In this document: piece by piece, positions 1 to 64,000 of the stretch | Numbering within the stretch: the first letter of the stretch is position 1 | Layout: every line of letters begins with the position of its first letter | NCBI GenBank assembly: GCA_046861395.1 | Contig: JBHHUC010000003.1 | Coordinates: 6,381-70,380, forward strand | Source of the DNA: Fidelibacterota bacterium | GTDB taxonomy: Bacteria; Fidelibacterota; Marinisomatia; Marinisomatales; JABMOV01 | Reading direction: 5' to 3' | DNA length: 64,000 nt | Notes under the pieces: generated by a model | The model's input: only the letters and a program-made list of their open reading frames with translations | Databases searched by the model: none | Told to the model about the DNA's origin: nothing | Translations under genes and position numbers: made by a program

Positions 1-258
1 GTTGGAACAATCACCGAAACATTCGAAAAATATCCCGATATCGGTGAACTTCTGCCGGCCATGGGCTACGGTGAACAACAAATGAAGGACCTGGAAACCA
101 CCATCGCTCAGACCGATTGTGATGTGGTCATCATCGGCACGCCCATCGATCTGCGCCGCGTGATTGAGATTAAACAACCTTCGGTTCGCGTGACCTACGA
201 TTTACAGGAAATCGGAACACCGGACCTGAGCGACGTACTCAAACCCTTTACGAGCTAG
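1..258 (+). CDS. C-terminal fragment of a cyclic 2,3-diphosphoglycerate synthetase-like / P-loop GTPase-family protein (5' end outside window)
   Basis: Frame +1 is open from nt 1 to the TAG at 256-258 (VGTITETFEKYPDIGELLPAMGYGEQQMKDLE...DVVIIGTPIDLRRVI...). Family assignment is from memory of the tail motif and its frequent position next to carbamate kinase. Confidence 0.4.
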   Translation, partial: VGTITETFEKYPDIGELLPAMGYGEQQMKDLETTIAQTDCDVVIIGTPIDLRRVIEIKQPSVRVTYDLQEIGTPDLSDVLKPFTS

Positions 259-263
259 CACGC

Positions 264-1214
264 TTGCGACCGCATCGTACAGTCATGGTTGCCTTGGGTG
301 GCAATGCATTGTCACCCAAGGGCTCAGCCGGAGATATTCACGTTCAGTTCGCCCATACGCGGAAAAGCCTGGATGCCATTATGCATTTTGTGGACTTTGA
401 CTATAATATCTGCATCACGCATGGAAATGGTCCCCAGGTTGGCGATGAGTTGATGCGTATGGATCTGACTCACGATAAAATCCCCTCCCTACCCTTGGGG
501 GTTTGCGTAGCTGGGACTCAGGGAACAATCGGATACATGATCCAACAGTCTCTGCAAAACCGCCTAAAACAGGTCGGTGTAGAACGGGAAGTCGTTACGC
601 TGATTACTCAGGTCATCGTCGACCGGGATGATCCGTCCATTCAAAATCCGACAAAGTTCATCGGCCAACGCTATTCGGAAGAAAAAGCCCGTGAAATGGC
701 CCGTCAGTTCGGCTGGACCGTGAAGGAACAGAATCCGGGCGAATGGCGTCGTGTCGTTCCTTCGCCCCTGCCCCAATACATCATGCATGGTGTCAGTACC
801 AAAACACTGGTCGATCATGGTACCATCGTTCTCTGTGCCGGCGGTGGTGGAATTCCGGCTTATTATGAGGACGAAAACACACTCGAAGGACTGGATGCCG
901 TCATTGACAAAGACCTGGCGGCGGCTTTGATGGGACGTATCATTAAGGCCCATGAACTGTGGATCATCACCGACGTGGATCATGCCTATCTCGATTACAA
1001 TTCGGATCGGCAACGACCGATTACCCGCTGTACAGCGGCGGAAGCCCAGACTTATCTGGAGCAAAATCAATTTCAGGAGGGCAGCATGGCACCGAAATTC
1101 CGTGCCGCTCTGTATTTCTTAAAATATCATGGAAAAAAAGTCATCATCACATCTATACCCAAGGTAAAAGATGCGATTGCTGGCGCTGCCGGGACTACCA
1201 TCGTCCGGGCATAA
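264..1214 (+). CDS. arcC: carbamate kinase
   Basis: 316 aa. Has VMVALGGNAL near the N-terminus and ITHGNGPQVG, both typical of the carbamate kinase amino-acid-kinase fold. TTG start at 264 (alternative ATG at 285). Confidence 0.9.
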   Translation: MRPHRTVMVALGGNALSPKGSAGDIHVQFAHTRKSLDAIMHFVDFDYNICITHGNGPQVGDELMRMDLTHDKIPSLPLGVCVAGTQGTIGYMIQQSLQNRLKQVGVEREVVTLITQVIVDRDDPSIQNPTKFIGQRYSEEKAREMARQFGWTVKEQNPGEWRRVVPSPLPQYIMHGVSTKTLVDHGTIVLCAGGGGIPAYYEDENTLEGLDAVIDKDLAAALMGRIIKAHELWIITDVDHAYLDYNSDRQRPITRCTAAEAQTYLEQNQFQEGSMAPKFRAALYFLKYHGKKVIITSIPKVKDAIAGAAGTTIVRA

Positions 1215-1231
1215 ACCATTAGGGAGGTATT

Positions 1232-2398
1232 GTGAAAATTCACGAATATCAGGGTAAGGAACTGTTCCGGCAGTTTCATGTGAACGTACCCGTCGGATTC
1301 CCTGCCTTTACCGTGGACGAAGCGGTAGCTGCAGCCCGACAAATCGGCACTTTTCCAGTCGTCGTCAAAGCCCAGATCCATGCCGGCGGGCGTGGTAAGG
1401 GCGGCGGCGTCAAGCTGGCAAACAACATGGATGAAGTACGGGAAACGGCAACAGCCATCCTGGGCATGCAACTGGTTACACATCAGACCGGTCCGGAGGG
1501 GAAAGAAGTACAACGCCTCCTCATAGAGTCCGGGGTAGCCATTGATCGCGAACTCTATGCCGGCATCGTTCTGGACCGGGCCACCAAACGGGATGTATTC
1601 ATGGTCTCAACTGAAGGTGGCATGGAAATCGAAAAAGTGGCCGCGGATACACCGGAAAAAATTGTAAAGGAATGGATTGACCCGGCCGTAGGGCTGACAC
1701 CCTTTCAGTGTCGCAAACTGGCCTTTGCCCTGGGCCTAAAGGGAAACCAGGTCCGGGCTGCGATAAAAATCTTTACCGCACTCTGGAATGTTTATGTGAA
1801 AAAAGACTGTTCCCTCATCGAAATCAATCCTCTGGTCGTAACCAAAGACGATGATGTCATTGCCATCGATGCCAAACTGAATTTTGACGACAATGCTCTT
1901 TTCCGGCAAAAGGATGTCCTGGACTATCGCGACCTGGCCGAAGAGGACCCGGCAGAAGTGAAAGCCAGTCAATACCACCTGAATTATATCAAATTGGACG
2001 GGAATGTCGGTTGCATGGTCAATGGCGCCGGACTGGCCATGGGAACCATGGATATCATTAAACTCAGTGGTGGTGAACCTGCCAATTTCCTTGATGTGGG
2101 TGGTGTGGCCAATCCGGAAACGGTGGCCAACGGTTTCAAACTGATCATTTCCGATGAGAATGTGAAATCGATTCTGATTAATATCTTCGGCGGCATTGTG
2201 CGGTGTGACCGCGTCGCCCAGGGCGTCATTGATGCCATGCATTCTGTCCAGGTCACTGTTCCGGTCGTCATCCGTCTGGAAGGCACCAATGCGCGGGAGG
2301 CAGCACAACTCCTGAACGATTCACCTCTGGATTTTATTGTTGCAACCAGTTTACAGGATGCCGCCGAGAAAGCAGTCGCAGCGGCCAGCAAGGAGTAG
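1232..2398 (+). CDS. sucC: succinyl-CoA synthetase (ADP-forming) beta subunit
   Basis: 388 aa. [13 protein letters not shown]-terminus with ATP-grasp region. GTG start preceded by AGGGAGG. Followed immediately by sucD. Confidence 0.95.
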
Positions 2399-2401
2399 AT
2401 A

Positions 2402-3274
2402 ATGAGTGTTTTAGTCTCGAAAAATACCCGATTGATTGTCCAGGGCTTCACGGGCCAGGAAGGTACCTTTCATAGCCAGCAAATGATCGAATACGGTACC
2501 AATGTCGTCGCCGGCGTTACACCCAACAAGGGCGGTACCGTACACCTGGACCGTCCCGTCTTTAACACCGTAGCCGAAGCGGTTGAAAAAACCGGGGGAA
2601 ATACTTCGGTCATTTTTGTTCCACCACCCTTTGCGGCCGATGCCATCATGGAAGCGGTGGATTCAGAATTGGAATTAGTCATTTGCATCACGGAAGGAAT
2701 TCCGGTACGTGATATGGTGAAAGTCGCCCGGTACATGGAAGGAAAATCTACCCGGCTGGTGGGGCCGAATTGTCCCGGTGTCATTTCTCCCGGACAGGCC
2801 AAGGTCGGCATTATGCCCGGCTTCATTCATTCGTCGGGATCCATTGCCATCATGAGCCGGTCCGGAACACTGACCTATGAAGCAGTTCATCAAATCAGCC
2901 AATATGGCTTGGGTCAATCCACCGTAATCGGAATCGGCGGTGATCCCATTATTGGAACCACCTTTATCGATATGTTTGAAATGCTGGCCGATGATGACGA
3001 TACAAACGGTGTCGTCATGATCGGTGAAATCGGTGGAACAGCCGAAGAGGAAGCGGCGGAATGGGTCGTGAAGAATCATTTTACCAAGCCTGTTGTATCC
3101 TTTATTGCCGGCCAGACCGCTCCGCCCGGACGTCGCATGGGACATGCCGGTGCCATCATCGCCGGTGGCAAGGGTACCGCCACGGAAAAAATGGCCGTTC
3201 TGAAAGAAGCCGGAATACACGTCGTAACCAGCCCTGCCGACATTGGGAAAACCATGGCCGGACTGGTAAAATAA
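2402..3274 (+). CDS. sucD: succinyl-CoA synthetase alpha subunit
   Basis: 290 aa. Motifs [20 protein letters not shown] and the phosphohistidine loop [14 protein letters not shown] lies upstream of the ATG. Confidence 0.95.
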
Positions 3275-3301
3275 CAACACCATTAATTACAGGAGATATT
3301 T

Positions 3302-3727
3302 GTGGGAAATCGAACCTTTGCCATTATTAAACCCGATGCCGTCAGAAATGGTCATACCGGGAAAATTTATGATCGTATTCTGGCCGCCGGATTCACGGTG
3401 CTCGGCGCCAAACTGGTCCGCATGACCAAAGCCCAAGCGGAAGGATTCTATGCCGTACATCGGGGAAAACCCTTTTACGAAGAACTGACAACGTTCATGT
3501 CATCCGGACAGTGCATGGTATTGGCCCTGGAAAAAGAAAATGCCGTTTCGGCCTGGCGCGAAACCATCGGTGCCACCAATCCGGCGGACGCGGCCGAAGG
3601 AACCATCCGCAAGGATTTTGCCACCAGTCTGGGGGAAAATGCCGTTCATGGTTCAGACAGTGATGAAAATGCCAGCAAGGAAATCGGATTTTTCTTCACG
3701 GAGGCGGAATTAATTGCAAATCAATAA
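3302..3727 (+). CDS. ndk: nucleoside diphosphate kinase
   Basis: 141 aa. Motifs NRTFAIIKPDAV, GATNP and NAVHGSDS (active-site His region). GTG start after AGGAG. Confidence 0.93.
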   Translation: MGNRTFAIIKPDAVRNGHTGKIYDRILAAGFTVLGAKLVRMTKAQAEGFYAVHRGKPFYEELTTFMSSGQCMVLALEKENAVSAWRETIGATNPADAAEGTIRKDFATSLGENAVHGSDSDENASKEIGFFFTEAELIANQ

Positions 3728-3798
3728 AGAGAGATTATTTGCTTTTTTCCAAATACCCGACCAAATTTTAGGGATAATTTCGGAGAGGAAATAGACTC

Positions 3799-4599
3799 TT
3801 GAAGGTTCAAAAACACATATTATTCATTTTCTTCCTGGGAATTTTTATATCGTGCGGCGATGACGAAATGCCCGGCACGGTCGGTGAGCCCATCACAATG
3901 GCTGCGGAATCCCTGGAATCCAGTAGTGATCTGGACATTTCCTGGAGCATTCTGGAACAACCTAGTGCCAGCTGGTTAAGTCCCGAAGATGCCCGGCTGT
4001 CCAGTGGTGGTTTGGAAGCGACATTCGTTCCCGATGAACCGGGGAAATATGTCTTTCAGGTTTCCATTTCGCAGTACGGTGATGAATTGTCGACACAGAG
4101 TTTTACCTATAATATTGAACCATCCACCGAAACCGCTGCCGCAGAACCTTATGAAGAAGTCACGGAAGACGAATGGTTGAGTACATCCCAGGATGAATCG
4201 ACCGCAGTCGTTGCGGACGATACTGCGAAACCGGAACAGGTTCCTGAAACAACGATGGCGGTAACTCCCCCGCCCCCTCCGGCACCCCCGAAACAGGTCG
4301 TTAAACAAGCACCGAAGGTGATACCGGGAGCAACCATTCCCTATGACAAAACGCGCTTCACTATTCAGGTTGCGGCCCGGAACACACTGGAAGATGCCGA
4401 AAAAGTAGCCGCCGATTTGATAGACGCCGGGTTCGATGCCTATATCCAGAAAGCCACTTTTGTCGAAAACGACCAAACCTGGTACCGGGTCCGGGTCGGT
4501 AGTTATGACGATCGCAAAGTCGCTCAGGCTGTTGCAAATTCCATTCAGGAACAACATGAATTATCCACGTGGATTGACCACGTCAGATTAGACCAGTAA
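3799..4599 (+). CDS. SPOR-domain lipoprotein (peptidoglycan-binding), with Pro-rich linker
   Basis: Lipobox-like FFLGIFISCGDD. C-terminal FTIQVAA...AEKVAADLIDAGFDAYI...WYRVRVGSY matches the SPOR repeat pattern. PPPPPAPP linker. Confidence 0.7.
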   Translation: MKVQKHILFIFFLGIFISCGDDEMPGTVGEPITMAAESLESSSDLDISWSILEQPSASWLSPEDARLSSGGLEATFVPDEPGKYVFQVSISQYGDELSTQSFTYNIEPSTETAAAEPYEEVTEDEWLSTSQDESTAVVADDTAKPEQVPETTMAVTPPPPPAPPKQVVKQAPKVIPGATIPYDKTRFTIQVAARNTLEDAEKVAADLIDAGFDAYIQKATFVENDQTWYRVRVGSYDDRKVAQAVANSIQEQHELSTWIDHVRLDQ

Positions 4600-4624
4600 C
4601 CAATCTATAAAGTAGGAGAAAACA

Positions 4625-5926
4625 ATGGGACCGATGAAATTGTATTTCGATGTTCGTGATATTTTTCGTGCGCCACGGTTAGCTCTCAGCGGGAAAAAAA
4701 TATTCATCTTCACTGTGGCAACTCTGATCGGATACGTTGCGTTCTGGCTCCTGGCCTATATTGCCATGGCGGCCTCCGGCATGGGCTTTTATGAGGCTTG
4801 GCAGCAATACGGTTTATACCCCTTCCTGGGATGTGCCACCTTATCTCTTTTTGGTAAAATCCTTTACTGGATCGGCACCCTGGTCCTGTTTTATGCCGTC
4901 AGTCTGGGATGTACCGCCGTTGCCCGGGTAACCTACAAGCAATTGAAGGGTGATGAATTCTATTCCGCCGGTGATGCGTTGAAATATCTAAAAAAACATT
5001 GGCATCCGGTCATCTTTACCTGGCTGTCATTTGTTCTGATCATATTTCTGTTCCTGATCGGTGCCGTGTTTTTTGCCCTTTTCGGTTACATACCATACAT
5101 TGGTGAATTCCTGTTCGCCCTGCCCTATCTGCTATATTTCTTCGGCTCGCTCTTCACCCTATATACGGCTGTCGTTTTCCTGATTTCCTTCATTTATACC
5201 CCTGCCATTGTGGCTGCATACGAAGAAGATACGATGGGCGCCGTTTTCCAGAGCTATTCCATTACCTGGTCTCAGCCCTGGCGGATTTTGTTATACCATC
5301 TGGTTCTTCTTCCCATTGCCGCCATTGGGTATTATCTGTTTGAATTATTCTGGTTTGCCAGCTATAAATTCATCAACATAGTATTCGGTATGGGCTGGGT
5401 AAAATCCGTATTCGGTCTGGAATGGTTTACCAGTGGCAAGCTGGCCCAAATCGCCACTTGGGCCTGGAACACGGTTAATCCCTTCACCTGTGACGTTACC
5501 AAAACATGCTGTGGTTCCACCGTACATACCTGCAGTGACTGGACATTTTGTTCCTGGTTCGATATGGGTTCCACGACCCAGGTTGCTTCTCTGAGTGGGA
5601 CTGAATATGTTGCCGGGTTCATTATCGCAGTTTTCCTCTTTTTATTAATCCTATCCGTTATCGGGTATGTTTTATCCATCTTTTCCGTCGGGGAAGTCCT
5701 GATGTTTGTCATTTTCAAGAAAAAGACGGATGATGATAATCTGCTGGAACGAAAAGACGAAGAAGAGCTGGAAGAAGAGGACGATGATGAAGATGATCTT
5801 CTTTCCGACAATGATGATGACGATTCAAGTGATGACAAATCAGCGGAAGAGGATACTACTGATGATTCCACCTCTGAAACGGAAACCGATTCAAGCGACG
5901 AAAAAAACGAATCTGACAAGGATTAA
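4625..5926 (+). CDS. polytopic membrane protein of unknown function with Cys-rich loop and poly-acidic C-terminal tail
   Basis: 433 aa with multiple long hydrophobic segments, a CDVTKTCCGSTVHTCSDWTFC loop and a ~70-aa D/E/S-rich tail. AGGAG precedes the ATG. No family recognised. Confidence 0.6.
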   Translation: MGPMKLYFDVRDIFRAPRLALSGKKIFIFTVATLIGYVAFWLLAYIAMAASGMGFYEAWQQYGLYPFLGCATLSLFGKILYWIGTLVLFYAVSLGCTAVARVTYKQLKGDEFYSAGDALKYLKKHWHPVIFTWLSFVLIIFLFLIGAVFFALFGYIPYIGEFLFALPYLLYFFGSLFTLYTAVVFLISFIYTPAIVAAYEEDTMGAVFQSYSITWSQPWRILLYHLVLLPIAAIGYYLFELFWFASYKFINIVFGMGWVKSVFGLEWFTSGKLAQIATWAWNTVNPFTCDVTKTCCGSTVHTCSDWTFCSWFDMGSTTQVASLSGTEYVAGFIIAVFLFLLILSVIGYVLSIFSVGEVLMFVIFKKKTDDDNLLERKDEEELEEEDDDEDDLLSDNDDDDSSDDKSAEEDTTDDSTSETETDSSDEKNESDKD

Positions 5927-6005
5927 ACGCTGTGGTTTGATTTTCCGTAGGCCTGTTTTTCCGGTTGAATAACAGGAGGTTATTCCTTAGTTTTCTTGGC
6001 TAAAA

Positions 6006-6503
6006 ATGAAGCTATTACGATCAGAACTTAACCGGGGGCTTCATGAAGAGCTATTTGAAATCCCTGTTGCAATTCTCGAAGACGATGAATGTACTTTTCT
6101 GAAGCCTGTATTGCAGTGTACCGTTTCATCGCAAACGGTACCTACCGGTTTTAAACTCTTCGGCATGATTGACATGCCGATTGAATTGGTTTGCGATCGG
6201 TGCCTGGAAACGTTTTCCAGCCATTTTCATCCCCGGTTTGAAATCTGGCTTACGCCTGATCGACAAATTGCCGATGAATCATCGTTGGATATGCTGTGGT
6301 TTCCCGACTCGACCGATGAAATCGATCTCACCACGGTATTTCATGATGTCATCCTGATGGAGATTCCTTTCAAGAAACTCTGTACAGGTTCGTGTCAGGG
6401 ATTATGCGACCAATGTGGGATAAATTTGAATCGCGACACCTGCACCTGTGAAAAACACAGCCGGGATCCGCGCTGGGATAAGTTAGAAAAACTGATAAAC
6501 TGA
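6006..6503 (+). CDS. yceD: YceD/DUF177 family protein (large ribosomal RNA subunit accumulation protein)
   Basis: 165 aa. Cys motifs CDRCLE...CxGLCxQCGxNLN...CxC. Canonical position directly upstream of rpmF-plsX. Confidence 0.8.
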   Translation: MKLLRSELNRGLHEELFEIPVAILEDDECTFLKPVLQCTVSSQTVPTGFKLFGMIDMPIELVCDRCLETFSSHFHPRFEIWLTPDRQIADESSLDMLWFPDSTDEIDLTTVFHDVILMEIPFKKLCTGSCQGLCDQCGINLNRDTCTCEKHSRDPRWDKLEKLIN

Positions 6504-6524
6504 ATATGAGTGTTTGGAGCTGAT

Positions 6525-6707
6525 ATGGCACTGCCAAAAACAAGAATTTCCAAAGCCCGAGGACGCAAACGTCGTACTCATTATAAAGCGACTCCTGTCG
6601 CTGTCATGGATTGTCCGCAATGCGGTTCGCCCAAGATGCCGCATCGTGCCTGTCCTGATTGCGGTTATTACCGCGGCCGACCTGTTATTTCCGCCAAGGA
6701 ATCCTGA
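6525..6707 (+). CDS. rpmF: 50S ribosomal protein L32
   Basis: MALPKTRISKARGRKRRTHYK...CPQCG...HRACPDCGYY. The ATG at 6525 follows GGAG. The supplied ORF starts 15 nt further upstream, at 6510. Confidence 0.9.
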   Translation: MALPKTRISKARGRKRRTHYKATPVAVMDCPQCGSPKMPHRACPDCGYYRGRPVISAKES

Positions 6708-6713
6708 TATCGG

Positions 6714-7718
6714 ATGATCATCGCTGTGGATGCCATGGGGGGAGACTTTGCCCCGGCTTCCGTCGTACAAGGTGTAATCCAGGCCATTGCCACTACGACC
6801 GATACCTTTCAGATCCTTCTATTGGGTGATAAAGAGGCAATTCGGCAACAGCTGGGCGATTTTCAATCTTCCCGCCTTGAGATATTACCAACGACTGAAA
6901 TTGTCACCATGGATGACCGGGCCTCAAAAGTCATCAAGACCAAACCGGACTCATCCCTGGTCAAGGGAATCCGGTTGGTTCAGGATCAGGAGGCCGATGC
7001 CTTTGTCAGTGCCGGCAATACCGGCGCTGTTATGACCACTTCCCTGCTCACCTACGGCCGTATTAAAAATGTAAAGCGACCGGCCTTGAGCGCCTATATC
7101 CCTACGTTATCGGGCGGAAAAATTCTCTGCGATGTGGGCGCTAATCCCGATGTCAAACCTTATCATCTGCTGCAGTTTGCCATCATGGCCAGTTACTATT
7201 TTGAACATATTGAAGGGTATTCAAATCCCAAGATCGGCCTGATCAATATTGGCGCGGAAGAAACAAAGGGCAGTGAACTGTACCGGGAAACCCATCAATT
7301 GTTCAAATCCCAGTTACCGGGATTTATCGGCAATATCGAAGGGCGGAATATCATGGATTCTGAAGCTCACATCCTGATTTGCGATGGTTTTGTAGGGAAC
7401 ACGTTGCTGAAATTTGCCGAGGGATGGATAAAAATCTTCAGCGATGAGATCAAATCCAAACTGAGGGAAAATTACCGCTATCAGATCGGAGCCTACTTAT
7501 TGAAACCCGTATTTAAATCACTTAATAAGAAATTTGATTATGAAGAACATGGCGGTACTCCCCTGCTGGGCGTGAATGGATTATCCATCATTACCCACGG
7601 AAGTGCCGGGCCGAAAGCTATTGCCAATTCCATTCTGGTCGCCCAAAAATGTATTAATGAAAACCTGGTTGGACATATTCAACAAAATGTTGAATCATAT
7701 TTAGGAGTAATGAATTGA
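6714..7718 (+). CDS. plsX: phosphate acyltransferase PlsX
   Basis: 334 aa. MIIAVDAMGGDFAP N-terminus, SAGNTGA and ITHGSAG motifs. Synteny with rpmF and fabH. Confidence 0.93.
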   Translation: MIIAVDAMGGDFAPASVVQGVIQAIATTTDTFQILLLGDKEAIRQQLGDFQSSRLEILPTTEIVTMDDRASKVIKTKPDSSLVKGIRLVQDQEADAFVSAGNTGAVMTTSLLTYGRIKNVKRPALSAYIPTLSGGKILCDVGANPDVKPYHLLQFAIMASYYFEHIEGYSNPKIGLINIGAEETKGSELYRETHQLFKSQLPGFIGNIEGRNIMDSEAHILICDGFVGNTLLKFAEGWIKIFSDEIKSKLRENYRYQIGAYLLKPVFKSLNKKFDYEEHGGTPLLGVNGLSIITHGSAGPKAIANSILVAQKCINENLVGHIQQNVESYLGVMN

Positions 7719-8704
7719 GAGCTACGATCACTGCCAGCGCACGGTATCTGCCGGAACAAGTCCTGACGAACCATGACCTGGAAAAAATGGTTGACACATC
7801 CGACGAATGGATCCGCACGCGGACCGGCATTATTGAGCGACATGTTGTTGCCAAAGGTCAGGCCACAGCTGATATGTCCACCAGAATCGCCCGCCAGTTA
7901 CTGGAGAAATCCAACACGGATCCTTCTGAAATTGAGGCAATTATCGTTTGTACCGTCACACCGGATATGATATTCCCCTCCACAGCGGCATTGGTCCAGA
8001 ACAATATTGGCGCAAAGAATTCCTGGGGCTTTGACCTTTCCGGGGCTTGTTCCGGGTTTTTATTCGGATTGGAAACCGGGGCCCGGTATATCGAATCCGG
8101 GAAATATAAGAAAGTCATTGTCATTGGAACGGATACCATGAGTTCCATCCTGGATTATACTGATCGGAACACCTGTGTCTTATTCGGGGATGGGGCCGGG
8201 GGTGTATTGCTAGAATCGGCTCAGGACGATGAAGGAATTTTTGATTCCATTCTGCGCGTTGACGGCTCCGGCGGTGAATTCCTGAAAATGCCCGGTGGGG
8301 GCTCCCTCTACGGAACGTCTCATGAGACGGTGGATCAGCGCATGCATTACATTCAGCAGGATGGTAAAGCCGTTTTCAAGTTTGCCGTCAAGGGCATGGC
8401 TGATATCAGCGCCAAGATTCTGGAAAGAAATGGATTGGATGGCAAGGATGTAAAACTCTTCATTCCCCATCAGGCCAACAAGCGCATTATCGATGCCGCC
8501 GCGCAACGGTGTCATCTGTCCGATGACCAGGTTTTAATCAATATTGATAAATATGGAAACACAACAGCCGGTACAATCCCCATTGGTATTGATGAAGCCC
8601 GAGAAATGGGACGATTGCAAAAAGGCGATATTTTACTTCTGGCTGCTTTTGGAGCAGGATTTACCTGGGGTAGTATCCTGATTCGCTGGGGACAGGCTGT
8701 ATAA
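7715..8704 (+). CDS. fabH: beta-ketoacyl-ACP synthase III
   Basis: 329 aa. Motifs YLPEQVLTNHDLEKMVDTSDEWI, active-site GACSGF, HQAN and GNTTAG. TTG start overlapping the plsX stop. Confidence 0.93.
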   Translation: MRATITASARYLPEQVLTNHDLEKMVDTSDEWIRTRTGIIERHVVAKGQATADMSTRIARQLLEKSNTDPSEIEAIIVCTVTPDMIFPSTAALVQNNIGAKNSWGFDLSGACSGFLFGLETGARYIESGKYKKVIVIGTDTMSSILDYTDRNTCVLFGDGAGGVLLESAQDDEGIFDSILRVDGSGGEFLKMPGGGSLYGTSHETVDQRMHYIQQDGKAVFKFAVKGMADISAKILERNGLDGKDVKLFIPHQANKRIIDAAAQRCHLSDDQVLINIDKYGNTTAGTIPIGIDEAREMGRLQKGDILLLAAFGAGFTWGSILIRWGQAV

Positions 8705-9630
8705 TGAGCACGGCATTACTCTTTCCCGGACAGGCTTCCCAAAAGGTGGGTATGGGGCAGGATATCTTCGAGCAGACTGCGCTGGGGAAAACCTATTTCG
8801 GCCTCGCCAATGAAATCATGGGTGAAGATATTACGGCCCTGATATTCAATGGTCCGGAAGAAAAACTGCGGCAAACCAAATATACCCAGCCGGCCATTTA
8901 TCTGGTCAGTGTCCTGTTGGGCGAACTCCTGCTCGAAAACGGACAAGATCCAGATTGCGCTGCCGGACACAGTCTGGGTGAATATTCCGCCCTGACGATT
9001 GCCGGTGCTTTTAACTTCTCCACCGGGTTTAAACTGGTGAAAATACGGGCCGAAGCCATGTATCAGGCCGGACAAAATTCCCCCGGAACCATGGCAGCCG
9101 TTATTGGCATGGATGAAGCGGCGGTTACCGACTTATGCCGGGAAGCGTCTTCCGGGAATGAAATCGTTGTGCCGGCCAATTTTAATTCTCCCGGGCAAAT
9201 TGTAATTTCAGGTACAGTTCCGGCGGTAAAAAAAGCAATTGAAATCGGGCGGGAATTCGGAGCGAAAAAAATAGTGTTGCTGAATGTGTCAGGGGCCTTT
9301 CATTCGCCCTTAATGACACCGGCCCGCGAAGCACTTGAAAAAATGCTCAATGAAGTGGAAATTCAGGACGTACGATTTCCGGTTTATGCCAATGTAACGG
9401 CGGAACCCACTATTTCCAGTGACGATATACGTACGTATTTAATCGAACAACTGGAACAACCGGTACAATGGGAACGAACCGTAAAAAATATGGTTCAGTC
9501 CGGCGTTTCTTCTTTCCTTGAAGTCGGACCCGGTAAAGTATTGCAGGGATTGAACCGGCGGATTGACCGTCGTGTCCCTATGTCCGGAGTGGAAACATAT
9601 CAGGAAGTGATGGAAATAAAACATGTTTAA
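8704..9630 (+). CDS. fabD: malonyl CoA-ACP transacylase
   Basis: 308 aa. Motifs LFPGQASQ, GHSLGEYSAL and VSGAFHSPLM. TAATG stop/start overlap with fabH. Confidence 0.93.
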   Translation: MSTALLFPGQASQKVGMGQDIFEQTALGKTYFGLANEIMGEDITALIFNGPEEKLRQTKYTQPAIYLVSVLLGELLLENGQDPDCAAGHSLGEYSALTIAGAFNFSTGFKLVKIRAEAMYQAGQNSPGTMAAVIGMDEAAVTDLCREASSGNEIVVPANFNSPGQIVISGTVPAVKKAIEIGREFGAKKIVLLNVSGAFHSPLMTPAREALEKMLNEVEIQDVRFPVYANVTAEPTISSDDIRTYLIEQLEQPVQWERTVKNMVQSGVSSFLEVGPGKVLQGLNRRIDRRVPMSGVETYQEVMEIKHV

Positions 9631-10369
9631 TCTAGAATCCAACGTCGCCATCGTAACCGGCGCTTCTCGCGGAATCGGTCAGGGAATTGCCGAAGAACTG
9701 GCAGCTGCCGGTGCCACTGTCATCTGCGTAAGCCGTTCTGCTGATGCCGTTGCGAAGGTTGCCGGGAAAATTCAACAGGCCGGCCATGCCGCCGATTCCC
9801 GGGCCTGTGACGTCGCAGCGGCTGACTCCTGGCAGGAATTAGTTTATTACACCCTTGAGAAGTATGGTCATATTGATATCCTGGTCAATAATGCTGGTGT
9901 CACCAAGGATACGTTATTAATGCGCATGTCGGAACAGGACTGGGACCTGGTTCTGGACATAAATTTAAAGGGGTCATTTAACGGTATTAAGGCCGTGACC
10001 CGCCCCATGATGAAGAACCGGTTTGGTCGCATCATTAATATTTCATCCGTAGTTGGATTAACCGGAAATGCCGGACAGGTGAACTATGCCGCGTCAAAGG
10101 CCGGTATCATTGGACTGACCAAAGCAACGGCAAAAGAATTGGCCTCCCGCGGAATCACCGTAAATTGTGTTGCTCCGGGATATATTGAAACGGATATGAC
10201 AGAAGCCATTAACGAAAAGGCCAAAGCATTATTGCTGAACCAAATTCCCCTGGGACGGATTGGATCGGTAAACGATATTGCCCACATGGTACACTACTTA
10301 TCGTCCCGGGAAGCCGGATATATAACCGGACAAACATTTACCGTCGATGGCGGTATGACAATGATATAA
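9623..10369 (+). CDS. fabG: 3-oxoacyl-ACP reductase
   Basis: 248 aa SDR with [12 protein letters not shown] and YAASKAG motifs. Confidence 0.93.
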
Positions 10370-10383
10370 CAAAAGGAGGTATA

Positions 10384-10614
10384 ATGTCTACTTTCGATAA
10401 AGTAAAAGAAGTCATCGTAGATAAATTAGGTGTTGAAGAAGATAAAATAACCATGGAAGCTTCTTTCGTGGATGATCTGGGAGCTGATTCCCTCGACACC
10501 GTCGAATTAATCATGGAATTGGAAGAAGAATTCGGGATTGAAATTCCGGATGAAGATGCCGAAGCCATGACAACCGTGGGAGCAGCCGTAGAATATATTG
10601 ACAACAAATCATAA
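10384..10614 (+). CDS. acpP: acyl carrier protein
   Basis: 76 aa with the [20 protein letters not shown] phosphopantetheine-attachment motif. AAGGAGG RBS. Confidence 0.95.
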
Positions 10615-10618
10615 CCCT

Positions 10619-11866
10619 ATGCAGCAAAAACGAGTCGTCATAACAGGGCTCGGTGCCTTGGCACCAAACGGGAATGATGTTGCTTCTTTCTGGGCAGCAC
10701 TCATTGCCGGTAAAAGCGGTATCGGACCTATTTCTTCTTATGATACCGAGGGTCATATGGTAACCATTGCCGGTGAATTATCCGGCTTTGATCCGGAAGA
10801 TTATCTTTCACGGCAGGAAGTTCGTAAACTGGATCGCTTCTCCATCCTGGCACTGATAGCGGCAGAACAGGCCGTGAAACATTCCGGGATCATGAGCAAT
10901 TCCATTGATCCGGACCGGGTAGGCGTCATGCTGGGTACAGGTGTGGGGGGTATTCAAACACTGGAAGATCAGCATTCAGTATTCATGAATCGCGGTCCTA
11001 AGCGAATATCCCCGCAGTTTGTACCGAAAATGATTGCCAATATCGCCGCTGGACATATTTCCATCCGCTTTGGCTTCCAGGGCCCCAACCAGACGATTAC
11101 ATCAGCTTGTTCATCTGCCACGGATGCCATTGGTATTGCCTCGCGGATTATTCGCTACGGTGATGCCGATATCATGATCACCGGTGGATCGGAAGCCAGT
11201 GTTACCCCCCTGACTATAGCAGGATTCGCCAATATGCGTGCTTTGTCCCGCAATAATGACCATCCAACGAGAGCGAGTCGACCATTTGAAAAGAATCGCG
11301 ATGGTTTTGTACTGGGTGAAGGTGCCGGTGTTATTGTCCTTGAATCCTTGGATCATGCCCGCCGGCGGGGAGCAGTAATCCTGGCGGAATTGGCCGGTTA
11401 TGGTGCTACCGATGATGCCTTCCATGTTACGCAACCAGCCTCCGGCGGAGCTGGTGCCGTCAAGGCGATGCGACGGGCGGTTGAGGACGCCGGGCTAAAC
11501 CTAACTGATATCGATTATATCAATGCCCACGGTACGTCCACTCCCTATAACGACCGCAACGAAACAGCCGCGATTAAGACCTTATTTGAGGATCACGCCG
11601 CTACGGTTAAAATCAGTTCTACCAAATCCATGACAGGGCATTTACTTGGAGCAGCTGGCGGTATTGAAGCCATTGCTGCGGTCAAGGCATTGCAGGAACA
11701 AATCCTGCCCCCAACTATCAATTATGATGAGCCGGATCCGGAATGTGATTTGGATTATACACCGAATACAGCTCAAAAGGCGTCCCTGAATACGGTTCTT
11801 TCCAATACATTTGGTTTCGGAGGACATAACGGCGTAATCTGTCTCAGGAGATGGGTGGAAGATTGA
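10619..11866 (+). CDS. fabF: beta-ketoacyl-ACP synthase II
   Basis: MQQKRVVITGLG start. Active-site SACSS, HGTSTP and GHLLGAAG motifs. The supplied ORF starts at 10598 inside acpP; the ATG at 10619 is the more plausible start. Confidence 0.93.
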   Translation: MQQKRVVITGLGALAPNGNDVASFWAALIAGKSGIGPISSYDTEGHMVTIAGELSGFDPEDYLSRQEVRKLDRFSILALIAAEQAVKHSGIMSNSIDPDRVGVMLGTGVGGIQTLEDQHSVFMNRGPKRISPQFVPKMIANIAAGHISIRFGFQGPNQTITSACSSATDAIGIASRIIRYGDADIMITGGSEASVTPLTIAGFANMRALSRNNDHPTRASRPFEKNRDGFVLGEGAGVIVLESLDHARRRGAVILAELAGYGATDDAFHVTQPASGGAGAVKAMRRAVEDAGLNLTDIDYINAHGTSTPYNDRNETAAIKTLFEDHAATVKISSTKSMTGHLLGAAGGIEAIAAVKALQEQILPPTINYDEPDPECDLDYTPNTAQKASLNTVLSNTFGFGGHNGVICLRRWVED

Positions 11867-12582
11867 GTAAGCTGGGGTTCTTCCTCGGGAAAATATTTCC
11901 AGCCAGGCATCGCTTTAAAACTCTGGAATCAAATATTGGCTATCGTTTTAAAAATGTCAATTACCTGACTCAGGCGTTTACCCACCGTTCCATCGACCCC
12001 GAACCACGAAAAAATTACGAACGCCTGGAATTCCTGGGTGATGCTGTCATTGATATCATTATCAGCCGTGCTTTAATGCGCGAATATCCGGTCGGGGATG
12101 AAGGTCTGTTAACGCAGAAACGGGCGGCTCTGGTCCAGAAATCCTTCCTGGCCAACATGGGGAACCTGATCAATATTCTGGATTATCTAATTATCGATCC
12201 TACCGTTAATATGAGCGTAGAAAAAATTGCCGACCGCCAAAGTGCCAACTGCATGGAAGCTCTGGTGGGTGCCATGTACTTGGACGGCGGCATCCGTCCC
12301 TGTCGAAAATTTGTGCTCGATACTATATGGCGTCATCGCTCCGAAGCCTGGAAATCTACAAATTACAAGGGCCGGTTAATTGAATTCTGCCATTCCCAGT
12401 CTATTGCCAATCCCCGCTTTATTGTATCCAATGTCAGCGGACCGGAACATCAGAAAATGTTTGAAGTATTAGTGAAAATCGGATCCGACTCCTACCAGCC
12501 CGGAATCGGAAGCAATAAAAAAGCGGCCGAACAAGCCGCCGCCCAAAACGCCCTCGATTCCCTGCAGAGACAGTATTCCTGA
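11851..12582 (+). CDS. rnc: ribonuclease III
   Basis: ERLEFLGDAV signature plus a C-terminal dsRBD (GSNKKAAEQAAAQNAL). Start uncertain: ATG at 11851 or in-frame TTG at 11863. Confidence 0.9.
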   Translation: MGGRLSKLGFFLGKIFPARHRFKTLESNIGYRFKNVNYLTQAFTHRSIDPEPRKNYERLEFLGDAVIDIIISRALMREYPVGDEGLLTQKRAALVQKSFLANMGNLINILDYLIIDPTVNMSVEKIADRQSANCMEALVGAMYLDGGIRPCRKFVLDTIWRHRSEAWKSTNYKGRLIEFCHSQSIANPRFIVSNVSGPEHQKMFEVLVKIGSDSYQPGIGSNKKAAEQAAAQNALDSLQRQYS

Positions 12583-12586
12583 CTGA

Positions 12587-13159
12587 TCAGGAAAGGTTCA
12601 ATGCTCTGATTTTATCCCGCAAAATGGCCGCCTTCTCATAATTTTCATTCGCAATGGCTTGGGCCATTTCCGCCTGGAGCGTTTCCAATGAAATTTTCTT
12701 AGAATCTTCTTCCGAACCGGGGATCGTGCTCTGACGTTTCCTTTCAATAAAGCCGGCCTCTTCCATCACATGACGCTGTATGAAAATCGGCGATTTCATT
12801 CTCAGTGCCACAGCGATACAATCACTTGGACGAGCGTCGATATTGGCCTGTAATTTCGTTTCCTGGTTTTCCAGAATCAAACGGCTATAAAACACACCTT
12901 CAATCAGATCCGATACCTGCACTGCAACCAGATTATACTGTAAATCGGATATTATTTTTGTCATGAGATCATGTGTTGTGGGACGTTCCGTGGAAGCACC
13001 CTCCAGTGCCATGGCAATCGATTGAGCCTCAAACGGTCCCACCATCACCGGCATGATTCGGTCTGAGTCCACAGCCTTGAGAATCACAGCATAGGAACCA
13101 GAATCAGGGTGAAATCTTAATCGATCTACTTTAACGGGAATAAGGATATCCATCATCAA
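12587..13159 (-). CDS. bifunctional nuclease (BFN/DUF151) with C-terminal UVR motif
   Basis: 190 aa. Motifs RPTTHDL and IDARPSDCIAVALR. C-terminal ENYEKAAILRDKIRAL is a UvrB/C-type helix. Confidence 0.75.
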   Translation of the reverse strand: MMMDILIPVKVDRLRFHPDSGSYAVILKAVDSDRIMPVMVGPFEAQSIAMALEGASTERPTTHDLMTKIISDLQYNLVAVQVSDLIEGVFYSRLILENQETKLQANIDARPSDCIAVALRMKSPIFIQRHVMEEAGFIERKRQSTIPGSEEDSKKISLETLQAEMAQAIANENYEKAAILRDKIRALNLS

Positions 13160-14202
13160 TTTTCTTGCGCTAGTCTCTCTTTTAACATGGAAATTTTATG
13201 AACGGGCGTGGGATCGGTTCCATGTAAAACGGCACACCAGTAACTCAGCCAATCGGAAAGATGAATTAATTCCAGGAACCGGGTGAAATATGTGGTGGCC
13301 GTTCCGGAAAGATGGTATTGATTCTCCGGTAATCCGGTCAATACTTCCTCCGTAATCATTTGTCGCAGCGTTACATGCTCATGATCGGCTTCATCCTGCA
13401 GCCAGATGAGAGAAATCTTCTTTAGAATTGCAGTATTATTTTCCCACCCGACAATTTCATTATGGTTTAATTCGGGAAGTTCGTTATAAAAGGCCAACAT
13501 TTTACTGTTTTCAGCCAGCTGCCCTTTTAACCGATTGGCTACGACGGCCAGTGAATTGGTTTGAGCATAGATGACCGGGAGTGTCTGATACATATTTCGA
13601 GCCATGGTAAAAATGGAATTTTCCTCACTGGCCAGCGAAAATTCTCCGCGCACCCGACTCAGGAAATCAATCGTTTCCTGCAAGTTGGATAGGAAGGGTT
13701 TATCGAACAGTTCAAAAGTGTCCAGTAAAAATAAGGTGGGTATGAATGAATACGCCAGTGCAGCCCGGGGTTGCAATCCGGCAGGAATCGTGACTTTATC
13801 CAAACCATGTTCCGTTAATACCCCCCCCAGTTTGCCACCGGTAGTTACACCGCAGATTTGGGCATTTTTTTCAAGGGCATCAGTAAAAGCGCTCAGCGTT
13901 TCTTCCGTATTTCCCGAATATGAGGAACAGATGACCAGTGTATTTTCATTCACCCAGGACGGTAATTCATAATGCCGCGAAACGACAATGGGGCATTTCA
14001 GATGTCGCTCCATGAGACCCCGTATCACATCACCCCCAATGGCGGAACCTCCCATTCCAGCAATGACCACATTATTAACGGGTGAATAATCCCGCTTAAG
14101 CACAATGGACTGCCCAATGTCTAGCGCTTCCTTCATGTGATCGGGAAAGTGATAGATGGCGGCAAACATGTTTCCTGGATCATTCTTATCAACGGTCATC
14201 AT
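13156..14202 (-). CDS. bifunctional phosphoglucose/phosphomannose isomerase (SIS domain)
   Basis: 348 aa with GMGGSAIGGD and CSSYSGNTEET SIS-type motifs. Has 4-nt and 1-nt overlaps with its neighbours, so it is operonic. Confidence 0.75.
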   Translation of the reverse strand: MMTVDKNDPGNMFAAIYHFPDHMKEALDIGQSIVLKRDYSPVNNVVIAGMGGSAIGGDVIRGLMERHLKCPIVVSRHYELPSWVNENTLVICSSYSGNTEETLSAFTDALEKNAQICGVTTGGKLGGVLTEHGLDKVTIPAGLQPRAALAYSFIPTLFLLDTFELFDKPFLSNLQETIDFLSRVRGEFSLASEENSIFTMARNMYQTLPVIYAQTNSLAVVANRLKGQLAENSKMLAFYNELPELNHNEIVGWENNTAILKKISLIWLQDEADHEHVTLRQMITEEVLTGLPENQYHLSGTATTYFTRFLELIHLSDWLSYWCAVLHGTDPTPVHKISMLKERLAQEN

Positions 14203-15275
14203 TATTTCTTTCTCTTTAAAACCATTTCGGTAAAATCATATAAATTTCGGCTTCCGGCTGCGATTCGGTCCAGTTCCTGATAAGCTTTATCAATGTAATC
14301 CCTGGCCAGATTCTCTGCTGTGGTCAGAATATCCCGTTCCTTGATAAAGGAATTCATTTTTCTTACCCGATCCACAACCGGCAGAGATTTCCAATCCAAC
14401 CATAGTCGATCCCATTCCGAAGGGAATAAATCGCGCGCCATAATGGTAAGAACGGTTTGCTTTCCTGCTTCCACATCACTCCCCAGACTCTTGCCCATAA
14501 TTCCTGCATCTGACACGATTTCCAGGATGTCATCCTGAATCTGAAACGCAATACCAAGATTCAACCCGAAGGAACGCAGGCAGGCCAGGACAGATGGTTC
14601 CTGATTCCCCAGGATCCCGCCCAGTTCGGCACACAGCCCGATCAACCAACCGGTCTTTTTCTCAATCATGAGAATATAATCATTCAGAGTTATACCTGAT
14701 TTATTCTCAAATTCCTTGTCATAGGCCTGACCTTCACAAACAATGAGGGTGGCTTTATTGAAAGCACGTACTGCCGCCAGAGGATTGGTTTTTACACGGC
14801 TCATGATCAATTGGGCTAATGCATAGATCCCATCACCGGCCAGAATGGCAGTAGATTCGTCCCAGTGGATGTGAACCGTTTCCTGACCATGTCGCAATGT
14901 ATCGGCATCCATGATATCATCGTGAACCAGAGTAAAGTTATGCAGCAGTTCCACTGCCAGGCCGGCATGTAAGGTATCGGTCTCGTCCGCTGCGAATTCC
15001 GCTCCTGTCAACATCACGAGAATTGGTCGCAACCGCTTTCCCTCTCCTTTAGTGACGTATCGCACCGGATCGTATAAATATTTGGGTTGCTCCGGAATAT
15101 CCAGGTCAAACAAAACCTGATTCACATCGCTACGAAGTTGATCTACATGCTGATGAAAGGTTGACTTAATGACCGGCCTCCAGGGTAAATTCGCCAAATT
15201 CTGCCAATTTTCCCAGAACCAGCGACTTGTATTCTTCCATTTTTTCCGGTGATGTTGCTTCGAAACGACATACAA
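14202..15275 (-). CDS. polyprenyl diphosphate synthase (trans-isoprenyl, GGPP/long-chain type)
   Basis: GKRLRP motif, first Asp-rich motif LVHDDIMD and second QIQDDILE. The start is uncertain: the ATG at 15275 overlaps the upstream gene by 110 nt. The in-frame GTG at 15125 is an alternative. Confidence 0.85.
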   Translation of the reverse strand: MYVVSKQHHRKKWKNTSRWFWENWQNLANLPWRPVIKSTFHQHVDQLRSDVNQVLFDLDIPEQPKYLYDPVRYVTKGEGKRLRPILVMLTGAEFAADETDTLHAGLAVELLHNFTLVHDDIMDADTLRHGQETVHIHWDESTAILAGDGIYALAQLIMSRVKTNPLAAVRAFNKATLIVCEGQAYDKEFENKSGITLNDYILMIEKKTGWLIGLCAELGGILGNQEPSVLACLRSFGLNLGIAFQIQDDILEIVSDAGIMGKSLGSDVEAGKQTVLTIMARDLFPSEWDRLWLDWKSLPVVDRVRKMNSFIKERDILTTAENLARDYIDKAYQELDRIAAGSRNLYDFTEMVLKRKK

Positions 15276-16536
15276 TGACAGGCTGGGTATTGGAAGATCG
15301 CACCAGCCCCCATCCTTCCGGGAAATTAATTCTCACCCCGTCTACGGTACTGCAATCATAATTGGCGGTGAAATAGGCAACTGCTTTTTCGGTCATCTGG
15401 AATTTCACTTCATCATCTTTGGTTGCCATCCGCATTTCTGGAGTTGAATAGTAGGTGGGAATTTCCGCTTTCAACTGAGACAGGGATTTGCTTGAGTGTG
15501 ATAACAATTCTACCAGTCGGGCGGCAACGTAGGTCGCATCGTCATACCCGAAATAATCATCGGCAAAAAAGATATGTCCGCTCATTTCGCCACCCAGTTT
15601 GCATTGGACTTCTGCCATTTTCTGTTTAATCAGAGAATGTCCCGTTTTCCACATAATCGGTTTACCATGCAAACGATTAATGACATCTTCCAATGCTTTG
15701 GAACATTTTACATCGAACAGAACTTCATCTCCCGGTTCGATGACATGAGGCAGAAAGATAGCCATCAATTGATCGGCCCATACAATATCTCCAGTTTCAT
15801 CCACCACGCCTATACGGTCCGCATCTCCGTCAAAGGCTATGCCCACTTCATAATCACCGCCTTGCATTAATTGAATAAGATCCTTCAGGTTTTCCTTCAC
15901 CGTCGGGTCCGGGTGATGATTGGGGAAACGGCCATCGACATTACAATATATTTCGGTTAAATCCGCGCCTAAGGCGGTAAAGATTTCCGGAGCATTTATT
16001 GCCCCGGCGGCATTGCCGCAATCCATCACAACCTTGACAGGACGTTCCAAGTGAATTTTCCTTTTCATCATCGTCAGATAATCAGGTTTAAGATCATAGC
16101 TTGCTTCCGATCCTTCACCTGTCTCAAAATCATTTTCTTCAATGATTTTACGGATGGACTGGATCATGTCACCGAACACAGCCTTTTTATCCAACGAAAG
16201 TTTGAATCCATTAAATTCCGGCGGATTGTGGCTTCCCGTAATCTGAACGGCTCCCCCCACATCCAATTTAAACATGCTGTAATAATTTACGGGCGTTGGC
16301 AGAATACCGATATTTATTACATCCAAACCGGTACTCACGGCACCAGCTTTGAAATCGTTTAGAAGCCGTTCGGTTGACAACCTAACATCACCACTCAGTG
16401 CGATTTCTTTCGCTCCGTGACGCAAAGCATAGGTTCCGAACCCTTTCCCTAATAACGTTACCACTTCCGAGGGAAAATCTTCATCGACTTTTCCCCGAAT
16501 ATCATATTCACGAAAAATAAACGGATTTATGTTCAC
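15166..16536 (-). CDS. phosphomannomutase/phosphoglucomutase
   Basis: Motifs FREYDIRG, the phosphoserine loop TGSHNPPEFNG, FDGDADR and GEMSGH. The GTG at 16536 with an AGAGG RBS gives MNINPFIFREYDIRG. The longest ORF starts at the ATG at 16599. Confidence 0.88.
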   Translation of the reverse strand: MNINPFIFREYDIRGKVDEDFPSEVVTLLGKGFGTYALRHGAKEIALSGDVRLSTERLLNDFKAGAVSTGLDVINIGILPTPVNYYSMFKLDVGGAVQITGSHNPPEFNGFKLSLDKKAVFGDMIQSIRKIIEENDFETGEGSEASYDLKPDYLTMMKRKIHLERPVKVVMDCGNAAGAINAPEIFTALGADLTEIYCNVDGRFPNHHPDPTVKENLKDLIQLMQGGDYEVGIAFDGDADRIGVVDETGDIVWADQLMAIFLPHVIEPGDEVLFDVKCSKALEDVINRLHGKPIMWKTGHSLIKQKMAEVQCKLGGEMSGHIFFADDYFGYDDATYVAARLVELLSHSSKSLSQLKAEIPTYYSTPEMRMATKDDEVKFQMTEKAVAYFTANYDCSTVDGVRINFPEGWGLVRSSNTQPVIVCRFEATSPEKMEEYKSLVLGKLAEFGEFTLEAGH

Positions 16537-16668
16537 ATTTACCTCTATTCTATTGATAAAACTGCTGGTAAAATTACTCAGGACTATGGGGAATCGCATG
16601 TGTTAATGGCTGGTATTTTCACGTAAATATAGTTGTGTTTAACGGAGTGATACGGAATAATTTTTATT

Positions 16669-17775
16669 ATGCAAAATCATTCCAGAATATTCTTTAGTCT
16701 GGTGCTAATTCCCTCTGTGGTAATGCTGGGTCAGCTAAGGTTAACCGTAAGCGAAACAATGCCTCTTCCAGGCGAAGGTCATCATATCTGGAGGGACAGC
16801 ACCGTCATCTCATGGTCTTCTCGCCAAGTATTTTTAGAGAATACCTCATTTTATTCTACGGAAAATTCAATCCGTTCGGTTGTTCCCCTGCCGATAGGAC
16901 AAGTTGGTATCGTGGAGGAAACATCACAGGATTACCTTTTACGTATTGTTGATCAACATGGAACGCCAGTTTTTACAACGACACTGGACGTTGCCGAAGA
17001 TTATGGATTTCCCCGGATTGCCACCCTTCCCGATGGCACCCCGCTGCTGCTGAATGCGGTGGAACAGAAAATCGGGATTGGCGGGACATCCCCTTCCCTG
17101 CAGTGGTTCCCCCTGAGAACCGAGGACCGGGATCATGAAAAACAATTACTGACCACTTCTTTTGAAAATGATCAATTTTTTCTGGGCATGCCTCAGGCCG
17201 CACCGGGTAACCGCCTTTCCGTTCTCTATACTTTAAAGCATCATTCTCGTCCCGTAGCAATGGATAGTATATCGCTCTCTTTGCCGTATTTTTTCTTCCC
17301 TTTTCTCGATCAACTGGCCATAATCGGTTCTGATTTTTCTAATGATTACAGCCCGGAGAATCGACTTATCCTGTATAATCCGAAAGCCAGAATGATTTCA
17401 GCCGAAGTTCCCCTGCCAACCATACCAGGGGATTTCCGGGTTAAAGATCAGAAATTATATTTAATCTACAATGATCGGTTGGAAATTCTGAACCACCGGG
17501 GTCAAATCCTGACCACGTATACCTTTCCTGCACTAGTCCCAGTGGATGTTGCAATAAACGATGAATCCATTTTTATCATTGGCGGTCGTCACCCGGATTA
17601 TATCGCCGGCCAGGTGGTTTACGATACGGCCCATCTCCTGCGCATCAGCAATCAGATTGATGAATATTTCATTCAAACAGACGGTCGAATAAGCGGCGGC
17701 AGAATCAACCGGCCCGGAAAGACCATTATCTTGTTAGCCAACCAACGCCTGTTACAGATTCTCATTCCTGATTGA
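16669..17775 (+). CDS. secreted hypothetical protein (first gene of the cell-wall operon)
   Basis: 368 aa with an N-terminal hydrophobic signal-like segment. No recognisable motif. Its stop overlaps the start of the M23 gene. Confidence 0.55.
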   Translation: MQNHSRIFFSLVLIPSVVMLGQLRLTVSETMPLPGEGHHIWRDSTVISWSSRQVFLENTSFYSTENSIRSVVPLPIGQVGIVEETSQDYLLRIVDQHGTPVFTTTLDVAEDYGFPRIATLPDGTPLLLNAVEQKIGIGGTSPSLQWFPLRTEDRDHEKQLLTTSFENDQFFLGMPQAAPGNRLSVLYTLKHHSRPVAMDSISLSLPYFFFPFLDQLAIIGSDFSNDYSPENRLILYNPKARMISAEVPLPTIPGDFRVKDQKLYLIYNDRLEILNHRGQILTTYTFPALVPVDVAINDESIFIIGGRHPDYIAGQVVYDTAHLLRISNQIDEYFIQTDGRISGGRINRPGKTIILLANQRLLQILIPD

Positions 17776-19877
17776 TGAAAAAGCATTTATTCCCCTTAAT
17801 CATCCTTGGTGCTGTCTTAACAGGGCAGGACTATCCCTGGCCTTGCACCCCGGTAGATCAGCAGCATTGGATAAACGGTACGTTTTGCGAATGTCGCGAA
17901 GGAAGTTCCGGCGACCGGGATCATTTTCATGACGGTGTGGATATTGACCTCTATCAGGGAAATCCAGTTTATTCCGTTATCAATGGGACTGTAACCAGCA
18001 TCGGTTCGCAATCGACCTACGGTATTAACGCCTGGATTCGAGTAGGACGCTATGCCTATGTCCATGTGAATCACAATCCTGCATTGAGTGTCGGTTCGTC
18101 AGTTGTGGCCGGTGAGACGGTCATCGGCTGGACCAACACTTGGAACCATATTCATTTTAAGGACGGCTATCCCGGAAATGAAATCAATGCCCTGCGGTTG
18201 AATGGCGGTCTCACACCACATGAGGATACTTATGCTCCGACTGTGGCCAATATCGGTTTCTACATTGATGGTACCGACATCCCCTTTCAGGATAACCGGG
18301 TCTACGGCGCAATTGATATTGTCAGCCGGGCCTACGACCGAACCGATTCAGGCCCCTTAGGAAATAATAATGGTATTTATAAGATTGGTTATGATATTCT
18401 GGATTCCACCGGAAATCTTGTCCATGGACCGGTAATTCCATACGAATTTGCCACCATTCCCGCCTCTGACGGATATATCACAAATGTCTATGCCCTGGGA
18501 TCAAATACCAGTAATTATCGATACATTGTGACCAATAATGTCAGTTCCAATCAATCGTTGAATGTAACCAATTGGCCTTTGGGCCACTACACGGCCCGCG
18601 TTTTTACCTGGGATCAGTATTTACACGGTGACACGCTGATTCAACCCTTCCAAATCGTTACACCGGATGACACACCGCCAGCCGCCCCGGAGCTCCTGGC
18701 CCTCATCAAAGAAAGCAATGGTTTCCGATTGATCTGGCAACCTAATACCGAAGCTGATTTACTGGGCTATCGGTTATATTTTAGTTATGATAATCAGCAA
18801 TGGTTCAACAATATAAACGAAACTCAGTTGGATGGTACTTCCAGTGAATTCATCACAACATCCTTCAGTAATGAATTAATCTATCTTCGGCTGACAGCCG
18901 TTGATAACGGACCTTTTCACAATGAGAGTGATTTTTCCTCCACTTTTGTCTTTCGAAAATCCGCCCCGGATAAAACCATCTTATTCATCGATGCCAGCCA
19001 TCGGCAAAACGATCAATCCATTCCCAGCCTGGCACAAGCCATGGATCCATACTCAAATTTTGGTTTTGAAACTGTCACCGGTGAATTTCTGGCTTCCGAC
19101 AGTCTAGACTTATCGACCAGACCGGTGTCGTGGCTCTCACTGGGAACGTCCCGAAATACGATTGAAAGTCATCTGATCACCTGGTTCGGCGCACAAAATA
19201 TACCCGGAAATATTCCTGTTCTGTCGGGATCATATTCTACTCTGGCTCTGGCTGGAAATCCTGAGGGCGCCGCTTTGCTCACCGGGTTCGGTCTAGACAG
19301 CATCCGGGTAATCACCCCTTCACCAACTATTTCCGTAACAGCCGGCGGATTTCTGTCCTCACTGGGGACCTTTTCCTTTACCAGCGGGAATGATTCCTTA
19401 ATCGTCGGTTTCCACAACCCAACGGTAAGTCCTTTACTCGTTCTGGATACGGGAGAATCCCTGGGCTGGCTGTATGAGGAGTTGGGTCCCGGCGTGTTAT
19501 TGGGATTTTCTCCTCAGGATCTCCCCAATTTCCCGCAATTCGCCGAAATAATGCTAAATTACCTTTTCCCCGGCTGGGTGAGCAATGACCCCGTCCCAAG
19601 CTTACCCCAGTATTTTTCTGTTTCTGCCTATCCCAATCCGTTTAATTATTCCCTGTCGCTTACCGTCCGGGGAGAGGCGGGAGTTTATCATCTTACCGGC
19701 TGGGACATCCGCGGCACTCGCATTCTGGGAAAAACGGTTGTTCTCCCTGAATCCGGATCTAGAACCATTCAACTTCGTTCGGAATTTTCCCGCCTATCTT
19801 CAGGCCTTTATTTCCTCCAGGTCGTTTCGGAAAAGTTTACCTCATCACAGATAACGAAAGTGTTATTGGTCAAATGA
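17772..19877 (+). CDS. M23-family metallopeptidase with T9SS C-terminal sorting domain
   Basis: Signal peptide. HFHDGVDID (HxxxD) and WNHIHF (HxH) motifs of LytM/M23 peptidases. FN3-like middle region. Tail YPNPFNYSLSL...SGLYFLQV...KVLLVK is a T9SS type-A-like CTD. Confidence 0.75.
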   Translation: MMKKHLFPLIILGAVLTGQDYPWPCTPVDQQHWINGTFCECREGSSGDRDHFHDGVDIDLYQGNPVYSVINGTVTSIGSQSTYGINAWIRVGRYAYVHVNHNPALSVGSSVVAGETVIGWTNTWNHIHFKDGYPGNEINALRLNGGLTPHEDTYAPTVANIGFYIDGTDIPFQDNRVYGAIDIVSRAYDRTDSGPLGNNNGIYKIGYDILDSTGNLVHGPVIPYEFATIPASDGYITNVYALGSNTSNYRYIVTNNVSSNQSLNVTNWPLGHYTARVFTWDQYLHGDTLIQPFQIVTPDDTPPAAPELLALIKESNGFRLIWQPNTEADLLGYRLYFSYDNQQWFNNINETQLDGTSSEFITTSFSNELIYLRLTAVDNGPFHNESDFSSTFVFRKSAPDKTILFIDASHRQNDQSIPSLAQAMDPYSNFGFETVTGEFLASDSLDLSTRPVSWLSLGTSRNTIESHLITWFGAQNIPGNIPVLSGSYSTLALAGNPEGAALLTGFGLDSIRVITPSPTISVTAGGFLSSLGTFSFTSGNDSLIVGFHNPTVSPLLVLDTGESLGWLYEELGPGVLLGFSPQDLPNFPQFAEIMLNYLFPGWVSNDPVPSLPQYFSVSAYPNPFNYSLSLTVRGEAGVYHLTGWDIRGTRILGKTVVLPESGSRTIQLRSEFSRLSSGLYFLQVVSEKFTSSQITKVLLVK

Positions 19878-21310
19878 AAAAAATATTCCTCGTCACAATT
19901 CTTCTCATCCTCACCGGTTGTACCGTTCATCCCGTCTTTGATCCGGCCACCGGCCTGTTACCTCTGGTCCACCGGATCAATTCTGCCATCAAGGCCTCCG
20001 GACTGGAAACCAATATCGGAATTTCGGTACGGTCGGCCAGAACCGGCAAAACACTCTATGCCTATAATGATCGTCATCTTTTCAATCCGGCCAGTAATAA
20101 CAAGATATACACGGCCACGGCCGCTCTCCAGTTTCTGACGCCGGCCCATCGCTACCGTACCGGCCTCTACCTGCCACCGCAGCGGATGGCTTCCGATTCT
20201 CTCTCACGACTGACTCTGGTGGCGGCAGCCGATCCGGATTTCTATCCCCGGCACCTGGATTCCCTGGCAACAGTCCTGGCACAACATTTCAATGTTGTGG
20301 ATACGATCATGATTGATAATACGATTCTGGATACGGTTTATTATGGGAACGGCTGGATGTGGGACGAAGGCTCCGGCTGGTATTCGGCCCAGATCGATGG
20401 AATGATTTTCAATGACAATTGTGTTGATTTTCACGTTTCCAACGGGGAACCCGGGAGCCCGCCGGATATCACAATCATTCCCCCGACGCAATACATTCAG
20501 ATAGACAACAAGGCAGTTACGACCCACGACACGATAGATCTCGAGCCCTTTTCCATCCGGCGACACTGGTGGGAAGATAACAATAAGTTTGATGTCTGGG
20601 GGCACTTTTTCCGCACCGACAGCAATACGGCGGTGTATTACCGAAATATCCATGATCCGGCCCGATTCACGGGAACAGTCCTGAAAGAGATGTTAGAGGA
20701 AAAAGGCACTCTTGTCCGGGGACCGATCCTCGAACATTCTCTTTTCCCCGGTGATACGCTGTTTGCATATCATGAATCCGATTCCTTTCTGGTTTCCCTG
20801 GCAAACTTCCTGAAAGAAAGTGACAATCTGTCCGGTGAATCTTATCTGAAACTAATTGGCCATTATCAATCCGGGAATCCCGGATCATGGCCCGATGGAT
20901 TGCTGGCAACCAAATCCTTTTTGGCCGATTCCGTTGGTCTGGACACCAGTGCCTTTTCCTATGTGGACGGTTCGGGCATATCCCGCTATAATTATTCTGC
21001 CCCACGGCATTTCACACAATTGTTGTACTGGATCTATCAGCGACCAGGATTCAAACAATCCTTTTTGGCATCCCTGCCTGTAGGCGGATGGGATGGCACC
21101 CTGGAAAACCGTATGCAGACGGGACAGGAATCCCAATATGTCCATGCCAAGACGGGAACGTTATCCGGTGCAAGCTGTTTGTCGGGGTACATTCTGAAAC
21201 CGGGGAAAGAGCCGCTTGTTTTTTCCATCATGATGAATGGTTATGTGGACGAAGCCGGGCCCTACCGCGATCTGCAGGATGAAATCGTCAACATATTGTT
21301 ACAACGGTGA
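19874..21310 (+). CDS. dacB: D-alanyl-D-alanine carboxypeptidase/endopeptidase (PBP4, S13 family) lipoprotein
   Basis: Lipobox LILTGC. SxxK motif (PASNNK), KTGTL motif and DGSGIS. ATGA overlap with the M23 gene. Confidence 0.8.
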   Translation: MKKIFLVTILLILTGCTVHPVFDPATGLLPLVHRINSAIKASGLETNIGISVRSARTGKTLYAYNDRHLFNPASNNKIYTATAALQFLTPAHRYRTGLYLPPQRMASDSLSRLTLVAAADPDFYPRHLDSLATVLAQHFNVVDTIMIDNTILDTVYYGNGWMWDEGSGWYSAQIDGMIFNDNCVDFHVSNGEPGSPPDITIIPPTQYIQIDNKAVTTHDTIDLEPFSIRRHWWEDNNKFDVWGHFFRTDSNTAVYYRNIHDPARFTGTVLKEMLEEKGTLVRGPILEHSLFPGDTLFAYHESDSFLVSLANFLKESDNLSGESYLKLIGHYQSGNPGSWPDGLLATKSFLADSVGLDTSAFSYVDGSGISRYNYSAPRHFTQLLYWIYQRPGFKQSFLASLPVGGWDGTLENRMQTGQESQYVHAKTGTLSGASCLSGYILKPGKEPLVFSIMMNGYVDEAGPYRDLQDEIVNILLQR

Positions 21311-21314
21311 GGAC

Positions 21315-22253
21315 ATGGAAATCATGAAACCCAAAGCGATTCACAAAGGCGATACCATCGGCGTAGTCTGTCCGTCAAAATGGGCTCCCGAAGATCAGGT
21401 GTACGCTGTAAAGCAATTATTTGAAGAACAGGGATATCGTGTTGTGTTGGGAAAAACCCCCTTTTTACGGGAAAACCAATACGCCGGAACGCCCGAGGAA
21501 CGGGCTCGTGATATTGAAGCAATGTTTGCCAATCCCGAAATTGACGCCATTGTCTGTGCCCGGGGCGGTTACGGGGCCAATCGTGTCATTCCCTTACTCA
21601 ATTATGATTTGATCCGGGACAATCCGAAAATCTTCATGGGATACAGTGATATTACTGCCCTGATTCATTCCATCCGGCAACGGTCGGGATTCATCACATT
21701 TCACGGTCCTATGTTTGTCACCTATAAAAACGGATTCATCTCTTATAACTGGAATATCTGGGAAGCCGTGATCAGCGGAAAAGCTCCTCTGCGGATGGAA
21801 AATCCCCATGAATTGAAACCCCATATTCTGAAGCCGGGATCGGCGGAAGGTATGCTCTCCGGAGGAAACCTGACTCTGATCAACAATCGCCTGGGAACGC
21901 CGGAACAGATCGATTTCCGTGATACGATTCTATTCCTGGAAGATATTGACGAATATTTATATGCCTTTGACCGTTATCTGGTCCATTTACGCCAATCAGG
22001 CACGGTTGAATCCATCCGGGCTTTGATCGTGGGTGAACTGGTAGATATGAAGGATGATTCCATTCCCTTCGGGAAATCAACGGACGAAATCATTATGGAT
22101 GTTTTCGGAGACTTGAACATTCCCATCGTTTCCAACGTCGCCTGCGGTCACGGTGCTTATCAAATGACATTACCGGTTATACTGCCGGCAGAACTGAGTG
22201 TCACTTCAGATTCATTTGTCCTGACACTTCCCCAAGCTGCGGTTCGTCCTTAG
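21315..22253 (+). CDS. ldcA: LD-carboxypeptidase (S66, muramoyltetrapeptide carboxypeptidase)
   Basis: MEIMKPKAIHKGDTIGVVCPS start, and ARGGYG, GYSDITAL and EDIDE motifs typical of LdcA. The ATG at 21315 follows GGTGAGGA. The supplied ORF starts at 21237 inside dacB. Confidence 0.8.
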   Translation: MEIMKPKAIHKGDTIGVVCPSKWAPEDQVYAVKQLFEEQGYRVVLGKTPFLRENQYAGTPEERARDIEAMFANPEIDAIVCARGGYGANRVIPLLNYDLIRDNPKIFMGYSDITALIHSIRQRSGFITFHGPMFVTYKNGFISYNWNIWEAVISGKAPLRMENPHELKPHILKPGSAEGMLSGGNLTLINNRLGTPEQIDFRDTILFLEDIDEYLYAFDRYLVHLRQSGTVESIRALIVGELVDMKDDSIPFGKSTDEIIMDVFGDLNIPIVSNVACGHGAYQMTLPVILPAELSVTSDSFVLTLPQAAVRP

Positions 22254-23287
22254 ATTGCCGCCAGGAGTCTTTGGATTTGAACGTGGTCCTCAACCAGTTC
22301 ATTCAGCAGCTTCAGTTTATCATCATCTCCGGGACGGGTGACAGAAACCAGGTGTTCCACCCTTTTCGCCGCATTATAGGTATCATTCGGGACCAGGATC
22401 AGCGGAATATTGTTGGCCGATGCTTTGGCAATGATATTTGCCGGTGGAAGCAAATCATTGGTGAGAATGACACCGGCGCTTCCCGTTTCAATCGCCGCCA
22501 AAATCATGTCACTGCGATCACCGCTGGTAATAATCAGTTTTCCTGGTTTGCGGAATGATTGCATTCGCATGACCGAATCACCTGACATGGCACCCACAAA
22601 CACTTTCGCCACCCTGTTCTGCATCCCATTTGTCCCGGCTATGACACGGGCGTGTAATAATTCCAGGATGGTGCTTATCGTGGGTCGATTCAGATGATCG
22701 TTTCGGGGAATCATGCCCCATACCGGTAGGGAGAAATTGTTTAATTCCTGCTGAAATTTCTCTCTGAACTGGTCTTTATGGTGAATTTTATTTACAACCA
22801 GCCCCAGCAGTTGGGTATCAAGACGGGAATTCAGCAGATCAAGATAATCCATATCATCGATAATCTGGTCGGCTGTTCCACTGGTGACAAGTATAATTCC
22901 GGCTTCGAGAGTATGGCTGAGTGAAATGGCATCCAGTCCCAGGGATCGTCCGGTGGCCAGAAATCCGCCTGTTTCGATTATGACCATATCGCGATCCTCA
23001 AACCGGGTCATTTGTTCTTGAATCTTCCGGATGACCGTTTTCGGCGTATAATCAAGCCGCAATTTGGAATGGTCGAAACCGATGGACAAGGCGCCAGGTT
23101 CAGTCTGCAATCCCATCAGCGACACCATCAATTCGGCATCATAATCCCACATTTGCTTATCATGGTAGAATAATCGATCACCAAAGGGTTTTAGATACCC
23201 TACGCGGCCCAAATGCGCACCCAGGCCTGCAATAAAACTGGTTTTCCCCGAATTGGGATAAAGGGAAGCAATAATCAATTTCTTCAT
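22250..23287 (-). CDS. P-loop (BioD/CobQ-like) + DRTGG domain protein resembling the N-terminal half of long phosphotransacetylases
   Basis: 345 aa. P-loop-like YPNSGKTS, then LIITSGDRSDMILAAIETGSAGVILTNDLLP...IPLILVPNDTYNAAKRV (DRTGG pattern). No PTA catalytic domain. 4-nt overlap with the upstream ACD gene. Confidence 0.7.
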   Translation of the reverse strand: MKKLIIASLYPNSGKTSFIAGLGAHLGRVGYLKPFGDRLFYHDKQMWDYDAELMVSLMGLQTEPGALSIGFDHSKLRLDYTPKTVIRKIQEQMTRFEDRDMVIIETGGFLATGRSLGLDAISLSHTLEAGIILVTSGTADQIIDDMDYLDLLNSRLDTQLLGLVVNKIHHKDQFREKFQQELNNFSLPVWGMIPRNDHLNRPTISTILELLHARVIAGTNGMQNRVAKVFVGAMSGDSVMRMQSFRKPGKLIITSGDRSDMILAAIETGSAGVILTNDLLPPANIIAKASANNIPLILVPNDTYNAAKRVEHLVSVTRPGDDDKLKLLNELVEDHVQIQRLLAAI

Positions 23288-25410
23288 TTGACACCTTCCT
23301 CGTTTAGGACAATACGAACATCCACCGCTTTGACACCCTGACCTTCATCATAGACGACCAGGGGATTAATTTCAATATCACTGATGCGCGGATCGGCGTT
23401 AAATATCGTAATAATCCGCTTCATCGCCGACACAATGGCCGGAATATCCTTGCGCTTCTGTCCCCGCACTCCCAGGAGCAGAGCATAAGCCCGGACATGC
23501 TTGATCATGGCGTAGAGGGTTTCATCGGATACCGGCAGGGCCCGGAAGACAACATCTTTCATGACTTCGACGTATATCCCGCCCAGGCCGAACATAATGA
23601 TAGGACCGAACGTCGGGTCTTTCCGTACGCCGATTATGACTTCGGTCCCAGGAGCAATCTGTTCATCCAGTTCAATGCCCTGGATAACGGCATTTGGGCG
23701 GTGAGATTTACATTTTCGCATGATTATCTGCCAGCCATTGGCAACATCTTCGGAATGATTGATATTTAACAGAACACCGCCCACATCACTTTTATGCAGA
23801 ATATCCTCTGAAACCACTTTCATCACGATGGGATATCCCATGGTTTCGGCCACCCGAATGGCTTCCGGCAAAGATGATAGCACAGCACTCTGAGGTCGTG
23901 GTATTCCCACTTCATCCAGAACGGCCTGTCCTTCATTGGCCAGGAGAAACGTCCGGTCTTCACGCCGTGCGTGGGAAATAATAGATTCGATAACGTGATT
24001 TGATTTCTTCTTGACAAACGATTGTACCGGTCGATTGACCGTATGAAAAAAGTGATAGATGGCCCCCAGGCTCGATACGGCCTGATAAACTTCACCGAAA
24101 ACTGGAATATTCCGCTGCGTCAGAAGATCAATGCTTTGCTCAGTCTTCTCCCCGCCAAACATGGCAAAAATAATGGGCATGTTTTGTTTCATATACTCCG
24201 AATAAATGGAAGCAATCATCCGGCTTAACCGTTCCGCTGACATCATGGCCGTTTCACAATACAGCGCAATGACGGAATGGATTTTATCGTCCTCCAGGGC
24301 GCGTAACAGTGCTTTGCGGTAGTCTTCTTCCGTCGCCTCCCCTGTCAGATCCACCGGATTCTTCGTCGATCCGAATCCATGTACGACATCCTGGAATATT
24401 TCTCTGAGCCGGCTGAAATCCTCGTAGAGATGCACATGATATTTTTCACAGGCATCCGTTGCCAAGACACCGACACCGCCACCATTCGTAATAATAACGG
24501 TCCCCGGTCCCTGCGGCAGCGGAGTCTGGGAAAAAACCCGGCTCCAGTCCAGTGCTTCCTGTACATTTTCGGCTCTCAGAACACCAACCTGATCCATGAT
24601 GGCGCTGAATATTTCATCCGAGCCAGCCAAAGACCCGGTATGGGATGCCGCCGCAATGGCACCACGGCGGGAACGGCCTGATTTAATCACAATGACTGGT
24701 TTTATCCGGGTCGCTTTGCGTAGTTGAGTGATGAGGCGATGGCCATCGTGTATTCCCTCGATATACATGAGAATGACACGCGTTAAATCATCTGTCACTA
24801 AATATTCCAGCAGATCACTTTCATCCAGGTCCGATTTATTGCCGACACTGATAATGGCACTCAATCCAATATTCTGGATGGCCGTTTTCCCAATCATGGC
24901 TACACCCAGGGCGCCGCTCTGGGTAATAATGGCTACCGAACCCGGTTTAATATCCCGCGGACCGAAGGAGGCATTCAGGTTGACGCCATGAGAATAATGT
25001 CCGAAAATATTGGGCCCCAGAATTCGCATCCCGTATTCATGGGCCAGAGATACCAGCTCTCGTTCCCGGTCCAGCTCTCCCACCTCGGAAAACCCCGAAC
25101 TGATAACAGTCAAATACTGCACACCCCTTTCCCCGCAATGACTGGCGGCTTCAGCTACGCGCATAGCCGGTACAATAATGACGGCAACATCCGGTGTTTC
25201 CGGTAAATCATGAATCGACGAATAGATGGGTAACCCAAGAATTTCTCCTCCCTTGGGATTGACCGGATAGATTTTTCCCTCGTAGCCCCCGGCAATAATA
25301 TTATCGATGACCTTATACCCGATTTTCCCGGCTGATGTTGACGCACCGATAATGGCAATGGATTGAGGATTGAATAAGGTCCGAATGGGCGGTGGTTCGC
25401 AGGCAGGCAT
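23284..25410 (-). CDS. acetyl-CoA synthetase (ADP-forming) / NDP-forming acyl-CoA synthetase, fused alpha-beta
   Basis: 708 aa. LFNPQSIAIIGAS...GKIGY CoA-binding N-terminus, a succinyl-CoA-synthetase-like flavodoxin region (SHTGSLAG) and a C-terminal ATP-grasp domain. Confidence 0.85.
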   Translation of the reverse strand: MPACEPPPIRTLFNPQSIAIIGASTSAGKIGYKVIDNIIAGGYEGKIYPVNPKGGEILGLPIYSSIHDLPETPDVAVIIVPAMRVAEAASHCGERGVQYLTVISSGFSEVGELDRERELVSLAHEYGMRILGPNIFGHYSHGVNLNASFGPRDIKPGSVAIITQSGALGVAMIGKTAIQNIGLSAIISVGNKSDLDESDLLEYLVTDDLTRVILMYIEGIHDGHRLITQLRKATRIKPVIVIKSGRSRRGAIAAASHTGSLAGSDEIFSAIMDQVGVLRAENVQEALDWSRVFSQTPLPQGPGTVIITNGGGVGVLATDACEKYHVHLYEDFSRLREIFQDVVHGFGSTKNPVDLTGEATEEDYRKALLRALEDDKIHSVIALYCETAMMSAERLSRMIASIYSEYMKQNMPIIFAMFGGEKTEQSIDLLTQRNIPVFGEVYQAVSSLGAIYHFFHTVNRPVQSFVKKKSNHVIESIISHARREDRTFLLANEGQAVLDEVGIPRPQSAVLSSLPEAIRVAETMGYPIVMKVVSEDILHKSDVGGVLLNINHSEDVANGWQIIMRKCKSHRPNAVIQGIELDEQIAPGTEVIIGVRKDPTFGPIIMFGLGGIYVEVMKDVVFRALPVSDETLYAMIKHVRAYALLLGVRGQKRKDIPAIVSAMKRIITIFNADPRISDIEINPLVVYDEGQGVKAVDVRIVLNEEGVK

Positions 25411-25536
25411 TGATTTTTCTTATGACTAATGATGAGAACTAAAGGTAAAAGTTACTGAGTTTAGGGTAATGTTTCTATGTTTCCATTTTGATTTCTACCG
25501 GCATTACATTTACTTTACTTTCTTTATCTGGGAGGT

Positions 25537-26139
25537 ATGATGCTGAATTACATCTGGCTGGGAATGGTTATCATTGCCGTGGTGGTTGGGTCATTTACAG
25601 GGAATATTGATGCAGTCACCCAGGCGGCAATTGATATGTCAAAAACAGCCGTTACCATTGCCATTGGTTTAATCGGAATTATGGCTTTATGGCTGGGAGT
25701 CATGAAAATCGCCGAGGAATCCGGGTTGATAAGATTGATCGCACTGGGACTCAAACCAATTACGGTACGGTTATTTCCGGATGTACCGCCGGATCATCCT
25801 GCCATGGGATCGATTATCTTGAATATGGCAGCCAATATCCTGGGGCTTGGTAATGCAGCCACACCGCTGGGCCTCAAGGCGATGGAAGAATTGCAGGAAT
25901 TAAACGACGATAAGGAAACAGCATCGAATGCCATGATCACTTTCCTGGCGATTAATACCTCCAGTGTTCAGTTGATACTACCAGCCACGGTCATTGGACT
26001 GATGGGGACCGTAGCCAATCAAATATTTATTACCACCATTGTGGCTACCAGTATTTCTACAATCGTAGCGATTACAGCGGTCAAGTTCCTGGAAAAACGC
26101 AAACGATTCTCGTACCGGAAGGAAGAAGGGTCGATATGA
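25537..26139 (+). CDS. nucleoside-recognition (Gate) domain membrane protein, SpmA-like
   Basis: 200 aa, hydrophobic. MLNYIWLGMVIIA N-terminus and a LGNAATPLGLKAM motif as in SpmA-type proteins. Confidence 0.75.
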   Translation: MMLNYIWLGMVIIAVVVGSFTGNIDAVTQAAIDMSKTAVTIAIGLIGIMALWLGVMKIAEESGLIRLIALGLKPITVRLFPDVPPDHPAMGSIILNMAANILGLGNAATPLGLKAMEELQELNDDKETASNAMITFLAINTSSVQLILPATVIGLMGTVANQIFITTIVATSISTIVAITAVKFLEKRKRFSYRKEEGSI

Positions 26140-26681
26140 TAGATACCATCGTAGCGATTTTGAACGAAGGCTCCAAGTATATTATTCCCTTGTTGATCAC
26201 CGGAATTCCCGCTTATGGATTATGGGTGAAGAAGGTAAAAGTCTATGAAGTCTTTGTCGAAGGGGCCAAAGACGGATTCACCATTGCCGTACGTATCATT
26301 CCCTATCTCGTGGCCATCCTGGTGGCCATCGGAATGTTTCGTGCTTCCGGTGCCCTTGATCTCATGCTGAAAGGTCTGGCTCCTTTCCTTAATCTCATTG
26401 GATTCCCACCGGAAAACCTTCCGCTGGCCCTCATGCGTCCCTTGTCAGGAAGTGGATCTCTGGGATTGTTGACTGACCTGGTAAACGAATACGGAGCCGA
26501 CTCCCTGTTTGCCAAAATAGGAGCCACCATGTTCGGCTCGACCGAAACAACCTTCTACGTTCTGGCTGTTTATTTCGGTTCGGTAGGTATTAAGAAAACA
26601 AGACACGCATTACCGGCGGGATTACTGGCCGACCTGGCCGGTGTCCTGGCTGCTGTCTATATATGTAAACTTCTGTTTTAA
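26136..26681 (+). CDS. nucleoside-recognition domain membrane protein, SpmB-like
   Basis: 181 aa membrane protein with LMRPLSGSGSLG and TETTFYVLAVYFG motifs. 4-nt overlap with the SpmA-like gene. Confidence 0.75.
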   Translation: MIDTIVAILNEGSKYIIPLLITGIPAYGLWVKKVKVYEVFVEGAKDGFTIAVRIIPYLVAILVAIGMFRASGALDLMLKGLAPFLNLIGFPPENLPLALMRPLSGSGSLGLLTDLVNEYGADSLFAKIGATMFGSTETTFYVLAVYFGSVGIKKTRHALPAGLLADLAGVLAAVYICKLLF

Positions 26682-26684
26682 CCG

Positions 26685-29012
26685 CTATCCGGGAGTAATC
26701 TGGCCTTCCATGGATTTCTCCAGCCGTTGCGCCGTATCCAGAAATTCTGCCACGGTCAATTGCCGGATGAAAATAACGCCATGGGCGGCCCGTAATCGCG
26801 GATGTTCATTCCGGTACCAGAAATCGCGCCCCAAAATCAATTCCATCAACTGATGTTGCTCCACCCATATCTTTTGGGTAAGATCGCAAAACGGACCGTC
26901 CAGTTCATAGCTGGGATAGGAGGCATCTTTTTGACTCAGATAACAACTCATAAAGGTATCACGCATCACGGACATGGAATTCAGCGAAACGGGAACAATG
27001 ATATCGGCCTCTGAGGGATCAAAGCGATACCAGACATTACGATAACCCCAGATTTTCACCTGAGAAAGATCTTTCTCCTTTTGCCAGGAACGAAGTGCTT
27101 CGGCAATCGTCTGCAATACTTTGTAATGCGTATCGGGTCCGCTGCCTTCCGGATCCATGGCCAGGGTTATGACCGTAGGATTGACTTCGCGTAACAGATC
27201 CAGTACAGGTGAAACATCACGCTGTTTCTGCGGATTTTCCGTAAAGATATCGCCGGTATAGAACCCCAGTCGCAAATGATGAACATCCTTAACCTGAACG
27301 CCATAATGGGCCCACACCAGTTCTTCCTCAAATTCGCGGATCATACCCTTAAGACGCTGGACATCCGGCGTATTTTTCTCACCGTCATAACAACGATCGA
27401 GATAATTAATTACTTCCGTGATCTGATTTTCCGTTTCCTCAATGGTTCGGGTTCCGTAAATGTCCACAACAGCCCGGACCAGCCGGTGGCACAAGCCCCG
27501 CAACTGACCCTCGAAGTTCTTCGATGCAATCCGGTCCAGATAGTGATACACATCCTTGTCCTGCTTTTTCCCATATCCCGTCGTAAAAAAGTTGGGATAG
27601 CGCATCATTTGAATTTGTCCGGTACGGATAAATGATACTGTTTTCTCCAGTATTTTTTTTACATAATGATTTGTTACCGACGTAAATCCCGATGTCATAT
27701 TCACAAAGATGTTTTGATTGTCCGGCGAACGCACCAGGTGAATAACATGGGGTAAATACCCCAACATGATATCATCATGATGGGGGCCGGTATGCAGGAA
27801 TGTTTCATTGGAATAAGGTTTGATACCCAGGGCAATCTTTTCCCGGAAAGAGGTCAGGATGGAATCAATGACCGTGGGTGAAATATCCGGTATTTTCTGT
27901 CCCACCGGGTGCGAACGTAATTGTTCGGGATTCAATTTTGTCCCAAAGGAATGTAAATCCTGACAAACCTGGATGAATACTTTTTCAATCATTTTACGAG
28001 ACCAGGGCGCGGTGTTGACTTCCAGGGATCTGGAGTCCGTCAGAGCTGTGGCAGCGCCGCCGGTCAGGTAGAAACGTCCGTTTTCCAATCGCTGCAGAAC
28101 ACTGCCGGGGTATTTATTCTGCAGTGGATGTTCCAAAGCGTTTTTAACAATGGGGGCCTTGGCCTCTCCGGCAGCAATTATAATCGCGGTTGCATCTGGA
28201 TTGGCGGTAATGGTTTGCAGTCCGATGGTAATGACGAGGCGATTCCGTGATATTTCAATTCCCCCCAAATCTGTTGCAGCAGCGGCCTGGGTCTCAAAAT
28301 TGGTTTCGGTCAGACGGGTTGTGGAATGAACATCCGACCCTTTCACATTGAAGGCAATATGACCGTCGGGACCGATACCGCCTAGGAAAAAGCCAATGCC
28401 GCCCAGGTCCTGAATCCGGGATTCATATTCACTACACCATTGATCCACGAGGAAAATGGTTTCCTGCTGAATTTCTTCCAAGGAATTCCTGGGAGTTCGC
28501 ACTCTCAGGCTTAAATCAACATGATGATCCGGAAAAATGTCCAGCAAGGAATAGCCGGCCGGTGTAGGCAATTCATCACAGTCGATCAGGAGGGCCTTTG
28601 TTGCATCAAGTCCGAAACCGCGTATATAAAAACGCTGATCATAGTTATAGAAACTATTGTGCTGCTCCGGATTGATGGGATAGAATTCATCAATTTGAAC
28701 AAATCGTAGACTGGATAATTCAGGTTTATTGCCGGAATGAAAGCCGGATGATTCCCGTAACTCCGCCAAGCGGGGATTATCCCATTCTGACAGTAAATAC
28801 TGCACCCATTTAATGAAATATTCCGGTGTTTTCCCGGTAGGCAAACTAATCACACCTTCCGGATTTTCCGTGACCCACTCCAGGAAACGCAGCGCTGTCA
28901 GGAAGCCAAGTTGGGGAAAATTGTTGACTACAATGTAGGGTATCCGGGTCATGGGTGCCGGACGCCCTGACATCTGAAAAAATGTTTTTTCCACTGATGA
29001 TGTAAAATGCAT
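26685..29012 (-). CDS. fusion protein: glucosamine-6-phosphate deaminase/isomerase-like (NagB fold) N-terminal half + PIG-L/LmbE-like deacetylase C-terminal half
   Basis: 775 aa. NagB-type motifs in the N-terminal half: LPTGKTP, QIDEFYPI, GIGPDGHIAFN. PIG-L-like motif TGPHHDDIMLGY in the C-terminal half. Confidence 0.7.
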   Translation of the reverse strand: MHFTSSVEKTFFQMSGRPAPMTRIPYIVVNNFPQLGFLTALRFLEWVTENPEGVISLPTGKTPEYFIKWVQYLLSEWDNPRLAELRESSGFHSGNKPELSSLRFVQIDEFYPINPEQHNSFYNYDQRFYIRGFGLDATKALLIDCDELPTPAGYSLLDIFPDHHVDLSLRVRTPRNSLEEIQQETIFLVDQWCSEYESRIQDLGGIGFFLGGIGPDGHIAFNVKGSDVHSTTRLTETNFETQAAAATDLGGIEISRNRLVITIGLQTITANPDATAIIIAAGEAKAPIVKNALEHPLQNKYPGSVLQRLENGRFYLTGGAATALTDSRSLEVNTAPWSRKMIEKVFIQVCQDLHSFGTKLNPEQLRSHPVGQKIPDISPTVIDSILTSFREKIALGIKPYSNETFLHTGPHHDDIMLGYLPHVIHLVRSPDNQNIFVNMTSGFTSVTNHYVKKILEKTVSFIRTGQIQMMRYPNFFTTGYGKKQDKDVYHYLDRIASKNFEGQLRGLCHRLVRAVVDIYGTRTIEETENQITEVINYLDRCYDGEKNTPDVQRLKGMIREFEEELVWAHYGVQVKDVHHLRLGFYTGDIFTENPQKQRDVSPVLDLLREVNPTVITLAMDPEGSGPDTHYKVLQTIAEALRSWQKEKDLSQVKIWGYRNVWYRFDPSEADIIVPVSLNSMSVMRDTFMSCYLSQKDASYPSYELDGPFCDLTQKIWVEQHQLMELILGRDFWYRNEHPRLRAAHGVIFIRQLTVAEFLDTAQRLEKSMEGQITPG

Positions 29013-29048
29013 AGTTTAAATTAAATCAAATATTCAATGCTATTCCGC

Positions 29049-30191
29049 CTATAAACACAATTTACCAAGAATGACCTGGGCACCTGCTCCTGTCACGGTA
29101 GGCAGATTCGCCGGGATGCCTTTCACAAAGGCCGCGGCCAGAAGAGCAAAGACAAAAGCTTCCTTGCCATCAATATCAATATTGAAATCCGACGAGAACG
29201 ATATACCGCTTTCTCCCACTCGTTGCTTCAGCCCGGCAATGACGGCCGAATGATGAGCGCCTCCTCCGCTGATAATCAGACGATATTCCGCATCCTTTAT
29301 GAACCGGCGGCAACCAATGATAATTGTTTCCGCCGTAAAGGCCGCCAGCGTGGACAGACAATCGGGGACGGACAACGACATCAATTCCGGCCAATGGGAT
29401 TCAATCCAGGATTCGCCATACCGGTCACGTCCAGTGGATTTAGGCGGGTCCTTCTGAATAAATTCATCTTCCTGGATCCATTGCTCGACCAATTCCATCT
29501 TCGGAGTCCCCAGGCCGGCCGTTCTTCCCTTTTCATCCACACCACTTCGTCCCAAACGTTGCCACGCCTCATCCAATAACGCCATTCCGGGTCCCGTATC
29601 GCATCCTGTCGTTTCCCTCTGATCTTTCCAGAGTACGGTAATATTGCTGATTCCCCCAATATTCACACAGATTCTGTTTTCGGTTGGCGTAAAGAATACG
29701 CGTTGATCGATCCAGGGAACCAGCGGTGCGCCGCAACCGCCGGCTGCAATATCATTGGAACGGAAATCATGAATCACCGGAACCTCAAATGTCCGTGCCA
29801 GATAGGAGACTTCACCAATTTGCAACGATGCAATGCCATGCTCATGATAAATGGTCTGACCGTGGGATCCGATTAAATCAAGTTCTGTTCTTTCCGCCGG
29901 ACTCAGTTGTTCGCGAACCGTTGCGGCGACCCAGCGACCCAACCGATGGTGTAATTCGCCTACCGAATCATTCGGGCCGCGGACGGCAGCAACGATGGCA
30001 TTTTTTAGAGATGAGGGATACGGAACGGTTTTCGACCAGTGAATGGAATAATGCAAGGTGGCCGGAGTCAGAGAAAGGATGCAATAGCATAAATCAAGGC
30101 CATCCATGGATGTCCCTGACATCAATCCCAGGGTCGTAATTTTGTCCTGACAATTTAACCTGGCCAGGATGGTGTCCGGTGATTCAACCAT
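29049..30191 (-). CDS. anmK: anhydro-N-acetylmuramic acid kinase
   Basis: 380 aa with GLMSGTSMDGLD near the N-terminus and ISGGGAHH near the C-terminus, typical of AnmK. Confidence 0.85.
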   Translation of the reverse strand: MVESPDTILARLNCQDKITTLGLMSGTSMDGLDLCYCILSLTPATLHYSIHWSKTVPYPSSLKNAIVAAVRGPNDSVGELHHRLGRWVAATVREQLSPAERTELDLIGSHGQTIYHEHGIASLQIGEVSYLARTFEVPVIHDFRSNDIAAGGCGAPLVPWIDQRVFFTPTENRICVNIGGISNITVLWKDQRETTGCDTGPGMALLDEAWQRLGRSGVDEKGRTAGLGTPKMELVEQWIQEDEFIQKDPPKSTGRDRYGESWIESHWPELMSLSVPDCLSTLAAFTAETIIIGCRRFIKDAEYRLIISGGGAHHSAVIAGLKQRVGESGISFSSDFNIDIDGKEAFVFALLAAAFVKGIPANLPTVTGAGAQVILGKLCL

Positions 30192-30227
30192 TCTGGTCCA
30201 CCGGGAAAAGAGTAATAGTTCCGTTGA

Positions 30228-31271
30228 TTAAAGTTTGAATCCCAGAGATACGCGCTGGACGCCTTTCAGACGCTGAAAGTCGGTGTAGGAATAATCGATT
30301 TTTATCACGGTAGCCGATCCCCAGATCCGATAATTAATGCCAAGACCATAGGACAATCCTTCTTCGGCAGTATCGCGGAACAGATTGGCATAACCTGTGC
30401 GGAGGAAGAACATATTGTTTAATGCCAATTCTACACCGGCATTAACGGCTTCGGTATTATCATTGGGATGGATCGCGTCCAGGGCGAAACTCAAGCGGGT
30501 AACATCGGTATTAATCAATTCGCTGGACACGCCAACACGAAACATCAGCGGTAAGGGAAAGCGGTCCGTTTTATACCGTGCATCAACGTACTCTACTGTT
30601 CCCAGGTTGTCGGGATCGGGGTCGATGCTGATATCCAAGTCCCGCCCATCCAGTCTCATGCCGCCGCCATAGTTGGAAATACTGGCTCCCAGCCGGGTAT
30701 CTCCAAACGGTGTGATAAAGAGTATTCCCAGATCACCGGCCACAGTGGTGGCTTTCGAATGCCAGATATTTTCATGAATCATTTTTACCGTACCACCAAG
30801 CGAAAAATGATCAGTCAGCTTCCTGGCATATGTCAGATTCAATGCCAACCCGCCGGCTTCCCAGTATTCGCCGGTACCTTCCGGATTTTCGACGGTTCGA
30901 ACGATATCTCGGGGAACACTCAGACTGTTAACGGAGAGACCCAACACACCGAAACGTCCCGTATTAATGGTGGCGGCAGCAAAGTTCACATCCGTATTGA
31001 CCAACCAGGCATTGTTGACTACGACCAGATGAAGTCCTTGCAGGCCGGCGATTCCAGCCGGATTCCAAAAGATTGAGCCAATATCACCGGACATGGCTAC
31101 GAAGGCATTTCCCATTGATGATCCTCTTGCATCGGCTCCGATTTTCAGAAATGAAGCTGCCGTAGTCCCGGTCTTGGTAATGGTTTCCGTAATGGACTGA
31201 GCTTGAAGGCCGATCCAACATAATCCGATTAATAATATTGTTATTTTTATATTTTGTGTGAATTTCATCAT
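30228..31271 (-). CDS. PorV/PorQ-family (FadL-like) outer-membrane beta-barrel protein
   Basis: 347 aa with a signal peptide. TGTTAASFLKIGADARGSSMGNAFVAMSGDIGSIFWNPAGIA matches the conserved N-terminal PorV/PorQ pattern. Alternating beta-strand sequence, ending ...SLGFKL. 4-nt overlap with the upstream partner gene. Confidence 0.65.
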   Translation of the reverse strand: MMKFTQNIKITILLIGLCWIGLQAQSITETITKTGTTAASFLKIGADARGSSMGNAFVAMSGDIGSIFWNPAGIAGLQGLHLVVVNNAWLVNTDVNFAAATINTGRFGVLGLSVNSLSVPRDIVRTVENPEGTGEYWEAGGLALNLTYARKLTDHFSLGGTVKMIHENIWHSKATTVAGDLGILFITPFGDTRLGASISNYGGGMRLDGRDLDISIDPDPDNLGTVEYVDARYKTDRFPLPLMFRVGVSSELINTDVTRLSFALDAIHPNDNTEAVNAGVELALNNMFFLRTGYANLFRDTAEEGLSYGLGINYRIWGSATVIKIDYSYTDFQRLKGVQRVSLGFKL

Positions 31272-34200
31272 TTTATCACCCCAAACCGTCCGATTTTTTC
31301 CCCCAATTCCCCGGCATCCACGTGATACAGGTAGACACCGTAGGCGATGGGGAAGTTATCTTTTGTCGTCAAATCCCAATATTCCTTGCCGTCATCTATG
31401 GCGGAATGATGTTCCAATGTTTCCACCAATTCTCCGCTCAGGGTATAAATTCTGATAGTACAATCCTCAGGCAAGTGATTGAAGTACAACCGGCGCTGCC
31501 CCCGGTCAATCCGGTTTTGCAAATCAGGTTTTTCAATAACATTCGTCACGACATAGGGATTGGGAACGACGGAAATGTTATCCAGCTCCCTTCTTGCCTT
31601 ACTGTTGTCCACAAAGGAGGCGGCCGTGGTAAATGTAAATTTATCTTCGGACGTAAACGGACGGGTGGTGGCAATGTAATACACATCACCAGCACCTGGC
31701 AGTATCGTATCACCAGAAGCAGGATAATTCATTGTGAATTCCCAGCTGGAGGTGGATGTTTCATCACCCTGAAGTATAATGACCCGTTCTCCGGGATTCC
31801 ATAAACTGTCGGCCGACCCCAATTCCAAGACAATCATTTTCCGTTTTTCAGGAACCATCCCCTCTGATACTTCCCATATTTCGAAATTGGTTTTAATATA
31901 TCCCTGACTGGGTCGTGAACTACTGTCAACCAGGGTGTCAAAAAACCGTACTTCATAGTCTGCGGGATATTTTTTATTCTCCACATTATTAAAGGGTTTA
32001 ACCGTGACCACCAGGTTGGCATCGCTGGTTGACGTCCATCCCATCCGGGATGTATCCAGGGCTAGGATTTCGTCATGTACGAAGATTTTCATTCCGTCAA
32101 TCAATGGATTGGACTCTTCATTGTTCAACAAGGTGCTGGCATAAACGCCATAATATTGATATGTAGCATAATAGGTCCCCAAATGAGTCAATGTTGAATC
32201 ACCCAGGATTTTCCCCGCTTCGGCATTCAGGGTATAGGCAGTATCTATATTGCCGTCAGCATCACGCAGGACAAAAGTGCTATCAACAATATGAGTATTG
32301 GGCAGCTGCACATACTGCCCATGACGAATGGTGACTTCCGTTTCAATCGGTTTCATATCACGGATGTAATATGCAGTTGGATTTTCAGTGAATGAGATTT
32401 CGAATTCATTATCATCCTCTATTTTTCGTGGATCGACGATTTCCATGACAATGTCACCGGTTCCTACGCCGCCGGTATGCAGTATGGCATCATTTACGAT
32501 GGATCCGGTTACGAATCCGGCAGCCGGTGAGCGTGATGTCACTTTAACTGTATTCACATCAAACAGGGTCTCATTCCGTTCCGGATCCACAGTAATCCTT
32601 TTCGAGCATTCCACCGGAGCTATTTTCAGAGAATCATCGCCATGGTCATACGAAACAACGGCATAATAATATTCCTGTCCGTTAATGACATTATTCGAAT
32701 CCACGAATGTATGACGTATTCCGGTGTTATTCCCCAAATTGTAAAATACACCACGGCCGGTGTACGGTACGGTACTCAGTCCGGAATATTCATTGTCCAA
32801 ATCGAACCTGGCCGGGGCACCGGTGGCCATCGTCAGCGGTTCAAACAAGAACCGGGAACCGTTGGCATCCGTAATGGTCTGTTGATCCAGAAACTGGGGA
32901 TCTGTACTGCGATAAATCACGTATCCTTCGAAATCATATTTCTCCGTCAGAGGATCCAGCGATGATTCCGCCACATCATCCCAATATAGCATGACTTTTT
33001 CATCTCCTGGAACGGCCACGACATTCGGTTTTTCCGGTGGTTTGGCAAATTCATAATTCCGTTCGTAAATCTCCTGCGCCGTCAGGGCATTCAGGGTCAA
33101 ATCTTCGAAAGATTGTCCCACCAGCAAAGCAATGGAAAAGCGACGGGCTTCACCAGCCGGAAAATCAAATGGTCCGGAACTGTAAAGGAAAATATAATCC
33201 CCCGGAGTGTTGGAATTGGAAGTATCAAATTCCCCTGGGGTGAGAAAGTTGGTATAAAAATAATCATCATTGCGGGCGGCATTCTGAGCCAGGAAAGGCG
33301 GAGCCTTAAATCCGGTGAGTCCCACCATATCCGCTTCATCCAAATCGGTCCATTCAAAATTCGGTTCACCAGGAATTCTGATATCGAACGGATCGCCGGC
33401 CGTGGGCATACCGTCCCCTTCACCGGCATCTCCTGTATTGGGCAGGCCGTCCAGCCCCACATCATCTTTATCTATATCCCAATCGCTATCGTTGTCAATT
33501 CCATCACTGCGACTTTCATCTATCATACCGTCATTGTCATTGTCAATGCCGTCATGTGGGTCACCGGGGCTTTCCAGAAATTTATACCCGAAATATCCGG
33601 GAGTTTTCCCGGCCACATCGCTCAGCCCGTCGGCATCCCAAGCATAGACCATGTTGATATCACGGTCAAAAAATGATAGATCGTCGGCCCAGTCCGAAGG
33701 TCCTCCGATATGCGGGTCGCCCCACATCCCGAAGATAACATTCTTGAGTTCTTTTTCACTTTTATTGGTCACCTTATAGATCAGAAATATAATGTCCTCT
33801 GCCAGAGGATTGGACCACTGGTAATAGCGACATTCAATTTCCACGCCCAGACCCAGGCGGGATGAATCGGACGGAAAGGGATAATATTCAAATTCCCGGT
33901 TATTCCGGTCGTCAATGACGAAAAAGGCTTCCAGATCGGCGTTTGATGACCCTTGGCGCAATGCTCCGGGCCATTGGTATTCCTGTAAATTCGGATTATA
34001 CCACCCGGCCGGCCAGCTGTCCGGTTTTCCATCCCCGTCCCGGTCCACATCACCGGACGTGGGTAAATGATCGCTATTGGGATCCGCATAGGGAACACCG
34101 AGATCACTATGGGCCAACGGGTCCCAACCCCAGAATTCGGTATTGTCGGGAGAAACTTCCGGATAAGATACAAGACCTTCACTGATTACCCTGGCAACCC

Positions 34201-34675
34201 AGACGGTATCGCCCTCAGCCGTGACAACAGGATTCCCATTTTCATCCAGTTTAATAAAGGCATCCTGATGGCTATGGGGTGCGACTTCGACCTCGGCAGC
34301 CACGATTGGTCCGAATTCATAGCCATAGCCCAGGCCTTCCCATACAATATCGGTGATTCGATTGCCGGGACTTGAAATGGAACCATAATTCCAGATTTCC
34401 GATGTAATCTTATTTCCGTTGATAATGGCCCATTGACGACGAAGGGTTTGACTATCCTCCAGCGTTCTGCCCAATTTCAATGACAACTGTTCCAGCCAGG
34501 ACATATATCGGTCATAATCCCGATCCGACCATTCTTTATTCACTCCCTGAGCATAATATTCCGGACTACCTTTGTGAATTCGTTTATTCTTCGCGCTGAG
34601 CGGCCCGGACATTATAGTCGCAATAAACCCGATCAGGACTAGAACGCAGATAATATTTACACTTTTTTTCATCAT
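31268..34675 (-). CDS. large secreted TBDR-partner protein (uncharacterised family) with Asp-rich Ca-binding repeats, FN3-like segment and divergent T9SS-like C-terminal domain
   Basis: 1135 aa with a type I signal peptide. Shares core (LGVEIECRYYQWSNP...IYKVTNKS), FN3-like (GYVIYRS...YYYAVVSYD) and tail (VVPNPY...CTIRIYTLSGELV...GVYLYHV...GRFGVIK) segments with 49956..52088 and 58003..60048. Confidence 0.6.
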   Translation of the reverse strand: MMKKSVNIICVLVLIGFIATIMSGPLSAKNKRIHKGSPEYYAQGVNKEWSDRDYDRYMSWLEQLSLKLGRTLEDSQTLRRQWAIINGNKITSEIWNYGSISSPGNRITDIVWEGLGYGYEFGPIVAAEVEVAPHSHQDAFIKLDENGNPVVTAEGDTVWVARVISEGLVSYPEVSPDNTEFWGWDPLAHSDLGVPYADPNSDHLPTSGDVDRDGDGKPDSWPAGWYNPNLQEYQWPGALRQGSSNADLEAFFVIDDRNNREFEYYPFPSDSSRLGLGVEIECRYYQWSNPLAEDIIFLIYKVTNKSEKELKNVIFGMWGDPHIGGPSDWADDLSFFDRDINMVYAWDADGLSDVAGKTPGYFGYKFLESPGDPHDGIDNDNDGMIDESRSDGIDNDSDWDIDKDDVGLDGLPNTGDAGEGDGMPTAGDPFDIRIPGEPNFEWTDLDEADMVGLTGFKAPPFLAQNAARNDDYFYTNFLTPGEFDTSNSNTPGDYIFLYSSGPFDFPAGEARRFSIALLVGQSFEDLTLNALTAQEIYERNYEFAKPPEKPNVVAVPGDEKVMLYWDDVAESSLDPLTEKYDFEGYVIYRSTDPQFLDQQTITDANGSRFLFEPLTMATGAPARFDLDNEYSGLSTVPYTGRGVFYNLGNNTGIRHTFVDSNNVINGQEYYYAVVSYDHGDDSLKIAPVECSKRITVDPERNETLFDVNTVKVTSRSPAAGFVTGSIVNDAILHTGGVGTGDIVMEIVDPRKIEDDNEFEISFTENPTAYYIRDMKPIETEVTIRHGQYVQLPNTHIVDSTFVLRDADGNIDTAYTLNAEAGKILGDSTLTHLGTYYATYQYYGVYASTLLNNEESNPLIDGMKIFVHDEILALDTSRMGWTSTSDANLVVTVKPFNNVENKKYPADYEVRFFDTLVDSSSRPSQGYIKTNFEIWEVSEGMVPEKRKMIVLELGSADSLWNPGERVIILQGDETSTSSWEFTMNYPASGDTILPGAGDVYYIATTRPFTSEDKFTFTTAASFVDNSKARRELDNISVVPNPYVVTNVIEKPDLQNRIDRGQRRLYFNHLPEDCTIRIYTLSGELVETLEHHSAIDDGKEYWDLTTKDNFPIAYGVYLYHVDAGELGEKIGRFGVIK

Positions 34676-34693
34676 AAAATCTTTATCTCCAAT

Positions 34694-37474
34694 TTAAAAA
34701 TTCATTGCAATGCCCAAGGTAACCAGGCGGGGAGAGCGATAGAAATTCGGTCTGGTCTGGTATTCTTTCCAGGTATGAATACCCGGCTCCCCATAATGGT
34801 TCTTGAAAGCATCGGTTTCCTGTTGGGACTGATTGACAAAGGTATATCCGGCTCGACCCGTATCGTTAAACACGTAACGCTCATTGCGCCGGTCGAACAG
34901 ATTATATATTTTGGCGAAGATGCTGTAGTGTATGCCAATTATCTTCAGTGATTTATTCATAAGCAGGTCAACGGATTGCTGCCAAGGTTTGCGGCCGCTA
35001 TTTGGATCAGGGTTGATGTTCTGCAGTTCCGTATATTTCGGATAATCCGGTGTATAGGGCCATCCGCTGGATAGTTTGGTAATTATGCTGACGCTCCAGT
35101 TATTCGGTTCACTGAACGTCGTAGTAGCATTAATAATGTGGGACTGGTCCCAACTAAGCGGTACAATGTTTTTTTCTTCTTCTATCCCGGAAATCGCATT
35201 CAGGAAAAAGGACCCACTTTCCACTGCATTACCGTCCGTGACCTGATACGTGTAATCGAGAAAAGCTGAGAGTTTCGTCACGGGGTCCCGGGCTTTTGTG
35301 AGGCTGAAAGTAAATCCTTTTACTGTGCCATAATCCTTGTTCAGATAAATACTGTATGATTGGGGACCTGACGGGCCTTTGTATTTAATTGTCTGCGATG
35401 CCAATAAATCGCGAATATCCTTGTAAAAAATATTTGTTTCAATGGCCAGGGTCGGAGTGAGTTGCTGCTGCAAACCGAATTCATAGGTAACAGTTTTTTC
35501 CGGGTTCAGATCAGCATAGCCGAGCAGCGGTGATCCTGATACACCAATGATGGGTTCCCGGAAAAGATAGCGAAGCGTGGGCATTTGATAGAAATGGCCA
35601 TAGGAAAAATGGAAGATACCCTGATCGGTAATGGGTAATGCCACCCCAATCCGCGGTGACCACATTTGTTTCGGTTTCGCTATTTTCCTTTCTCCGCTGG
35701 GATTCAAAAGATCCGCAATGTATTCCGCATTCGGATCGAATGAATCATAGCGCAATCCAATGTTCATGATGAAGTTCTGATATTCCAGCTTATCCTGCAC
35801 GTACCCGGAAATAAACTTGGCTGTCTTGTTATAATGGCTGTGGCTGGAGGTCGAATTTTCCGGAAGAATGGTCGGGATACGATACTTTACACCATCGAAC
35901 AGGATTGTGAAAATGCGTTCATCCAATTCGTCGATCCGATAGCTCAAACCAGACTTCAATTCATGTCGGGGATTAATCTGACTGGTAATATCGAACTTTC
36001 CCCCCTTTGACAGGGAACTGCGGTAACTATGGGTACGCTCCGTCCCACCGAAATTGAAAGTAGCTGAACTGGGTTGTCCAAATATCCTCAGTGATTCATA
36101 ATAACCGTGGTTGTACAATTCATATTGTTCCCTACCCAAAGAATCAAGCGTCGCCACGATGTAGAATCCGGTACGATCCGGATCAACGCTGGAATATGCC
36201 TTATCAAGATCAATAGGGTCCGAGTAATAATGTTTGTAATCCGTGTTACCGGAAAATACATTTAATTCGTAAAAGGTTTTGGCACTGAGAGCGTGATTGA
36301 ATTTCAGAGAATAATTATTGTTGTTTGATTCCTGATCACCTACGCCGTCAGGATTGTATTTATAGCTGTGGATATAACTCTTGTAATTACTTCTCCCATG
36401 TAAATATTGTCCGGATATTTTAATCATGGGAGAAATTTTATAGGTAAGCTTAAAGAGGATATCCGACCCTTGCGATGTATTCATGGGAACGATGCTGGAA
36501 TCCCCGCCCATCTGATATTCATATTCACCGGAAATGGGGAAATAGGCCCAATCACCGGGCGTATGCTCCCGGACTCCATAATAATACCCCTGATTGTCCC
36601 GGTATTTTCCGGTCAGATTGAAGGTGATGCGGCGACCTAAATTTATCACGGGAACAGGTCCATTCAACGTACCTTCAATAACATATCGGGCAGTGGGATT
36701 GACATCATCAATATTTAGATAAATATCCGTATCATTGGATATATAATCACCAGAATAGGCCGTCAGATTGCCATGATATTGTTTCCCACCTTCTTTGATC
36801 TGCAGGTTGACAACACCGCTCATGGCATTTCCGTATTCGGCATTGAACGCCCCGCTGATAACTTTCATTTCTTCGAGAGCCTGGTTGGATACATTAATCG
36901 CCAGACTATTGGTAAAAAATGGATTGGAGACGGAAACACCATCAATATAATACGCAACTTCATTATCGCGTCCACCACGGATATGCAAGGCACCATTGGC
37001 CCCCACATTCACGCCGGCCTGTGTTGTGAGTACCCCCAAGAAATTTTCCACGGGCATGGCCTTGATTTCTTCCGCCGTGGTTGTTTTTTGTGAAGCAGTC
37101 AAATCTTTCTGAATCATGGGGCGCTCCGCCACAACCGTTACTTCCTGGCCCTCCAGGACTTCAGGGGTCAGAGCAAAGTTTTGAATGGTTGTCTGATCCA
37201 GACTCACACGAATATCGGTTACTTTTATTGTGGTATAACCGATATAGGTAGCTTTAACGTTATACGTCCCGGATGGTATGTTCAGAATGGTATAATTCCC
37301 ATTTGCATCGGAGGCCGTTCCTACGGATAAATCTTCCACCAGGATATTTACACCGATTAGCGGATCATTCGTTTCAGCATCGATAACCCGGCCTGAAATC
37401 TTTCCTCCACCGGCATAACTCACGGTCATTCCCATAACCAGCATTAAGAAGGGTAACCATTGTGTTTTTCTCAT
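34694..37474 (-). CDS. TonB-dependent receptor with N-terminal carboxypeptidase-regulatory-like domain
   Basis: 926 aa. GKISGRVIDAETNDPLIGVNILVE...GNYTILNIPSGTYNVKATYIGY (CarboxypepD_reg-like). Plug motifs LHIRGGRDNEVAYYIDGVSV and SGAFNAEYGNAMSGVVNL. Long beta-barrel ending in F. Confidence 0.85.
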   Translation of the reverse strand: MRKTQWLPFLMLVMGMTVSYAGGGKISGRVIDAETNDPLIGVNILVEDLSVGTASDANGNYTILNIPSGTYNVKATYIGYTTIKVTDIRVSLDQTTIQNFALTPEVLEGQEVTVVAERPMIQKDLTASQKTTTAEEIKAMPVENFLGVLTTQAGVNVGANGALHIRGGRDNEVAYYIDGVSVSNPFFTNSLAINVSNQALEEMKVISGAFNAEYGNAMSGVVNLQIKEGGKQYHGNLTAYSGDYISNDTDIYLNIDDVNPTARYVIEGTLNGPVPVINLGRRITFNLTGKYRDNQGYYYGVREHTPGDWAYFPISGEYEYQMGGDSSIVPMNTSQGSDILFKLTYKISPMIKISGQYLHGRSNYKSYIHSYKYNPDGVGDQESNNNNYSLKFNHALSAKTFYELNVFSGNTDYKHYYSDPIDLDKAYSSVDPDRTGFYIVATLDSLGREQYELYNHGYYESLRIFGQPSSATFNFGGTERTHSYRSSLSKGGKFDITSQINPRHELKSGLSYRIDELDERIFTILFDGVKYRIPTILPENSTSSHSHYNKTAKFISGYVQDKLEYQNFIMNIGLRYDSFDPNAEYIADLLNPSGERKIAKPKQMWSPRIGVALPITDQGIFHFSYGHFYQMPTLRYLFREPIIGVSGSPLLGYADLNPEKTVTYEFGLQQQLTPTLAIETNIFYKDIRDLLASQTIKYKGPSGPQSYSIYLNKDYGTVKGFTFSLTKARDPVTKLSAFLDYTYQVTDGNAVESGSFFLNAISGIEEEKNIVPLSWDQSHIINATTTFSEPNNWSVSIITKLSSGWPYTPDYPKYTELQNINPDPNSGRKPWQQSVDLLMNKSLKIIGIHYSIFAKIYNLFDRRNERYVFNDTGRAGYTFVNQSQQETDAFKNHYGEPGIHTWKEYQTRPNFYRSPRLVTLGIAMNF

Positions 37475-37563
37475 AACTTAGCTCTTTGTTGACTTTTTAA
37501 TTGTCGCCATATATCAGTTTTGGTTGTACGAATCCCAACGTAAAGATGACGGGAGTAAGAGGA

Positions 37564-37594
37564 AGAAGCGCCACCCGGGGCGGGCGGCGCTTCT
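37564..37594 (-). terminator. GC-rich hairpin (probable terminator) downstream of the FG-GAP gene
   Basis: AGAAGCGCC (37564-37572) pairs with GGCGCTTCT (37586-37594), and an inner CCCG/CGGG pairing extends the stem. Lies 11 nt after the stop at 37606. On the minus strand the trailing tract is only U/C-rich (UUCCUCUU), so it is not a textbook U-run. Confidence 0.5.
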
Positions 37595-37605
37595 AATTAA
37601 TGTTC

Positions 37606-40600
37606 CTATTTCAACAGCAACATTTTCTGGGTCTTTTTGAAATGACCCCATTCCAGTGAATATATATAAGCCCCACTGGCAACGGGTGTATCATTCATGT
37701 TCAACCCATTCCACTGCACTAGGTGTCGACCGGCGGACTGAAATTCGTTATCCACCAGTGTTTTCACCAACTGTCCCATCATATTATATATCTTGACCGA
37801 AACCTGTTTGTCGATCGGAATGATATATTCGATAGTGGTGGTAGGATTGAAAGGATTGGGATAGTTCTGCTTCAGCTGGTAATCATCCGGCGTAATAAAG
37901 GCGTACTGATCCACGCCCACCACGTCAGTTTCGTTTTCCAACAGTATGAATGCCCAAGCCTTGGAGTTTTCAACCTCCGTCACCGTTGTGTCCCATCCAC
38001 TGCCGTTCCAGGTAATATTCGTCGTTGTAATCGTTGGAGACTGTCCCTGGAAACTCACTAGTAATTCATTGTGTCCATCACCATCAAAATCGATGGGAGA
38101 GTCATTGAATTCCGCCTGCACCTTGGAAGCAAAAGCACCAGAGTGCGTTTGTGATGTGGTCAGGATTCCCGCCGAATCAACGACAGTAATGGATGTGAAC
38201 ACATCCGGTTCACCGGCATACAACACCGAGGATGTGTAGCTGAACGGGTCCCTGGGATCCGTTCCAGTGAAGGCCGTGTTTACGACCGTCTTCGGATAGG
38301 ATGATCCTGTAAAGACCTGATTGACACCATCGCCATCCACATCGAATACGGAGGCATAAAAGGCACCGACACTTTCGGCGATTTTCACAACATGGGTCCC
38401 GTCTATTGCCAACACATCGTCACCAGGATTGTAATCGACGACATACAGTTCGCTGGTATAATAATCCGGGAAGAAGGCTTCATCGTTGTCATCACCGTCG
38501 ATGTCACCAGCACCACCACCGAACAGGGAAACATGATCGTCGGGATAGGTGGCCTGATAATAATTGGTACCGGTGGCAGGATCTGCTGCCACGTAGGTGT
38601 CAGGACCAGTGGAGGTGACATTATAGAAGTTGAAATAATTCCAAGTATGATTTACCAACTCATAATTACCATCACCATCCAGGTCTGCCGGTAAGGAATG
38701 ATATGGTGATCCACCGCCGTAGTCATTTTTATTCAGGAAGAATTCGCTGACCCAGGTTTCGAAACCATTACCACCGGCATTGTGCTCAATGTCACCATTA
38801 ACCGATGTAATCAACGTACCCCGGGTGCTTCCCCGACGGATCATGCTGATCAATTCCTCTTTGCCGTCACCATCGATATCAAAGATAGTGGTTCTTTCAT
38901 GATCACCACGGAAAGAGGCTCCATCTCCGGCGCAGCAGGTATCGATTTCCACCATATTCACGCTGGAATAGGTATCGCCATAGTTGTCGCTACCGGCAAC
39001 ACCGTCCCATTCAAAAACCCACCAGCCTTCAAGGTTGGTTGTGGCACGGGGAAATACAATTTCCTGTTTCCCGTCACCATCCAGATCGCCTACACCGACT
39101 GTGCGCGGGGTTGAAGAATAATGGGCATTGGTATCTGCCGGTGACATCCATACCTGTTCAAAGACCTGGTTCACATCATCGTATTCAAATACATATACAC
39201 GGTGTTCGCTATAGGCCGTGGCAATCACCTCCTGAGCACCGTCCTGGTCCATGTCCATACCACCGATAACCGTACGCGGAGTTCCACTAACGTCATCAAA
39301 GAAGCTGGAATCAGCCGAAGTATGGTTGAAGGTCGCTCGTAAGGTCCAGCCATCCGCCAGGGATTGCGCGGTGGATGGGTCATATTCCAAAACAATAATT
39401 GCAGGCTGATCAACTTCAGTGGCTTTGATATTCGTTAATACCACTTCCCGCAATCCGTCACCATCCAGGTCAACGGGAGAAATTCGAGGCGGATAATACC
39501 GGTCGGCATTACCTCCGACACTTTCAAAGATGGTCGTCCATTCATAATTGGTCGAATCGGACGGATCACCAAAACCCAAATATTCCACCCGGGCTACCAT
39601 TTCTTCCGTTCCGCGGGAGCAGACAAAATCTGTTTTCCCGTCATTGTCAATATCGCCCATGCTGGCACCACGGCTGCGTCCGCCGAAAGCACCGACCTGA
39701 ACAAAATCAGCTCCGGTCAAATCGGCCACACTGCTGTCCACATTATCCAGATAATACAGAATACCATCTGTCATGGGAAACCAGCCCTCGAGGGCGCCAT
39801 CACCATCGGCATCGGCAAAATACATGTCGTGACTGTTGAAAGATCCGGGATCATTGGCCGCCGGGAAAATTTGGTTCAAATCAACCTGTAAGGAGTATGT
39901 ATCAGGTCCGGAAGCTTCAAAAATCGCCATGCTGAACATATCCCAGGTATTGACCCAGATTTCTTTGAACCCATCGTCATCGAAATCCACGACTTCCACG
40001 TCATAGATACCACCGCCACCCAGATCTGTATCATTCAAAAATTCTTCATTGAATGAAGCGAATTCATCAAAGGTGCTGGTAGCCAAGGAATGTACCGTCA
40101 TACGACGGGCACCACGGTCGATTGATACCAATTCAATATCGCCGTCTCCATCAACATCGTCCAATACAAATCCCGCCGGACGGAAGTTGTCCGTAGCGGC
40201 GTAACCATATTGGAAGATTATAGTCGGGGTCGATGGGAATGCCCCGGATGCATCCTGTTCAAATATATGCGTACCCCAAGTTGCATCATTGCTTCCGACA
40301 GCCGGTGGAATGCCAAAATAGATTTCATACAATCCATCCTGGTCGATATCACCATAGGCTAATCCGGGTAATGAATTACCGGGGTCGGGAGATGTATAGT
40401 GCCACACATGTTCATACGAATCGTTCCCATTGTTTTCGTACAGGTAAACTTCTACCTGTCCTGGGTCCGGTCCGCCGGGCGCTAAGGTTTCATCCATTGT
40501 GAACAAGATTTCACGATGACCGTCACGGTCAAAGTCCATTCCAACCTGTACACTCCGTGCTCCATATCCATCCCGGGTAACAAAATTTGGATCGGTTGTC

Positions 40601-40719
40601 GGATCCAAACTCCAGGCCAGATTAAATCCGGCACTGGTGTTATATTGCGCAAAGGCACCGGAAATAAATAAAAGGAACAGGAATACATTCAACATTGGTA
40701 TCCTTTTTTTCATTTTCAC
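37606..40719 (-). CDS. FG-GAP/VCBS-repeat protein with T9SS C-terminal sorting domain
   Basis: 1037 aa with a signal peptide. About ten DxDxDGxxE-type motifs (DFDRDGHREI, GDIDQDGLYEI, DVDGDGDIELV, DFDDDGFKEI, DIDNDGKTDF, DLDGDGKQEI and others). Tail NYPNPFNPTTTIEY...VKIYNMMGQLV...SGAYIYSL...KMLLLK. Confidence 0.8.
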   Translation of the reverse strand: MKMKKRIPMLNVFLFLLFISGAFAQYNTSAGFNLAWSLDPTTDPNFVTRDGYGARSVQVGMDFDRDGHREILFTMDETLAPGGPDPGQVEVYLYENNGNDSYEHVWHYTSPDPGNSLPGLAYGDIDQDGLYEIYFGIPPAVGSNDATWGTHIFEQDASGAFPSTPTIIFQYGYAATDNFRPAGFVLDDVDGDGDIELVSIDRGARRMTVHSLATSTFDEFASFNEEFLNDTDLGGGGIYDVEVVDFDDDGFKEIWVNTWDMFSMAIFEASGPDTYSLQVDLNQIFPAANDPGSFNSHDMYFADADGDGALEGWFPMTDGILYYLDNVDSSVADLTGADFVQVGAFGGRSRGASMGDIDNDGKTDFVCSRGTEEMVARVEYLGFGDPSDSTNYEWTTIFESVGGNADRYYPPRISPVDLDGDGLREVVLTNIKATEVDQPAIIVLEYDPSTAQSLADGWTLRATFNHTSADSSFFDDVSGTPRTVIGGMDMDQDGAQEVIATAYSEHRVYVFEYDDVNQVFEQVWMSPADTNAHYSSTPRTVGVGDLDGDGKQEIVFPRATTNLEGWWVFEWDGVAGSDNYGDTYSSVNMVEIDTCCAGDGASFRGDHERTTIFDIDGDGKEELISMIRRGSTRGTLITSVNGDIEHNAGGNGFETWVSEFFLNKNDYGGGSPYHSLPADLDGDGNYELVNHTWNYFNFYNVTSTGPDTYVAADPATGTNYYQATYPDDHVSLFGGGAGDIDGDDNDEAFFPDYYTSELYVVDYNPGDDVLAIDGTHVVKIAESVGAFYASVFDVDGDGVNQVFTGSSYPKTVVNTAFTGTDPRDPFSYTSSVLYAGEPDVFTSITVVDSAGILTTSQTHSGAFASKVQAEFNDSPIDFDGDGHNELLVSFQGQSPTITTTNITWNGSGWDTTVTEVENSKAWAFILLENETDVVGVDQYAFITPDDYQLKQNYPNPFNPTTTIEYIIPIDKQVSVKIYNMMGQLVKTLVDNEFQSAGRHLVQWNGLNMNDTPVASGAYIYSLEWGHFKKTQKMLLLK

Positions 40720-40895
40720 TCCGTTGTTAAGTTATAAACTCTGAGAGTTCGAATTATGTGAATACTGTATTTTAAGACTTATTTCCCCCAATATCATTAA
40801 AAAAAATACAATCTGAAATCCAGCCGCCCTGCTCTTCCGTTTTTTTCCACCCATTCCCATAGTAAGTTTTTTCAAATCATTTAGGGGTAAGTTTC

Positions 40896-42578
40896 ATGAT
40901 ACGCACTTTTTTTCTGGGCCTACTGATACCGGTCCTGACTCTTGCGCAGACCGATAATTCCGAGTTCCGAGCCACCTGGGTCATCACCTGGGAACATATG
41001 GGAACAACTGCCGAAGTCGGCCAGGCCAAGATTCGTGAAATCCTGGACAATCACGTGGCAGCCAATATGAATGCCGTCCTGTTCCAGGCCCGGCAATCAG
41101 GTACCGCCTATTATAATTCATCTTACGAACCCTGGGGCTATTACGCCGGGTATCAGGACCCCGGCTATGATCCCCTGGTGTACGCTGTCTCCGAAGCACA
41201 TAAACGCGGACTTGAGCTTCATGCCTGGTTCAATGTTTTCCAGGCTTCGAGTATGCACACCGGAGCACCGGCCTATGAACACCCGGAATGGGTATGCCGG
41301 GATCAAAGTGGAATTCCCATGAATGAGGCCCGTGCCTTGAGCCCGGGACTTGATGCCGTCCGTGAATACACACTCAATGTCGCCATGGAATTGGTCAACA
41401 ATTATGATATTGACGGTTTACACCTGGACTATATCCGATGGAATGAATATTCCAACGGCCGGAGGCAGGATTTAACCCCTCAGGAGGAAGAAAGTCTGCT
41501 GGACGGAATAATCAGTGAAACACAGCTTCAGGCCCTGGAAAACAGCCGTACCGGACGTTACCTGTATGATGTTGACCATCCCTACAGTGCCGGTGTACCG
41601 GCCGGGTTTTCTTCCTGGGAAGAATGGTGGCGGTGGAGTGTTACCGAATTTGTCCAGCAATTGCATGATTCCATCCAAGCCATAAAACCCTACGTGCGAT
41701 TAAGTGCTGCCGCGCTGGGCAAGTATAACTGGTCTGGGTGGCAGGGCTACGGGTCGGTGTATCAGGATGCGGCCTTGTGGTTCAATCAGGGCTATGTCGA
41801 TCAATTAACACCCATGCATTACCATTGGACCAACGCATCCGGGTTCCTGGGGATGCTGGTCAATGATTGCCCCAACTGCTGGTCGGATTATCTCACCGAT
41901 GGAATCATGGCCAATCGTATTTACAGTGTCGGGCCGGGTTCGTACATCCTCGACGAAAACGGTGTCTGGTCCAACCATGAATCCATCATCAATGCCGTCC
42001 GAACCGTTGACTGGGTGGACGGTTTTCAGTTTTTCAGTTACGGTACATGGGATTATCACGATTATTGGTCCGATGCCAGAGAAACATTTTTCAGCCGGAA
42101 AACAAAAATGCCTGTCAATGTATCTGGAACAGGAACGGCGCCGGCGGCGCCAAATCTGATGCTTACGGCCCTGGACAGCCTGCATTATGACATTCAGGTT
42201 GTACCGGCTGGCGGTACGGTGTCATGGACCATCATATATCGTTCCCAAGATGACGTGGTGGATCTTTCATCCGATGAAATTATCCATGTGGACTTTGGCG
42301 ATTCCCTGGTTCATTTCACAGATGAATTCGACGGAACTCAGGATTATAATGGCACCTATTTTTATTACGCAACTCAGGCCAATCGTTTCTGGGCCGAATC
42401 TGAGCCATCGATTGCTGCAGAATCCGACTCCATACCATCCTTTGCGCCGGTCATAATCAGTTCCTATCCGGTCCCTCAGGATTCGGTTCCGGTTGCCATC
42501 GAAAACCATGGATCCCGCGACCGCCAGTGGTGCGATTACAATCACACCGGATCCCGGTCACAGTCTGGTGTGGCGTAA
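40896..42578 (+). CDS. glycoside-hydrolase-like family 10 (GHL10/YngK-type) secreted protein; N-terminal part of a probably frameshifted gene
   Basis: Signal peptide, then EFRATWVITW...MNAVLFQARQSGTAYYNSSYEPW...GLELHAWFNVF...IDGLHLDYIRW, typical of the GHL10 TIM-barrel family. The reading frame ends in out-of-context sequence. See the frameshift finding. Confidence 0.75.
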   Translation: MIRTFFLGLLIPVLTLAQTDNSEFRATWVITWEHMGTTAEVGQAKIREILDNHVAANMNAVLFQARQSGTAYYNSSYEPWGYYAGYQDPGYDPLVYAVSEAHKRGLELHAWFNVFQASSMHTGAPAYEHPEWVCRDQSGIPMNEARALSPGLDAVREYTLNVAMELVNNYDIDGLHLDYIRWNEYSNGRRQDLTPQEEESLLDGIISETQLQALENSRTGRYLYDVDHPYSAGVPAGFSSWEEWWRWSVTEFVQQLHDSIQAIKPYVRLSAAALGKYNWSGWQGYGSVYQDAALWFNQGYVDQLTPMHYHWTNASGFLGMLVNDCPNCWSDYLTDGIMANRIYSVGPGSYILDENGVWSNHESIINAVRTVDWVDGFQFFSYGTWDYHDYWSDARETFFSRKTKMPVNVSGTGTAPAAPNLMLTALDSLHYDIQVVPAGGTVSWTIIYRSQDDVVDLSSDEIIHVDFGDSLVHFTDEFDGTQDYNGTYFYYATQANRFWAESEPSIAAESDSIPSFAPVIISSYPVPQDSVPVAIENHGSRDRQWCDYNHTGSRSQSGVA

Positions 42579-43956
42579 CAATGACAAAACACTGGACATT
42601 AACTTTTTCTATAATCTGGACTACGCAACAACATATGCTATTTCCATTACTTCGGCCCTGAAGGACATAAACCAGGTTGGACTGGACAGTGATCAGGATG
42701 GGATCCCGGATGACAATTATGTGCTGACTTTTTATACCTATGACGAAGATCTCTTCGGGCCTCAGATCAACGGTGGTACGGTAACGGATATTTCCCCCTC
42801 CCAATCCCTGGATATCGGTCAGCTTATTACGGTCGTTTTTGATGAAGAAGTGCAATCCTCTTCACTGAACAGTAATACCGTTCAGTTAATCAAGAACAAC
42901 TCCCCTGTTCCTTACGGCTATCATCATTCCGTCCTGAATGATCATTCCATATATACACTCCGACCGGCCACCGGAAATCTTGACCCGAATTCCGTGTATG
43001 AATTATCGTTTCTGGACGGCATTAATGACCTGTATGGCAATACCATGACTCCGGTGACATTTTCCTTTTCGTCGGAACCCATGAGTTACAGTAATGTCAT
43101 CATGATTGAGGAATTTGATAATGTCAATAACTGGTGGGACCCCACCGGCAGTGGTTCTACCGTTGGTATTTTATCCGGTACCTCCTTCGGGACCAGCAAT
43201 CAAATCTATATTCCGGGTACCTATCCGACGCGATCCGGAAAATTATCCTATGTATGGGACACCGGTGCCAGTGAATGGCTGATTCGGGAATATCTGTCCG
43301 GCGGTCCGCCCCGGGATGTACAGTTTGACACCAGTTATACGCTGGAATGTTTTATCTATGGCGACGGAAGTCATAATTATTTCCGCTTTGCCTTGGATGA
43401 TCATTTACCAACCACCGCTGCCGCTTATCATGAAGTCAGTCCCTGGTATGAAATTGACTGGGAAGGATGGAAACTGGTTTCCTGGGACCTGGGAAGTGAT
43501 CCAACCGGATCATGGTTGGGAAATGGTATTCTGGAGGGGACTTTACGAACAGACAGCTTCCAAATGACTTACAATCCCGATTATCAAATCAGTTCCGGTA
43601 CCATCTATTTTGACGATTACAGGTTGGTTCAGAAATATTATAATCTGGCTACGGTCGATGATCGGCCCGCAGTGCCGGCCCAGGTGAAATTATATCCCAA
43701 TTATCCCAATCCCTTCAACCCAGTGACTCATATTGCGTTTGATGTTCCCGTGGCCGGATTAACAACCCTGTCCGTTTATGATCTTCAGGGACGCCTGATT
43801 CGGGAATTAGTCCGGGAATATTTAACACCGGGACATCATCGGGTCACCTGGAATGGAACGGACCGCACCGGAGAATCCGTATCGTCCGGGATGTATTTTT
43901 GCCGGCTGCAAACGGAATACGGTCAACAGACAATTACCCTGGTTTATATGAAATAG
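42493..43956 (+). CDS. Ig-like (SbsA-type) repeats + uncharacterised ~180-aa module + T9SS C-terminal sorting domain; likely the C-terminal part of the GHL10 gene
   Basis: No signal peptide of its own, yet it ends in YPNYPNPFNPVTHIAF...SVYDLQGRLI...SGMYFCRL...ITLVYMK (T9SS CTD). The frame is open from 42457. Paralogous to the C-terminal two thirds of 43961..46462. Confidence 0.65.
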   Translation: MPSKTMDPATASGAITITPDPGHSLVWRNNDKTLDINFFYNLDYATTYAISITSALKDINQVGLDSDQDGIPDDNYVLTFYTYDEDLFGPQINGGTVTDISPSQSLDIGQLITVVFDEEVQSSSLNSNTVQLIKNNSPVPYGYHHSVLNDHSIYTLRPATGNLDPNSVYELSFLDGINDLYGNTMTPVTFSFSSEPMSYSNVIMIEEFDNVNNWWDPTGSGSTVGILSGTSFGTSNQIYIPGTYPTRSGKLSYVWDTGASEWLIREYLSGGPPRDVQFDTSYTLECFIYGDGSHNYFRFALDDHLPTTAAAYHEVSPWYEIDWEGWKLVSWDLGSDPTGSWLGNGILEGTLRTDSFQMTYNPDYQISSGTIYFDDYRLVQKYYNLATVDDRPAVPAQVKLYPNYPNPFNPVTHIAFDVPVAGLTTLSVYDLQGRLIRELVREYLTPGHHRVTWNGTDRTGESVSSGMYFCRLQTEYGQQTITLVYMK

Positions 43957-43960
43957 AATA

Positions 43961-46462
43961 TTATTGCAGCAATACCATCCGTTTGGACAGGCTGTTGCCA
44001 TTGAAATTCAGGGTGTAGATATAAATACCCGAAGCCAACCGGGAGCCGGAGTCATCACGTCCGTCAAAGGTGATTTCATGATAACCGCCATTCAGGCGGG
44101 ACTGTACCAGCGTGCGCACTACCTGACCCGTAAGAGAATAAATCTGCAGGTATACGGAAGACGCATACGGCAGAGTGAACCGGATTGTGGTTGTCGGATT
44201 GAAAGGATTTGGGTAGTTCTGGTGGAGTGAGAAATCATATGGAATGGCAATGTCCGGATCATTGTTCAGAGTATACGTATCAATGACCTGCAGATCGTCG
44301 ATATATAGTTGACCTGAGGGGGGATTTCCCACCTGGTATGATAACTGAAAACTGTCAAAATGCAGGGTGCCATCTAACGTACCGTCCCCTAACCATTCAC
44401 CGGTACCGTCGGTTGCCATATTCCATGCAACACGTCGCCAACCAATCCAATCGATGGTGAACCAAGGACTTACCTCATGGTTTTCGGCAGCCAGCACAGG
44501 ATAGTTATCATCCACGCAAAACCGGAATAATGTTCCATTCCCATCGCCAAATATATAGGTCTGCAAAGTGCGATTACTGGAGAATGTTTTGGCATAAGGC
44601 TCTCCCCCACTGAGATATTCCCGTATCAGCCAGTCTGTGGCGTCAACGTTCCAGCCATAATTCAGTCGCATGGACCGTTGACTTCCCGACAAATAATTGA
44701 TGATTATGGTATCTGATCCCAATCCCGTCTGTTCGGGAATCGTTCCCGTGGTACTCCCGCTTTGTGCCGGATCCCACCAATTGGATAATACTGCCGATTC
44801 AAAATCATCTATATTGTTAACTATCCAGTCCGTATCCCCCGTCTGAAAACTATAACTGCGCCAGTTGGCCTCTGTATTCCCGAACGCATCGTATAATCCG
44901 GGAGCAATGCGTAAAACGTATACCTCCTGCGGTAGCAAGTCTTCCAGGGGAAACAGATTCACAACACTCCGGGTGCCAATCGTATAATATTGCAGATTAG
45001 TAGGAACATTGGTAGAGGAATTGAAATTTTCCAGATGAATAACCTGATCCAGAGTATCAGGATTGCCCAGTATTTCATCAAATTCAACGGCCGGAATCAA
45101 AGAGAGTTCGATATGATTCCCATAAGCTGGTGGAAAAACGGATACAATTTGTGGTGGTGCAATATCACTGGCACTGCTGCGATAATGCAGAATAAAGTCT
45201 CCCCCGGGCTGTCCATCACCATCACCATCCAATTGATGTCCATATACATCGGTTGCCACATCCTGGATAGTGAGGATCATATCCTGTTCAAACAGGCTTG
45301 AATCGGGAAAAATATTCAGTGTTTTATGATTATTCATCCATCCGATATAAAAGGGAATTTCCGGTGTAAAGGAAATCAGTGTATCGAAACCGGGATGGAA
45401 CATGGAACGGGAAAAATCGACCCGTATGGGATCCCAGGCCGGATAGCCCTGAAAACCTTCTTCCGGTGTTGTGGTAATCACCTGAGGGGGAGCCGAGGAT
45501 AGCAACTCAATATCATGGAAGGTGAAAAACTCCGGTTGAATGGTAACCAACAAGGTATCATTGTAATAATTATCGGCGCTGACAATCAGGCTCAATGTCG
45601 TGTCGGGCAGGTTTTCAATGAAGTAGAACCCGTTTCTTAATTCGTCCGGATTGTTTGAATATTGATGGAACAGGGATGCGTATGAATCAGTAGTATAAAC
45701 CTGACTGTCAATCTCAACCGTTGCATTATTGATTGGTTCACCACTTTCCAGATCACGAATTATACCGGTACAGATCCCAACCGGAGGCCGGGTTATGTTA
45801 TGATAATCAAGAATTGACCAGTAAAACGTATAGGCCAGTAACCGTTTATATTCTTCATTCATATCCAATTGATTCTGAGTCGGATTGGTATGATGCCCCT
45901 CTTCGCTCAGTTCGGAAGGCATATTGGTATTACGATTGACATAAAGGTAGGGGCCGCCTGAGGATTGACAATAGGAACTATAGGAATAAAAACTGCAATC
46001 ACCCCACGACCCGATGGTAGGAATCCTCATTCCTTGGGTCAGAAGGTCGATCATGATCGCGCTCATGTCTTCACCACCCACAGGAGGGTCAGGTTGACCA
46101 TTGTATAATTGACCCCACAGCAATAAAGTATTATTATGGTCCGGAGCCCCGGCATTGCTATGTATTGAATGATACCAGGCCGCACCCAGCGAATTGGCGT
46201 AGTTGGTTCGCTGGTATAAGGAAACATTCTGCTGGTCATTGGTTCGGGATAAATACACCGTATCAATATCAGTCTGCGACATGAGAATGTTTTTCAAATG
46301 CAGGGCTACCCGTAAAACTTCCTCCGCCTCCGAATATCCGTTTACACCCATGTTTTGCGTCTGACTATGTCCCGGATCAACGAAAATGTTCCACCCGGCC
46401 AGGCCCGTGACCTGCGGGAATGATACACCCATGAATAAAACGAGTAATCCATATATTTTCAT
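43961..46462 (-). CDS. N-acetylmuramoyl-L-alanine amidase (Amidase_3-type) fused to Ig-like domains, an uncharacterised module and a T9SS C-terminal sorting domain
   Basis: 833 aa with a signal peptide. IFVDPGHSQ...NGYSEAEEVLRVALHLKNIL...VYLSRTND...LYQRTNYAN...WYHSIHSNA follows the Amidase_3 pattern. Tail NYPNPFNPTTTIRF...LQIYSLTGQVV...SGIYIYTL...RMVLLQ. Confidence 0.75.
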   Translation of the reverse strand: MKIYGLLVLFMGVSFPQVTGLAGWNIFVDPGHSQTQNMGVNGYSEAEEVLRVALHLKNILMSQTDIDTVYLSRTNDQQNVSLYQRTNYANSLGAAWYHSIHSNAGAPDHNNTLLLWGQLYNGQPDPPVGGEDMSAIMIDLLTQGMRIPTIGSWGDCSFYSYSSYCQSSGGPYLYVNRNTNMPSELSEEGHHTNPTQNQLDMNEEYKRLLAYTFYWSILDYHNITRPPVGICTGIIRDLESGEPINNATVEIDSQVYTTDSYASLFHQYSNNPDELRNGFYFIENLPDTTLSLIVSADNYYNDTLLVTIQPEFFTFHDIELLSSAPPQVITTTPEEGFQGYPAWDPIRVDFSRSMFHPGFDTLISFTPEIPFYIGWMNNHKTLNIFPDSSLFEQDMILTIQDVATDVYGHQLDGDGDGQPGGDFILHYRSSASDIAPPQIVSVFPPAYGNHIELSLIPAVEFDEILGNPDTLDQVIHLENFNSSTNVPTNLQYYTIGTRSVVNLFPLEDLLPQEVYVLRIAPGLYDAFGNTEANWRSYSFQTGDTDWIVNNIDDFESAVLSNWWDPAQSGSTTGTIPEQTGLGSDTIIINYLSGSQRSMRLNYGWNVDATDWLIREYLSGGEPYAKTFSSNRTLQTYIFGDGNGTLFRFCVDDNYPVLAAENHEVSPWFTIDWIGWRRVAWNMATDGTGEWLGDGTLDGTLHFDSFQLSYQVGNPPSGQLYIDDLQVIDTYTLNNDPDIAIPYDFSLHQNYPNPFNPTTTIRFTLPYASSVYLQIYSLTGQVVRTLVQSRLNGGYHEITFDGRDDSGSRLASGIYIYTLNFNGNSLSKRMVLLQ

Positions 46463-47394
46463 CGGTTTACTCGAATTTCGTATAACTTGGTGTCATCATT
46501 GTCAAAGATGATGGATGTCCCATCCGGTTGCCAGGTCGGCCGCATTGCTAATTCCTGAAATCCATCGGTTATATTTTGTAAACCGGTTCCATCCACTCGA
46601 ACAATGTATATGTCCGATGACAGGATTTGATAACCATCGTCCGTTGTTTTCATAAAGGCCAGTTGTTTGCCGTCTGGTGACCAGACCGGATTATTTCCGG
46701 CGCCAATATCAATGATCTTCTGTGTCCGGATATTGAGAATAAACAGATTCCCACCGTATTCTTCGAATGCCAAATGCACACGATCCGGACCGACGGCAAT
46801 TGTCAAAATGGGATATGGTCGATCCGTGACGGTTGTCCGACTCCCCAGTGAGGGGTCAATCTTTTCAATGCGTGTTCCCATAGCCCGGTAATACGGTTGG
46901 GAAATGATTGCCGGGTTTTCCCTGACCGTAATGGGTTCACCATCATATCCCTGCAATAGAATGGCATTGGGGGCAATCCACTGCGGCTTCCCAGGAAGAT
47001 TCTCCCTGTCGGAAATGAGATAGTGGTTTTGATTCGTTTTAATATGATAGACTACCAGGGAATTATACCGGCGATTCTGAAAAAATATTGCCGGTTTATA
47101 AACAATATCATCACCGGTTGGTGACCAGGCATAGCCAAATCCGGCCGCCTTGGCCGATGTAATTTCCTCAACCTTTTTTGTTCCCATCCTCCAGATATAA
47201 AGCCCGGAATAACCGGGTGTCGTAAAGGCAATAACTGGCCGTGTCGGAGAAGGCCTGGCGGCGATAATTCCATTTTTATACTGAAATAGTAATTCCGGTT
47301 GTTGACTTAACCCCGGTTGGATGAAGCCACCAAGAATAAGCATCGCCAAAATGCAGACTGGTTGTTTCAATGTTGTAATATACCGTTTGAACAT
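46459..47394 (-). CDS. secreted TolB-like WD40/PD40 beta-propeller protein
   Basis: 311 aa with a signal peptide. PD40-type repeats (YAWSPTGDDIVY, NNPVWSPDGKQLAF, RPTWQPDGTSIIF). 4-nt overlap with the amidase gene downstream. Confidence 0.7.
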   Translation of the reverse strand: MFKRYITTLKQPVCILAMLILGGFIQPGLSQQPELLFQYKNGIIAARPSPTRPVIAFTTPGYSGLYIWRMGTKKVEEITSAKAAGFGYAWSPTGDDIVYKPAIFFQNRRYNSLVVYHIKTNQNHYLISDRENLPGKPQWIAPNAILLQGYDGEPITVRENPAIISQPYYRAMGTRIEKIDPSLGSRTTVTDRPYPILTIAVGPDRVHLAFEEYGGNLFILNIRTQKIIDIGAGNNPVWSPDGKQLAFMKTTDDGYQILSSDIYIVRVDGTGLQNITDGFQELAMRPTWQPDGTSIIFDNDDTKLYEIRVNR

Positions 47395-47440
47395 TAGATG
47401 GAAGTTAGCGGCGGAAGGGTGCCGTTGAATACAAAAGGGT

Positions 47441-47474
47441 AAAAAAAAGAGCCCGCAAAATAACGGGCTCTTTT
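47441..47474 (-). terminator. Rho-independent terminator downstream of CDS 47494..49842
   Basis: GAGCCCG (47449-47455) pairs with CGGGCTC (47464-47470) around an 8-nt loop. On the minus strand the stem is followed by a run of 8 U (plus-strand A8 at 47441-47448). Lies 20 nt after the stop. Confidence 0.8.
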
Positions 47475-47493
47475 AGATCCAACTGAGTTGGGA

Positions 47494-49842
47494 TTATTTT
47501 ACCAGAAGCATTCGCTTGGTAACCATACTCTGACCATTGGTTAAGGTATAGATATACATACCACTGGCCAATCCATTGGCATTGAATTGAACCACATGGT
47601 GTCCAACCGGCATAACACCGTTAACCAATGTTGCAACTTCACGACCCATTACATTATAGACAACCAGTTTAACCTTATCGGACGTGTAAAGTTCGAATTC
47701 AATATTCGTGGTCGGATTGAATGGGTTGGGATAGTTCTGGTACAGGTTGAAGGCTGACGGAACAACGGCAATATTATCATCCGTTGAGAGGGCAGCGGTA
47801 AATTTCAACACCCGGCTACCATCGAAATCACAGACATAAGCCGTATTACCATCCGCTGAGAATGTAATCCCGCGAGGCGCACGAATCGTATCACCCTGGG
47901 CAACCGCCGAAGAATTAAACGATACTCCGTATGGCTGACCTGTTCCAATGGAACCCACCAATTGATGGTTGGCACCCGGATCAATTTCATAATATCCGGT
48001 GAAATCACCTTCCGCTACATCCCAGTACGTTCCTACCCATATGGTACTGTCCGGACCCCAGTCCAGAATCTGTCCCCACATGACTTCCTTGTACAGAATG
48101 TCTTCCACTAACCAAGTCCCTTCCGGATCCGTACCAACATAATGGAATACTCCATTATTGTGCGTGCCGCCGTAAATCCGACCATGGTAAATCTCGGTGC
48201 CGGCATTGTTCACGATTAAGGTCCGGCTGATCGCATTGTTCTCACCATCAAATAGTGTATTGACCAGTCCACTCCAATCAACGGCTGCACCTGTATAATC
48301 ATTCGGTAAATCCAGTGATGCATCAAATACCCAAATCGGGTTACCGCTGGGAACGACCATCGTAATGAACATATAGCCATCCGGAGTGGTCGCCGCTTCT
48401 GTTAATGAACCCGGAAAATCATATAAGGCTCCAATGCCTTCTCCCGTCTGATAGTTGATCTGCCAGACATCGTTGTAGGCCGAATACAGAACATTTCCAT
48501 TGTGATCCAAGGAAATACCCCGGCATCCGTTCCACATTGTATCTACACGACCATCCGACCAACTAATGGTTCGAATCGGTGAAAATGAGGCCTGTGTACC
48601 ATCCGGTTCATATACGTAAATCGGCTTGATCGGGATTGTGTCATTCGGTAAACCTAAGGTGTCCGAATAGGCATAGTAACCTACCCAAATACGCCCGTTG
48701 GCATCTACCACAGCCGCGTGCGGCTGTTTACCAACCACAAAATCACTGTCATAGGTCCAACCTGCGAACGAAGGATCATCCTGATAAGGCGGAACCGTGG
48801 TGGTGGTGGCATCATAGGTAAATTTCAACACCCGGCTACCATCGAAATCACAGACATAAGCCGTATTACCATCCGCTGAGAATGTAATCCCGCGAGGCGC
48901 ACGAATCGTATCACCCTGGGCAACCGCCGAAGAATTAAACGATACTCCGTATGGCTGACCTGTTCCAATGGAACCCACCAATTGATGGTTGGCACCCGGA
49001 TCAATTTCATAATATCCGGTGAAATCACCTTCCGCTACATCCCAGTACGTTCCTACCCATATGGTACTGTCCGGACCCCAGTCCAGAATCTGTCCCCACA
49101 TGACTTCCTTGTACAGAATGTCTTCCACTAACCAAGTCCCTTCCGGATCCGTACCAACATAATGGAATACTCCATTATTGTGCGTGCCGCCGTAAATCCG
49201 ACCATGGTAAATCTCGGTGCCGGCATTGTTCACGATTAAGGTCCGGCTGATCGCATTGTTCTCACCATCAAATAGTGTATTGACCAGTCCACTCCAATCA
49301 ACGGCTGCACCTGTATAATCATTCGGTAAATCCAGTGATGCATCAAATACCCAAATCGGGTTACCGCTGGGAACGACCATCGTAATGAACATATAGCCAT
49401 CCGGAGTGGTCGCCGCTTCTGTTAATGAACCCGGAAAATCATATAAGGCTCCAATGCCTTCTCCCGTCTGATAGTTGATCTGCCAGACATCGTTGTAGGC
49501 CGAATACAGAACATTTCCATTGTGATCCAAGGAAATACCCCGGCATCCGTTCCACATTGTATCTACACGACCATCCGACCAACTAATGGTTCGAATCGGT
49601 GAAAATGAGGCCTGTGTACCATCCGGTTCATATACGTAAATCGGCTTGATCGGGATTGTGTCATTCGGTAAACCTAAGGTGTCCGAATAGGCATAGTAAC
49701 CTACCCAAATACGCCCGTTGGCATCTACCACAGCCGCGTGCGGCTGTTTACCAACCACAAAATCACTGTCATAGGTCCAGTCAGCAAACAATGCAGTTGA
49801 TAGAATCAGGGCTAAAAACGATATTGTTAGCATTCTCTTCAT
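47494..49842 (-). CDS. secreted NHL/SMP-30-like beta-propeller protein with an internally duplicated ~340-aa unit and T9SS C-terminal sorting domain
   Basis: 782 aa with a signal peptide. Contains two identical 321-aa blocks (WTYDSDFVVGKQPHAAVVDANGRIWVG...PRGITFSADGNTAYVCDFDGSRVLKFT). Tail NYPNPFNPTTNIEF...VVYNVMGREV...SGMYIYTL...RMLLVK. Confidence 0.7.
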   Translation of the reverse strand: MKRMLTISFLALILSTALFADWTYDSDFVVGKQPHAAVVDANGRIWVGYYAYSDTLGLPNDTIPIKPIYVYEPDGTQASFSPIRTISWSDGRVDTMWNGCRGISLDHNGNVLYSAYNDVWQINYQTGEGIGALYDFPGSLTEAATTPDGYMFITMVVPSGNPIWVFDASLDLPNDYTGAAVDWSGLVNTLFDGENNAISRTLIVNNAGTEIYHGRIYGGTHNNGVFHYVGTDPEGTWLVEDILYKEVMWGQILDWGPDSTIWVGTYWDVAEGDFTGYYEIDPGANHQLVGSIGTGQPYGVSFNSSAVAQGDTIRAPRGITFSADGNTAYVCDFDGSRVLKFTYDATTTTVPPYQDDPSFAGWTYDSDFVVGKQPHAAVVDANGRIWVGYYAYSDTLGLPNDTIPIKPIYVYEPDGTQASFSPIRTISWSDGRVDTMWNGCRGISLDHNGNVLYSAYNDVWQINYQTGEGIGALYDFPGSLTEAATTPDGYMFITMVVPSGNPIWVFDASLDLPNDYTGAAVDWSGLVNTLFDGENNAISRTLIVNNAGTEIYHGRIYGGTHNNGVFHYVGTDPEGTWLVEDILYKEVMWGQILDWGPDSTIWVGTYWDVAEGDFTGYYEIDPGANHQLVGSIGTGQPYGVSFNSSAVAQGDTIRAPRGITFSADGNTAYVCDFDGSRVLKFTAALSTDDNIAVVPSAFNLYQNYPNPFNPTTNIEFELYTSDKVKLVVYNVMGREVATLVNGVMPVGHHVVQFNANGLASGMYIYTLTNGQSMVTKRMLLVK
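47797..48759. repeat. copy A of a 963-bp perfect direct repeat (period 1020 bp) inside CDS 47494..49842
   Basis: Line-by-line comparison of 47797-48759 with 48817-49779 showed no mismatch. The flanks diverge at 47796/48816 and at 48760/49780. Confidence 0.95.
48817..49779. repeat. copy B of the 963-bp perfect direct repeat
   Basis: Identical to 47797-48759. Separated from copy A by a 57-bp linker encoding ...TYDATTTTVPPYQDDPSFAG... Confidence 0.95.
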
Positions 49843-49955
49843 TGCAACTCCCTGCGTTAGTTTGGTTTTAAGATGAATAGCATTATGAAATATTTATCGT
49901 TGCAAGGTAACACTAAATCGAAATATTTTCAATTGATTTATGCTCCTTATGCTCC

Positions 49956-52088
49956 CTATCGAATAATTATGAATTTTCTGTATGTCGAATCCCCTTTGCG
50001 GTACAGCAATTCATCAGTCACGGGGTCAATAATATCCTCCAGTACCTCAAAATATGCAATATATAACCCGGATGTGATGACCTGACGGTATTTTGTGACT
50101 GAATTCCACTCCTGATCGCCACTGCCATCCCGATGGTTAATTTCATGAATAAGATCGCCCCGTTCAGTATAAATCTTAATGCGACATTTCCCCGGAATAT
50201 CGTAAAACATGATCTTATCCGGTTGTCCCGGGAATTGCCGGGCTGTGTTGGCAATATGGTAGGGATTGGGAACAACACGAATTTGATCCAGGCCGCTTCC
50301 CTGCTGGCGCTTTAAAAAGGCCGCCCGGTTGGTTTTCGTATAGAACCGGCTGCTACGTAGCGGACCAGTCGGGTTAGCAATTCCTGTCGTATTCCTACTG
50401 CCATCGGAAACAGAACAAACATAATAATAATAGGAAAACCCCCGAATGGCCGTAACATCTTCAAATTCATAGATTCCCGCCGGACCGGAATAAATCATAT
50501 CAAAAGTCGTATCCGGTTTGCCGACTGCCCGGTAAACTTCATAGCCGGCGAAATTTGATTCAGTTTCTGATAGACTGGCCAGCCAGCTCAGAAAAATCCG
50601 GTCCCCACCTGAATTCACATTAAATACCGGTGGCGGCAAAGGAGGCTGAGGAGTGGCGAAACCGCTGTCATAATTCCGTTTTGCCCGACTGAACGTCAGC
50701 AGCAGGGAATCTTTTCCGGTATAAACCCAGGAATTCTTATACACATCCTTATCGGTGGTCGTTGTACCATCCGGCAGGTCAAACGGACCGGCATCATTGC
50801 TGTTTTCATAGGCAATTTTATAGCGTTCACCAATCAATTCGCACATTTCCCGGGACAGACCGTTGATCCCCTCCGCTTCAACAATGGTAACCGATTCTCC
50901 GTGCGCCAGGTTGAACGGTCCATAGGTAATCATGACATTGGTTCCGCCTTCGTCATTGTGGACGGTTGACGGGTCAACCAGATTGGTTGTTGAATAGGCC
51001 CCTTCCAGCTCATCCATGCGCGTATTACCGCCCTTATCCGCTCCCCCATAGGGATTCCCGGCCAGCATGGAAGCCAACCGTTGCATATTCTGTTCATCCG
51101 AAGGTTGCAGATTCCCCACGCTGGGATAGGTATCTCCGGCATGCCAGCCCAGAAATACCGGCTGGTCCGGATTATCGGTGGAATCATGGGGAGACATATC
51201 CACATGAAGGACCACCGATCCGACATGATGAGGTGATGTCAACCGGCCTTTCCCTGTAAGCTTGGGGGCACCGATATTGTCAAAAGAATTATTGGCATTT
51301 TGTCCCAGCCAACTGAACCCGCAGCGTAACCAGTCAACAATGCCATCCGCTTCCGTCAGCGGATCCGTGGCATGCAAAGCATAATCTTCTCCTCGCTTGG
51401 TGACCCACATATGTTTTCCCCAGGAAGCTGATCCTCCGACATACCATGATGCTTCCCGGCTCCCGCTGTACCGTGTTCCCCAGCCAATACGTACATTCCG
51501 TAAACTATCCGTCAATTCAATCTCATCATCACTGTCGGTATTCCCCGTGTTGGTAAAGGTAAAAACCTTTATGAAATAATTATCATGATATTCCTGGGAG
51601 AAAGCATAAATCGTCCGGTTCATGGTCAATCCCATGGCTGTATTCACGATATTGACAATTTTCCTGTCTGCCGGCAGGTCGGTATCATATTCATCGATAT
51701 CACCAAGATAGGGGGCAGAAAGATTGACACCATCGACATAAACCGCCGGCGGTTCGAATTTTGCGATCTGTTTCATTTCCATGGGAAAAATGCCGGTACC
51801 AACATAGCTCAGTGCGAAATACAAACCGTAGGCATTCCAGAACTGGTTTTTATCGTCGGTAAACGATTCACAGGTCAACCAGGAACGCTTGATGACGGCA
51901 TTATCCTGAAAGGGATAATCCGCCGGCCAGCGCAAACCTTCATAATAGGAAGTATTCCAGGCCCGTTCCGAACCCCAGGCTGAAAAGTGGGATTGCAGAG
52001 ACCCGATGCGAATATAGCGTTTTTCCGTTTCGTTTACCTGGGCCAGACTGAATCCCAGGAAGAGGATGAGAAAAATTTGTTTTTTCAT
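49956..52088 (-). CDS. secreted TBDR-partner protein (uncharacterised family) with FN3-like segment and divergent T9SS-like C-terminal domain
   Basis: 710 aa with a type I signal peptide (FSLAQV). Paralogue of 58003..60048 along its whole length. Tail RVVPNPY...CRIKIYTERGDLIHEINHRDGSGDQEWNS...SGLYIAYFEV...RKFIIIR. Begins 3 nt after the TBDR stop. Confidence 0.6.
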   Translation of the reverse strand: MKKQIFLILFLGFSLAQVNETEKRYIRIGSLQSHFSAWGSERAWNTSYYEGLRWPADYPFQDNAVIKRSWLTCESFTDDKNQFWNAYGLYFALSYVGTGIFPMEMKQIAKFEPPAVYVDGVNLSAPYLGDIDEYDTDLPADRKIVNIVNTAMGLTMNRTIYAFSQEYHDNYFIKVFTFTNTGNTDSDDEIELTDSLRNVRIGWGTRYSGSREASWYVGGSASWGKHMWVTKRGEDYALHATDPLTEADGIVDWLRCGFSWLGQNANNSFDNIGAPKLTGKGRLTSPHHVGSVVLHVDMSPHDSTDNPDQPVFLGWHAGDTYPSVGNLQPSDEQNMQRLASMLAGNPYGGADKGGNTRMDELEGAYSTTNLVDPSTVHNDEGGTNVMITYGPFNLAHGESVTIVEAEGINGLSREMCELIGERYKIAYENSNDAGPFDLPDGTTTTDKDVYKNSWVYTGKDSLLLTFSRAKRNYDSGFATPQPPLPPPVFNVNSGGDRIFLSWLASLSETESNFAGYEVYRAVGKPDTTFDMIYSGPAGIYEFEDVTAIRGFSYYYYVCSVSDGSRNTTGIANPTGPLRSSRFYTKTNRAAFLKRQQGSGLDQIRVVPNPYHIANTARQFPGQPDKIMFYDIPGKCRIKIYTERGDLIHEINHRDGSGDQEWNSVTKYRQVITSGLYIAYFEVLEDIIDPVTDELLYRKGDSTYRKFIIIR

Positions 52089-52091
52089 AAA

Positions 52092-55000
52092 TTATAATTT
52101 CACCGTAAGACCAATTACGATATCCCGCAGATTCAGAAAGGAAACGGGTTGGAGATTTGGCATATCAATATAGGCTTTGGTTTCAAGGATCTTTTTTTCC
52201 TCGGCCGTCAAATTATCCGGATCCACCGGATCAAAGGGCTGGTAGGGTGTATCATAACTGCGGTACTCTCCCAGCCGATCATAGCCTTTCTCCTTGCCCT
52301 CTTCCCAGTCAAAATGCAATGACTCAACATAGTTGATATAATCATAACTGTCGGCAAACCCGGCCGAATTCAAATACTTTTTATTCAACACATTTGTCAC
52401 ATCAATAAAGAAATTCACCCGCGCTGGTTTAAAGGAAAATGATTTTGCCAGGCGTAAATCCACGAACCATTTATTTTTCCATTGCACATTATCAACAATA
52501 CCCGGTTTCCCGCTGGGATTGTAAGTGGAATAGGCGCCGGTTTCATAACTGTAAATCGTGCTGAAGACCCACCCTTCCAGAGGATAAACACCTGCAAAGT
52601 CTGGTCCAAATTTTTCGGGAGATGTGACGTTCAAAACAGCATTGATATATGGTTGCGGATGGGGACGCGATAATTGTGGATTTACCACTTCATATTCACG
52701 CTGGAGATTAGGATCTTCGTAATAGCTGGTTAAGCCGAAATATCCAGATGTTTTTACCAGATAGGTGTAATTAATGAATCCCGTGAACCAGTCACCCCGG
52801 ACTTTTTCCAGGATAAATTCAATGCCGCGAATATCTTCATAATTATTATTAACCGCTTTCCGGTATTTGACCGAACCATTCAGGCTTTGATAATAAATCC
52901 AGCCGATTTGGTTGGTCACATCTTTATAATACGCCGTTACATTCAGTAAGTATATTTCCCTTAAAATGCGACTGAAGCCCAGTTCATAGGCAATGGTCTT
53001 CTCATAGGCCAGGTTGGGATTCCCCAAGTTAGTGACCAGCCCGTTGGATTCTCTTTGAATGCCAAAACGATATTGGGAATTCGGTTCGGAATAGAAATGC
53101 CCGTAATTAAAGAATAATTTCGATACCTCGGAAATAGGAAAGGAAATGCCCAGCCGTGGATTCAGTGAATTCTGAATATCCGGCTGGCGAGTTTTGGTAG
53201 AATCTTCAATCTCATTCCCCAATCCTTGACTGAGTTGCTCATCAAAGGGATTCAAAACATACTCAACCGTATTTGAACTGGAACGCTCTGCTCTCAGGCC
53301 AAGATTGGCAACAAACCCTTCAAATTCAATTTTATCCTGGAAATACAATGATAAACGATAGGGATCGACGGAATATACCAGATCGCGGTTCCAAGTGGAC
53401 ATTGAAGGATTCCTTGCAAAGGAAAAAACATCAAACCGATTCTGAATAAATTCAATGCCCGTCTTGATCAGGTTATTGGGGTTGATTTGATTGGTATAAT
53501 CCAATTTCGCTATGGTAGCCGAAACCGTCGACTTGTCACGGCCGATATTCATCCACCCGCCAATATTCATACCGTCAATTCCAGAAACGCCGTAACCCCA
53601 ATACCCGTAGGGTGCCTCATCGACAAAATAATCCGTAAATAATTCGATGGTTCGAGACGTGTCCCGTAAGGGTGTCTGATATGTTTTATATCGTGAATTG
53701 GAATATTGAAAAATGCTTTCGATATAACTGCTCTGATCGATGATATAATTCAGTTTAATGCCCAGACCCGACCGATAAATTTCCGTGGGGGAATAATAAC
53801 CCGGCATGAATAATACGGCTGCCGCGTTGGCATTCAGCAGATTGGCGACTGATTGATCGGATTTCAGCACATAGCCGGTGGGTGTAGTCGTCCAGTTATA
53901 GGGGGAAACGGAACCCGTTTCCTCATAATGTAATTCTGTTAGGATTTTTAATTTGTCTGAAGTGTCAATATTGAATTTCAGTCGTGTGTTGGCATTGGAA
54001 TACCGGTCCTTGGACAACGGAAATATGAACATGGATTCTTCCGAATAATGGGATAAATAGAACCGGATCAGTCCCAATCCCGGCATTTCTCCCAGAGGAC
54101 CACCAAGAGCCATATCAATGACTCGATCCGGCTCATGAATATCCCCGTTGCGACGATGCTGCCAGAGAAATACTTGCTGAGCCTGCTGTGGCGTAAGGTC
54201 GTTTGTCGGATCGGCATCTTTCAATGTATTTTGCGAAATGGCATTCCAGCCCTCAAAGGCAGGGTACTGTTTTTGGGTATAATCATCCCATCCGCCGGAC
54301 GAAGTTCCCGTCCAGCACACCGTCGAATCCAGGTAGGGACGTAAAAAATAGGAATCAGGATCATAAAGCGACGGTCCGAAATGCTTGGGACCCGGCGGAC
54401 GGTAATACAGGGCAGCCGCCCCATGGTACCGATCACGGCTCCCTTCTTTATTCACAATATTGATGATTCCGGAACGCACGTTCCCGTACTCAGCATTAAA
54501 ACCGCCGGATTGAACCTGTATATCGGTCAAGCCAAGCAGCGATGTCGTGGTCACAGGCGTGAAACTTCTGGCGTCGTTCTGAAGAAATCCATCAATATAT
54601 ACGCCGGCCTGGTTCGCAGCGCTGCCCCGAATAGACAATCCCCGCAACCCGGCCTGTAAACCAAGAACCTGGTCCACATCGGAAACAGGCATTTTCTCAA
54701 TTGATTCTGAAGTAATGGAAATGGTACTGGCGGACACATCCGGTTCCACATAGCGACGTTCGGCAGTAACCGTCACTTCACTTAATTCCACTGCTTCCAG
54801 TTGCATACTCAGATTGATCTGGGTCGTCTGATCGATTTCGACACGCACATCATTGACAATTAACGTGGCATAGCCAATAATTTGCGCATAGAGAGAATAA
54901 TTTCCGGGAGGAATATTTAGTAATGTATAGAACCCGTCAGTCTGAGATACCGCGCCGGCACCGATATTTGGCAAATACACATTTACACCCGGTAAGGGAT

Positions 55001-55109
55001 CATTTGTTTCGGATGATGTGACAATTCCGGAGATTTTACCGGTTACACCGGCCAGGGAAATGGTAATAAATAATAATGAGATTATTACATATTTCCCATG
55101 GTTCCACAT
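52092..55109 (-). CDS. TonB-dependent receptor with N-terminal carboxypeptidase-regulatory-like domain
   Basis: 1005 aa. GKISGIVTSSETNDPLPGVNVYLP...GFYTLLNIPPGNYSLYAQIIGY. Plug motifs LSIRGSAANQAGVYIDGF and SGGFNAEYGNVRSGIINIV. Close paralogue of 60061..63222. Confidence 0.85.
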   Translation of the reverse strand: MWNHGKYVIISLLFITISLAGVTGKISGIVTSSETNDPLPGVNVYLPNIGAGAVSQTDGFYTLLNIPPGNYSLYAQIIGYATLIVNDVRVEIDQTTQINLSMQLEAVELSEVTVTAERRYVEPDVSASTISITSESIEKMPVSDVDQVLGLQAGLRGLSIRGSAANQAGVYIDGFLQNDARSFTPVTTTSLLGLTDIQVQSGGFNAEYGNVRSGIINIVNKEGSRDRYHGAAALYYRPPGPKHFGPSLYDPDSYFLRPYLDSTVCWTGTSSGGWDDYTQKQYPAFEGWNAISQNTLKDADPTNDLTPQQAQQVFLWQHRRNGDIHEPDRVIDMALGGPLGEMPGLGLIRFYLSHYSEESMFIFPLSKDRYSNANTRLKFNIDTSDKLKILTELHYEETGSVSPYNWTTTPTGYVLKSDQSVANLLNANAAAVLFMPGYYSPTEIYRSGLGIKLNYIIDQSSYIESIFQYSNSRYKTYQTPLRDTSRTIELFTDYFVDEAPYGYWGYGVSGIDGMNIGGWMNIGRDKSTVSATIAKLDYTNQINPNNLIKTGIEFIQNRFDVFSFARNPSMSTWNRDLVYSVDPYRLSLYFQDKIEFEGFVANLGLRAERSSSNTVEYVLNPFDEQLSQGLGNEIEDSTKTRQPDIQNSLNPRLGISFPISEVSKLFFNYGHFYSEPNSQYRFGIQRESNGLVTNLGNPNLAYEKTIAYELGFSRILREIYLLNVTAYYKDVTNQIGWIYYQSLNGSVKYRKAVNNNYEDIRGIEFILEKVRGDWFTGFINYTYLVKTSGYFGLTSYYEDPNLQREYEVVNPQLSRPHPQPYINAVLNVTSPEKFGPDFAGVYPLEGWVFSTIYSYETGAYSTYNPSGKPGIVDNVQWKNKWFVDLRLAKSFSFKPARVNFFIDVTNVLNKKYLNSAGFADSYDYINYVESLHFDWEEGKEKGYDRLGEYRSYDTPYQPFDPVDPDNLTAEEKKILETKAYIDMPNLQPVSFLNLRDIVIGLTVKL

Positions 55110-55118
55110 TATAAAAGC

Positions 55119-56435
55119 CTAGTTCGTCCGACCGTAGTATGGTGCTCCCTGTTTGGTCATATCCACTCGGAATAGCCCTTTGTAATTCACGGGATTATAA
55201 TCCCAGGAAGCACCATCGGGAACAGTGGCTGTATTTCGGCTGTTCACATAGAGGTAGTTATTGTTTCCCCAGGTAAGTTTGGTGGCCGGGGCTGGCAAGA
55301 CTTCGGCATAGATCGGTTCCGGTGTGGCATCGGCATACGGAGGCGAAACCTTATACAGGGCCGGCCCCAGACTGGCCAGCGAAGATGGATCAATGTAATC
55401 CACGCCGACAATCAATGTACCGTCAAGTGCAAATGTTAAATCAAATGGTTTTGTAGCATCTGCTCCCAGAGCGGCTTCCCAATCCAACAACAATTCTACG
55501 GGACCCAACGAATCAGAGCTGACGATTGCTGTGCGATAGATACCATAGAGCACAGCCGTGGTGTCCGACCCGATGTATTCTCCGATGACGTAAACATAAT
55601 CTTCAAAAACACGAATGGCGTTTAAATGCACGTCGTCGGGAAATGTGACGGCACTGGTAAAGGATGATTCACCGGCTCCCAAATTGATCCGGTATAAGAC
55701 ATTCCGTCGGCCGCCGGCATACATATTTCCATATGAATCGAAATCCAGATCATAGGCCCGTGTATTACTGGGGAGCCGTACGATATTGTTGGCGTCATTC
55801 CCTTCGTCAACCTCATAAATATTCTTATGTGACATGGCCAGAATCAGCGAACTGTTCGCCGCATAATAGCGCATTCCAATCGCTTTCTGTTTTGCCGAAT
55901 GAGCCGCAAAGGTTACTGAATCCGCCTCTCCGTTGGGAAACACCCGCAGGATTTCCCTGTTTTCCGATTCGGAAACAAAAAGATTTTCGCTGTTATCGAT
56001 GGCAATGGCCCAGAGGTTCGTACCCAACGGATCAAACCCGCCCCAGGAAACAACGGCCGGAAATAGCTTATAGTTATCCCACTCCGCAAATTCATAGGCC
56101 CCGATGACGGAAATCTGAATTTTAACGCTGTCGGCCACAAGGTTCGGCGCTTTGACGACTAATTCGGTGGCAGATAGGGACTGAATTTCGCCGGGATTCC
56201 CGTTGAAATAGATTTGGCAGCGATTGATATCGGAACCAAAATTTTCTCCCGTTATCGTCAGGATTCCAATCCCGGCAAAGGCCGAATCCGCCGGAGCAAT
56301 TGACGTGATAACCGGGTCGGGTAAAACGTCCGGATTATCATTATATATTTTTTCCGGATAATTGGGACTCTCACAACTGAAGAGTCCAATGGTTATCAGT
56401 CCTAAAATCAACGTAAATCGTTTCATGATCAGCAT
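55119..56435 (-). CDS. IPT/TIG-domain + beta-propeller (NHL-like) lipoprotein
   Basis: 438 aa with lipobox IGLFSC. ITSIAPADSAFAGIGILTITGENFGSD...IYFNGNPGEIQSLSATELVVKAP is an IPT/TIG-like Ig domain. The rest is repeat-like beta-rich sequence. Confidence 0.6.
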   Translation of the reverse strand: MLIMKRFTLILGLITIGLFSCESPNYPEKIYNDNPDVLPDPVITSIAPADSAFAGIGILTITGENFGSDINRCQIYFNGNPGEIQSLSATELVVKAPNLVADSVKIQISVIGAYEFAEWDNYKLFPAVVSWGGFDPLGTNLWAIAIDNSENLFVSESENREILRVFPNGEADSVTFAAHSAKQKAIGMRYYAANSSLILAMSHKNIYEVDEGNDANNIVRLPSNTRAYDLDFDSYGNMYAGGRRNVLYRINLGAGESSFTSAVTFPDDVHLNAIRVFEDYVYVIGEYIGSDTTAVLYGIYRTAIVSSDSLGPVELLLDWEAALGADATKPFDLTFALDGTLIVGVDYIDPSSLASLGPALYKVSPPYADATPEPIYAEVLPAPATKLTWGNNNYLYVNSRNTATVPDGASWDYNPVNYKGLFRVDMTKQGAPYYGRTN

Positions 56436-56446
56436 CCTTTTATCAC

Positions 56447-57466
56447 TTATAATGTGATCTGATAAGATAATTGATGGATATTATTAAAGACGCCGAAAGG
56501 CGTAAAGGCATAGTCGATGGAAATTCCCCGCTCCTTGCGGTTCAGTTGGATTCCAACGCCATAGGTCAATGAGCGTTCATCATAATTCCCGTAATACCCG
56601 GCCCGCAGGAATAAGACCGAAAGGGGATTGTATTCCATGCCAATATTCAAACGTTCGGCATAGGACCGGGGATGTAGTGCGTCAATCGACAGCATAAAGC
56701 GAGCATCAGGATTGAGTGGGGTTTTTAACAGAGATAAGAATGAAAACTGGGCCAGATCAACGGAGCCGCCCAAGGCAAATGTCAGGGGCAACTGAAATCC
56801 TTCATTCTGATATTTGATTTCCTGCGAGAAATTCCTGACGGTCATACCGAAGGAAAAATCTTTCCAGCCCGTTTCATAGATGGTCCCGAAATCATAGGCC
56901 ATAGTGGAAACCCAGTTCTTAATGGTTGTATTGGTGGAATCCGTTTCTGGGATGACACTACGTCCTAGATACTGGTAGGTTGATTTCACGTGACCACCGA
57001 CAGAAAATTTATCGGATAACGCCTTGGCATACCCTATGCCGACAGCCAAGGCCGTTGGTTGCATGATTTCGGTATCAATATAGCCGGCATCATTTTCCCA
57101 GACCATTGTTCCCTGAATCTTGCCATAGTCCACGGATTGCGCACTGAAGGCAAATACACCGTATTTCCCTTGTGCCGGGACAATACTGACACTGGCCGTT
57201 ATATAATTTATATCGGCAATGAATGAATTTTGGCTGAAGTTCGCTGACAGAAAATTCTTTGTTCGTGCCATCCCGGCCGGATTAAAGAATACCGAATTGG
57301 AATACCCCTTCATCGTGGTCATTGCCTCCGCCATGGCGGTAGCACGGGCATCAGAGGCGACACTCAAGAACTGAAACCCAGTTTGAGCCAGCTTTATGTC
57401 CCCGGATATGGCCAGCGTAGATAATAAACTCATTGCAGCGATTGTTTTTATGAATGATGCCTTCAT
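56447..57466 (-). CDS. PorV/PorQ-family (FadL-like) outer-membrane beta-barrel protein
   Basis: 339 aa with a signal peptide. LAQTGFQFLSVASDARATAMAEAMTTMKGYSNSVFFNPAGMA parallels the motif in 30228..31271. Beta-barrel-like alternation. Confidence 0.65.
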   Translation of the reverse strand: MKASFIKTIAAMSLLSTLAISGDIKLAQTGFQFLSVASDARATAMAEAMTTMKGYSNSVFFNPAGMARTKNFLSANFSQNSFIADINYITASVSIVPAQGKYGVFAFSAQSVDYGKIQGTMVWENDAGYIDTEIMQPTALAVGIGYAKALSDKFSVGGHVKSTYQYLGRSVIPETDSTNTTIKNWVSTMAYDFGTIYETGWKDFSFGMTVRNFSQEIKYQNEGFQLPLTFALGGSVDLAQFSFLSLLKTPLNPDARFMLSIDALHPRSYAERLNIGMEYNPLSVLFLRAGYYGNYDERSLTYGVGIQLNRKERGISIDYAFTPFGVFNNIHQLSYQITL

Positions 57467-57469
57467 CGC

Positions 57470-57991
57470 TTATTCCTTATTTAACACGATCATTTTAAAC
57501 CCGCGTCCTTCCTCCATTGCCAACCGAACCAAGAATTGTCCGGCTGTCAATACATATTCCTTCCGCCCGACAATTTCATTGCAGGCAGCAATTGTTTCCA
57601 GGTCCAACGTAACCGGTTCATATTGCTGTTCTGTACCGGATGCATCATACACCGTTACATTGACGTTCAGATTAGTATAGAGAATAACTGTTCCATTGCT
57701 TTCCTGGGATAGGACTACAAAGGTTGTATCATCCGTTTTACCGATCTTCCACAAAGAATCCGGATTAACCGTCACGACGGCCCCCAGAGATAACAGAGAA
57801 TCAATTTTCCCGGATGCATCAGCTACTGAATCCGGAATCCAATGAGATGAAACCTGATTAAATAATGTATCTGTCTCAAATATCTGACAGGCCTGTTCAT
57901 CAATGGCGTTAATGGTAAATGTTTCATCGGAATAATTATCACAGCCCAACCACAACAAACTCATTGCGGCAAATGAAATCAATTTATTCAT
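57470..57991 (-). CDS. small lipoprotein of unknown function
   Basis: Lipobox LLWLGC. The ATG at 57991 follows GAGGGAAG. The longest ORF starts at 58006, where it overlaps the stop of the upstream gene in an ATGA. No family recognised. Confidence 0.5.
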   Translation of the reverse strand: MNKLISFAAMSLLWLGCDNYSDETFTINAIDEQACQIFETDTLFNQVSSHWIPDSVADASGKIDSLLSLGAVVTVNPDSLWKIGKTDDTTFVVLSQESNGTVILYTNLNVNVTVYDASGTEQQYEPVTLDLETIAACNEIVGRKEYVLTAGQFLVRLAMEEGRGFKMIVLNKE

Positions 57992-58002
57992 GGTTTCTTC
58001 CC

Positions 58003-60048
58003 TCATCGGATAATGATGAATTTCTTTATGATGGATTCTCCCGCTTTCACTGATATCCCCGTTTTCCAGTCGATATAATCATCCAATACCTCAAAATGAG
58101 CAATATACATGCCGCTGACAACGACCTGCCGGGAACTGGTAATGGAATTCCAGACTTCATCACCACTGCCATCCAAGTGGTCGATGGAATAAATCAAATC
58201 ACCACGTTCGGTAAAAATACGGATTTTGCAGGTCGGTGGAATATCCAGGAACATGATCCGGTCGGAACCGGCATCGGTGCCATATTGAAGCTCCCGCGCC
58301 CGGATATTATAGGGATTCGGCACAACCCTAATTCGATCCAGTGTTCCGGGCTGCCTTTTCAGAAAGGCCGGTTGATTGGTCCGGGTATAAAATAAACTGC
58401 TCTCCATGGGAACTCCGGGATGGATATCATTCGTGGAACCGTCATCAACGGTCGTGATGTAGTAGAAATAATCGAATCCACGAATGGCGGAATGATCTTC
58501 ATAGCGCGTTTCCCCCACCGGCAGCTCCGCTAGCAACGTGTAGGTCGTATCAAAAACCTGAACGGCCCGGTAAATCCTGTATCCCGTAAGATTGGGCCAG
58601 GATTCCGCCGTATTGGACCATTCCAGGATGATCCTGTCTCCGCCCGATGTTACCGTAAACTGGTCCGGGGGCGGTGGTTCATGGGGAATGGACAAACCAT
58701 TATCCCAGGTATTCTGTGCGCGGGTAAAAGCCTGGAACAGGGAATCCTTCCCTGACATGACCAGCGTATTCTTTTGATCATTACTTACAACACCCGACAA
58801 CCAATCGGCACCGATTTCAATGGCATGTTTCCGTGACAGACCGGCAACTGCTTCCACGGTAACAACTGTCAGACTATCGCCCGGTGCCATGGTATAGGGA
58901 CCGTACCCCCGGCCAATGGAATATCCGCCACCGGTTTGGCCGTATTGATCAGCAAACCCGGTTCCCACTTCTTCGGCATGGCTGGCTGCCGGATGACCAC
59001 TGCTCATGAGGGCATATTCATCAGACATTTTTGCAGCATTGAAATGGTCGTTGCCGGAATTGTAGGGACCATCCGAATCGGGAAACGGTGTAGATGTGGG
59101 TTGCATGGGGTCATTGGAATGATCATCCGGTGATTTATCAGCATGGATTGTCATTACTCCGGCAAATTGCGCCGCTCCCAGACGACCGTTACCGTTAAAG
59201 TACGGAGCACCGATATTGTCCCCCGGTCCACCAAAACCGGAGTGTAAACCATGCCAGGCATAGGAGACCCGGAAAGGATTATCGGGATCACCGGCGGAAT
59301 AGTTGCCATATTCGCCCAGAACTTCATTCATCGTATTACGTCCCCAGGTGGCATTTTGCGGCATCCAGAAATATCCGTAAGAACATGCTTCCTTTGTCAT
59401 GGCATAGCGTTCCTGCCAAAACATGTACACATCGTTCAATGTGACGGATTGCTTATTTCCATTTACATCGTAAATCCCCGTATTCTTAAACGTATAGGTT
59501 ACAATATAGTAATTATCATGATTCGGTTGACTGTAACCGTAGATCTTACGCGTCACCGTGATCCCCAGGCTGGTATTGGTCGAATTAATGATTAAACGGT
59601 CACTGGGAATTGTTTCATCCACTTCATCCACCAGATCGGTAAAGTCCAGCTCCGAGGCTGGCAAACCATCCACCAGCACGACCGGACGGGGATAACGGGC
59701 AATCAGTCGAAAATCCGTCGGCATGAATTCCGCCAGTTCATTCATCACCCGGGGGCCGACATGGACGACTTTCGCCGGGTAAGTTTGTCCCGTAATGGGA
59801 TCGGCATAATTCGTGGCACCGATCCAGAATGCCTTGGCTGCTTTTACATCCTGATAACGGAATTGAGCCGGCCACTGCAGGCCATCCTGCTGGTCGGGAA
59901 TCAGATGGCGACGGCCGACTTCAATTTCACAGCCACCGCTACTGAACCAATCATGAAGCTGACCAACCGATATCCATCGAACCTCGTCGCCCCATCCGGA
60001 GGATGAGACAAGCAATACAACGATGATCCATGATAATGTTTTACGCAT
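58003..60048 (-). CDS. secreted TBDR-partner protein (uncharacterised family) with FN3-like segment and divergent T9SS-like C-terminal domain
   Basis: 681 aa with a signal peptide. Paralogue of 49956..52088 (HDNYYIVTYTFKNTG; GGDRIILEW...GYRIYRA; RVVPNPY...CKIRIFTERGDLIYSIDHLDGSGDEVWNS...SGMYIAHFEV...KKFIIIR). Begins 12 nt after the TBDR stop. Confidence 0.6.
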   Translation of the reverse strand: MRKTLSWIIVVLLVSSSGWGDEVRWISVGQLHDWFSSGGCEIEVGRRHLIPDQQDGLQWPAQFRYQDVKAAKAFWIGATNYADPITGQTYPAKVVHVGPRVMNELAEFMPTDFRLIARYPRPVVLVDGLPASELDFTDLVDEVDETIPSDRLIINSTNTSLGITVTRKIYGYSQPNHDNYYIVTYTFKNTGIYDVNGNKQSVTLNDVYMFWQERYAMTKEACSYGYFWMPQNATWGRNTMNEVLGEYGNYSAGDPDNPFRVSYAWHGLHSGFGGPGDNIGAPYFNGNGRLGAAQFAGVMTIHADKSPDDHSNDPMQPTSTPFPDSDGPYNSGNDHFNAAKMSDEYALMSSGHPAASHAEEVGTGFADQYGQTGGGYSIGRGYGPYTMAPGDSLTVVTVEAVAGLSRKHAIEIGADWLSGVVSNDQKNTLVMSGKDSLFQAFTRAQNTWDNGLSIPHEPPPPDQFTVTSGGDRIILEWSNTAESWPNLTGYRIYRAVQVFDTTYTLLAELPVGETRYEDHSAIRGFDYFYYITTVDDGSTNDIHPGVPMESSLFYTRTNQPAFLKRQPGTLDRIRVVPNPYNIRARELQYGTDAGSDRIMFLDIPPTCKIRIFTERGDLIYSIDHLDGSGDEVWNSITSSRQVVVSGMYIAHFEVLDDYIDWKTGISVKAGESIIKKFIIIR

Positions 60049-60060
60049 ACAAAACCTTCT

Positions 60061-63000
60061 TTAGAAGTTGTAAGTGATATTGAGACCAAAGAATACGTCC
60101 CGGGGGTTCAGGAAAGTAAAATAGGTCTGATTGGGCATATCGATATACGCCTTGTCATCCAGGACCCGTTTCAGGAATGATGTTTCCGTCTCCTGCCAGC
60201 CGGCTCCAGTATATTGATAATATATTTCATCCGCCTGGTTGAAATAAATGGCCCGTGTGTTTGGATTCTGCACATTCGTGAGAGAAACCACCGATTCAAT
60301 GGGAACAAATTCAACACCATCCCGACGATAATCTCCCGGCTGATCGTTACCGGGAATATTTCCATACAGCAGCTTTTCCCCTACACTCTTGGGCAAGTGT
60401 AAAGATTGCATATAATCATCAAAATCATAACCATCGGCAAACGATTCACCAGAAAACCGCTTGAGATTCAATACATTGAATATATCGGCAAAGACTTTGA
60501 CGGAAAATTGCTTGAAGGCAAAAATCTTTGACACTTTTAAGTCGAAATTATAATAATCTTTCCACTGTACATTAAACTGAATACCCCGTATCCGGTTGGG
60601 ATTATACGTGAACCAGGATCCGCTGGTCCAACGCCCAATAATATTAAAGTGCCATCCGCCCAGAGGATAGACCGTACCCAATGCAGGACCAAATTTCTTG
60701 GGTGAAAATATATCCACATATCCCTTGGCCCGCGGTGTCGGCAATGGTTTGGACTGATAGCGGTTTGTCTTTTCATATTCCGTTTGTTCGGCCGGATTCT
60801 GGAATTGTTTACCAATATCAAAATAGCCGGAAGTGGAAACACGGTATTCATAATTCACCATTCCAGTATACCAGTTTCCAAAGCGTTTGGACATTTCGAT
60901 TTCAAAACCGCGAATGTCTTCATACAGGTTATTGGTCATGATATAGGAATTAATCTTACCGTCCGAACTGATAATCTGTGTCCAATCCTGTTCATTGGTT
61001 ACGTCCTTATAATAGGCCGAAATACGCAGTAAATACATGTTTGCGATGGCACGGTCAAAACCCAATTCATAGGAAATCGTATTGGCCGGATCAATACTGG
61101 GATCTCCCAGGTACCGAATGGCACCCACACTATTCCTTTGTATTCTGTACAATGCTTCGGCCGTTGCCGATTGGTTATAATGACCGTAATTAAAATAGAG
61201 TTTTGATACATCAGTAATGGGATGGGAAAAGGCCAGCCGCGGATTGAGCACTTTAACAGCCTTAGCATTTTTCGCGAATTTTGAGTCCCAGATTCCATCT
61301 TGGTCGTAATAAAAGAAATCCTTATCAAAGGTATCAAAGGAAAACCACTTTCCATTGGGATCGTAATATTCTCCGCTCAGCCCCAGAATGGCAACCAGAC
61401 CCTTGAATTCTATTTTATCCTGGATGTATGCATTAAAGCGATAGGGGTTAGTACTGAATTCAGCCCAAGTATTTCCTTCCGGCAAGACTTTATTAATGGA
61501 ACCGAACTGCATATTTATATCATAGGAAATATATTCAAACCCGGTCTTCAGCTGATGATTGGTGGAATATTGCGTAGTATAGTTTCCCGATAAAGAGAAG
61601 GAAGATACTACGGTAGAATCCCGGGCCGTTGAAATGGGGCCGCCAAGCGTGAGGCCACCATCCACGCTGGACATGAATTCATCCATGAAACCAAAGGGTT
61701 GTTCATCCACCTGATACCCAGGGAATATTTCAAAAAGTTTTTCTGTGTTTCTACGTCGTCCAGGACCTGTCAGATAACGATTCTCGGTGGTCTGCCACCG
61801 TAATTCATAAAACGTAGTCGGTGATAATACGTGGGAAAAAGACAGGGAGTACGTCCGGTTTTCCCGTGTTGTTTCAGAAAAATAATCATTGGTGAAAATA
61901 CGCCAGGGGATGGTAAATCCGGTTCGGTCCACAATACCGGCTACACCGGCCACAGAATAGAAATACGATGTGCCGCCCGCCCGGGAAGCATTGGTGGCTG
62001 TCATACCATTCCATAAAGTGGAAGCTGACAATTTCATATTTTTTGCTAAATCAGAAGTTATCTTCAGCACATTGCCATAGGTATTTCTACCATCCGTTGC
62101 CAGGGGGAATAAATACATGTTCTGTTCTTCTATCCGCGAATAATAAAATCGTAGATTTCCCAACTTTTCGCTGATAAAGGGAACGGGGCCACCAAAACCC
62201 AGATCAATGGTATAATCAGGATCACGGATCACACCGTCTTTTCGATGCTGCCATTCGAACAAACGCTTTGCCGCCGTTGGTGTCAGATCATTGCTTGGAT
62301 CATCATCGCTCAATGTTGCTGCCGCTATAGCAACCCACCCGTCAAAAGGTGCATACTGTCGCCGGTCATATTCATCCCACGGACCGTTTTCCGTACCGTA
62401 CCAGGCCGTGCTGTCCCATAAAAACGGCTTCAACCAGTAAGATTCGGACTGAAAAACAGGATCACCGAAATGTTTGGCCGCCGGGGGGCTGTACTTGGTA
62501 GTAATCGTGGCCGAATATTTCTGGGGATCGCCTTCTTTCGAAACCACATTGATGATTCCGCCACGTACATTATTGTATTCTGCATTAAATCCGCCGGTTT
62601 GGACCGAAACCTCCTGGATGGAACTGAGGGGTATGCCGGTAATAGGCGCATCATTGCGACTATCCCGTAAAGTGACACCATCAATCATCAGCATGGTCTG
62701 GTCTGATCCGCTGCCCCGAATACCCAGAGTGGATGTAATGCCGGCCTTCAATCCCACGATTTCCCCTAACGTAGTAACGGGCAATGATTCAATTTCATCA
62801 TTGGTAACACTCAATTGGCTGGCGGCAACATCTGCTTTGACCACCTTGTGTTCGGCAATGACTTCAACACTTTCGCCCTCCAGGACTTCCACAGGGAGAA
62901 CGACATCAACAATGGTCGTCAAATCTATTTCAACCCTTACTTGCCGAACCGTGGTTTTCTTGAATCCAATCATGGAAACAACCAAATCATATTCGCCGGG

Positions 63001-63222
63001 AGGAACATTCAGGATTGTATAATGGCCATCCACATCTGATGATGTTCCTAGATAGGTGCCGGAAATCAGAATATTGGCTCCCGCTAATAGAGCACCATCG
63101 GCCTCAGCCGTTACGGTACCAGTGATTTTCCCTGTTGTCCCGGCAAATAGAATATTTACAAAAAGAAGTGATAAAAGCAGGGGAAGAATGTGTTGTTGTA
63201 GTTTTCTCATCACCAAATCCAT
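60061..63222 (-). CDS. TonB-dependent receptor with N-terminal carboxypeptidase-regulatory-like domain
   Basis: 1053 aa. GKITGTVTAEADGALLAGANILIS...GHYTILNVPPGEYDLVVSMIGF. Plug motifs GIRGSGSDQTMLMIDGVTL and TGGFNAEYNNVRGGIINVV. Barrel ends ...NITYNF. Confidence 0.85.
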   Translation of the reverse strand: MDLVMRKLQQHILPLLLSLLFVNILFAGTTGKITGTVTAEADGALLAGANILISGTYLGTSSDVDGHYTILNVPPGEYDLVVSMIGFKKTTVRQVRVEIDLTTIVDVVLPVEVLEGESVEVIAEHKVVKADVAASQLSVTNDEIESLPVTTLGEIVGLKAGITSTLGIRGSGSDQTMLMIDGVTLRDSRNDAPITGIPLSSIQEVSVQTGGFNAEYNNVRGGIINVVSKEGDPQKYSATITTKYSPPAAKHFGDPVFQSESYWLKPFLWDSTAWYGTENGPWDEYDRRQYAPFDGWVAIAAATLSDDDPSNDLTPTAAKRLFEWQHRKDGVIRDPDYTIDLGFGGPVPFISEKLGNLRFYYSRIEEQNMYLFPLATDGRNTYGNVLKITSDLAKNMKLSASTLWNGMTATNASRAGGTSYFYSVAGVAGIVDRTGFTIPWRIFTNDYFSETTRENRTYSLSFSHVLSPTTFYELRWQTTENRYLTGPGRRRNTEKLFEIFPGYQVDEQPFGFMDEFMSSVDGGLTLGGPISTARDSTVVSSFSLSGNYTTQYSTNHQLKTGFEYISYDINMQFGSINKVLPEGNTWAEFSTNPYRFNAYIQDKIEFKGLVAILGLSGEYYDPNGKWFSFDTFDKDFFYYDQDGIWDSKFAKNAKAVKVLNPRLAFSHPITDVSKLYFNYGHYNQSATAEALYRIQRNSVGAIRYLGDPSIDPANTISYELGFDRAIANMYLLRISAYYKDVTNEQDWTQIISSDGKINSYIMTNNLYEDIRGFEIEMSKRFGNWYTGMVNYEYRVSTSGYFDIGKQFQNPAEQTEYEKTNRYQSKPLPTPRAKGYVDIFSPKKFGPALGTVYPLGGWHFNIIGRWTSGSWFTYNPNRIRGIQFNVQWKDYYNFDLKVSKIFAFKQFSVKVFADIFNVLNLKRFSGESFADGYDFDDYMQSLHLPKSVGEKLLYGNIPGNDQPGDYRRDGVEFVPIESVVSLTNVQNPNTRAIYFNQADEIYYQYTGAGWQETETSFLKRVLDDKAYIDMPNQTYFTFLNPRDVFFGLNITYNF

Positions 63223-63329
63223 TCGGTAAGTTTTCTTAATTGTAAAATAGTTAATAATCTTTCAGCAAATTCCATCCTTTGAAACTAAATACTTTGAATC
63301 ATTATCGCAAGCAATCTGCTCCCCCGTCA

Positions 63330-64000
63330 TTAATTAATTACAGGATTGGCTTTCCCCAGGGCGTATTTGACTCCCAGACCGGTAACCAACCCCACAATCA
63401 GCAGAAGGAATCCGGTCTCTGCCGAATGAAACAGAAAATGCCCGATAGCAAACAAAACGGCATAGACGCTGATAGTGGCAGAGAGCCAGCATATAGCCAG
63501 CCATCGGATAGAATGATTCGATTCACGGTGTCCACCTATAGCGCCCCACCAACCTCCCGGAGACACTCGTTGATAAAAGGATTCCAGTGTTGCAGAGTCG
63601 GTTGGTTTCGTGAAACAGGTTACGGCGACCCACCAGAAGGTCGACCAGCAAACAATGATAAACAGCGTATCGGGAAATTGAACATCACCGGGAAGGAAAG
63701 GATATAAAATCAGGGGAGCTACCATGGCAGTAATTTCACTCCAGGCATTGACGCGCCACCAGAACCAGCGCAAAATCAGCACCAGACCAATTCCGGCACT
63801 GCATTCCAGAATAAAGGTCCATGCATCGCTGATCCGGTCCATTTTTGTGGTGAGTACCAGGGAAATAATCATCAATACCAACGTGGTGATACGGGAAATA
63901 AACACCAATTGCCGTTCATCTTTCCCACGATGGAAGAATCGTTTGTAGAAATCGTTGACAATATAGGATGTCCCCCAGTTTAACTGCGTGGAAATGGTGG
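63330..64000 (-). CDS. sodium:solute symporter family transporter, C-terminal part (5' end outside window)
   Basis: The minus-strand frame is open to the window edge (...NWGTSYIVNDFYKRFFHRGKDERQLVFISRITTLVLMIISL...WWRVNAWSEI...). Hydrophobic helices and motifs are typical of the SSF C-terminal region. Confidence 0.7.
   Translation of the reverse strand, partial: TISTQLNWGTSYIVNDFYKRFFHRGKDERQLVFISRITTLVLMIISLVLTTKMDRISDAWTFILECSAGIGLVLILRWFWWRVNAWSEITAMVAPLILYPFLPGDVQFPDTLFIIVCWSTFWWVAVTCFTKPTDSATLESFYQRVSPGGWWGAIGGHRESNHSIRWLAICWLSATISVYAVLFAIGHFLFHSAETGFLLLIVGLVTGLGVKYALGKANPVIN

Follow-up and report, generated by a model that had tools for sequence, protein, structure and literature searches.

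Murein recycling, as described in E. coli and Pseudomonas, involves AmpG, NagZ, AmpD, LdcA, AnmK, MurQ, NagA and NagB and converts 1,6-anhydroMurNAc into MurNAc-6-P, GlcNAc-6-P and finally Fru-6-P. In the E. coli pathway, the lytic transglycosylases of the cell itself release the anhydro-muropeptides on which AnmK acts. MurNAc is also salvaged in B. subtilis and Tannerella, in which an operon encoding NagZ, AmiE, NamZ (an exo-MurNAc-ase) and MurQ acts on peptide-free glycan (PMC8054146), the Gram-positive enzymes being simply secreted and uptake being ensured by a PTS. In Bacteroidota, SusC/SusD PULs associate the gene of a SusC-like TonB-dependent receptor (TBDR), with N-terminal CarbopepD_reg and Plug domains, with a surface partner and with secreted enzymes, which are lipoproteins degrading one polymer. 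Fidelibacter multiformis IA91, the only cultured member of its phylum, relies on exogenous muropeptides for its peptidoglycan and as a source of carbon and energy; this trait has been traced back to the phylum's ancestor (Katayama et al. 2024; PMC11652737). Muropeptide dependence is thus, as a physiology, already known from this organism.

The 64-kb stretch of DNA analyzed here (the window) has Marinimicrobia (SAR406/Fidelibacterota) as its source lineage. It belongs to the phylum of strain IA91, for which a D-lactate-yielding conversion of MurNAc-6-P to GlcNAc-6-P is described (PMC11652737); however, IA91 is a subsurface anaerobe of class AB16 devoid of peptidoglycan synthesis, while the lineage of the window is another one and probably marine. 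Like E. coli and Pseudomonas, the window encodes AnmK and LdcA, and clusters from its relatives contain a NagZ-like GH3, an AmiA-like amidase analogous to AmpD, an AmpG-like MFS and MurQ, which would perform the same chemistry. Unlike in these bacteria, the clusters almost always lack NagA, have NamZ, MpaA and LysA as frequent extras and are associated with hydrolases secreted by the T9SS and with TBDR importers of the outer membrane, which suggests that they are aimed at exogenous wall material. While the receptors are reminiscent of those from PULs, SusD is missing and a family-less partner of 680-1135 aa with a divergent T9SS C-terminal domain (CTD) is found, followed by a PorV/PorQ paralogue, and the enzymes are T9SS cargo instead of lipoproteins. 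NamZ, an amidase and MurQ are shared with the B. subtilis and Tannerella sequence, NamZ being one of the commonest neighbors of the module (31/80 loci), whereas T9SS, TBDRs and kinases (AnmK, ROK) stand here in place of simple secretion and PTS uptake. Such an architecture appears to be undescribed in the literature other than the primary Fidelibacter report.

Organization of the Locus

The open reading frames, strands and intergenic distances given by the initial annotation were exact upon recheck (Table 1). The M23-T9SS, DacB/PBP4, LdcA, GHL10, Amidase_3-T9SS and SPOR proteins that it had listed were each found, and murQ, nagZ, ampG and nagA are indeed missing from the window. No NagZ/NamZ, MurQ or recognized muropeptide permease was found in the window; NagZ/NamZ, MurQ and an inner-membrane permease occur only in the clusters of relatives.

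Table 1. Coordinates of the genes discussed, in order along the window.
Feature	Position	Strand	Remarks
M23 peptidoglycan endopeptidase-like protein + T9SS CTD	17772..19877	+	
DacB/PBP4-type D-Ala-D-Ala carboxy/endopeptidase (S13), lipoprotein	19874..21310	+	TIGR00666, lipobox
LdcA-type LD-carboxypeptidase (S66)	21237..22253	+	
Two small Gate-domain membrane proteins	25537..26681	+	Convergent on fusion
NagB-LmbE fusion	26685..29012	-	775 aa, ATG start, closes minus-strand string
AnmK	29049..30191	-	380 aa; PF03702 match
PorV/PorQ-family outer-membrane beta-barrel	30228..31271	-	Third gene of TBDR module 1
Family-less secreted TBDR1 partner	31268..34675	-	1135 aa
SusC-like TonB-dependent receptor 1	34694..37474	-	CarbopepD_reg + Plug + barrel
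FG-GAP repeat protein + T9SS CTD	37606..40719	-	Cargo
GHL10 (PF02638) glycosidase-like gene + Big_5/T9SS-CTD ORF	40896..43956	+	
Amidase_3 (N-acetylmuramoyl-L-alanine amidase) + Big_5 + T9SS CTD	43961..46462	-	Predicted secreted peptidoglycan amidase
PD40/TolB-like beta-propeller	46459..47394	-	4-nt frame overlap with amidase start
Two further paralogous TBDR modules	47494..63222	-	

Together, anmK and the fusion gene make up the cytoplasmic end of the minus-strand string: neither product has a signal peptide, and signal peptides are present on all envelope parts. The gaps between the fusion and anmK (29013-29048) and between anmK and the PorV-like gene (30192-30227) are both 36 nt long; as their sequences are unrelated to each other, this equal length is a coincidence. 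Since promoter and terminator scans were uninformative, only the short gaps suggest that anmK and the fusion probably share a transcript with TBDR module 1 in the lineage of the window.

Within this module, the PorV-like protein exceeds the cut-off of NF033709 (195 bits for 90) and remains under those of the PorV and PorQ equivalogs; it is a paralogue and not the core T9SS PorV. The 1135-aa partner found no match among Pfam and NCBIfam families; it carries a signal peptide, Asp-rich Ca-binding-type repeats and a divergent T9SS type-A-like CTD (hhalign against bona fide CTDs, 95% probability, E 4e-8). Its gene is always flanked by those of the TBDR and the PorV-like protein, and it is probably a surface substrate-binding protein in the place of SusD. 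TBDR1 itself scores 79 bits against the SusC/RagA model, far under the cut-off of 368. Because the partners carry divergent T9SS CTDs, the module can be described as a SusC-like TBDR, a T9SS cargo and a PorV paralogue, without SusD. The two further modules are arranged as follows: SGL/NHL T9SS cargo, 710-aa partner, TBDR2, TIG lipoprotein, PorV-like 2, 178-aa lipoprotein, 681-aa partner and TBDR3. The 710- and 681-aa partners share 37% identity, and a C-terminal domain is common to both and to the 1135-aa partner.

AnmK and the NagB-LmbE Fusion

The identity of anmK, as initially annotated, is solid: the protein reaches 278 bits against PF03702 (cut-off 24), and AnmK structures are its top PDB matches (1e-51, versus 1e-41 for levoglucosan kinase). 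In the fusion, a NagB-fold sugar-6-phosphate deaminase/isomerase-like domain (~aa 20-335) precedes a domain of LmbE/PIG-L fold that resembles metal-dependent deacetylases (~aa 400-770) and is interrupted by ~100 aa of inserted helices. Pfam matches are both under the gathering threshold (Glucosamine_iso, 16.6 bits; PIG-L, 17.5 bits), while NagB matches were obtained in the PDB at 5e-16. Both folds are confirmed by a high-confidence AlphaFold model (pLDDT 93, pTM 0.91), in which Foldseek superimposes the N-terminal half on NagB (E 3e-15, TM 0.8-0.9) and the C-terminal half on LmbE-family deacetylases (E 4e-4, TM 0.62-0.65), so the name "NagB-LmbE fusion" used in the initial annotation is right.

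The closest described family, NCBIfam PRK02122 ("glucosamine-6-phosphate deaminase-like protein"), consists of ~650-aa NagB-LmbE fusions with the same two-domain order. The match is clear but partial (200 bits, 5.5e-59; cut-off 384): proteins of the present family reach ~770 aa, their N-terminal half being longer and their deacetylase half containing the helical insertion. This family stands as a conserved clade of its own, spanning four phyla at 49-70% identity, and homologues carry the names Candidatus Marinimicrobia or Fidelibacterota. A literature search turned up no experimental characterization of this family or of PRK02122. Across 28 diverse members (26-59% identity), D108, D216, H218, N222, R233, K/R258 and the motif H411-H412-D413-D414...H629 are kept, while most have a hydrophobic residue at the position equivalent to Glu148 of E. 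coli NagB. The N-terminus is also conserved, with E8 and F11 invariant, and the 775-aa start is therefore favored over the 762-aa database call.

Among the nearest structures to the C-terminal half is the Pyrococcus LmbE-type diacetylchitobiose deacetylase (PDB 8bgo, 4xm0; ~11% identity), a metal-dependent de-N-acetylase of GlcNAc sugars. This enzyme is stand-alone and uses an unphosphorylated disaccharide, whereas the fusion of the LmbE-like domain with a NagB fold that binds sugar 6-phosphates points here to a phosphorylated substrate. A NagA-like gene was found nearby in only 1/168 loci, and the LmbE-like half probably replaces the NagA missing from the clusters. The predicted activity of the fusion is most likely the conversion of GlcNAc-6-P to Fru-6-P. 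That its divergent NagB-like domain feeds GlcN-6-P into glycolysis, as NagB-type enzymes do, is assumed by analogy; a canonical 255-aa NagB adjoins the fusion in six Bacteroidales loci, which calls into question whether this domain is a working deaminase.

Genomic Context in Relatives

Two sets of loci were compared. In the first, 80 metagenome loci were selected solely by the TBDR partner protein. The order TBDR-partner-PorV-like does not vary among them; the TBDR is conserved with the partner in 73-75 and the PorV-like gene in 77-78, while the FG-GAP T9SS cargo, the usual upstream neighbor of TBDR1, is present in 45. Peptidoglycan-hydrolase or recycling genes are found within the available flank in 57/80 loci and strictly peptidoglycan-specific markers in 54/80, those without a marker having mostly less than 2.5 kb of flank. 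A MurNAc-L-Ala amidase (Amidase_2 + T9SS CTD) occurs in 38/80; in 25 of these, it is encoded directly 3' of the PorV-like gene and in the same orientation. Other neighbors are NamZ/GH171 (31), GH18-T9SS (24), LysA (23), DacB (12), M15 (11) and LdcA (9), and MpaA is likewise among the peptidoglycan-specific genes. As these loci share descent (56-76% identity), the counts do not represent independent events; nevertheless, the existence of several distinct arrangements speaks for a retained linkage.

In the second set, 88 loci from Marinimicrobia, Bacteroidota, Ignavibacteriota and Gemmatimonadota were selected by the fusion. Peptidoglycan and GlcNAc salvage genes dominate its neighborhood across all four phyla, including genes for a ROK kinase (36-38 loci), AmpG-like MFS (10-13), NagP-like MFS (11-12), NamZ (9), NagZ (8-9), SpoIID (8), GH20 (7) and a D-lactate-DH-like protein (6); an L-Ala-D/L-Glu epimerase also recurs. 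In an Ignavibacteriaceae MAG (L069), the order is MurQ-FG-GAP-TBDR-partner-PorV-like, with MurQ assigned at equivalog level (385 bits; cut-off 302), and the fusion lies in divergent orientation to it, together with an L-Ala-D/L-Glu epimerase-like gene.

In further loci, the genes are reshuffled but remain linked. Two loci (L086 and L089) have the order TBDR-partner-PorV-like-PD40-Amidase_3-AnmK-fusion, in which Amidase_3 stands between the PorV-like gene and AnmK, and the PD40 and Amidase_3-T9SS pair recurs also in L080. Another (L083) has a GH3 + beta-lactamase (NagZ-like), an AmiA-like amidase, AnmK, U32 and the fusion, adjoining two LdcA, M15, DacB and an M23-like T9SS protein, the M23-like Pfam match being faint in L086. 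In L081, the TBDR module is followed by two genes and the fusion, and in L003, NamZ, MpaA (equivalog) and LysA lie opposite an AmiA-like-fusion pair. The block corresponding to 47494..63222 is found directly downstream of the fusion in other Marinimicrobia: in L001, L087 and L088, the fusion immediately precedes this second TBDR module (fusion-TBDR-partner-PorV-like-TIG-TBDR). Adjacency of anmK and the fusion, seen in 0/80 GTDB species loci, is confined to three Marinimicrobia arrangements, and the window, L086 and L089 are the only cases in which both genes are joined to a TBDR module; this exact string (TBDR module-anmK-fusion) is specific to the lineage.

Proposed Pathway and Alternative Functions

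The initial proposal, namely extracellular peptidoglycan degradation, TBDR import and amino-sugar catabolism, is supported by these two independent comparative tests of genomic association. The window is likely, though by no means certainly, a large, conserved but rearrangeable peptidoglycan utilization supercluster by which foreign walls would be digested, imported and catabolized. Judging from domains and T9SS tags, exported Amidase_3 (Amidase_2 in most relatives), M23 endopeptidase and GHL10 glycosidase would attack the foreign wall outside the cell, stripping stem peptides and cutting the glycan. As conserved gene order suggests, fragments would then cross the outer membrane through the SusC-like receptors, each with its T9SS-exported surface partner replacing SusD and a dedicated PorV/PorQ paralogue that probably anchors this partner at the surface. 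Peptides would be trimmed by periplasmic DacB and LdcA before inner-membrane transport, for which the Gate-Gate pair and, in other phyla, AmpG-like permeases are candidates. In the cytoplasm, AnmK, as assigned by family, would convert 1,6-anhydroMurNAc into MurNAc-6-P, and MurQ, encoded outside the window and module-linked in the Ignavibacteriaceae MAG, would yield GlcNAc-6-P and D-lactate. Finally, the LmbE-like domain of the fusion may deacetylate GlcNAc-6-P, taking the place of NagA, and its NagB-like domain may deaminate and isomerize GlcN-6-P into fructose-6-P. This scheme agrees with the lifestyle of the only cultured relative, which feeds on fragments of this kind.

AnmK could instead use anhydro-muropeptides from the cell's own lytic transglycosylases, in which case anmK, the fusion, LdcA and DacB would be housekeeping genes recycling own murein, and the TBDR modules would import unrelated proteins or algal glycans. 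The variable position of anmK (beside the fusion in 0/80 GTDB loci), the fact that no TBDR is near most Bacteroidota fusion copies and the FG-GAP or SGL/NHL T9SS cargoes without evident peptidoglycan function are consistent with this explanation. We nevertheless regard it as unlikely: peptidoglycan-specific genes accompany 54/80 partner-selected loci, a T9SS-tagged MurNAc-L-Ala amidase comes next after the module in 25, and such cargo presumably acts at or beyond the cell surface, with the own sacculus out of reach. In addition, a module is headed by murQ in another phylum, and linkage persists through several rearrangements. Even under the scheme proposed above, AnmK may act chiefly in the turnover of the cell's own wall or on fragments that growing neighbors shed, since its anhydroMurNAc substrate is a product of lytic transglycosylases and the secreted enzymes of the window include no evident one.

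Somewhat less probable still is a locus for chitin or other GlcNAc-containing glycans, with TBDRs importing chito-oligosaccharides or glycoprotein glycans, GlcNAc being catabolized by the ROK kinase and the fusion, and peptidoglycan enzymes as bystanders. The GH18 (with T9SS CTD in 24/80 module loci) and GH20 neighbors would also fit chitin, as would the NagP-like MFS and ROK kinase that, with GH20, adjoin the fusion in Bacteroidota, and the archaeal diacetylchitobiose deacetylases among the nearest structures to the LmbE-like half. However, the commonest linked genes, encoding MurNAc-L-Ala amidases, NamZ, MpaA, LdcA and M15 as well as DacB, LysA, AnmK and MurQ, are useless for chitin, and no GH18, GH19 or GH20 catalytic domain was found in the window. 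Among bacteriolytic effectors, secreted amidases and M23 endopeptidases are typical, and T9SS tags are present on several different wall hydrolases here; the amidase, M23 and GHL10 proteins might therefore be weapons lysing competitors or prey, product uptake being secondary. This function, although compatible with peptidoglycan scavenging and not exclusive of it, is very improbable as the main one: neither immunity genes nor toxin-delivery systems are found nearby, and the tight coupling with TBDR importers and cytoplasmic catabolic enzymes fits harvesting. Furthermore, the cultured relative relies on fragments from growing bacteria, without killing (PMC11652737).

Additional Features of the Window

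The GHL10 and Big_5 + T9SS-CTD open reading frames most likely belong to a single T9SS cargo gene that a frameshift near 42497-42505 has interrupted; in Ignavibacteriaceae, the GHL10 homologue is encoded in one piece, as a 795-aa protein bearing a T9SS CTD. We take DigH from E. coli to be a GHL10 member. DigH degrades denuded glycans (PMC12288456). The Gate-domain proteins, candidate inner-membrane permease subunits, are syntenic with DacB and LdcA in Marinimicrobia (L081, L083, L085, L086, L087 and ~10 partner-selected loci). DacB exceeds the cut-off of TIGR00666 (194 bits for 108), and the true start of the overlapping LdcA is probably near 21315.

A putative TonB-dependent import module without SusD

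The initial annotation had put this region forward as a possible locus for scavenging exogenous peptidoglycan, a reading which comparative genomics supports. The window holds three modules, each composed of a TonB-dependent receptor (TBDR), a secreted partner protein and, at its end, its own PorV/PorQ paralogue. In the first module, the receptor combines CarbopepD_reg and Plug domains, and TIGR04056 matches its N-terminal 200 aa only (79 bits vs a cut-off of 368). The gene downstream of this receptor matches neither SusD nor any other family and is T9SS-CTD-like instead (CTD, C-terminal sorting domain). This 1135-aa partner carries a signal peptide; Asp-rich repeats (DGIDNDNDGMIDE...DGDWD...) also occur in it and belong to the calcium-binding thrombospondin-type-3 class. 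In the other modules, the partners (710 and 681 aa) are 37% identical over their full length, and all three partners have in common a C-terminal domain of ~120 aa which resembles a T9SS type-A sorting domain into which ~15 aa have been inserted. Pfam and NCBIfam searches of the partners returned no CTD match, and profile-profile alignment (hhalign) of this domain with bona fide CTDs gave a probability of 95% (E 4e-8, 73 columns).

The PorV-like protein fails the PorV/PorQ equivalogs (72 bits vs 250 for the PorV model NF033710) but passes the broader PorV/PorQ family model (195 bits vs 90); judged by these scores, it is a paralogue and not PorV itself. The module would thereby comprise a SusC-like receptor, a T9SS-exported partner in the place of SusD and a PorV/PorQ paralogue which would anchor its own cargo on the surface, next to the receptor. 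The divergent CTDs, together with the presence of one paralogue per module, suggest cargo-specific PorV-like anchors, somewhat like the cognate PorP/SprF proteins of type-B CTD proteins. Formally, the system does not belong to the SusC/SusD polysaccharide utilization loci because it has no SusD; it resembles them in that enzymes predicted to act on one polymer are linked to the module (Amidase_2/3, NamZ, GHL10, M23 and GH18). In the literature searched, we found neither a SusD-less locus joining a TBDR, a T9SS partner and a PorV paralogue that was linked to T9SS amidases and NamZ, nor any TBDR-based peptidoglycan utilization locus.

Linkage of the module to peptidoglycan genes

The central inference of the initial annotation, that the TBDR modules import peptidoglycan fragments, is supported by a scan of metagenome contigs in which loci were picked solely by an alignment of the TBDR partner that has no family, so that peptidoglycan genes were not selected for. 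Eighty loci were obtained (56-76% identity), across which the TBDR-partner-PorV-like triple is invariant. A strictly peptidoglycan-specific marker occurs in 54 of them and at least one wall-hydrolase or recycling marker in 57, while in most marker-less loci the downstream flank is shorter than 2.5 kb. Since they share descent, these loci are not 80 independent events; the linkage nevertheless survives at least four different arrangements. FG-GAP T9SS cargo was found in 45 loci, a 431-aa Amidase_2 (MurNAc-L-Ala amidase) with a T9SS CTD in 38 (in 25 directly after the PorV-like gene and on the same strand), NamZ in 31, GH18 with a T9SS CTD in 24, LysA in 23, DacB in 12, M15 in 11, the Gate pair of membrane proteins in 9-10, LdcA and ROK in 9 each, M23-T9SS in 7, GHL10 in 6, an AmiA-like enzyme in 3, the NagB-LmbE fusion in 2 and AnmK in 1.

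The linkage also crosses a phylum boundary, from Marinimicrobia to Ignavibacteriaceae. In the Ignavibacteriaceae locus L069, a string headed by MurQ (equivalog, 385 bits vs a cut-off of 302) continues with FG-GAP, TBDR, 1155-aa partner and PorV-like genes, is oriented divergently from both the fusion and an epimerase-like gene, and has a T9SS-tagged GHL10 nearby.

Recycling of the cell's own wall, beside an importer unrelated to it, is a possible explanation of such a gene set, but it fits poorly with this module-centred test, in which the loci were chosen by the partner. Chitin use and antagonism are likewise possible, and the same test is a poor fit to both. Scavenging of foreign wall material is already known physiology in this phylum, as follows from two earlier studies. 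Fidelibacter multiformis IA91, the sole representative of the phylum in culture, is reported to obtain its peptidoglycan, carbon and energy from exogenous muropeptides, a reliance which is attributed to the ancestor of the phylum (PMC11652737). Generic peptidoglycan CAZymes had also been catalogued, along with many 'Por secretion' genes, in a previous survey of SAR406 genomes (bioRxiv 10.1101/095471). What appears to be new, relative to the literature searched, is the locus architecture and the functional setting proposed for the fusion family of ~770 aa.

Not all copies of the module need target peptidoglycan: in L138 (13681-15663) and L159 (8771-11824), GH5+CBM6 or CotH-kinase-domain T9SS cargo is found instead. 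LysA, the diaminopimelate decarboxylase, is convergent on the TBDR module and next to NamZ (L003 7000-8973, and many of L090-L163), with MpaA or M15 also present in some of these loci; this placement suggests that meso-DAP of stem peptides may be salvaged to lysine.

The gene string of the window

Both ORFs on which the initial annotation was built, anmK and the fusion, were recovered at exactly the coordinates it had given, as was the 36-nt spacer on either side of anmK. No sequence is common to the two spacers, and their equal length is therefore regarded as a coincidence. Further upstream, the same-strand genes are separated by one 4-nt overlap and otherwise by gaps of 18-131 nt. Scans for sigma-70 promoters and intrinsic terminators over 25.3-41.2 kb gave counts at the level of shuffled sequence, with none in the 36-nt gaps, and are thus uninformative on operon structure; that anmK and the fusion are probably transcribed together with the module is suggested by the 36-nt gaps only. 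A repeat scan detected FG-GAP coding repeats only, and a tRNA scan detected no tRNA.

Features of the window (strand and remarks where available)
Feature	Position	Strand	Remarks
708-aa ADP-forming acetyl-CoA synthetase-like + DRTGG/AAA_26 protein	22250-25410	-	between LdcA and Gate genes
Gate pair	25537-26681	+	two small membrane proteins
NagB-LmbE fusion	26685..29012	-	775 aa, ATG start
Stretch upstream of database gene call of fusion	28974-29012	-	
anmK	29049..30191	-	380 aa
PorV/PorQ-family barrel	30228..31271	-	upstream of anmK; family match
1135-aa partner	31268..34675	-	upstream of anmK; no family matched
C-terminal domain of 1135-aa partner	31268-31600	-	
Asp-rich repeats of 1135-aa partner	33400-33560	-	aa ~376-430
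CarbopepD_reg+Plug TonB-dependent receptor	34694..37474	-	upstream of anmK; domain matches
FG-GAP protein with T9SS C-terminal domain	37606..40719	-	upstream of anmK; domain matches
GHL10 ORF	40896..42578	+	
Big_5 + T9SS-CTD ORF	42493..43956	+	no signal peptide
Frame break between GHL10 and Big_5 ORFs	near 42497-42505		
Amidase_3-T9SS	43961-46462	-	
PD40/TolB-like beta-propeller	46459-47394	-	
Second-kind TBDR module	47.5-63.2 kb		
Partner C-terminal domain	49956-50300		
Partner C-terminal domain	58003-58350		

The other enzymes reported by the initial annotation (M23-T9SS, DacB/PBP4, LdcA, GHL10, Amidase_3-T9SS and a SPOR protein) were all found. Signal peptides are present on all envelope components and on neither AnmK nor the fusion. 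Annotation of almost every ORF of 150 aa or more, together with direct tblastn, bore out that murQ, nagZ, ampG and nagA are missing from the window, and these searches of the 64 kb also revealed no namZ, AmpG-like permease or ROK kinase. For MurQ and NagA, the tblastn queries were E. coli sequences, and the MurQ match in L069 was then verified by NCBIfam. NagZ/NamZ, MurQ and recognized permease genes are absent from the window but occur in the clusters of relatives.

Arrangements in Marinimicrobia

Across Marinimicrobia ARRANGEMENTS, one gene set is reshuffled yet kept together within the phylum. L086 and L089 have the order TBDR, partner, PorV-like, PD40, Amidase_3-T9SS, AnmK and fusion; on the opposite strand, L086 encodes Gate-Gate, LdcA, DacB and an M23-like T9SS protein, and the flank of L089 stops at DacB. 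In L081, the module is followed by a 1254-aa metallo-beta-lactamase-fold protein, a 288-aa protein and the fusion, while in L001, L087 and L088 the fusion lies directly upstream of a TBDR module of the second kind. L083 and L084 share the order ROK, esterase, GH3+beta-lactamase, AmiA-like amidase, AnmK, U32 and fusion, with M14-T9SS, beta-lactamase, amino-acid permease, LdcA and M15 on the other strand, followed by Gate-Gate, LdcA, DacB and a T9SS-tagged protein matching the M23-T9SS of the window (tblastn). The GH3+beta-lactamase architecture is that of the Rhodothermus NagZ for which a part in murein turnover has been suggested (PMC6987092). In L003, NamZ, T9SS cargo, MpaA (equivalog) and LysA face an AmiA-like-fusion pair.

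The two small membrane proteins of the Gate pair always travel with DacB and LdcA in Marinimicrobia, and the pair was also found in L081, L083, L085, L086, L087 and L162-L166. This association recalls the dacB-spmA-spmB operon of B. subtilis. Its persistence throughout the phylum makes the pair a candidate for the inner-membrane step, and the two proteins may form a wall-fragment or peptide permease. The PD40/TolB-like propeller gene and the start of the Amidase_3-T9SS gene share 4 nt. These two genes are found together again in other Marinimicrobia and in one Bacteroidota MAG (L080, L086, L089), and the propeller may be a partner or regulator of the amidase.

The GHL10 ORF and the Big_5 ORF overlap in different frames, and inserting or deleting a single base at a GAAAAC run lets a Big_5 domain read across the junction. 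They are probably one gene encoding a T9SS cargo of ~1020 aa, interrupted either by a genuine frameshift or by an error of sequencing; in Ignavibacteriaceae, the homologue is a single 795-aa protein with a CTD. We take E. coli DigH to be a GHL10 protein. DigH degrades amidase-denuded glycan (PMC12288456).

AnmK

AnmK is unambiguous at the family level: PF03702 matches aa 20-378 of its 380 aa with 278 bits (cut-off 24). Compared with solved structures, it is closer to AnmK (3cqy, 8bre and 3qbw, 173-179 bits, 1e-51) than to the sister levoglucosan kinases (131-146 bits, 1e-41), and it would use ATP to open the ring of 1,6-anhydroMurNAc and phosphorylate it. Its score is below the NCBIfam equivalog cut-offs (best NF007148, 338 bits vs 387), which may be due to the divergent phylum and lowers confidence in the name only slightly. 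Orthologues in relatives adjoin GH3 (NagZ-like), AmiA-like and Amidase_3 genes. A conserved AnmK-fusion cassette was considered and dropped, as anmK adjoins the fusion in none of 80 GTDB species loci. In one Marinimicrobia lineage (L083/L084), a Peptidase_U32 gene with no obvious role in murein recycling stands between the two (8661-9998).

The NagB-LmbE fusion

In the database, the gene call of the fusion begins at Met14 (762 aa); conservation of residues 5-11 in homologues, with E8 and F11 invariant, speaks for the ATG further upstream, at 29012. By sequence, both halves score below the Pfam gathering cut-offs (PF01182, 16.6 bits vs 27; PF02585, 17.5 vs 28.2), and NCBIfam PRK02122, a model of ~650-aa NagB-LmbE fusions, matches in two partial stretches with 199.9 bits against a cut-off of 384, so that the family is treated here as a sister of PRK02122 and not as a member. 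A first AlphaFold model from 12 close homologues had a pLDDT of 68 and a disordered NagB core. The final model, built from 28 diverse family sequences, reached a pLDDT of 93 and a pTM of 0.91 and, despite these sub-threshold scores, confirmed both folds implied by the name given in the initial annotation. The N-terminal half superimposes on NagB folds (1ne7, E 2.7e-15, TM 0.81; 2bkv, TM 0.90), with GlcN-6-P deaminases outranking 6-phosphogluconolactonases, and the C-terminal half on LmbE folds (5bmo, E 3.5e-4, TM 0.65; 8bgo, E 3.7e-4, TM 0.62), the matches including LnmX and the Pyrococcus diacetylchitobiose deacetylase. The first, poorer model had also matched teicoplanin deacetylases and MshB. 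As a PDB sequence search with a profile of the C-terminal half returned no LmbE chain, its LmbE kinship is visible by fold comparison only.

The catalytic and phosphate-binding residues of E. coli NagB are Asp72, Asp141, His143, Glu148, Arg172 and Lys208. In the NagB half of the fusion, D108, D216, H218, R233 and K/R258 are kept in 20-27 of the 28 diverse members (26-59% identity), and N222 is likewise conserved. The equivalent of Glu148 (position 223) is hydrophobic in most of the 28, and a canonical 255-aa NagB from a neighbouring locus has Val there. In the other half, P410-H411-H412-D413-D414 is kept in 22-27 of the 28 members and H629 in 24, which at the sequence level matches the metal-binding motif of His-x-Asp-Asp early in the domain and a distal His.

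Homologues of the fusion are filed under Candidatus Marinimicrobia or Fidelibacterota. Of 8,000 scored candidates, 6,824 reach E <= 1e-5, and each of the closest 120 is ~771 aa long and at least 62% identical. The ~770-aa family forms 277 clusters at 50% clustering (E <= 1e-30), extends at 49-60% identity to Bacteroidota (Algoriphagus, Echinicola, Labilibaculum, Maribellus), Ignavibacteriota and Gemmatimonadota, and carries inconsistent database labels. Literature searches found neither a characterized NagB-LmbE fusion nor an experimental study of this family.

Neighbours of the fusion were clustered in 84 loci, with annotation of cluster representatives, and a later tblastn survey covered 88 loci. 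A ROK sugar kinase was found in 36-38 loci, usually adjacent and on the same strand, along with NagP-like (11-12) and AmpG-like MFS proteins (10-13), the exo-N-acetylmuramidase NamZ (9), GH3 NagZ (8-9), SpoIID (8), GH20 (7), a FAD/Fe-S D-lactate-dehydrogenase-like oxidase (6), an L-Ala-D/L-Glu-epimerase-like enolase (5-6) and GHL10 (5). A NagA-like gene was nearby in only 1 of 168 loci (tblastn, with one E. coli NagA query). This pattern fits a fusion providing deacetylase and deaminase steps downstream of a kinase. Its two folds and conserved residues, the adjacent ROK genes and the lack of NagA suggest, at about even odds, a combined GlcNAc-6-P deacetylase and GlcN-6-P deaminase. A canonical NagB of 255 aa adjoins the fusion in six Bacteroidales loci and is the next gene downstream in the Bacteroidales MAG loci L064-L067 and L073, so that the NagB-like domain of the fusion may have a role other than, or additional to, that of GlcN-6-P deaminase; this gene and the non-adjacent anmK complicate the deacetylase/deaminase reading. 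The fusion as a MurQ substitute was rejected, since an equivalog MurQ sits beside it in L069.

A possible route and its significance

In the route envisaged, the T9SS-tagged amidase and M23 enzyme and GHL10 would attack foreign wall material outside the cell, and the TBDR, given its conserved linkage, would import the fragments. These would be trimmed in the periplasm by the DacB and LdcA family members and cross the inner membrane, with Gate-Gate as the candidate, before the presumed kinase step of AnmK in the cytoplasm and a MurQ step, for which the window has no gene. The fusion would finally deacetylate GlcNAc-6-P and deaminate the resulting GlcN-6-P. Tentatively, and with rather more reserve than for the activities of the fusion, we propose that Marinimicrobia and at least some Ignavibacteriota possess an apparently undescribed, SusD-independent harvester of foreign peptidoglycan, made of a SusC-like TBDR, a large T9SS-exported surface partner and a dedicated PorV paralogue retaining this partner, and fed by T9SS-secreted amidases, with the ~770-aa fusion as a NagA-independent entry of amino sugars into glycolysis.

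Peptidoglycan and its D-amino acids are a sizeable, slowly turned-over share of marine dissolved and particulate organic matter, and SAR406/Marinimicrobia rank among the most abundant bacteria of the deep ocean; to our knowledge, almost nothing is known of their diet. A conserved locus in which exported wall hydrolases are coupled to a dedicated importer and to the catabolism of amino sugars would offer a concrete, testable answer. If the harvester reading is true, SAR406 would be a principal consumer of bacterial wall debris in the dark ocean, and muropeptide dependence would be stretched from a single cultured isolate to uncultured marine lineages. It would also define a SusD-less, T9SS-dependent architecture of TBDR uptake and assign a function to a widespread protein family.

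Finally, the acetyl-CoA synthetase-like and DRTGG/AAA_26 genes have the same placement, between the LdcA and Gate genes, in L081 as in the window; any connection with acetate freed by deacetylation is pure speculation.

Follow-up and report, generated by a model that had tools for sequence, protein, structure and literature searches.

How might a secreted protein that has no lipid anchor and no likeness to SusD be held beside the TonB-dependent receptor (TBDR) whose gene precedes its own? The question is raised by a locus in the window (here, the whole stretch of 64,000 nucleotides that was analysed), in which our ORF analysis places seven genes on the minus strand, from 63222 down to 49956, with each junction at most 12 nt. 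The array includes two such pairs, and we asked what else belongs to them, how widely they occur, and which mechanism they suggest.

A seven-gene array with two transporter-partner pairs

The first pair consists of TBDR1 (T1; 60061..63222, 1053 aa) and, after 12 nt, Partner1 (P1; 58003..60048, 681 aa), and the second of TBDR2 (T2; 52092..55109, 1005 aa) and, after 3 nt, Partner2 (P2; 49956..52088, 710 aa). The original prediction had the coordinates and the minus strand of these four ORFs right, and its claim that gaps do not exceed 12 nt throughout 63222..49956 holds upon recomputation, with the remaining junctions comprising one 4-nt overlap and gaps of 3, 11, and 9 nt. A GHL10 gene lies about 7 kb from the array, on the opposite strand.

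The paralogy that had been proposed for both gene families is also borne out. T1 and T2 are 37% identical over 1035 columns (688 bits, E = 0), and the peptides quoted for them align as described; P1 and P2 are 37% identical over 728 columns (E = 2e-134). These alignment scores place the paralogy of both receptors and partners far beyond chance.

T1 and T2 share one architecture, with a signal peptide, a CarboxypepD_reg domain, a TonB-box-like motif, a plug, a large barrel, and a terminal F. Both CarboxypepD_reg (64.7 bits in T1) and Plug (PF07715; 33.5 bits in T1 and 27.9 in T2, cut-off 23.9) exceed the Pfam cut-offs in both proteins, and the TonB-box-like motifs read GESVEVIAEH in T1 and LSEVTVTAER in T2. 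Among 95 homologues, E-x-(V/I)-x-(V/I)-x-A-(E/K)-(R/K) is conserved, at the level of the motif, between CarboxypepD_reg and the plug, and 71 of the 95 end in F. The barrel regions of T1 and T2 give partial matches to the barrel regions of TonB-receptor models; neither protein matches the barrel model OMP_b-brl_4, which one related T (locus L084) does match. The SusC/RagA model TIGR04056 (cut-off 368.25) gives no match in T1 and a sub-threshold match to the N-terminal part only in T2 (55.8 bits). With its plug, TonB-box-like motif, and terminal F, T looks like a working TonB-dependent transporter.

The partners are built differently. P1 comprises a type I signal peptide, a beta-supersandwich (residues ~20-405), a helical hairpin (406-449), an FN3 domain (~455-545), and a C-terminal domain (CTD; 573-681). 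Its AF2 model is almost entirely beta (pLDDT 83), and the model of the N-domain has a pLDDT of 83.6 and a pTM of 0.88. The hydrophobic N-termini of the two partners, MRKTLSWIIVVLLVSSSGWGDE and MKKQIFLILFLGFSLAQVNE, contain zero Cys; since the signal peptides contain no cysteine, the partners have no lipobox, as predicted. Foldseek searches with the models relate the P head to the beta-supersandwich of the N-terminal domains of GH94, GH116, and GH65 enzymes and find no catalytic fold in it. These N-terminal domains are themselves non-catalytic. The head carries many invariant polar residues.

The partners had been described as unlike SusD and as belonging to an uncharacterised family, and our searches agree on both points. 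Pfam and NCBIfam give no family match in P1 or P2 and no SusD match in 30 family members even at E <= 1, and the combined profile and structure searches yielded neither a characterised family nor a solved-structure relative. P1 nevertheless has more than 1000 homologues, publicly named “fibronectin”, “fibronectin type III domain-containing protein”, or “hypothetical”.

A specialised C-terminal domain shared with a third module

Both partners end in a specialised tail. It occupies 58006..58353 in P1, where it reads VVPNPY .. insert .. IPxxCxIxIFTERGDL .. H .. W .. SGxY .. KFIIIR, and 49959-50306 in P2, both on the minus strand. [quoted passage not shown] What had been overlooked is how specialised the tail is: it is related to the type-A CTD but distinct from it. 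Specifically, HMM scores split the three special from the four canonical CTDs detected in the window, and the special tail is distinguished by an insertion and an invariant Cys. Por_Secre_tail (PF18962 / TIGR04183) matches none of the three special-tailed partners of the window and none of 30 family members, and the type-B models (PF13585 / TIGR04131) give only a weak CHU_C match (best E = 0.011) in 4 of 30 partners. Judged by these profiles, the tail is a separate class, homologous to genuine type-A CTDs, and is nearer to type A than to type B.

The tail profile finds 1923 representative protein clusters at E <= 1e-10, and in the listed matches that consist of a single stretch, this stretch reaches the C-terminus or stops no more than a few tens of residues short of it. 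The tail is also better conserved than the body of the protein, but this is not discriminating, as the same holds for a control family with canonical CTDs. Since the window encodes five proteins with Por_Secre_tail matches, a T9SS is presumably present; four of these proteins score above the Pfam cut-off, and the fifth reaches 25.5 bits against a cut-off of 27, yet its FlgD_ig match is above the cut-off of that model.

The third special CTD (31271-31603, minus strand) belongs to a module at 30228-37474 that the original inventory, right about its two modules, had missed. This module runs T->P->V on the minus strand and consists of TBDR3 (T3; 34694..37474, 926 aa), Partner3 (P3; 31268..34675, 1135 aa), and a PorV/PorQ-family barrel (V3; 30228..31271, 347 aa). 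T3 represents a second module type, with Pfam CarboxypepD_reg and Plug (48.1 bits) and a sub-threshold TIGR04056 match (79.2 bits) to its N-terminal part only, and it is related to T1 at the N-terminal region and along a central stretch of ~400 residues. Its orthologues in KSB1 and Calditrichaeota score >1000 bits, and PF00593 is recorded for T3 orthologues. P3 has a head unrelated to those of P1 and P2, and in hhalign its last ~110 residues alone match the P1 family (97.6%, E = 4.4e-12). Unrelated heads with a common tail are in this way found between a T and a V in both module types. P3 homologues at least 59% identical occur in Marinimicrobia, KSB1, and Calditrichaeota, and the T->P3->V gene context is conserved in other genomes. 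In addition, six further tail carriers with heads of 808-1490 aa have a T upstream and a V downstream wherever the contig permits checking. After module 3 come AnmK and a NagB-like gene, which are both catabolic. As for the substrate, the window gives a weak lead, specific to it, to peptidoglycan fragments.

A PorV/PorQ-family barrel and further predicted surface proteins

Between the two T-P pairs of the array lie three conserved parts: a small lipoprotein, the barrel V, and a TIG-domain lipoprotein (G), all on the minus strand. V1 (56447..57466, 339 aa) matches the PorV/PorQ-family model NF033709 with 174.7 bits, and V3 with 194.7 bits (cut-off 90). PorV proper (NF033710; V1 64.4 against a cut-off of 250, V3 72.2) and PorQ proper (NF033711; V1 73.1 against 220, V3 65.5) were rejected as identities, and V gives no match to the PorP/SprF family. 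On these scores, V is a paralogue within the PorV/PorQ family that stands apart from PorV proper and PorQ proper alike. Two T-P pairs share a single V in this window, as they do in many loci. Of all the parts, V tells most about how a partner that is not a lipoprotein could be kept at the surface.

The small lipoprotein (57470..58006, 178 aa) has the lipobox LGC with acidic residues after the Cys and no family match in Pfam and NCBIfam profile searches. Its orthologues occupy the same position in 11 of 80 loci, namely the closest relatives plus L018, L044, L076, and L077, and a 193-aa gene takes this position in Calditrichota bacterium GD2. G (55119..56435, 438 aa) has the lipobox FSC and a Pfam TIG match of 48.8 bits; its resemblance to the Bacteroides IPT/TIG proteins 3tc9 and 4hw6 is non-significant. 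Beyond P2, an NHL/SGL beta-propeller protein (47494..49842, minus strand; Pfam SGL, NHL, and Por_Secre_tail) carries a canonical T9SS type-A CTD. Such a propeller is a frequent array member elsewhere, following G in many loci, and propellers with canonical CTDs, of the NHL and FG-GAP kinds, are likewise conserved in these operons. The propeller gene of the window also carries a perfect internal duplication of 963 nt.

Conservation across phyla

The T-P pairs belong to a widely conserved, uncharacterised outer-membrane module of several little-studied phyla. We examined 80 loci from other genomes, labelled Calditrichota, KSB1, Marinimicrobia/Fidelibacterota, Melioribacteraceae, Delongbacteria, and WOR-3. 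The adjacency of TBDR and partner, whose conservation the original prediction had proposed to survey, is kept in 73 of the 77 assessable loci, with T upstream of P, and all 110 TBDR genes found are on the strand of the partner. Nothing that the original prediction had named as grounds for its refutation was encountered. The pair is real, but as a two-gene unit it was incompletely described: V lies downstream of P, within about 1.4 kb, in 69 of 75 loci, and usually G follows V (45/61). Three more loci have the order T-P-T-P-V, and the adjacency of P and V also holds for P3-type and other tail carriers. Three partners (L039, L041, and L053) are orphans with neither T nor V nearby. A SusD-like partner is present in none of the modules examined.

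The linkage of T, P, and V is accompanied by co-divergence, as T and V sequences cluster by module type across phyla and not by organism. Comparisons of V with V give 271-412 bits when both belong to one type and about 100 bits across types; V3, which is 27% identical to V1, reaches 349-370 bits with the V proteins of P3 modules from other phyla and about 105-115 with those of P1 modules. Likewise, comparisons of T with T exceed 1000 bits within the T1 and T3 types and give about 150 between module types, with T2 scoring 685-800 bits against the T1 type. Some genomes hold several module copies and two head superfamilies, and partner identity exceeds 50% across phyla.

The most complete counterpart is found in Calditrichota bacterium GD2, which has the same eight genes in the order T-P-small-V-TIG-propeller-T-P, with only the propeller placed differently. 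Its neighbours are the housekeeping genes relA, greA, aroA, and aroE, and its flanks hold no CAZyme, regulator, or catabolic enzyme. Since Pfam and NCBIfam searches find neither CAZymes nor regulators within 49956-63222 as well, the label “PUL-like” that had been given to the array is weak.

Proposed mechanism and alternative explanations

T-P-V is probably a SusD-independent way of placing a substrate-catching protein beside a TonB-dependent importer. We infer T9SS export of P, retention of its CTD, docking on V, contact with T, and substrate uptake. Specifically, T would be the importer, given its CarboxypepD_reg extension, TonB box, plug, and large barrel, while P would be exported by Sec and then cross the outer membrane through the T9SS. 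Its special CTD would be neither cut off nor swapped for a lipid anchor, and the retained CTD would dock on the V of the same operon. This docking would follow the example of PorU/PorV and PorZ/PorQ, in which the CTDs are retained (PMC10202324), and of type-B CTD proteins, which bind PorP/SprF barrels (PMC9143113); a further precedent is BamH, which is docked by the FadL-like BamG (PMC12578637). Docked P would be kept at the cell surface next to T, with its head binding substrate and handing it over to T, and the TIG lipoprotein and the CTD-bearing propeller would be additional surface binders. Such a system would be functionally SusCD-like, made of T9SS cargo and a tethering barrel instead of a SusD lipoprotein. 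That the array represents two copies of an uptake module of this kind, in which T9SS-exported P docks on V and feeds T, has in our estimation an even chance of being right. Against it count the three orphan partners, the scores of the tail below the T9SS-CTD cut-offs of Pfam and NCBIfam, and the sharing of one V by two T-P pairs, which complicates the stoichiometry. More tentatively, and with rather more doubt than belief, we suggest that T, P, and V assemble into a stable machine of the outer membrane, a lipoprotein-independent “utilisome” in which a FadL-fold, PorV-like barrel tethers the retained CTD of a T9SS-delivered lid over T.

Looser co-operation would account for part of the same evidence. 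P may be ordinary T9SS cargo, either a binder or an enzyme of unrecognised fold, whose CTD is cleaved and which is released or LPS-anchored without a stable complex; V would then be an extra PorV-type shuttle for this cargo class, and T would import products independently. The homology of the tail to cleavable type-A CTDs and the conservation of canonical-CTD propellers in these operons are consistent with this, and the invariant polar residues of the P head could form an active site. However, the insertion and the invariant Cys set the tail apart as a class of its own, no catalytic fold was found in the head, and V co-diverges with module type, which a generic shuttle need not do, so that we consider this explanation unlikely. 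We judge it more improbable still that the module is a surface structure or a biogenesis/export machine and not an importer, with T Oar-like or a scaffold and P a constitutive coat held by V. Oar of Myxococcus, a secretion-linked TBDT, would be a precedent, and P and T are very highly conserved across phyla. This conservation of the partner, together with the housekeeping neighbours of a GD2 array that lacks regulator and catabolic enzyme, is unlike diversifying, regulated PULs and could hint at a constant, non-nutritional role. A FadL-fold barrel is also known within a biogenesis machine, where the FadL-like BamG docks BamH (PMC12578637). Against such a machine, the conservation of the TonB box and the plug argues for gated transport, the several module copies and two head superfamilies fit substrate diversification, and the genes after module 3 are catabolic.

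The FadL fold shared by PorV-family proteins (PMC12578637) raises the further alternative that V is a true channel, of FadL type for hydrophobic compounds, with P and T serving the acquisition of lipids or other hydrophobic substrates. V3 does match Toluene_X, if only weakly, and some V homologues match UPF0164. The PorV/PorQ family model nevertheless scores far above FadL/TodX, and the strict linkage of V to a CTD-bearing protein matches the pattern of T9SS cargo-barrel pairs; a channel function is, in our view, very improbable.

Significance and comparison with known systems

We found no paper that describes the T-P-V module and none that accounts for the capture and import of large substrates by these bacteria. 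Fidelibacterota (Marinimicrobia/SAR406) are described as common to many ocean, freshwater, and subsurface habitats (PMC11652737). Most of what is known of the other phyla with the module comes from metagenome-assembled genomes. A highly conserved module of a TBDT and T9SS-type parts is a concrete, testable candidate for uptake machinery in these organisms. Experiments are feasible because Caldithrix abyssi DSM 13497, which is in culture, has a partner of its own (WP_006931028.1) that shares at least 90% identity with one in the full GD2 array. If the proposed docking is true, the principle of a CTD held by a cognate PorV-like barrel would reach nutrient uptake, beyond the T9SS attachment complex and gliding adhesins. 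If the utilisome is true, an alternative to SusCD would be widespread in FCB-group phyla other than Bacteroidota, and the T9SS would gain a direct structural role in nutrient import.

The module resembles SusC/SusD (RagA/RagB) in having a large TonB-dependent transporter with an N-terminal CarboxypepD_reg-like extension, directly followed by the gene of a predicted cell-surface accessory protein, and in its extra surface proteins (here the TIG lipoprotein and propellers) and tandem module duplication. However, SusD is an alpha-helical TPR protein and a surface lipoprotein, whereas P is predicted to be all-beta (supersandwich, FN3, and CTD) and has no lipobox. In addition, T falls below the SusC/RagA model cut-off of 368, the module has a PorV-like barrel as an additional, obligatory member, CAZymes and regulators are absent from the array, and the partners stay >50% identical across phyla.

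With PorU-PorV, PorZ-PorQ, and the type-B pairs, the module shares a CTD-bearing secreted protein encoded beside a dedicated PorV-fold barrel, a CTD class apart from bulk type-A cargo, and a barrel that is a family member and not PorV itself. The type-B pairs use a PorP/SprF barrel, whereas V is of the PorV/PorQ family and the tail here is nearer to type A. Moreover, here a TonB-dependent transporter always precedes the pair, which is not known of those T9SS cargo-barrel pairs.

Two further kinds of receptor offer partial parallels. Oar-type receptors are likewise of ~1000 aa, combine CarboxypepD_reg with a plug and a barrel, and have no SusD partner, and protein secretion in Myxococcus requires its Oar, a CarboxypepD_reg-TBDT; we know of no Oar-type gene linked to a CTD protein and a PorV-like barrel. 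In BtuB-BtuG of Bacteroides and TbpA-TbpB of Neisseria, the gene of a TBDT lies beside that of a non-SusD, beta-rich surface protein that is thought to capture and pass on the ligand. BtuG and TbpB are acyl-anchored lipoproteins, whereas P has no lipobox and carries instead a T9SS-like tail, with V as its candidate tethering barrel.

Results

The receptor-partner array encodes more than two genes per unit

The ORF map contains an unbroken string of seven minus-strand genes between 63222 and 49956, with intergenic gaps, in gene order, of 12, -4, 3, 11, 9, and 3 nt. The string begins with the TonB-dependent receptor TBDR1 (T1; 63222..60061, 1053 aa) and its secreted partner P1 (60048..58003, 681 aa), followed by a small lipoprotein with a lipobox (58006..57470, 178 aa), a PorV/PorQ-family protein (V1; 57466..56447, 339 aa), and a TIG-domain lipoprotein, also with a lipobox (G; 56435..55119, 438 aa). 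It ends with a second receptor, TBDR2 (T2; 55109..52092, 1005 aa), and a second partner (P2; 52088..49956, 710 aa). The receptors share 37% identity over 1035 columns and the partners 37% over 728 columns (E = 2e-134), and each receptor exceeds the Pfam cut-offs for CarboxypepD_reg and Plug. The ORF map and alignments thus agree with every factual statement of the original prediction, namely gene coordinates, strand, gaps, and the paralogy of receptors and partners; its claim that the partners have no lipobox also stands, as the signal peptides of both are Cys-free. Promoter and terminator scans returned sites no more common than in shuffled sequence.

Among 95 sequences of the receptor family (T), a TonB-box-like motif, E-x-V-x-V-x-A-E-R, is conserved after the N-terminal extension and ahead of the plug, and 71 of the 95 end in F; T fails the SusC/RagA model. 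V1 and the corresponding barrel of a third module, V3, score 174.7 and 194.7 bits, respectively, on the PorV/PorQ family model (cut-off 90) and fall below the PorV and PorQ equivalog models. Therefore, they are extra paralogues. For G, comparison with solved structures gave non-significant matches to Bacteroides IPT/TIG proteins and nothing better.

The third module, likewise on the minus strand, consists of an FG-GAP propeller with a canonical T9SS C-terminal domain (CTD; 37606..40719), TBDR3 (T3; 34694..37474), the 1135-aa partner P3 (31268..34675), and V3 (30228..31271), in that order. This exact order is repeated in KSB1 and Calditrichaeota contigs (L081-L083). In the two KSB1 contigs, a small gene of the four-helix-bundle family PF05635 (23S_rRNA_IVP) sits between T and P3 (L081, 8538-8915; L082, 3252-3629), and in the Calditrichaeota contig L083, such a gene lies just before T (4251-4625).

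The module is conserved across phyla

We surveyed 80 loci from other genomes and found a T homologue directly upstream of the partner in 73 of 77 assessable loci, with all 110 T genes on the same strand as the partner. A PorV-like gene lies downstream of the partner in 69 of 75 loci, three further loci have the order T-P-T-P-V, and V is in turn followed by the TIG lipoprotein in 45 of 61. Of the 46 long loci, 31 have two or more T genes. Three loci (L039, L041, and L053, the last two from the same MAG) hold orphan partners, with neither a TBDR nor a PorV-like gene within 6 kb. In the genome of Calditrichota bacterium GD2, the array reads T-P-small gene-PorV-like-TIG-SGL propeller (with CTD)-T-P and is flanked by housekeeping genes; the cultured Caldithrix abyssi DSM 13497 encodes a partner (WP_006931028.1) at least 90% identical to that of the GD2 array.

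The linkage also has a counterpart in sequence divergence. Across phyla, V proteins of one module type score 271-412 bits against each other, whereas V proteins of different types from a single genome reach only ~100 bits. For T proteins, scores inside the T1 type and inside the T3 type exceed 1000 bits (T2 reaches 685-800 bits against the T1 type), compared with ~150 bits from one module type to another. This co-divergence by module type indicates that T, the tail of the partner, and V behave as cognate sets.

These results bear on the interpretation in the original prediction, which we find partly supported. A conserved, uncharacterized TBDR-partner system is borne out by the upstream T genes and by the partner's lack of a Pfam or NCBIfam family. 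The reading as a two-gene unit gives way to a larger module that includes V and often the TIG lipoprotein, and the label “PUL-like” is not supported, given the housekeeping surroundings in GD2.

The partner head adopts a predicted β-supersandwich

Searches with P1 and P2 against Pfam and NCBIfam gave no usable family, and a PDB sequence search gave marginal FN3 matches only, with no solved sequence relative. P1 has >1000 homologues at 50-93% identity, labeled Calditrichota, KSB1, Marinimicrobia/Neomarinimicrobiota/Fidelibacterota, Melioribacteraceae, Delongbacteria, or WOR-3; they are publicly named just “fibronectin” or “hypothetical”, and no precomputed Pfam domain is recorded for any of them. 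An AF2 model of whole P1, built on a 30-sequence alignment (pLDDT 83), predicts four parts, in which a large all-β domain at the N-terminus (residues ~20-405) is followed by a helical hairpin (406-449), FN3 (~455-545), and a C-terminal β-sandwich (574-681).

FN3 tandems dominate the Foldseek matches of the full-length model. The N-terminal domain modeled by itself (pLDDT 83.6, pTM 0.88) matches only β-supersandwich domains, at low TMq (0.28-0.35): GH94, GH116, and GH65 enzymes, aldose 1-epimerase, and the P1 domain of YidC. The parts of the glycosidases that match are, we take it, their N-terminal, non-catalytic domains. Neither a catalytic fold nor a SusD-like fold emerged from the sequence and structure searches with P1. 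Because all matches are low-TM supersandwiches, function cannot be read from the head fold; the modeled fold is compatible with carbohydrate binding and does not prove it.

A specialized CTD-like tail is shared by unrelated partners

P3 resembles P1 and P2 only in its tail, which corresponds to their final ~110 residues (hhalign 97.6%, E = 4.4e-12); the rest of P3 is unrelated to P1 and P2. Combined into a profile, these three special tails are homologous to a second profile, built from four genuine T9SS type-A CTDs encoded in the window (hhalign 93.3%, E = 2.8e-7), and HMM scores set three “special” CTD proteins of the window apart from four “canonical” ones. Unlike the canonical CTD, the special tail has inserted residues behind the PNP motif and carries an invariant block, “IP..C.I.I(F/Y)T..G(D/E)L”.

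A search of 1.84 billion representative proteins with the special-tail profile returned 5638 proteins at E ≤ 1e-3, of which 1923 reach E ≤ 1e-10. Among the listed single-stretch matches, the tail lies at the C-terminus or a few tens of residues away; carriers are about 700, 800-960, 1110-1230, or 1490 aa long, and their heads fall by BLAST into two superfamilies, P1-like and P3-like. Six further carriers have an upstream T and a downstream V as far as their contigs, truncated ends included, let this be checked. The core of the profile matches 11 and 13 times in tandem in two large proteins, P0197 (3930 aa) and P0223 (2295 aa), respectively; judging from these matches, the β-sandwich occurs also as an internal repeat and not solely as a terminal tail. 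Two P3 homologues (P0324 and P0331) have a precomputed match to PF27730, a Pfam family that the copy used here does not contain, and the P3 head may already be on record as a domain of unknown function.

In the partner family, pairwise identity is higher in the tail (69%) than in the body (57%). We dropped this comparison as a test of CTD retention since a control family with canonical CTDs, the NHL propellers, is likewise biased (59% versus 46%), and the test does not discriminate.

Neighboring genes offer a window-specific substrate lead

Peptidoglycan and amino-sugar genes surround the modules at 26685-30191 (minus strand), 17772-22253 (plus), and 43961-46462 (minus). AnmK and a NagB-like 775-aa protein follow V3 directly, with 36-nt gaps, and the window also encodes two secreted enzymes, an Amidase_3 that has Big_5 and a CTD and a Peptidase_M23 with a T9SS CTD, as well as a PBP4-like S13 peptidase and an LD-carboxypeptidase (LdcA, S66). 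The window has its closest relatives in sequences labeled Fidelibacterota or Marinimicrobia, and the sole cultured Fidelibacterota member, Fidelibacter multiformis, depends on exogenous muropeptides (PMC11652737). On account of these genes and this dependence, the cluster hints at scavenging of cell-wall fragments, and peptidoglycan fragments or muropeptides are a weak candidate for the substrate. Elsewhere these genes are not tied to the module: of 89 other loci, one has the amidase nearby and none has AnmK; therefore, this lead is specific to the window.

An NHL/SGL propeller gene (47494-49842) contains a perfect 963-nt direct repeat (47797-48759 and 48817-49779, spaced 1020 nt), which reflects a very recent tandem duplication or else an error of assembly. 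With this repeat, the window protein is a double propeller of 782 aa, versus about 450-500 aa in orthologues elsewhere. On the plus strand, an ORF for a putative GHL10-family glycoside hydrolase (40896-42578) shares 86 nt, read in a different frame, with an ORF that has Big_5 domains and a canonical T9SS CTD (42493-43956). The two may be a single secreted enzyme gene broken by a frameshift or sequencing error. In 5 of 89 loci, the surroundings of the module include a GHL10 homologue.

Discussion

PorU and PorZ retain their CTDs and are seated on PorV and PorQ, and cognate PorV-like barrels have been reasoned, in a review, to shield the CTD from cleavage (PMC10202324). FadL-fold barrels can also dock surface proteins, as one does in the BAM complex of Bacteroidota (PMC12578637). 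By analogy with these cases, we infer that the partner would be T9SS cargo whose specialized CTD is retained and docked on a PorV-like barrel encoded by the module itself. Docking would keep the β-supersandwich head surface-located and adjacent to T, and the head would then pass substrate to this TonB-gated transporter. Gene linkage and homology are observed here; export, docking, contact with T, and uptake are deduced from them and from the published cases. Taken whole, the proposal has, in our judgment, about an even chance of being correct.

Retention of the CTD separates this proposal from a looser co-operation of the same proteins, in which the CTD of the partner is cleaved; we consider such an arrangement rather unlikely. 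The very high sequence conservation and the housekeeping context of the array would also suit a surface or biogenesis machine with no nutritional role, a reading that we hold to be improbable. That V instead serves as a FadL-type channel seems very improbable.

We found no description of the module in the open-access literature, where absence is not proof. In proposed function it resembles SusCD and TBDT-lipoprotein pairs, although it fails every SusD- or SusC-specific test. Its partner-barrel half is like the cargo-barrel anchoring pairs of T9SS, from which it differs in combining a PorV/PorQ-family barrel, a type-A-like tail, and consistent genetic coupling to a transporter.
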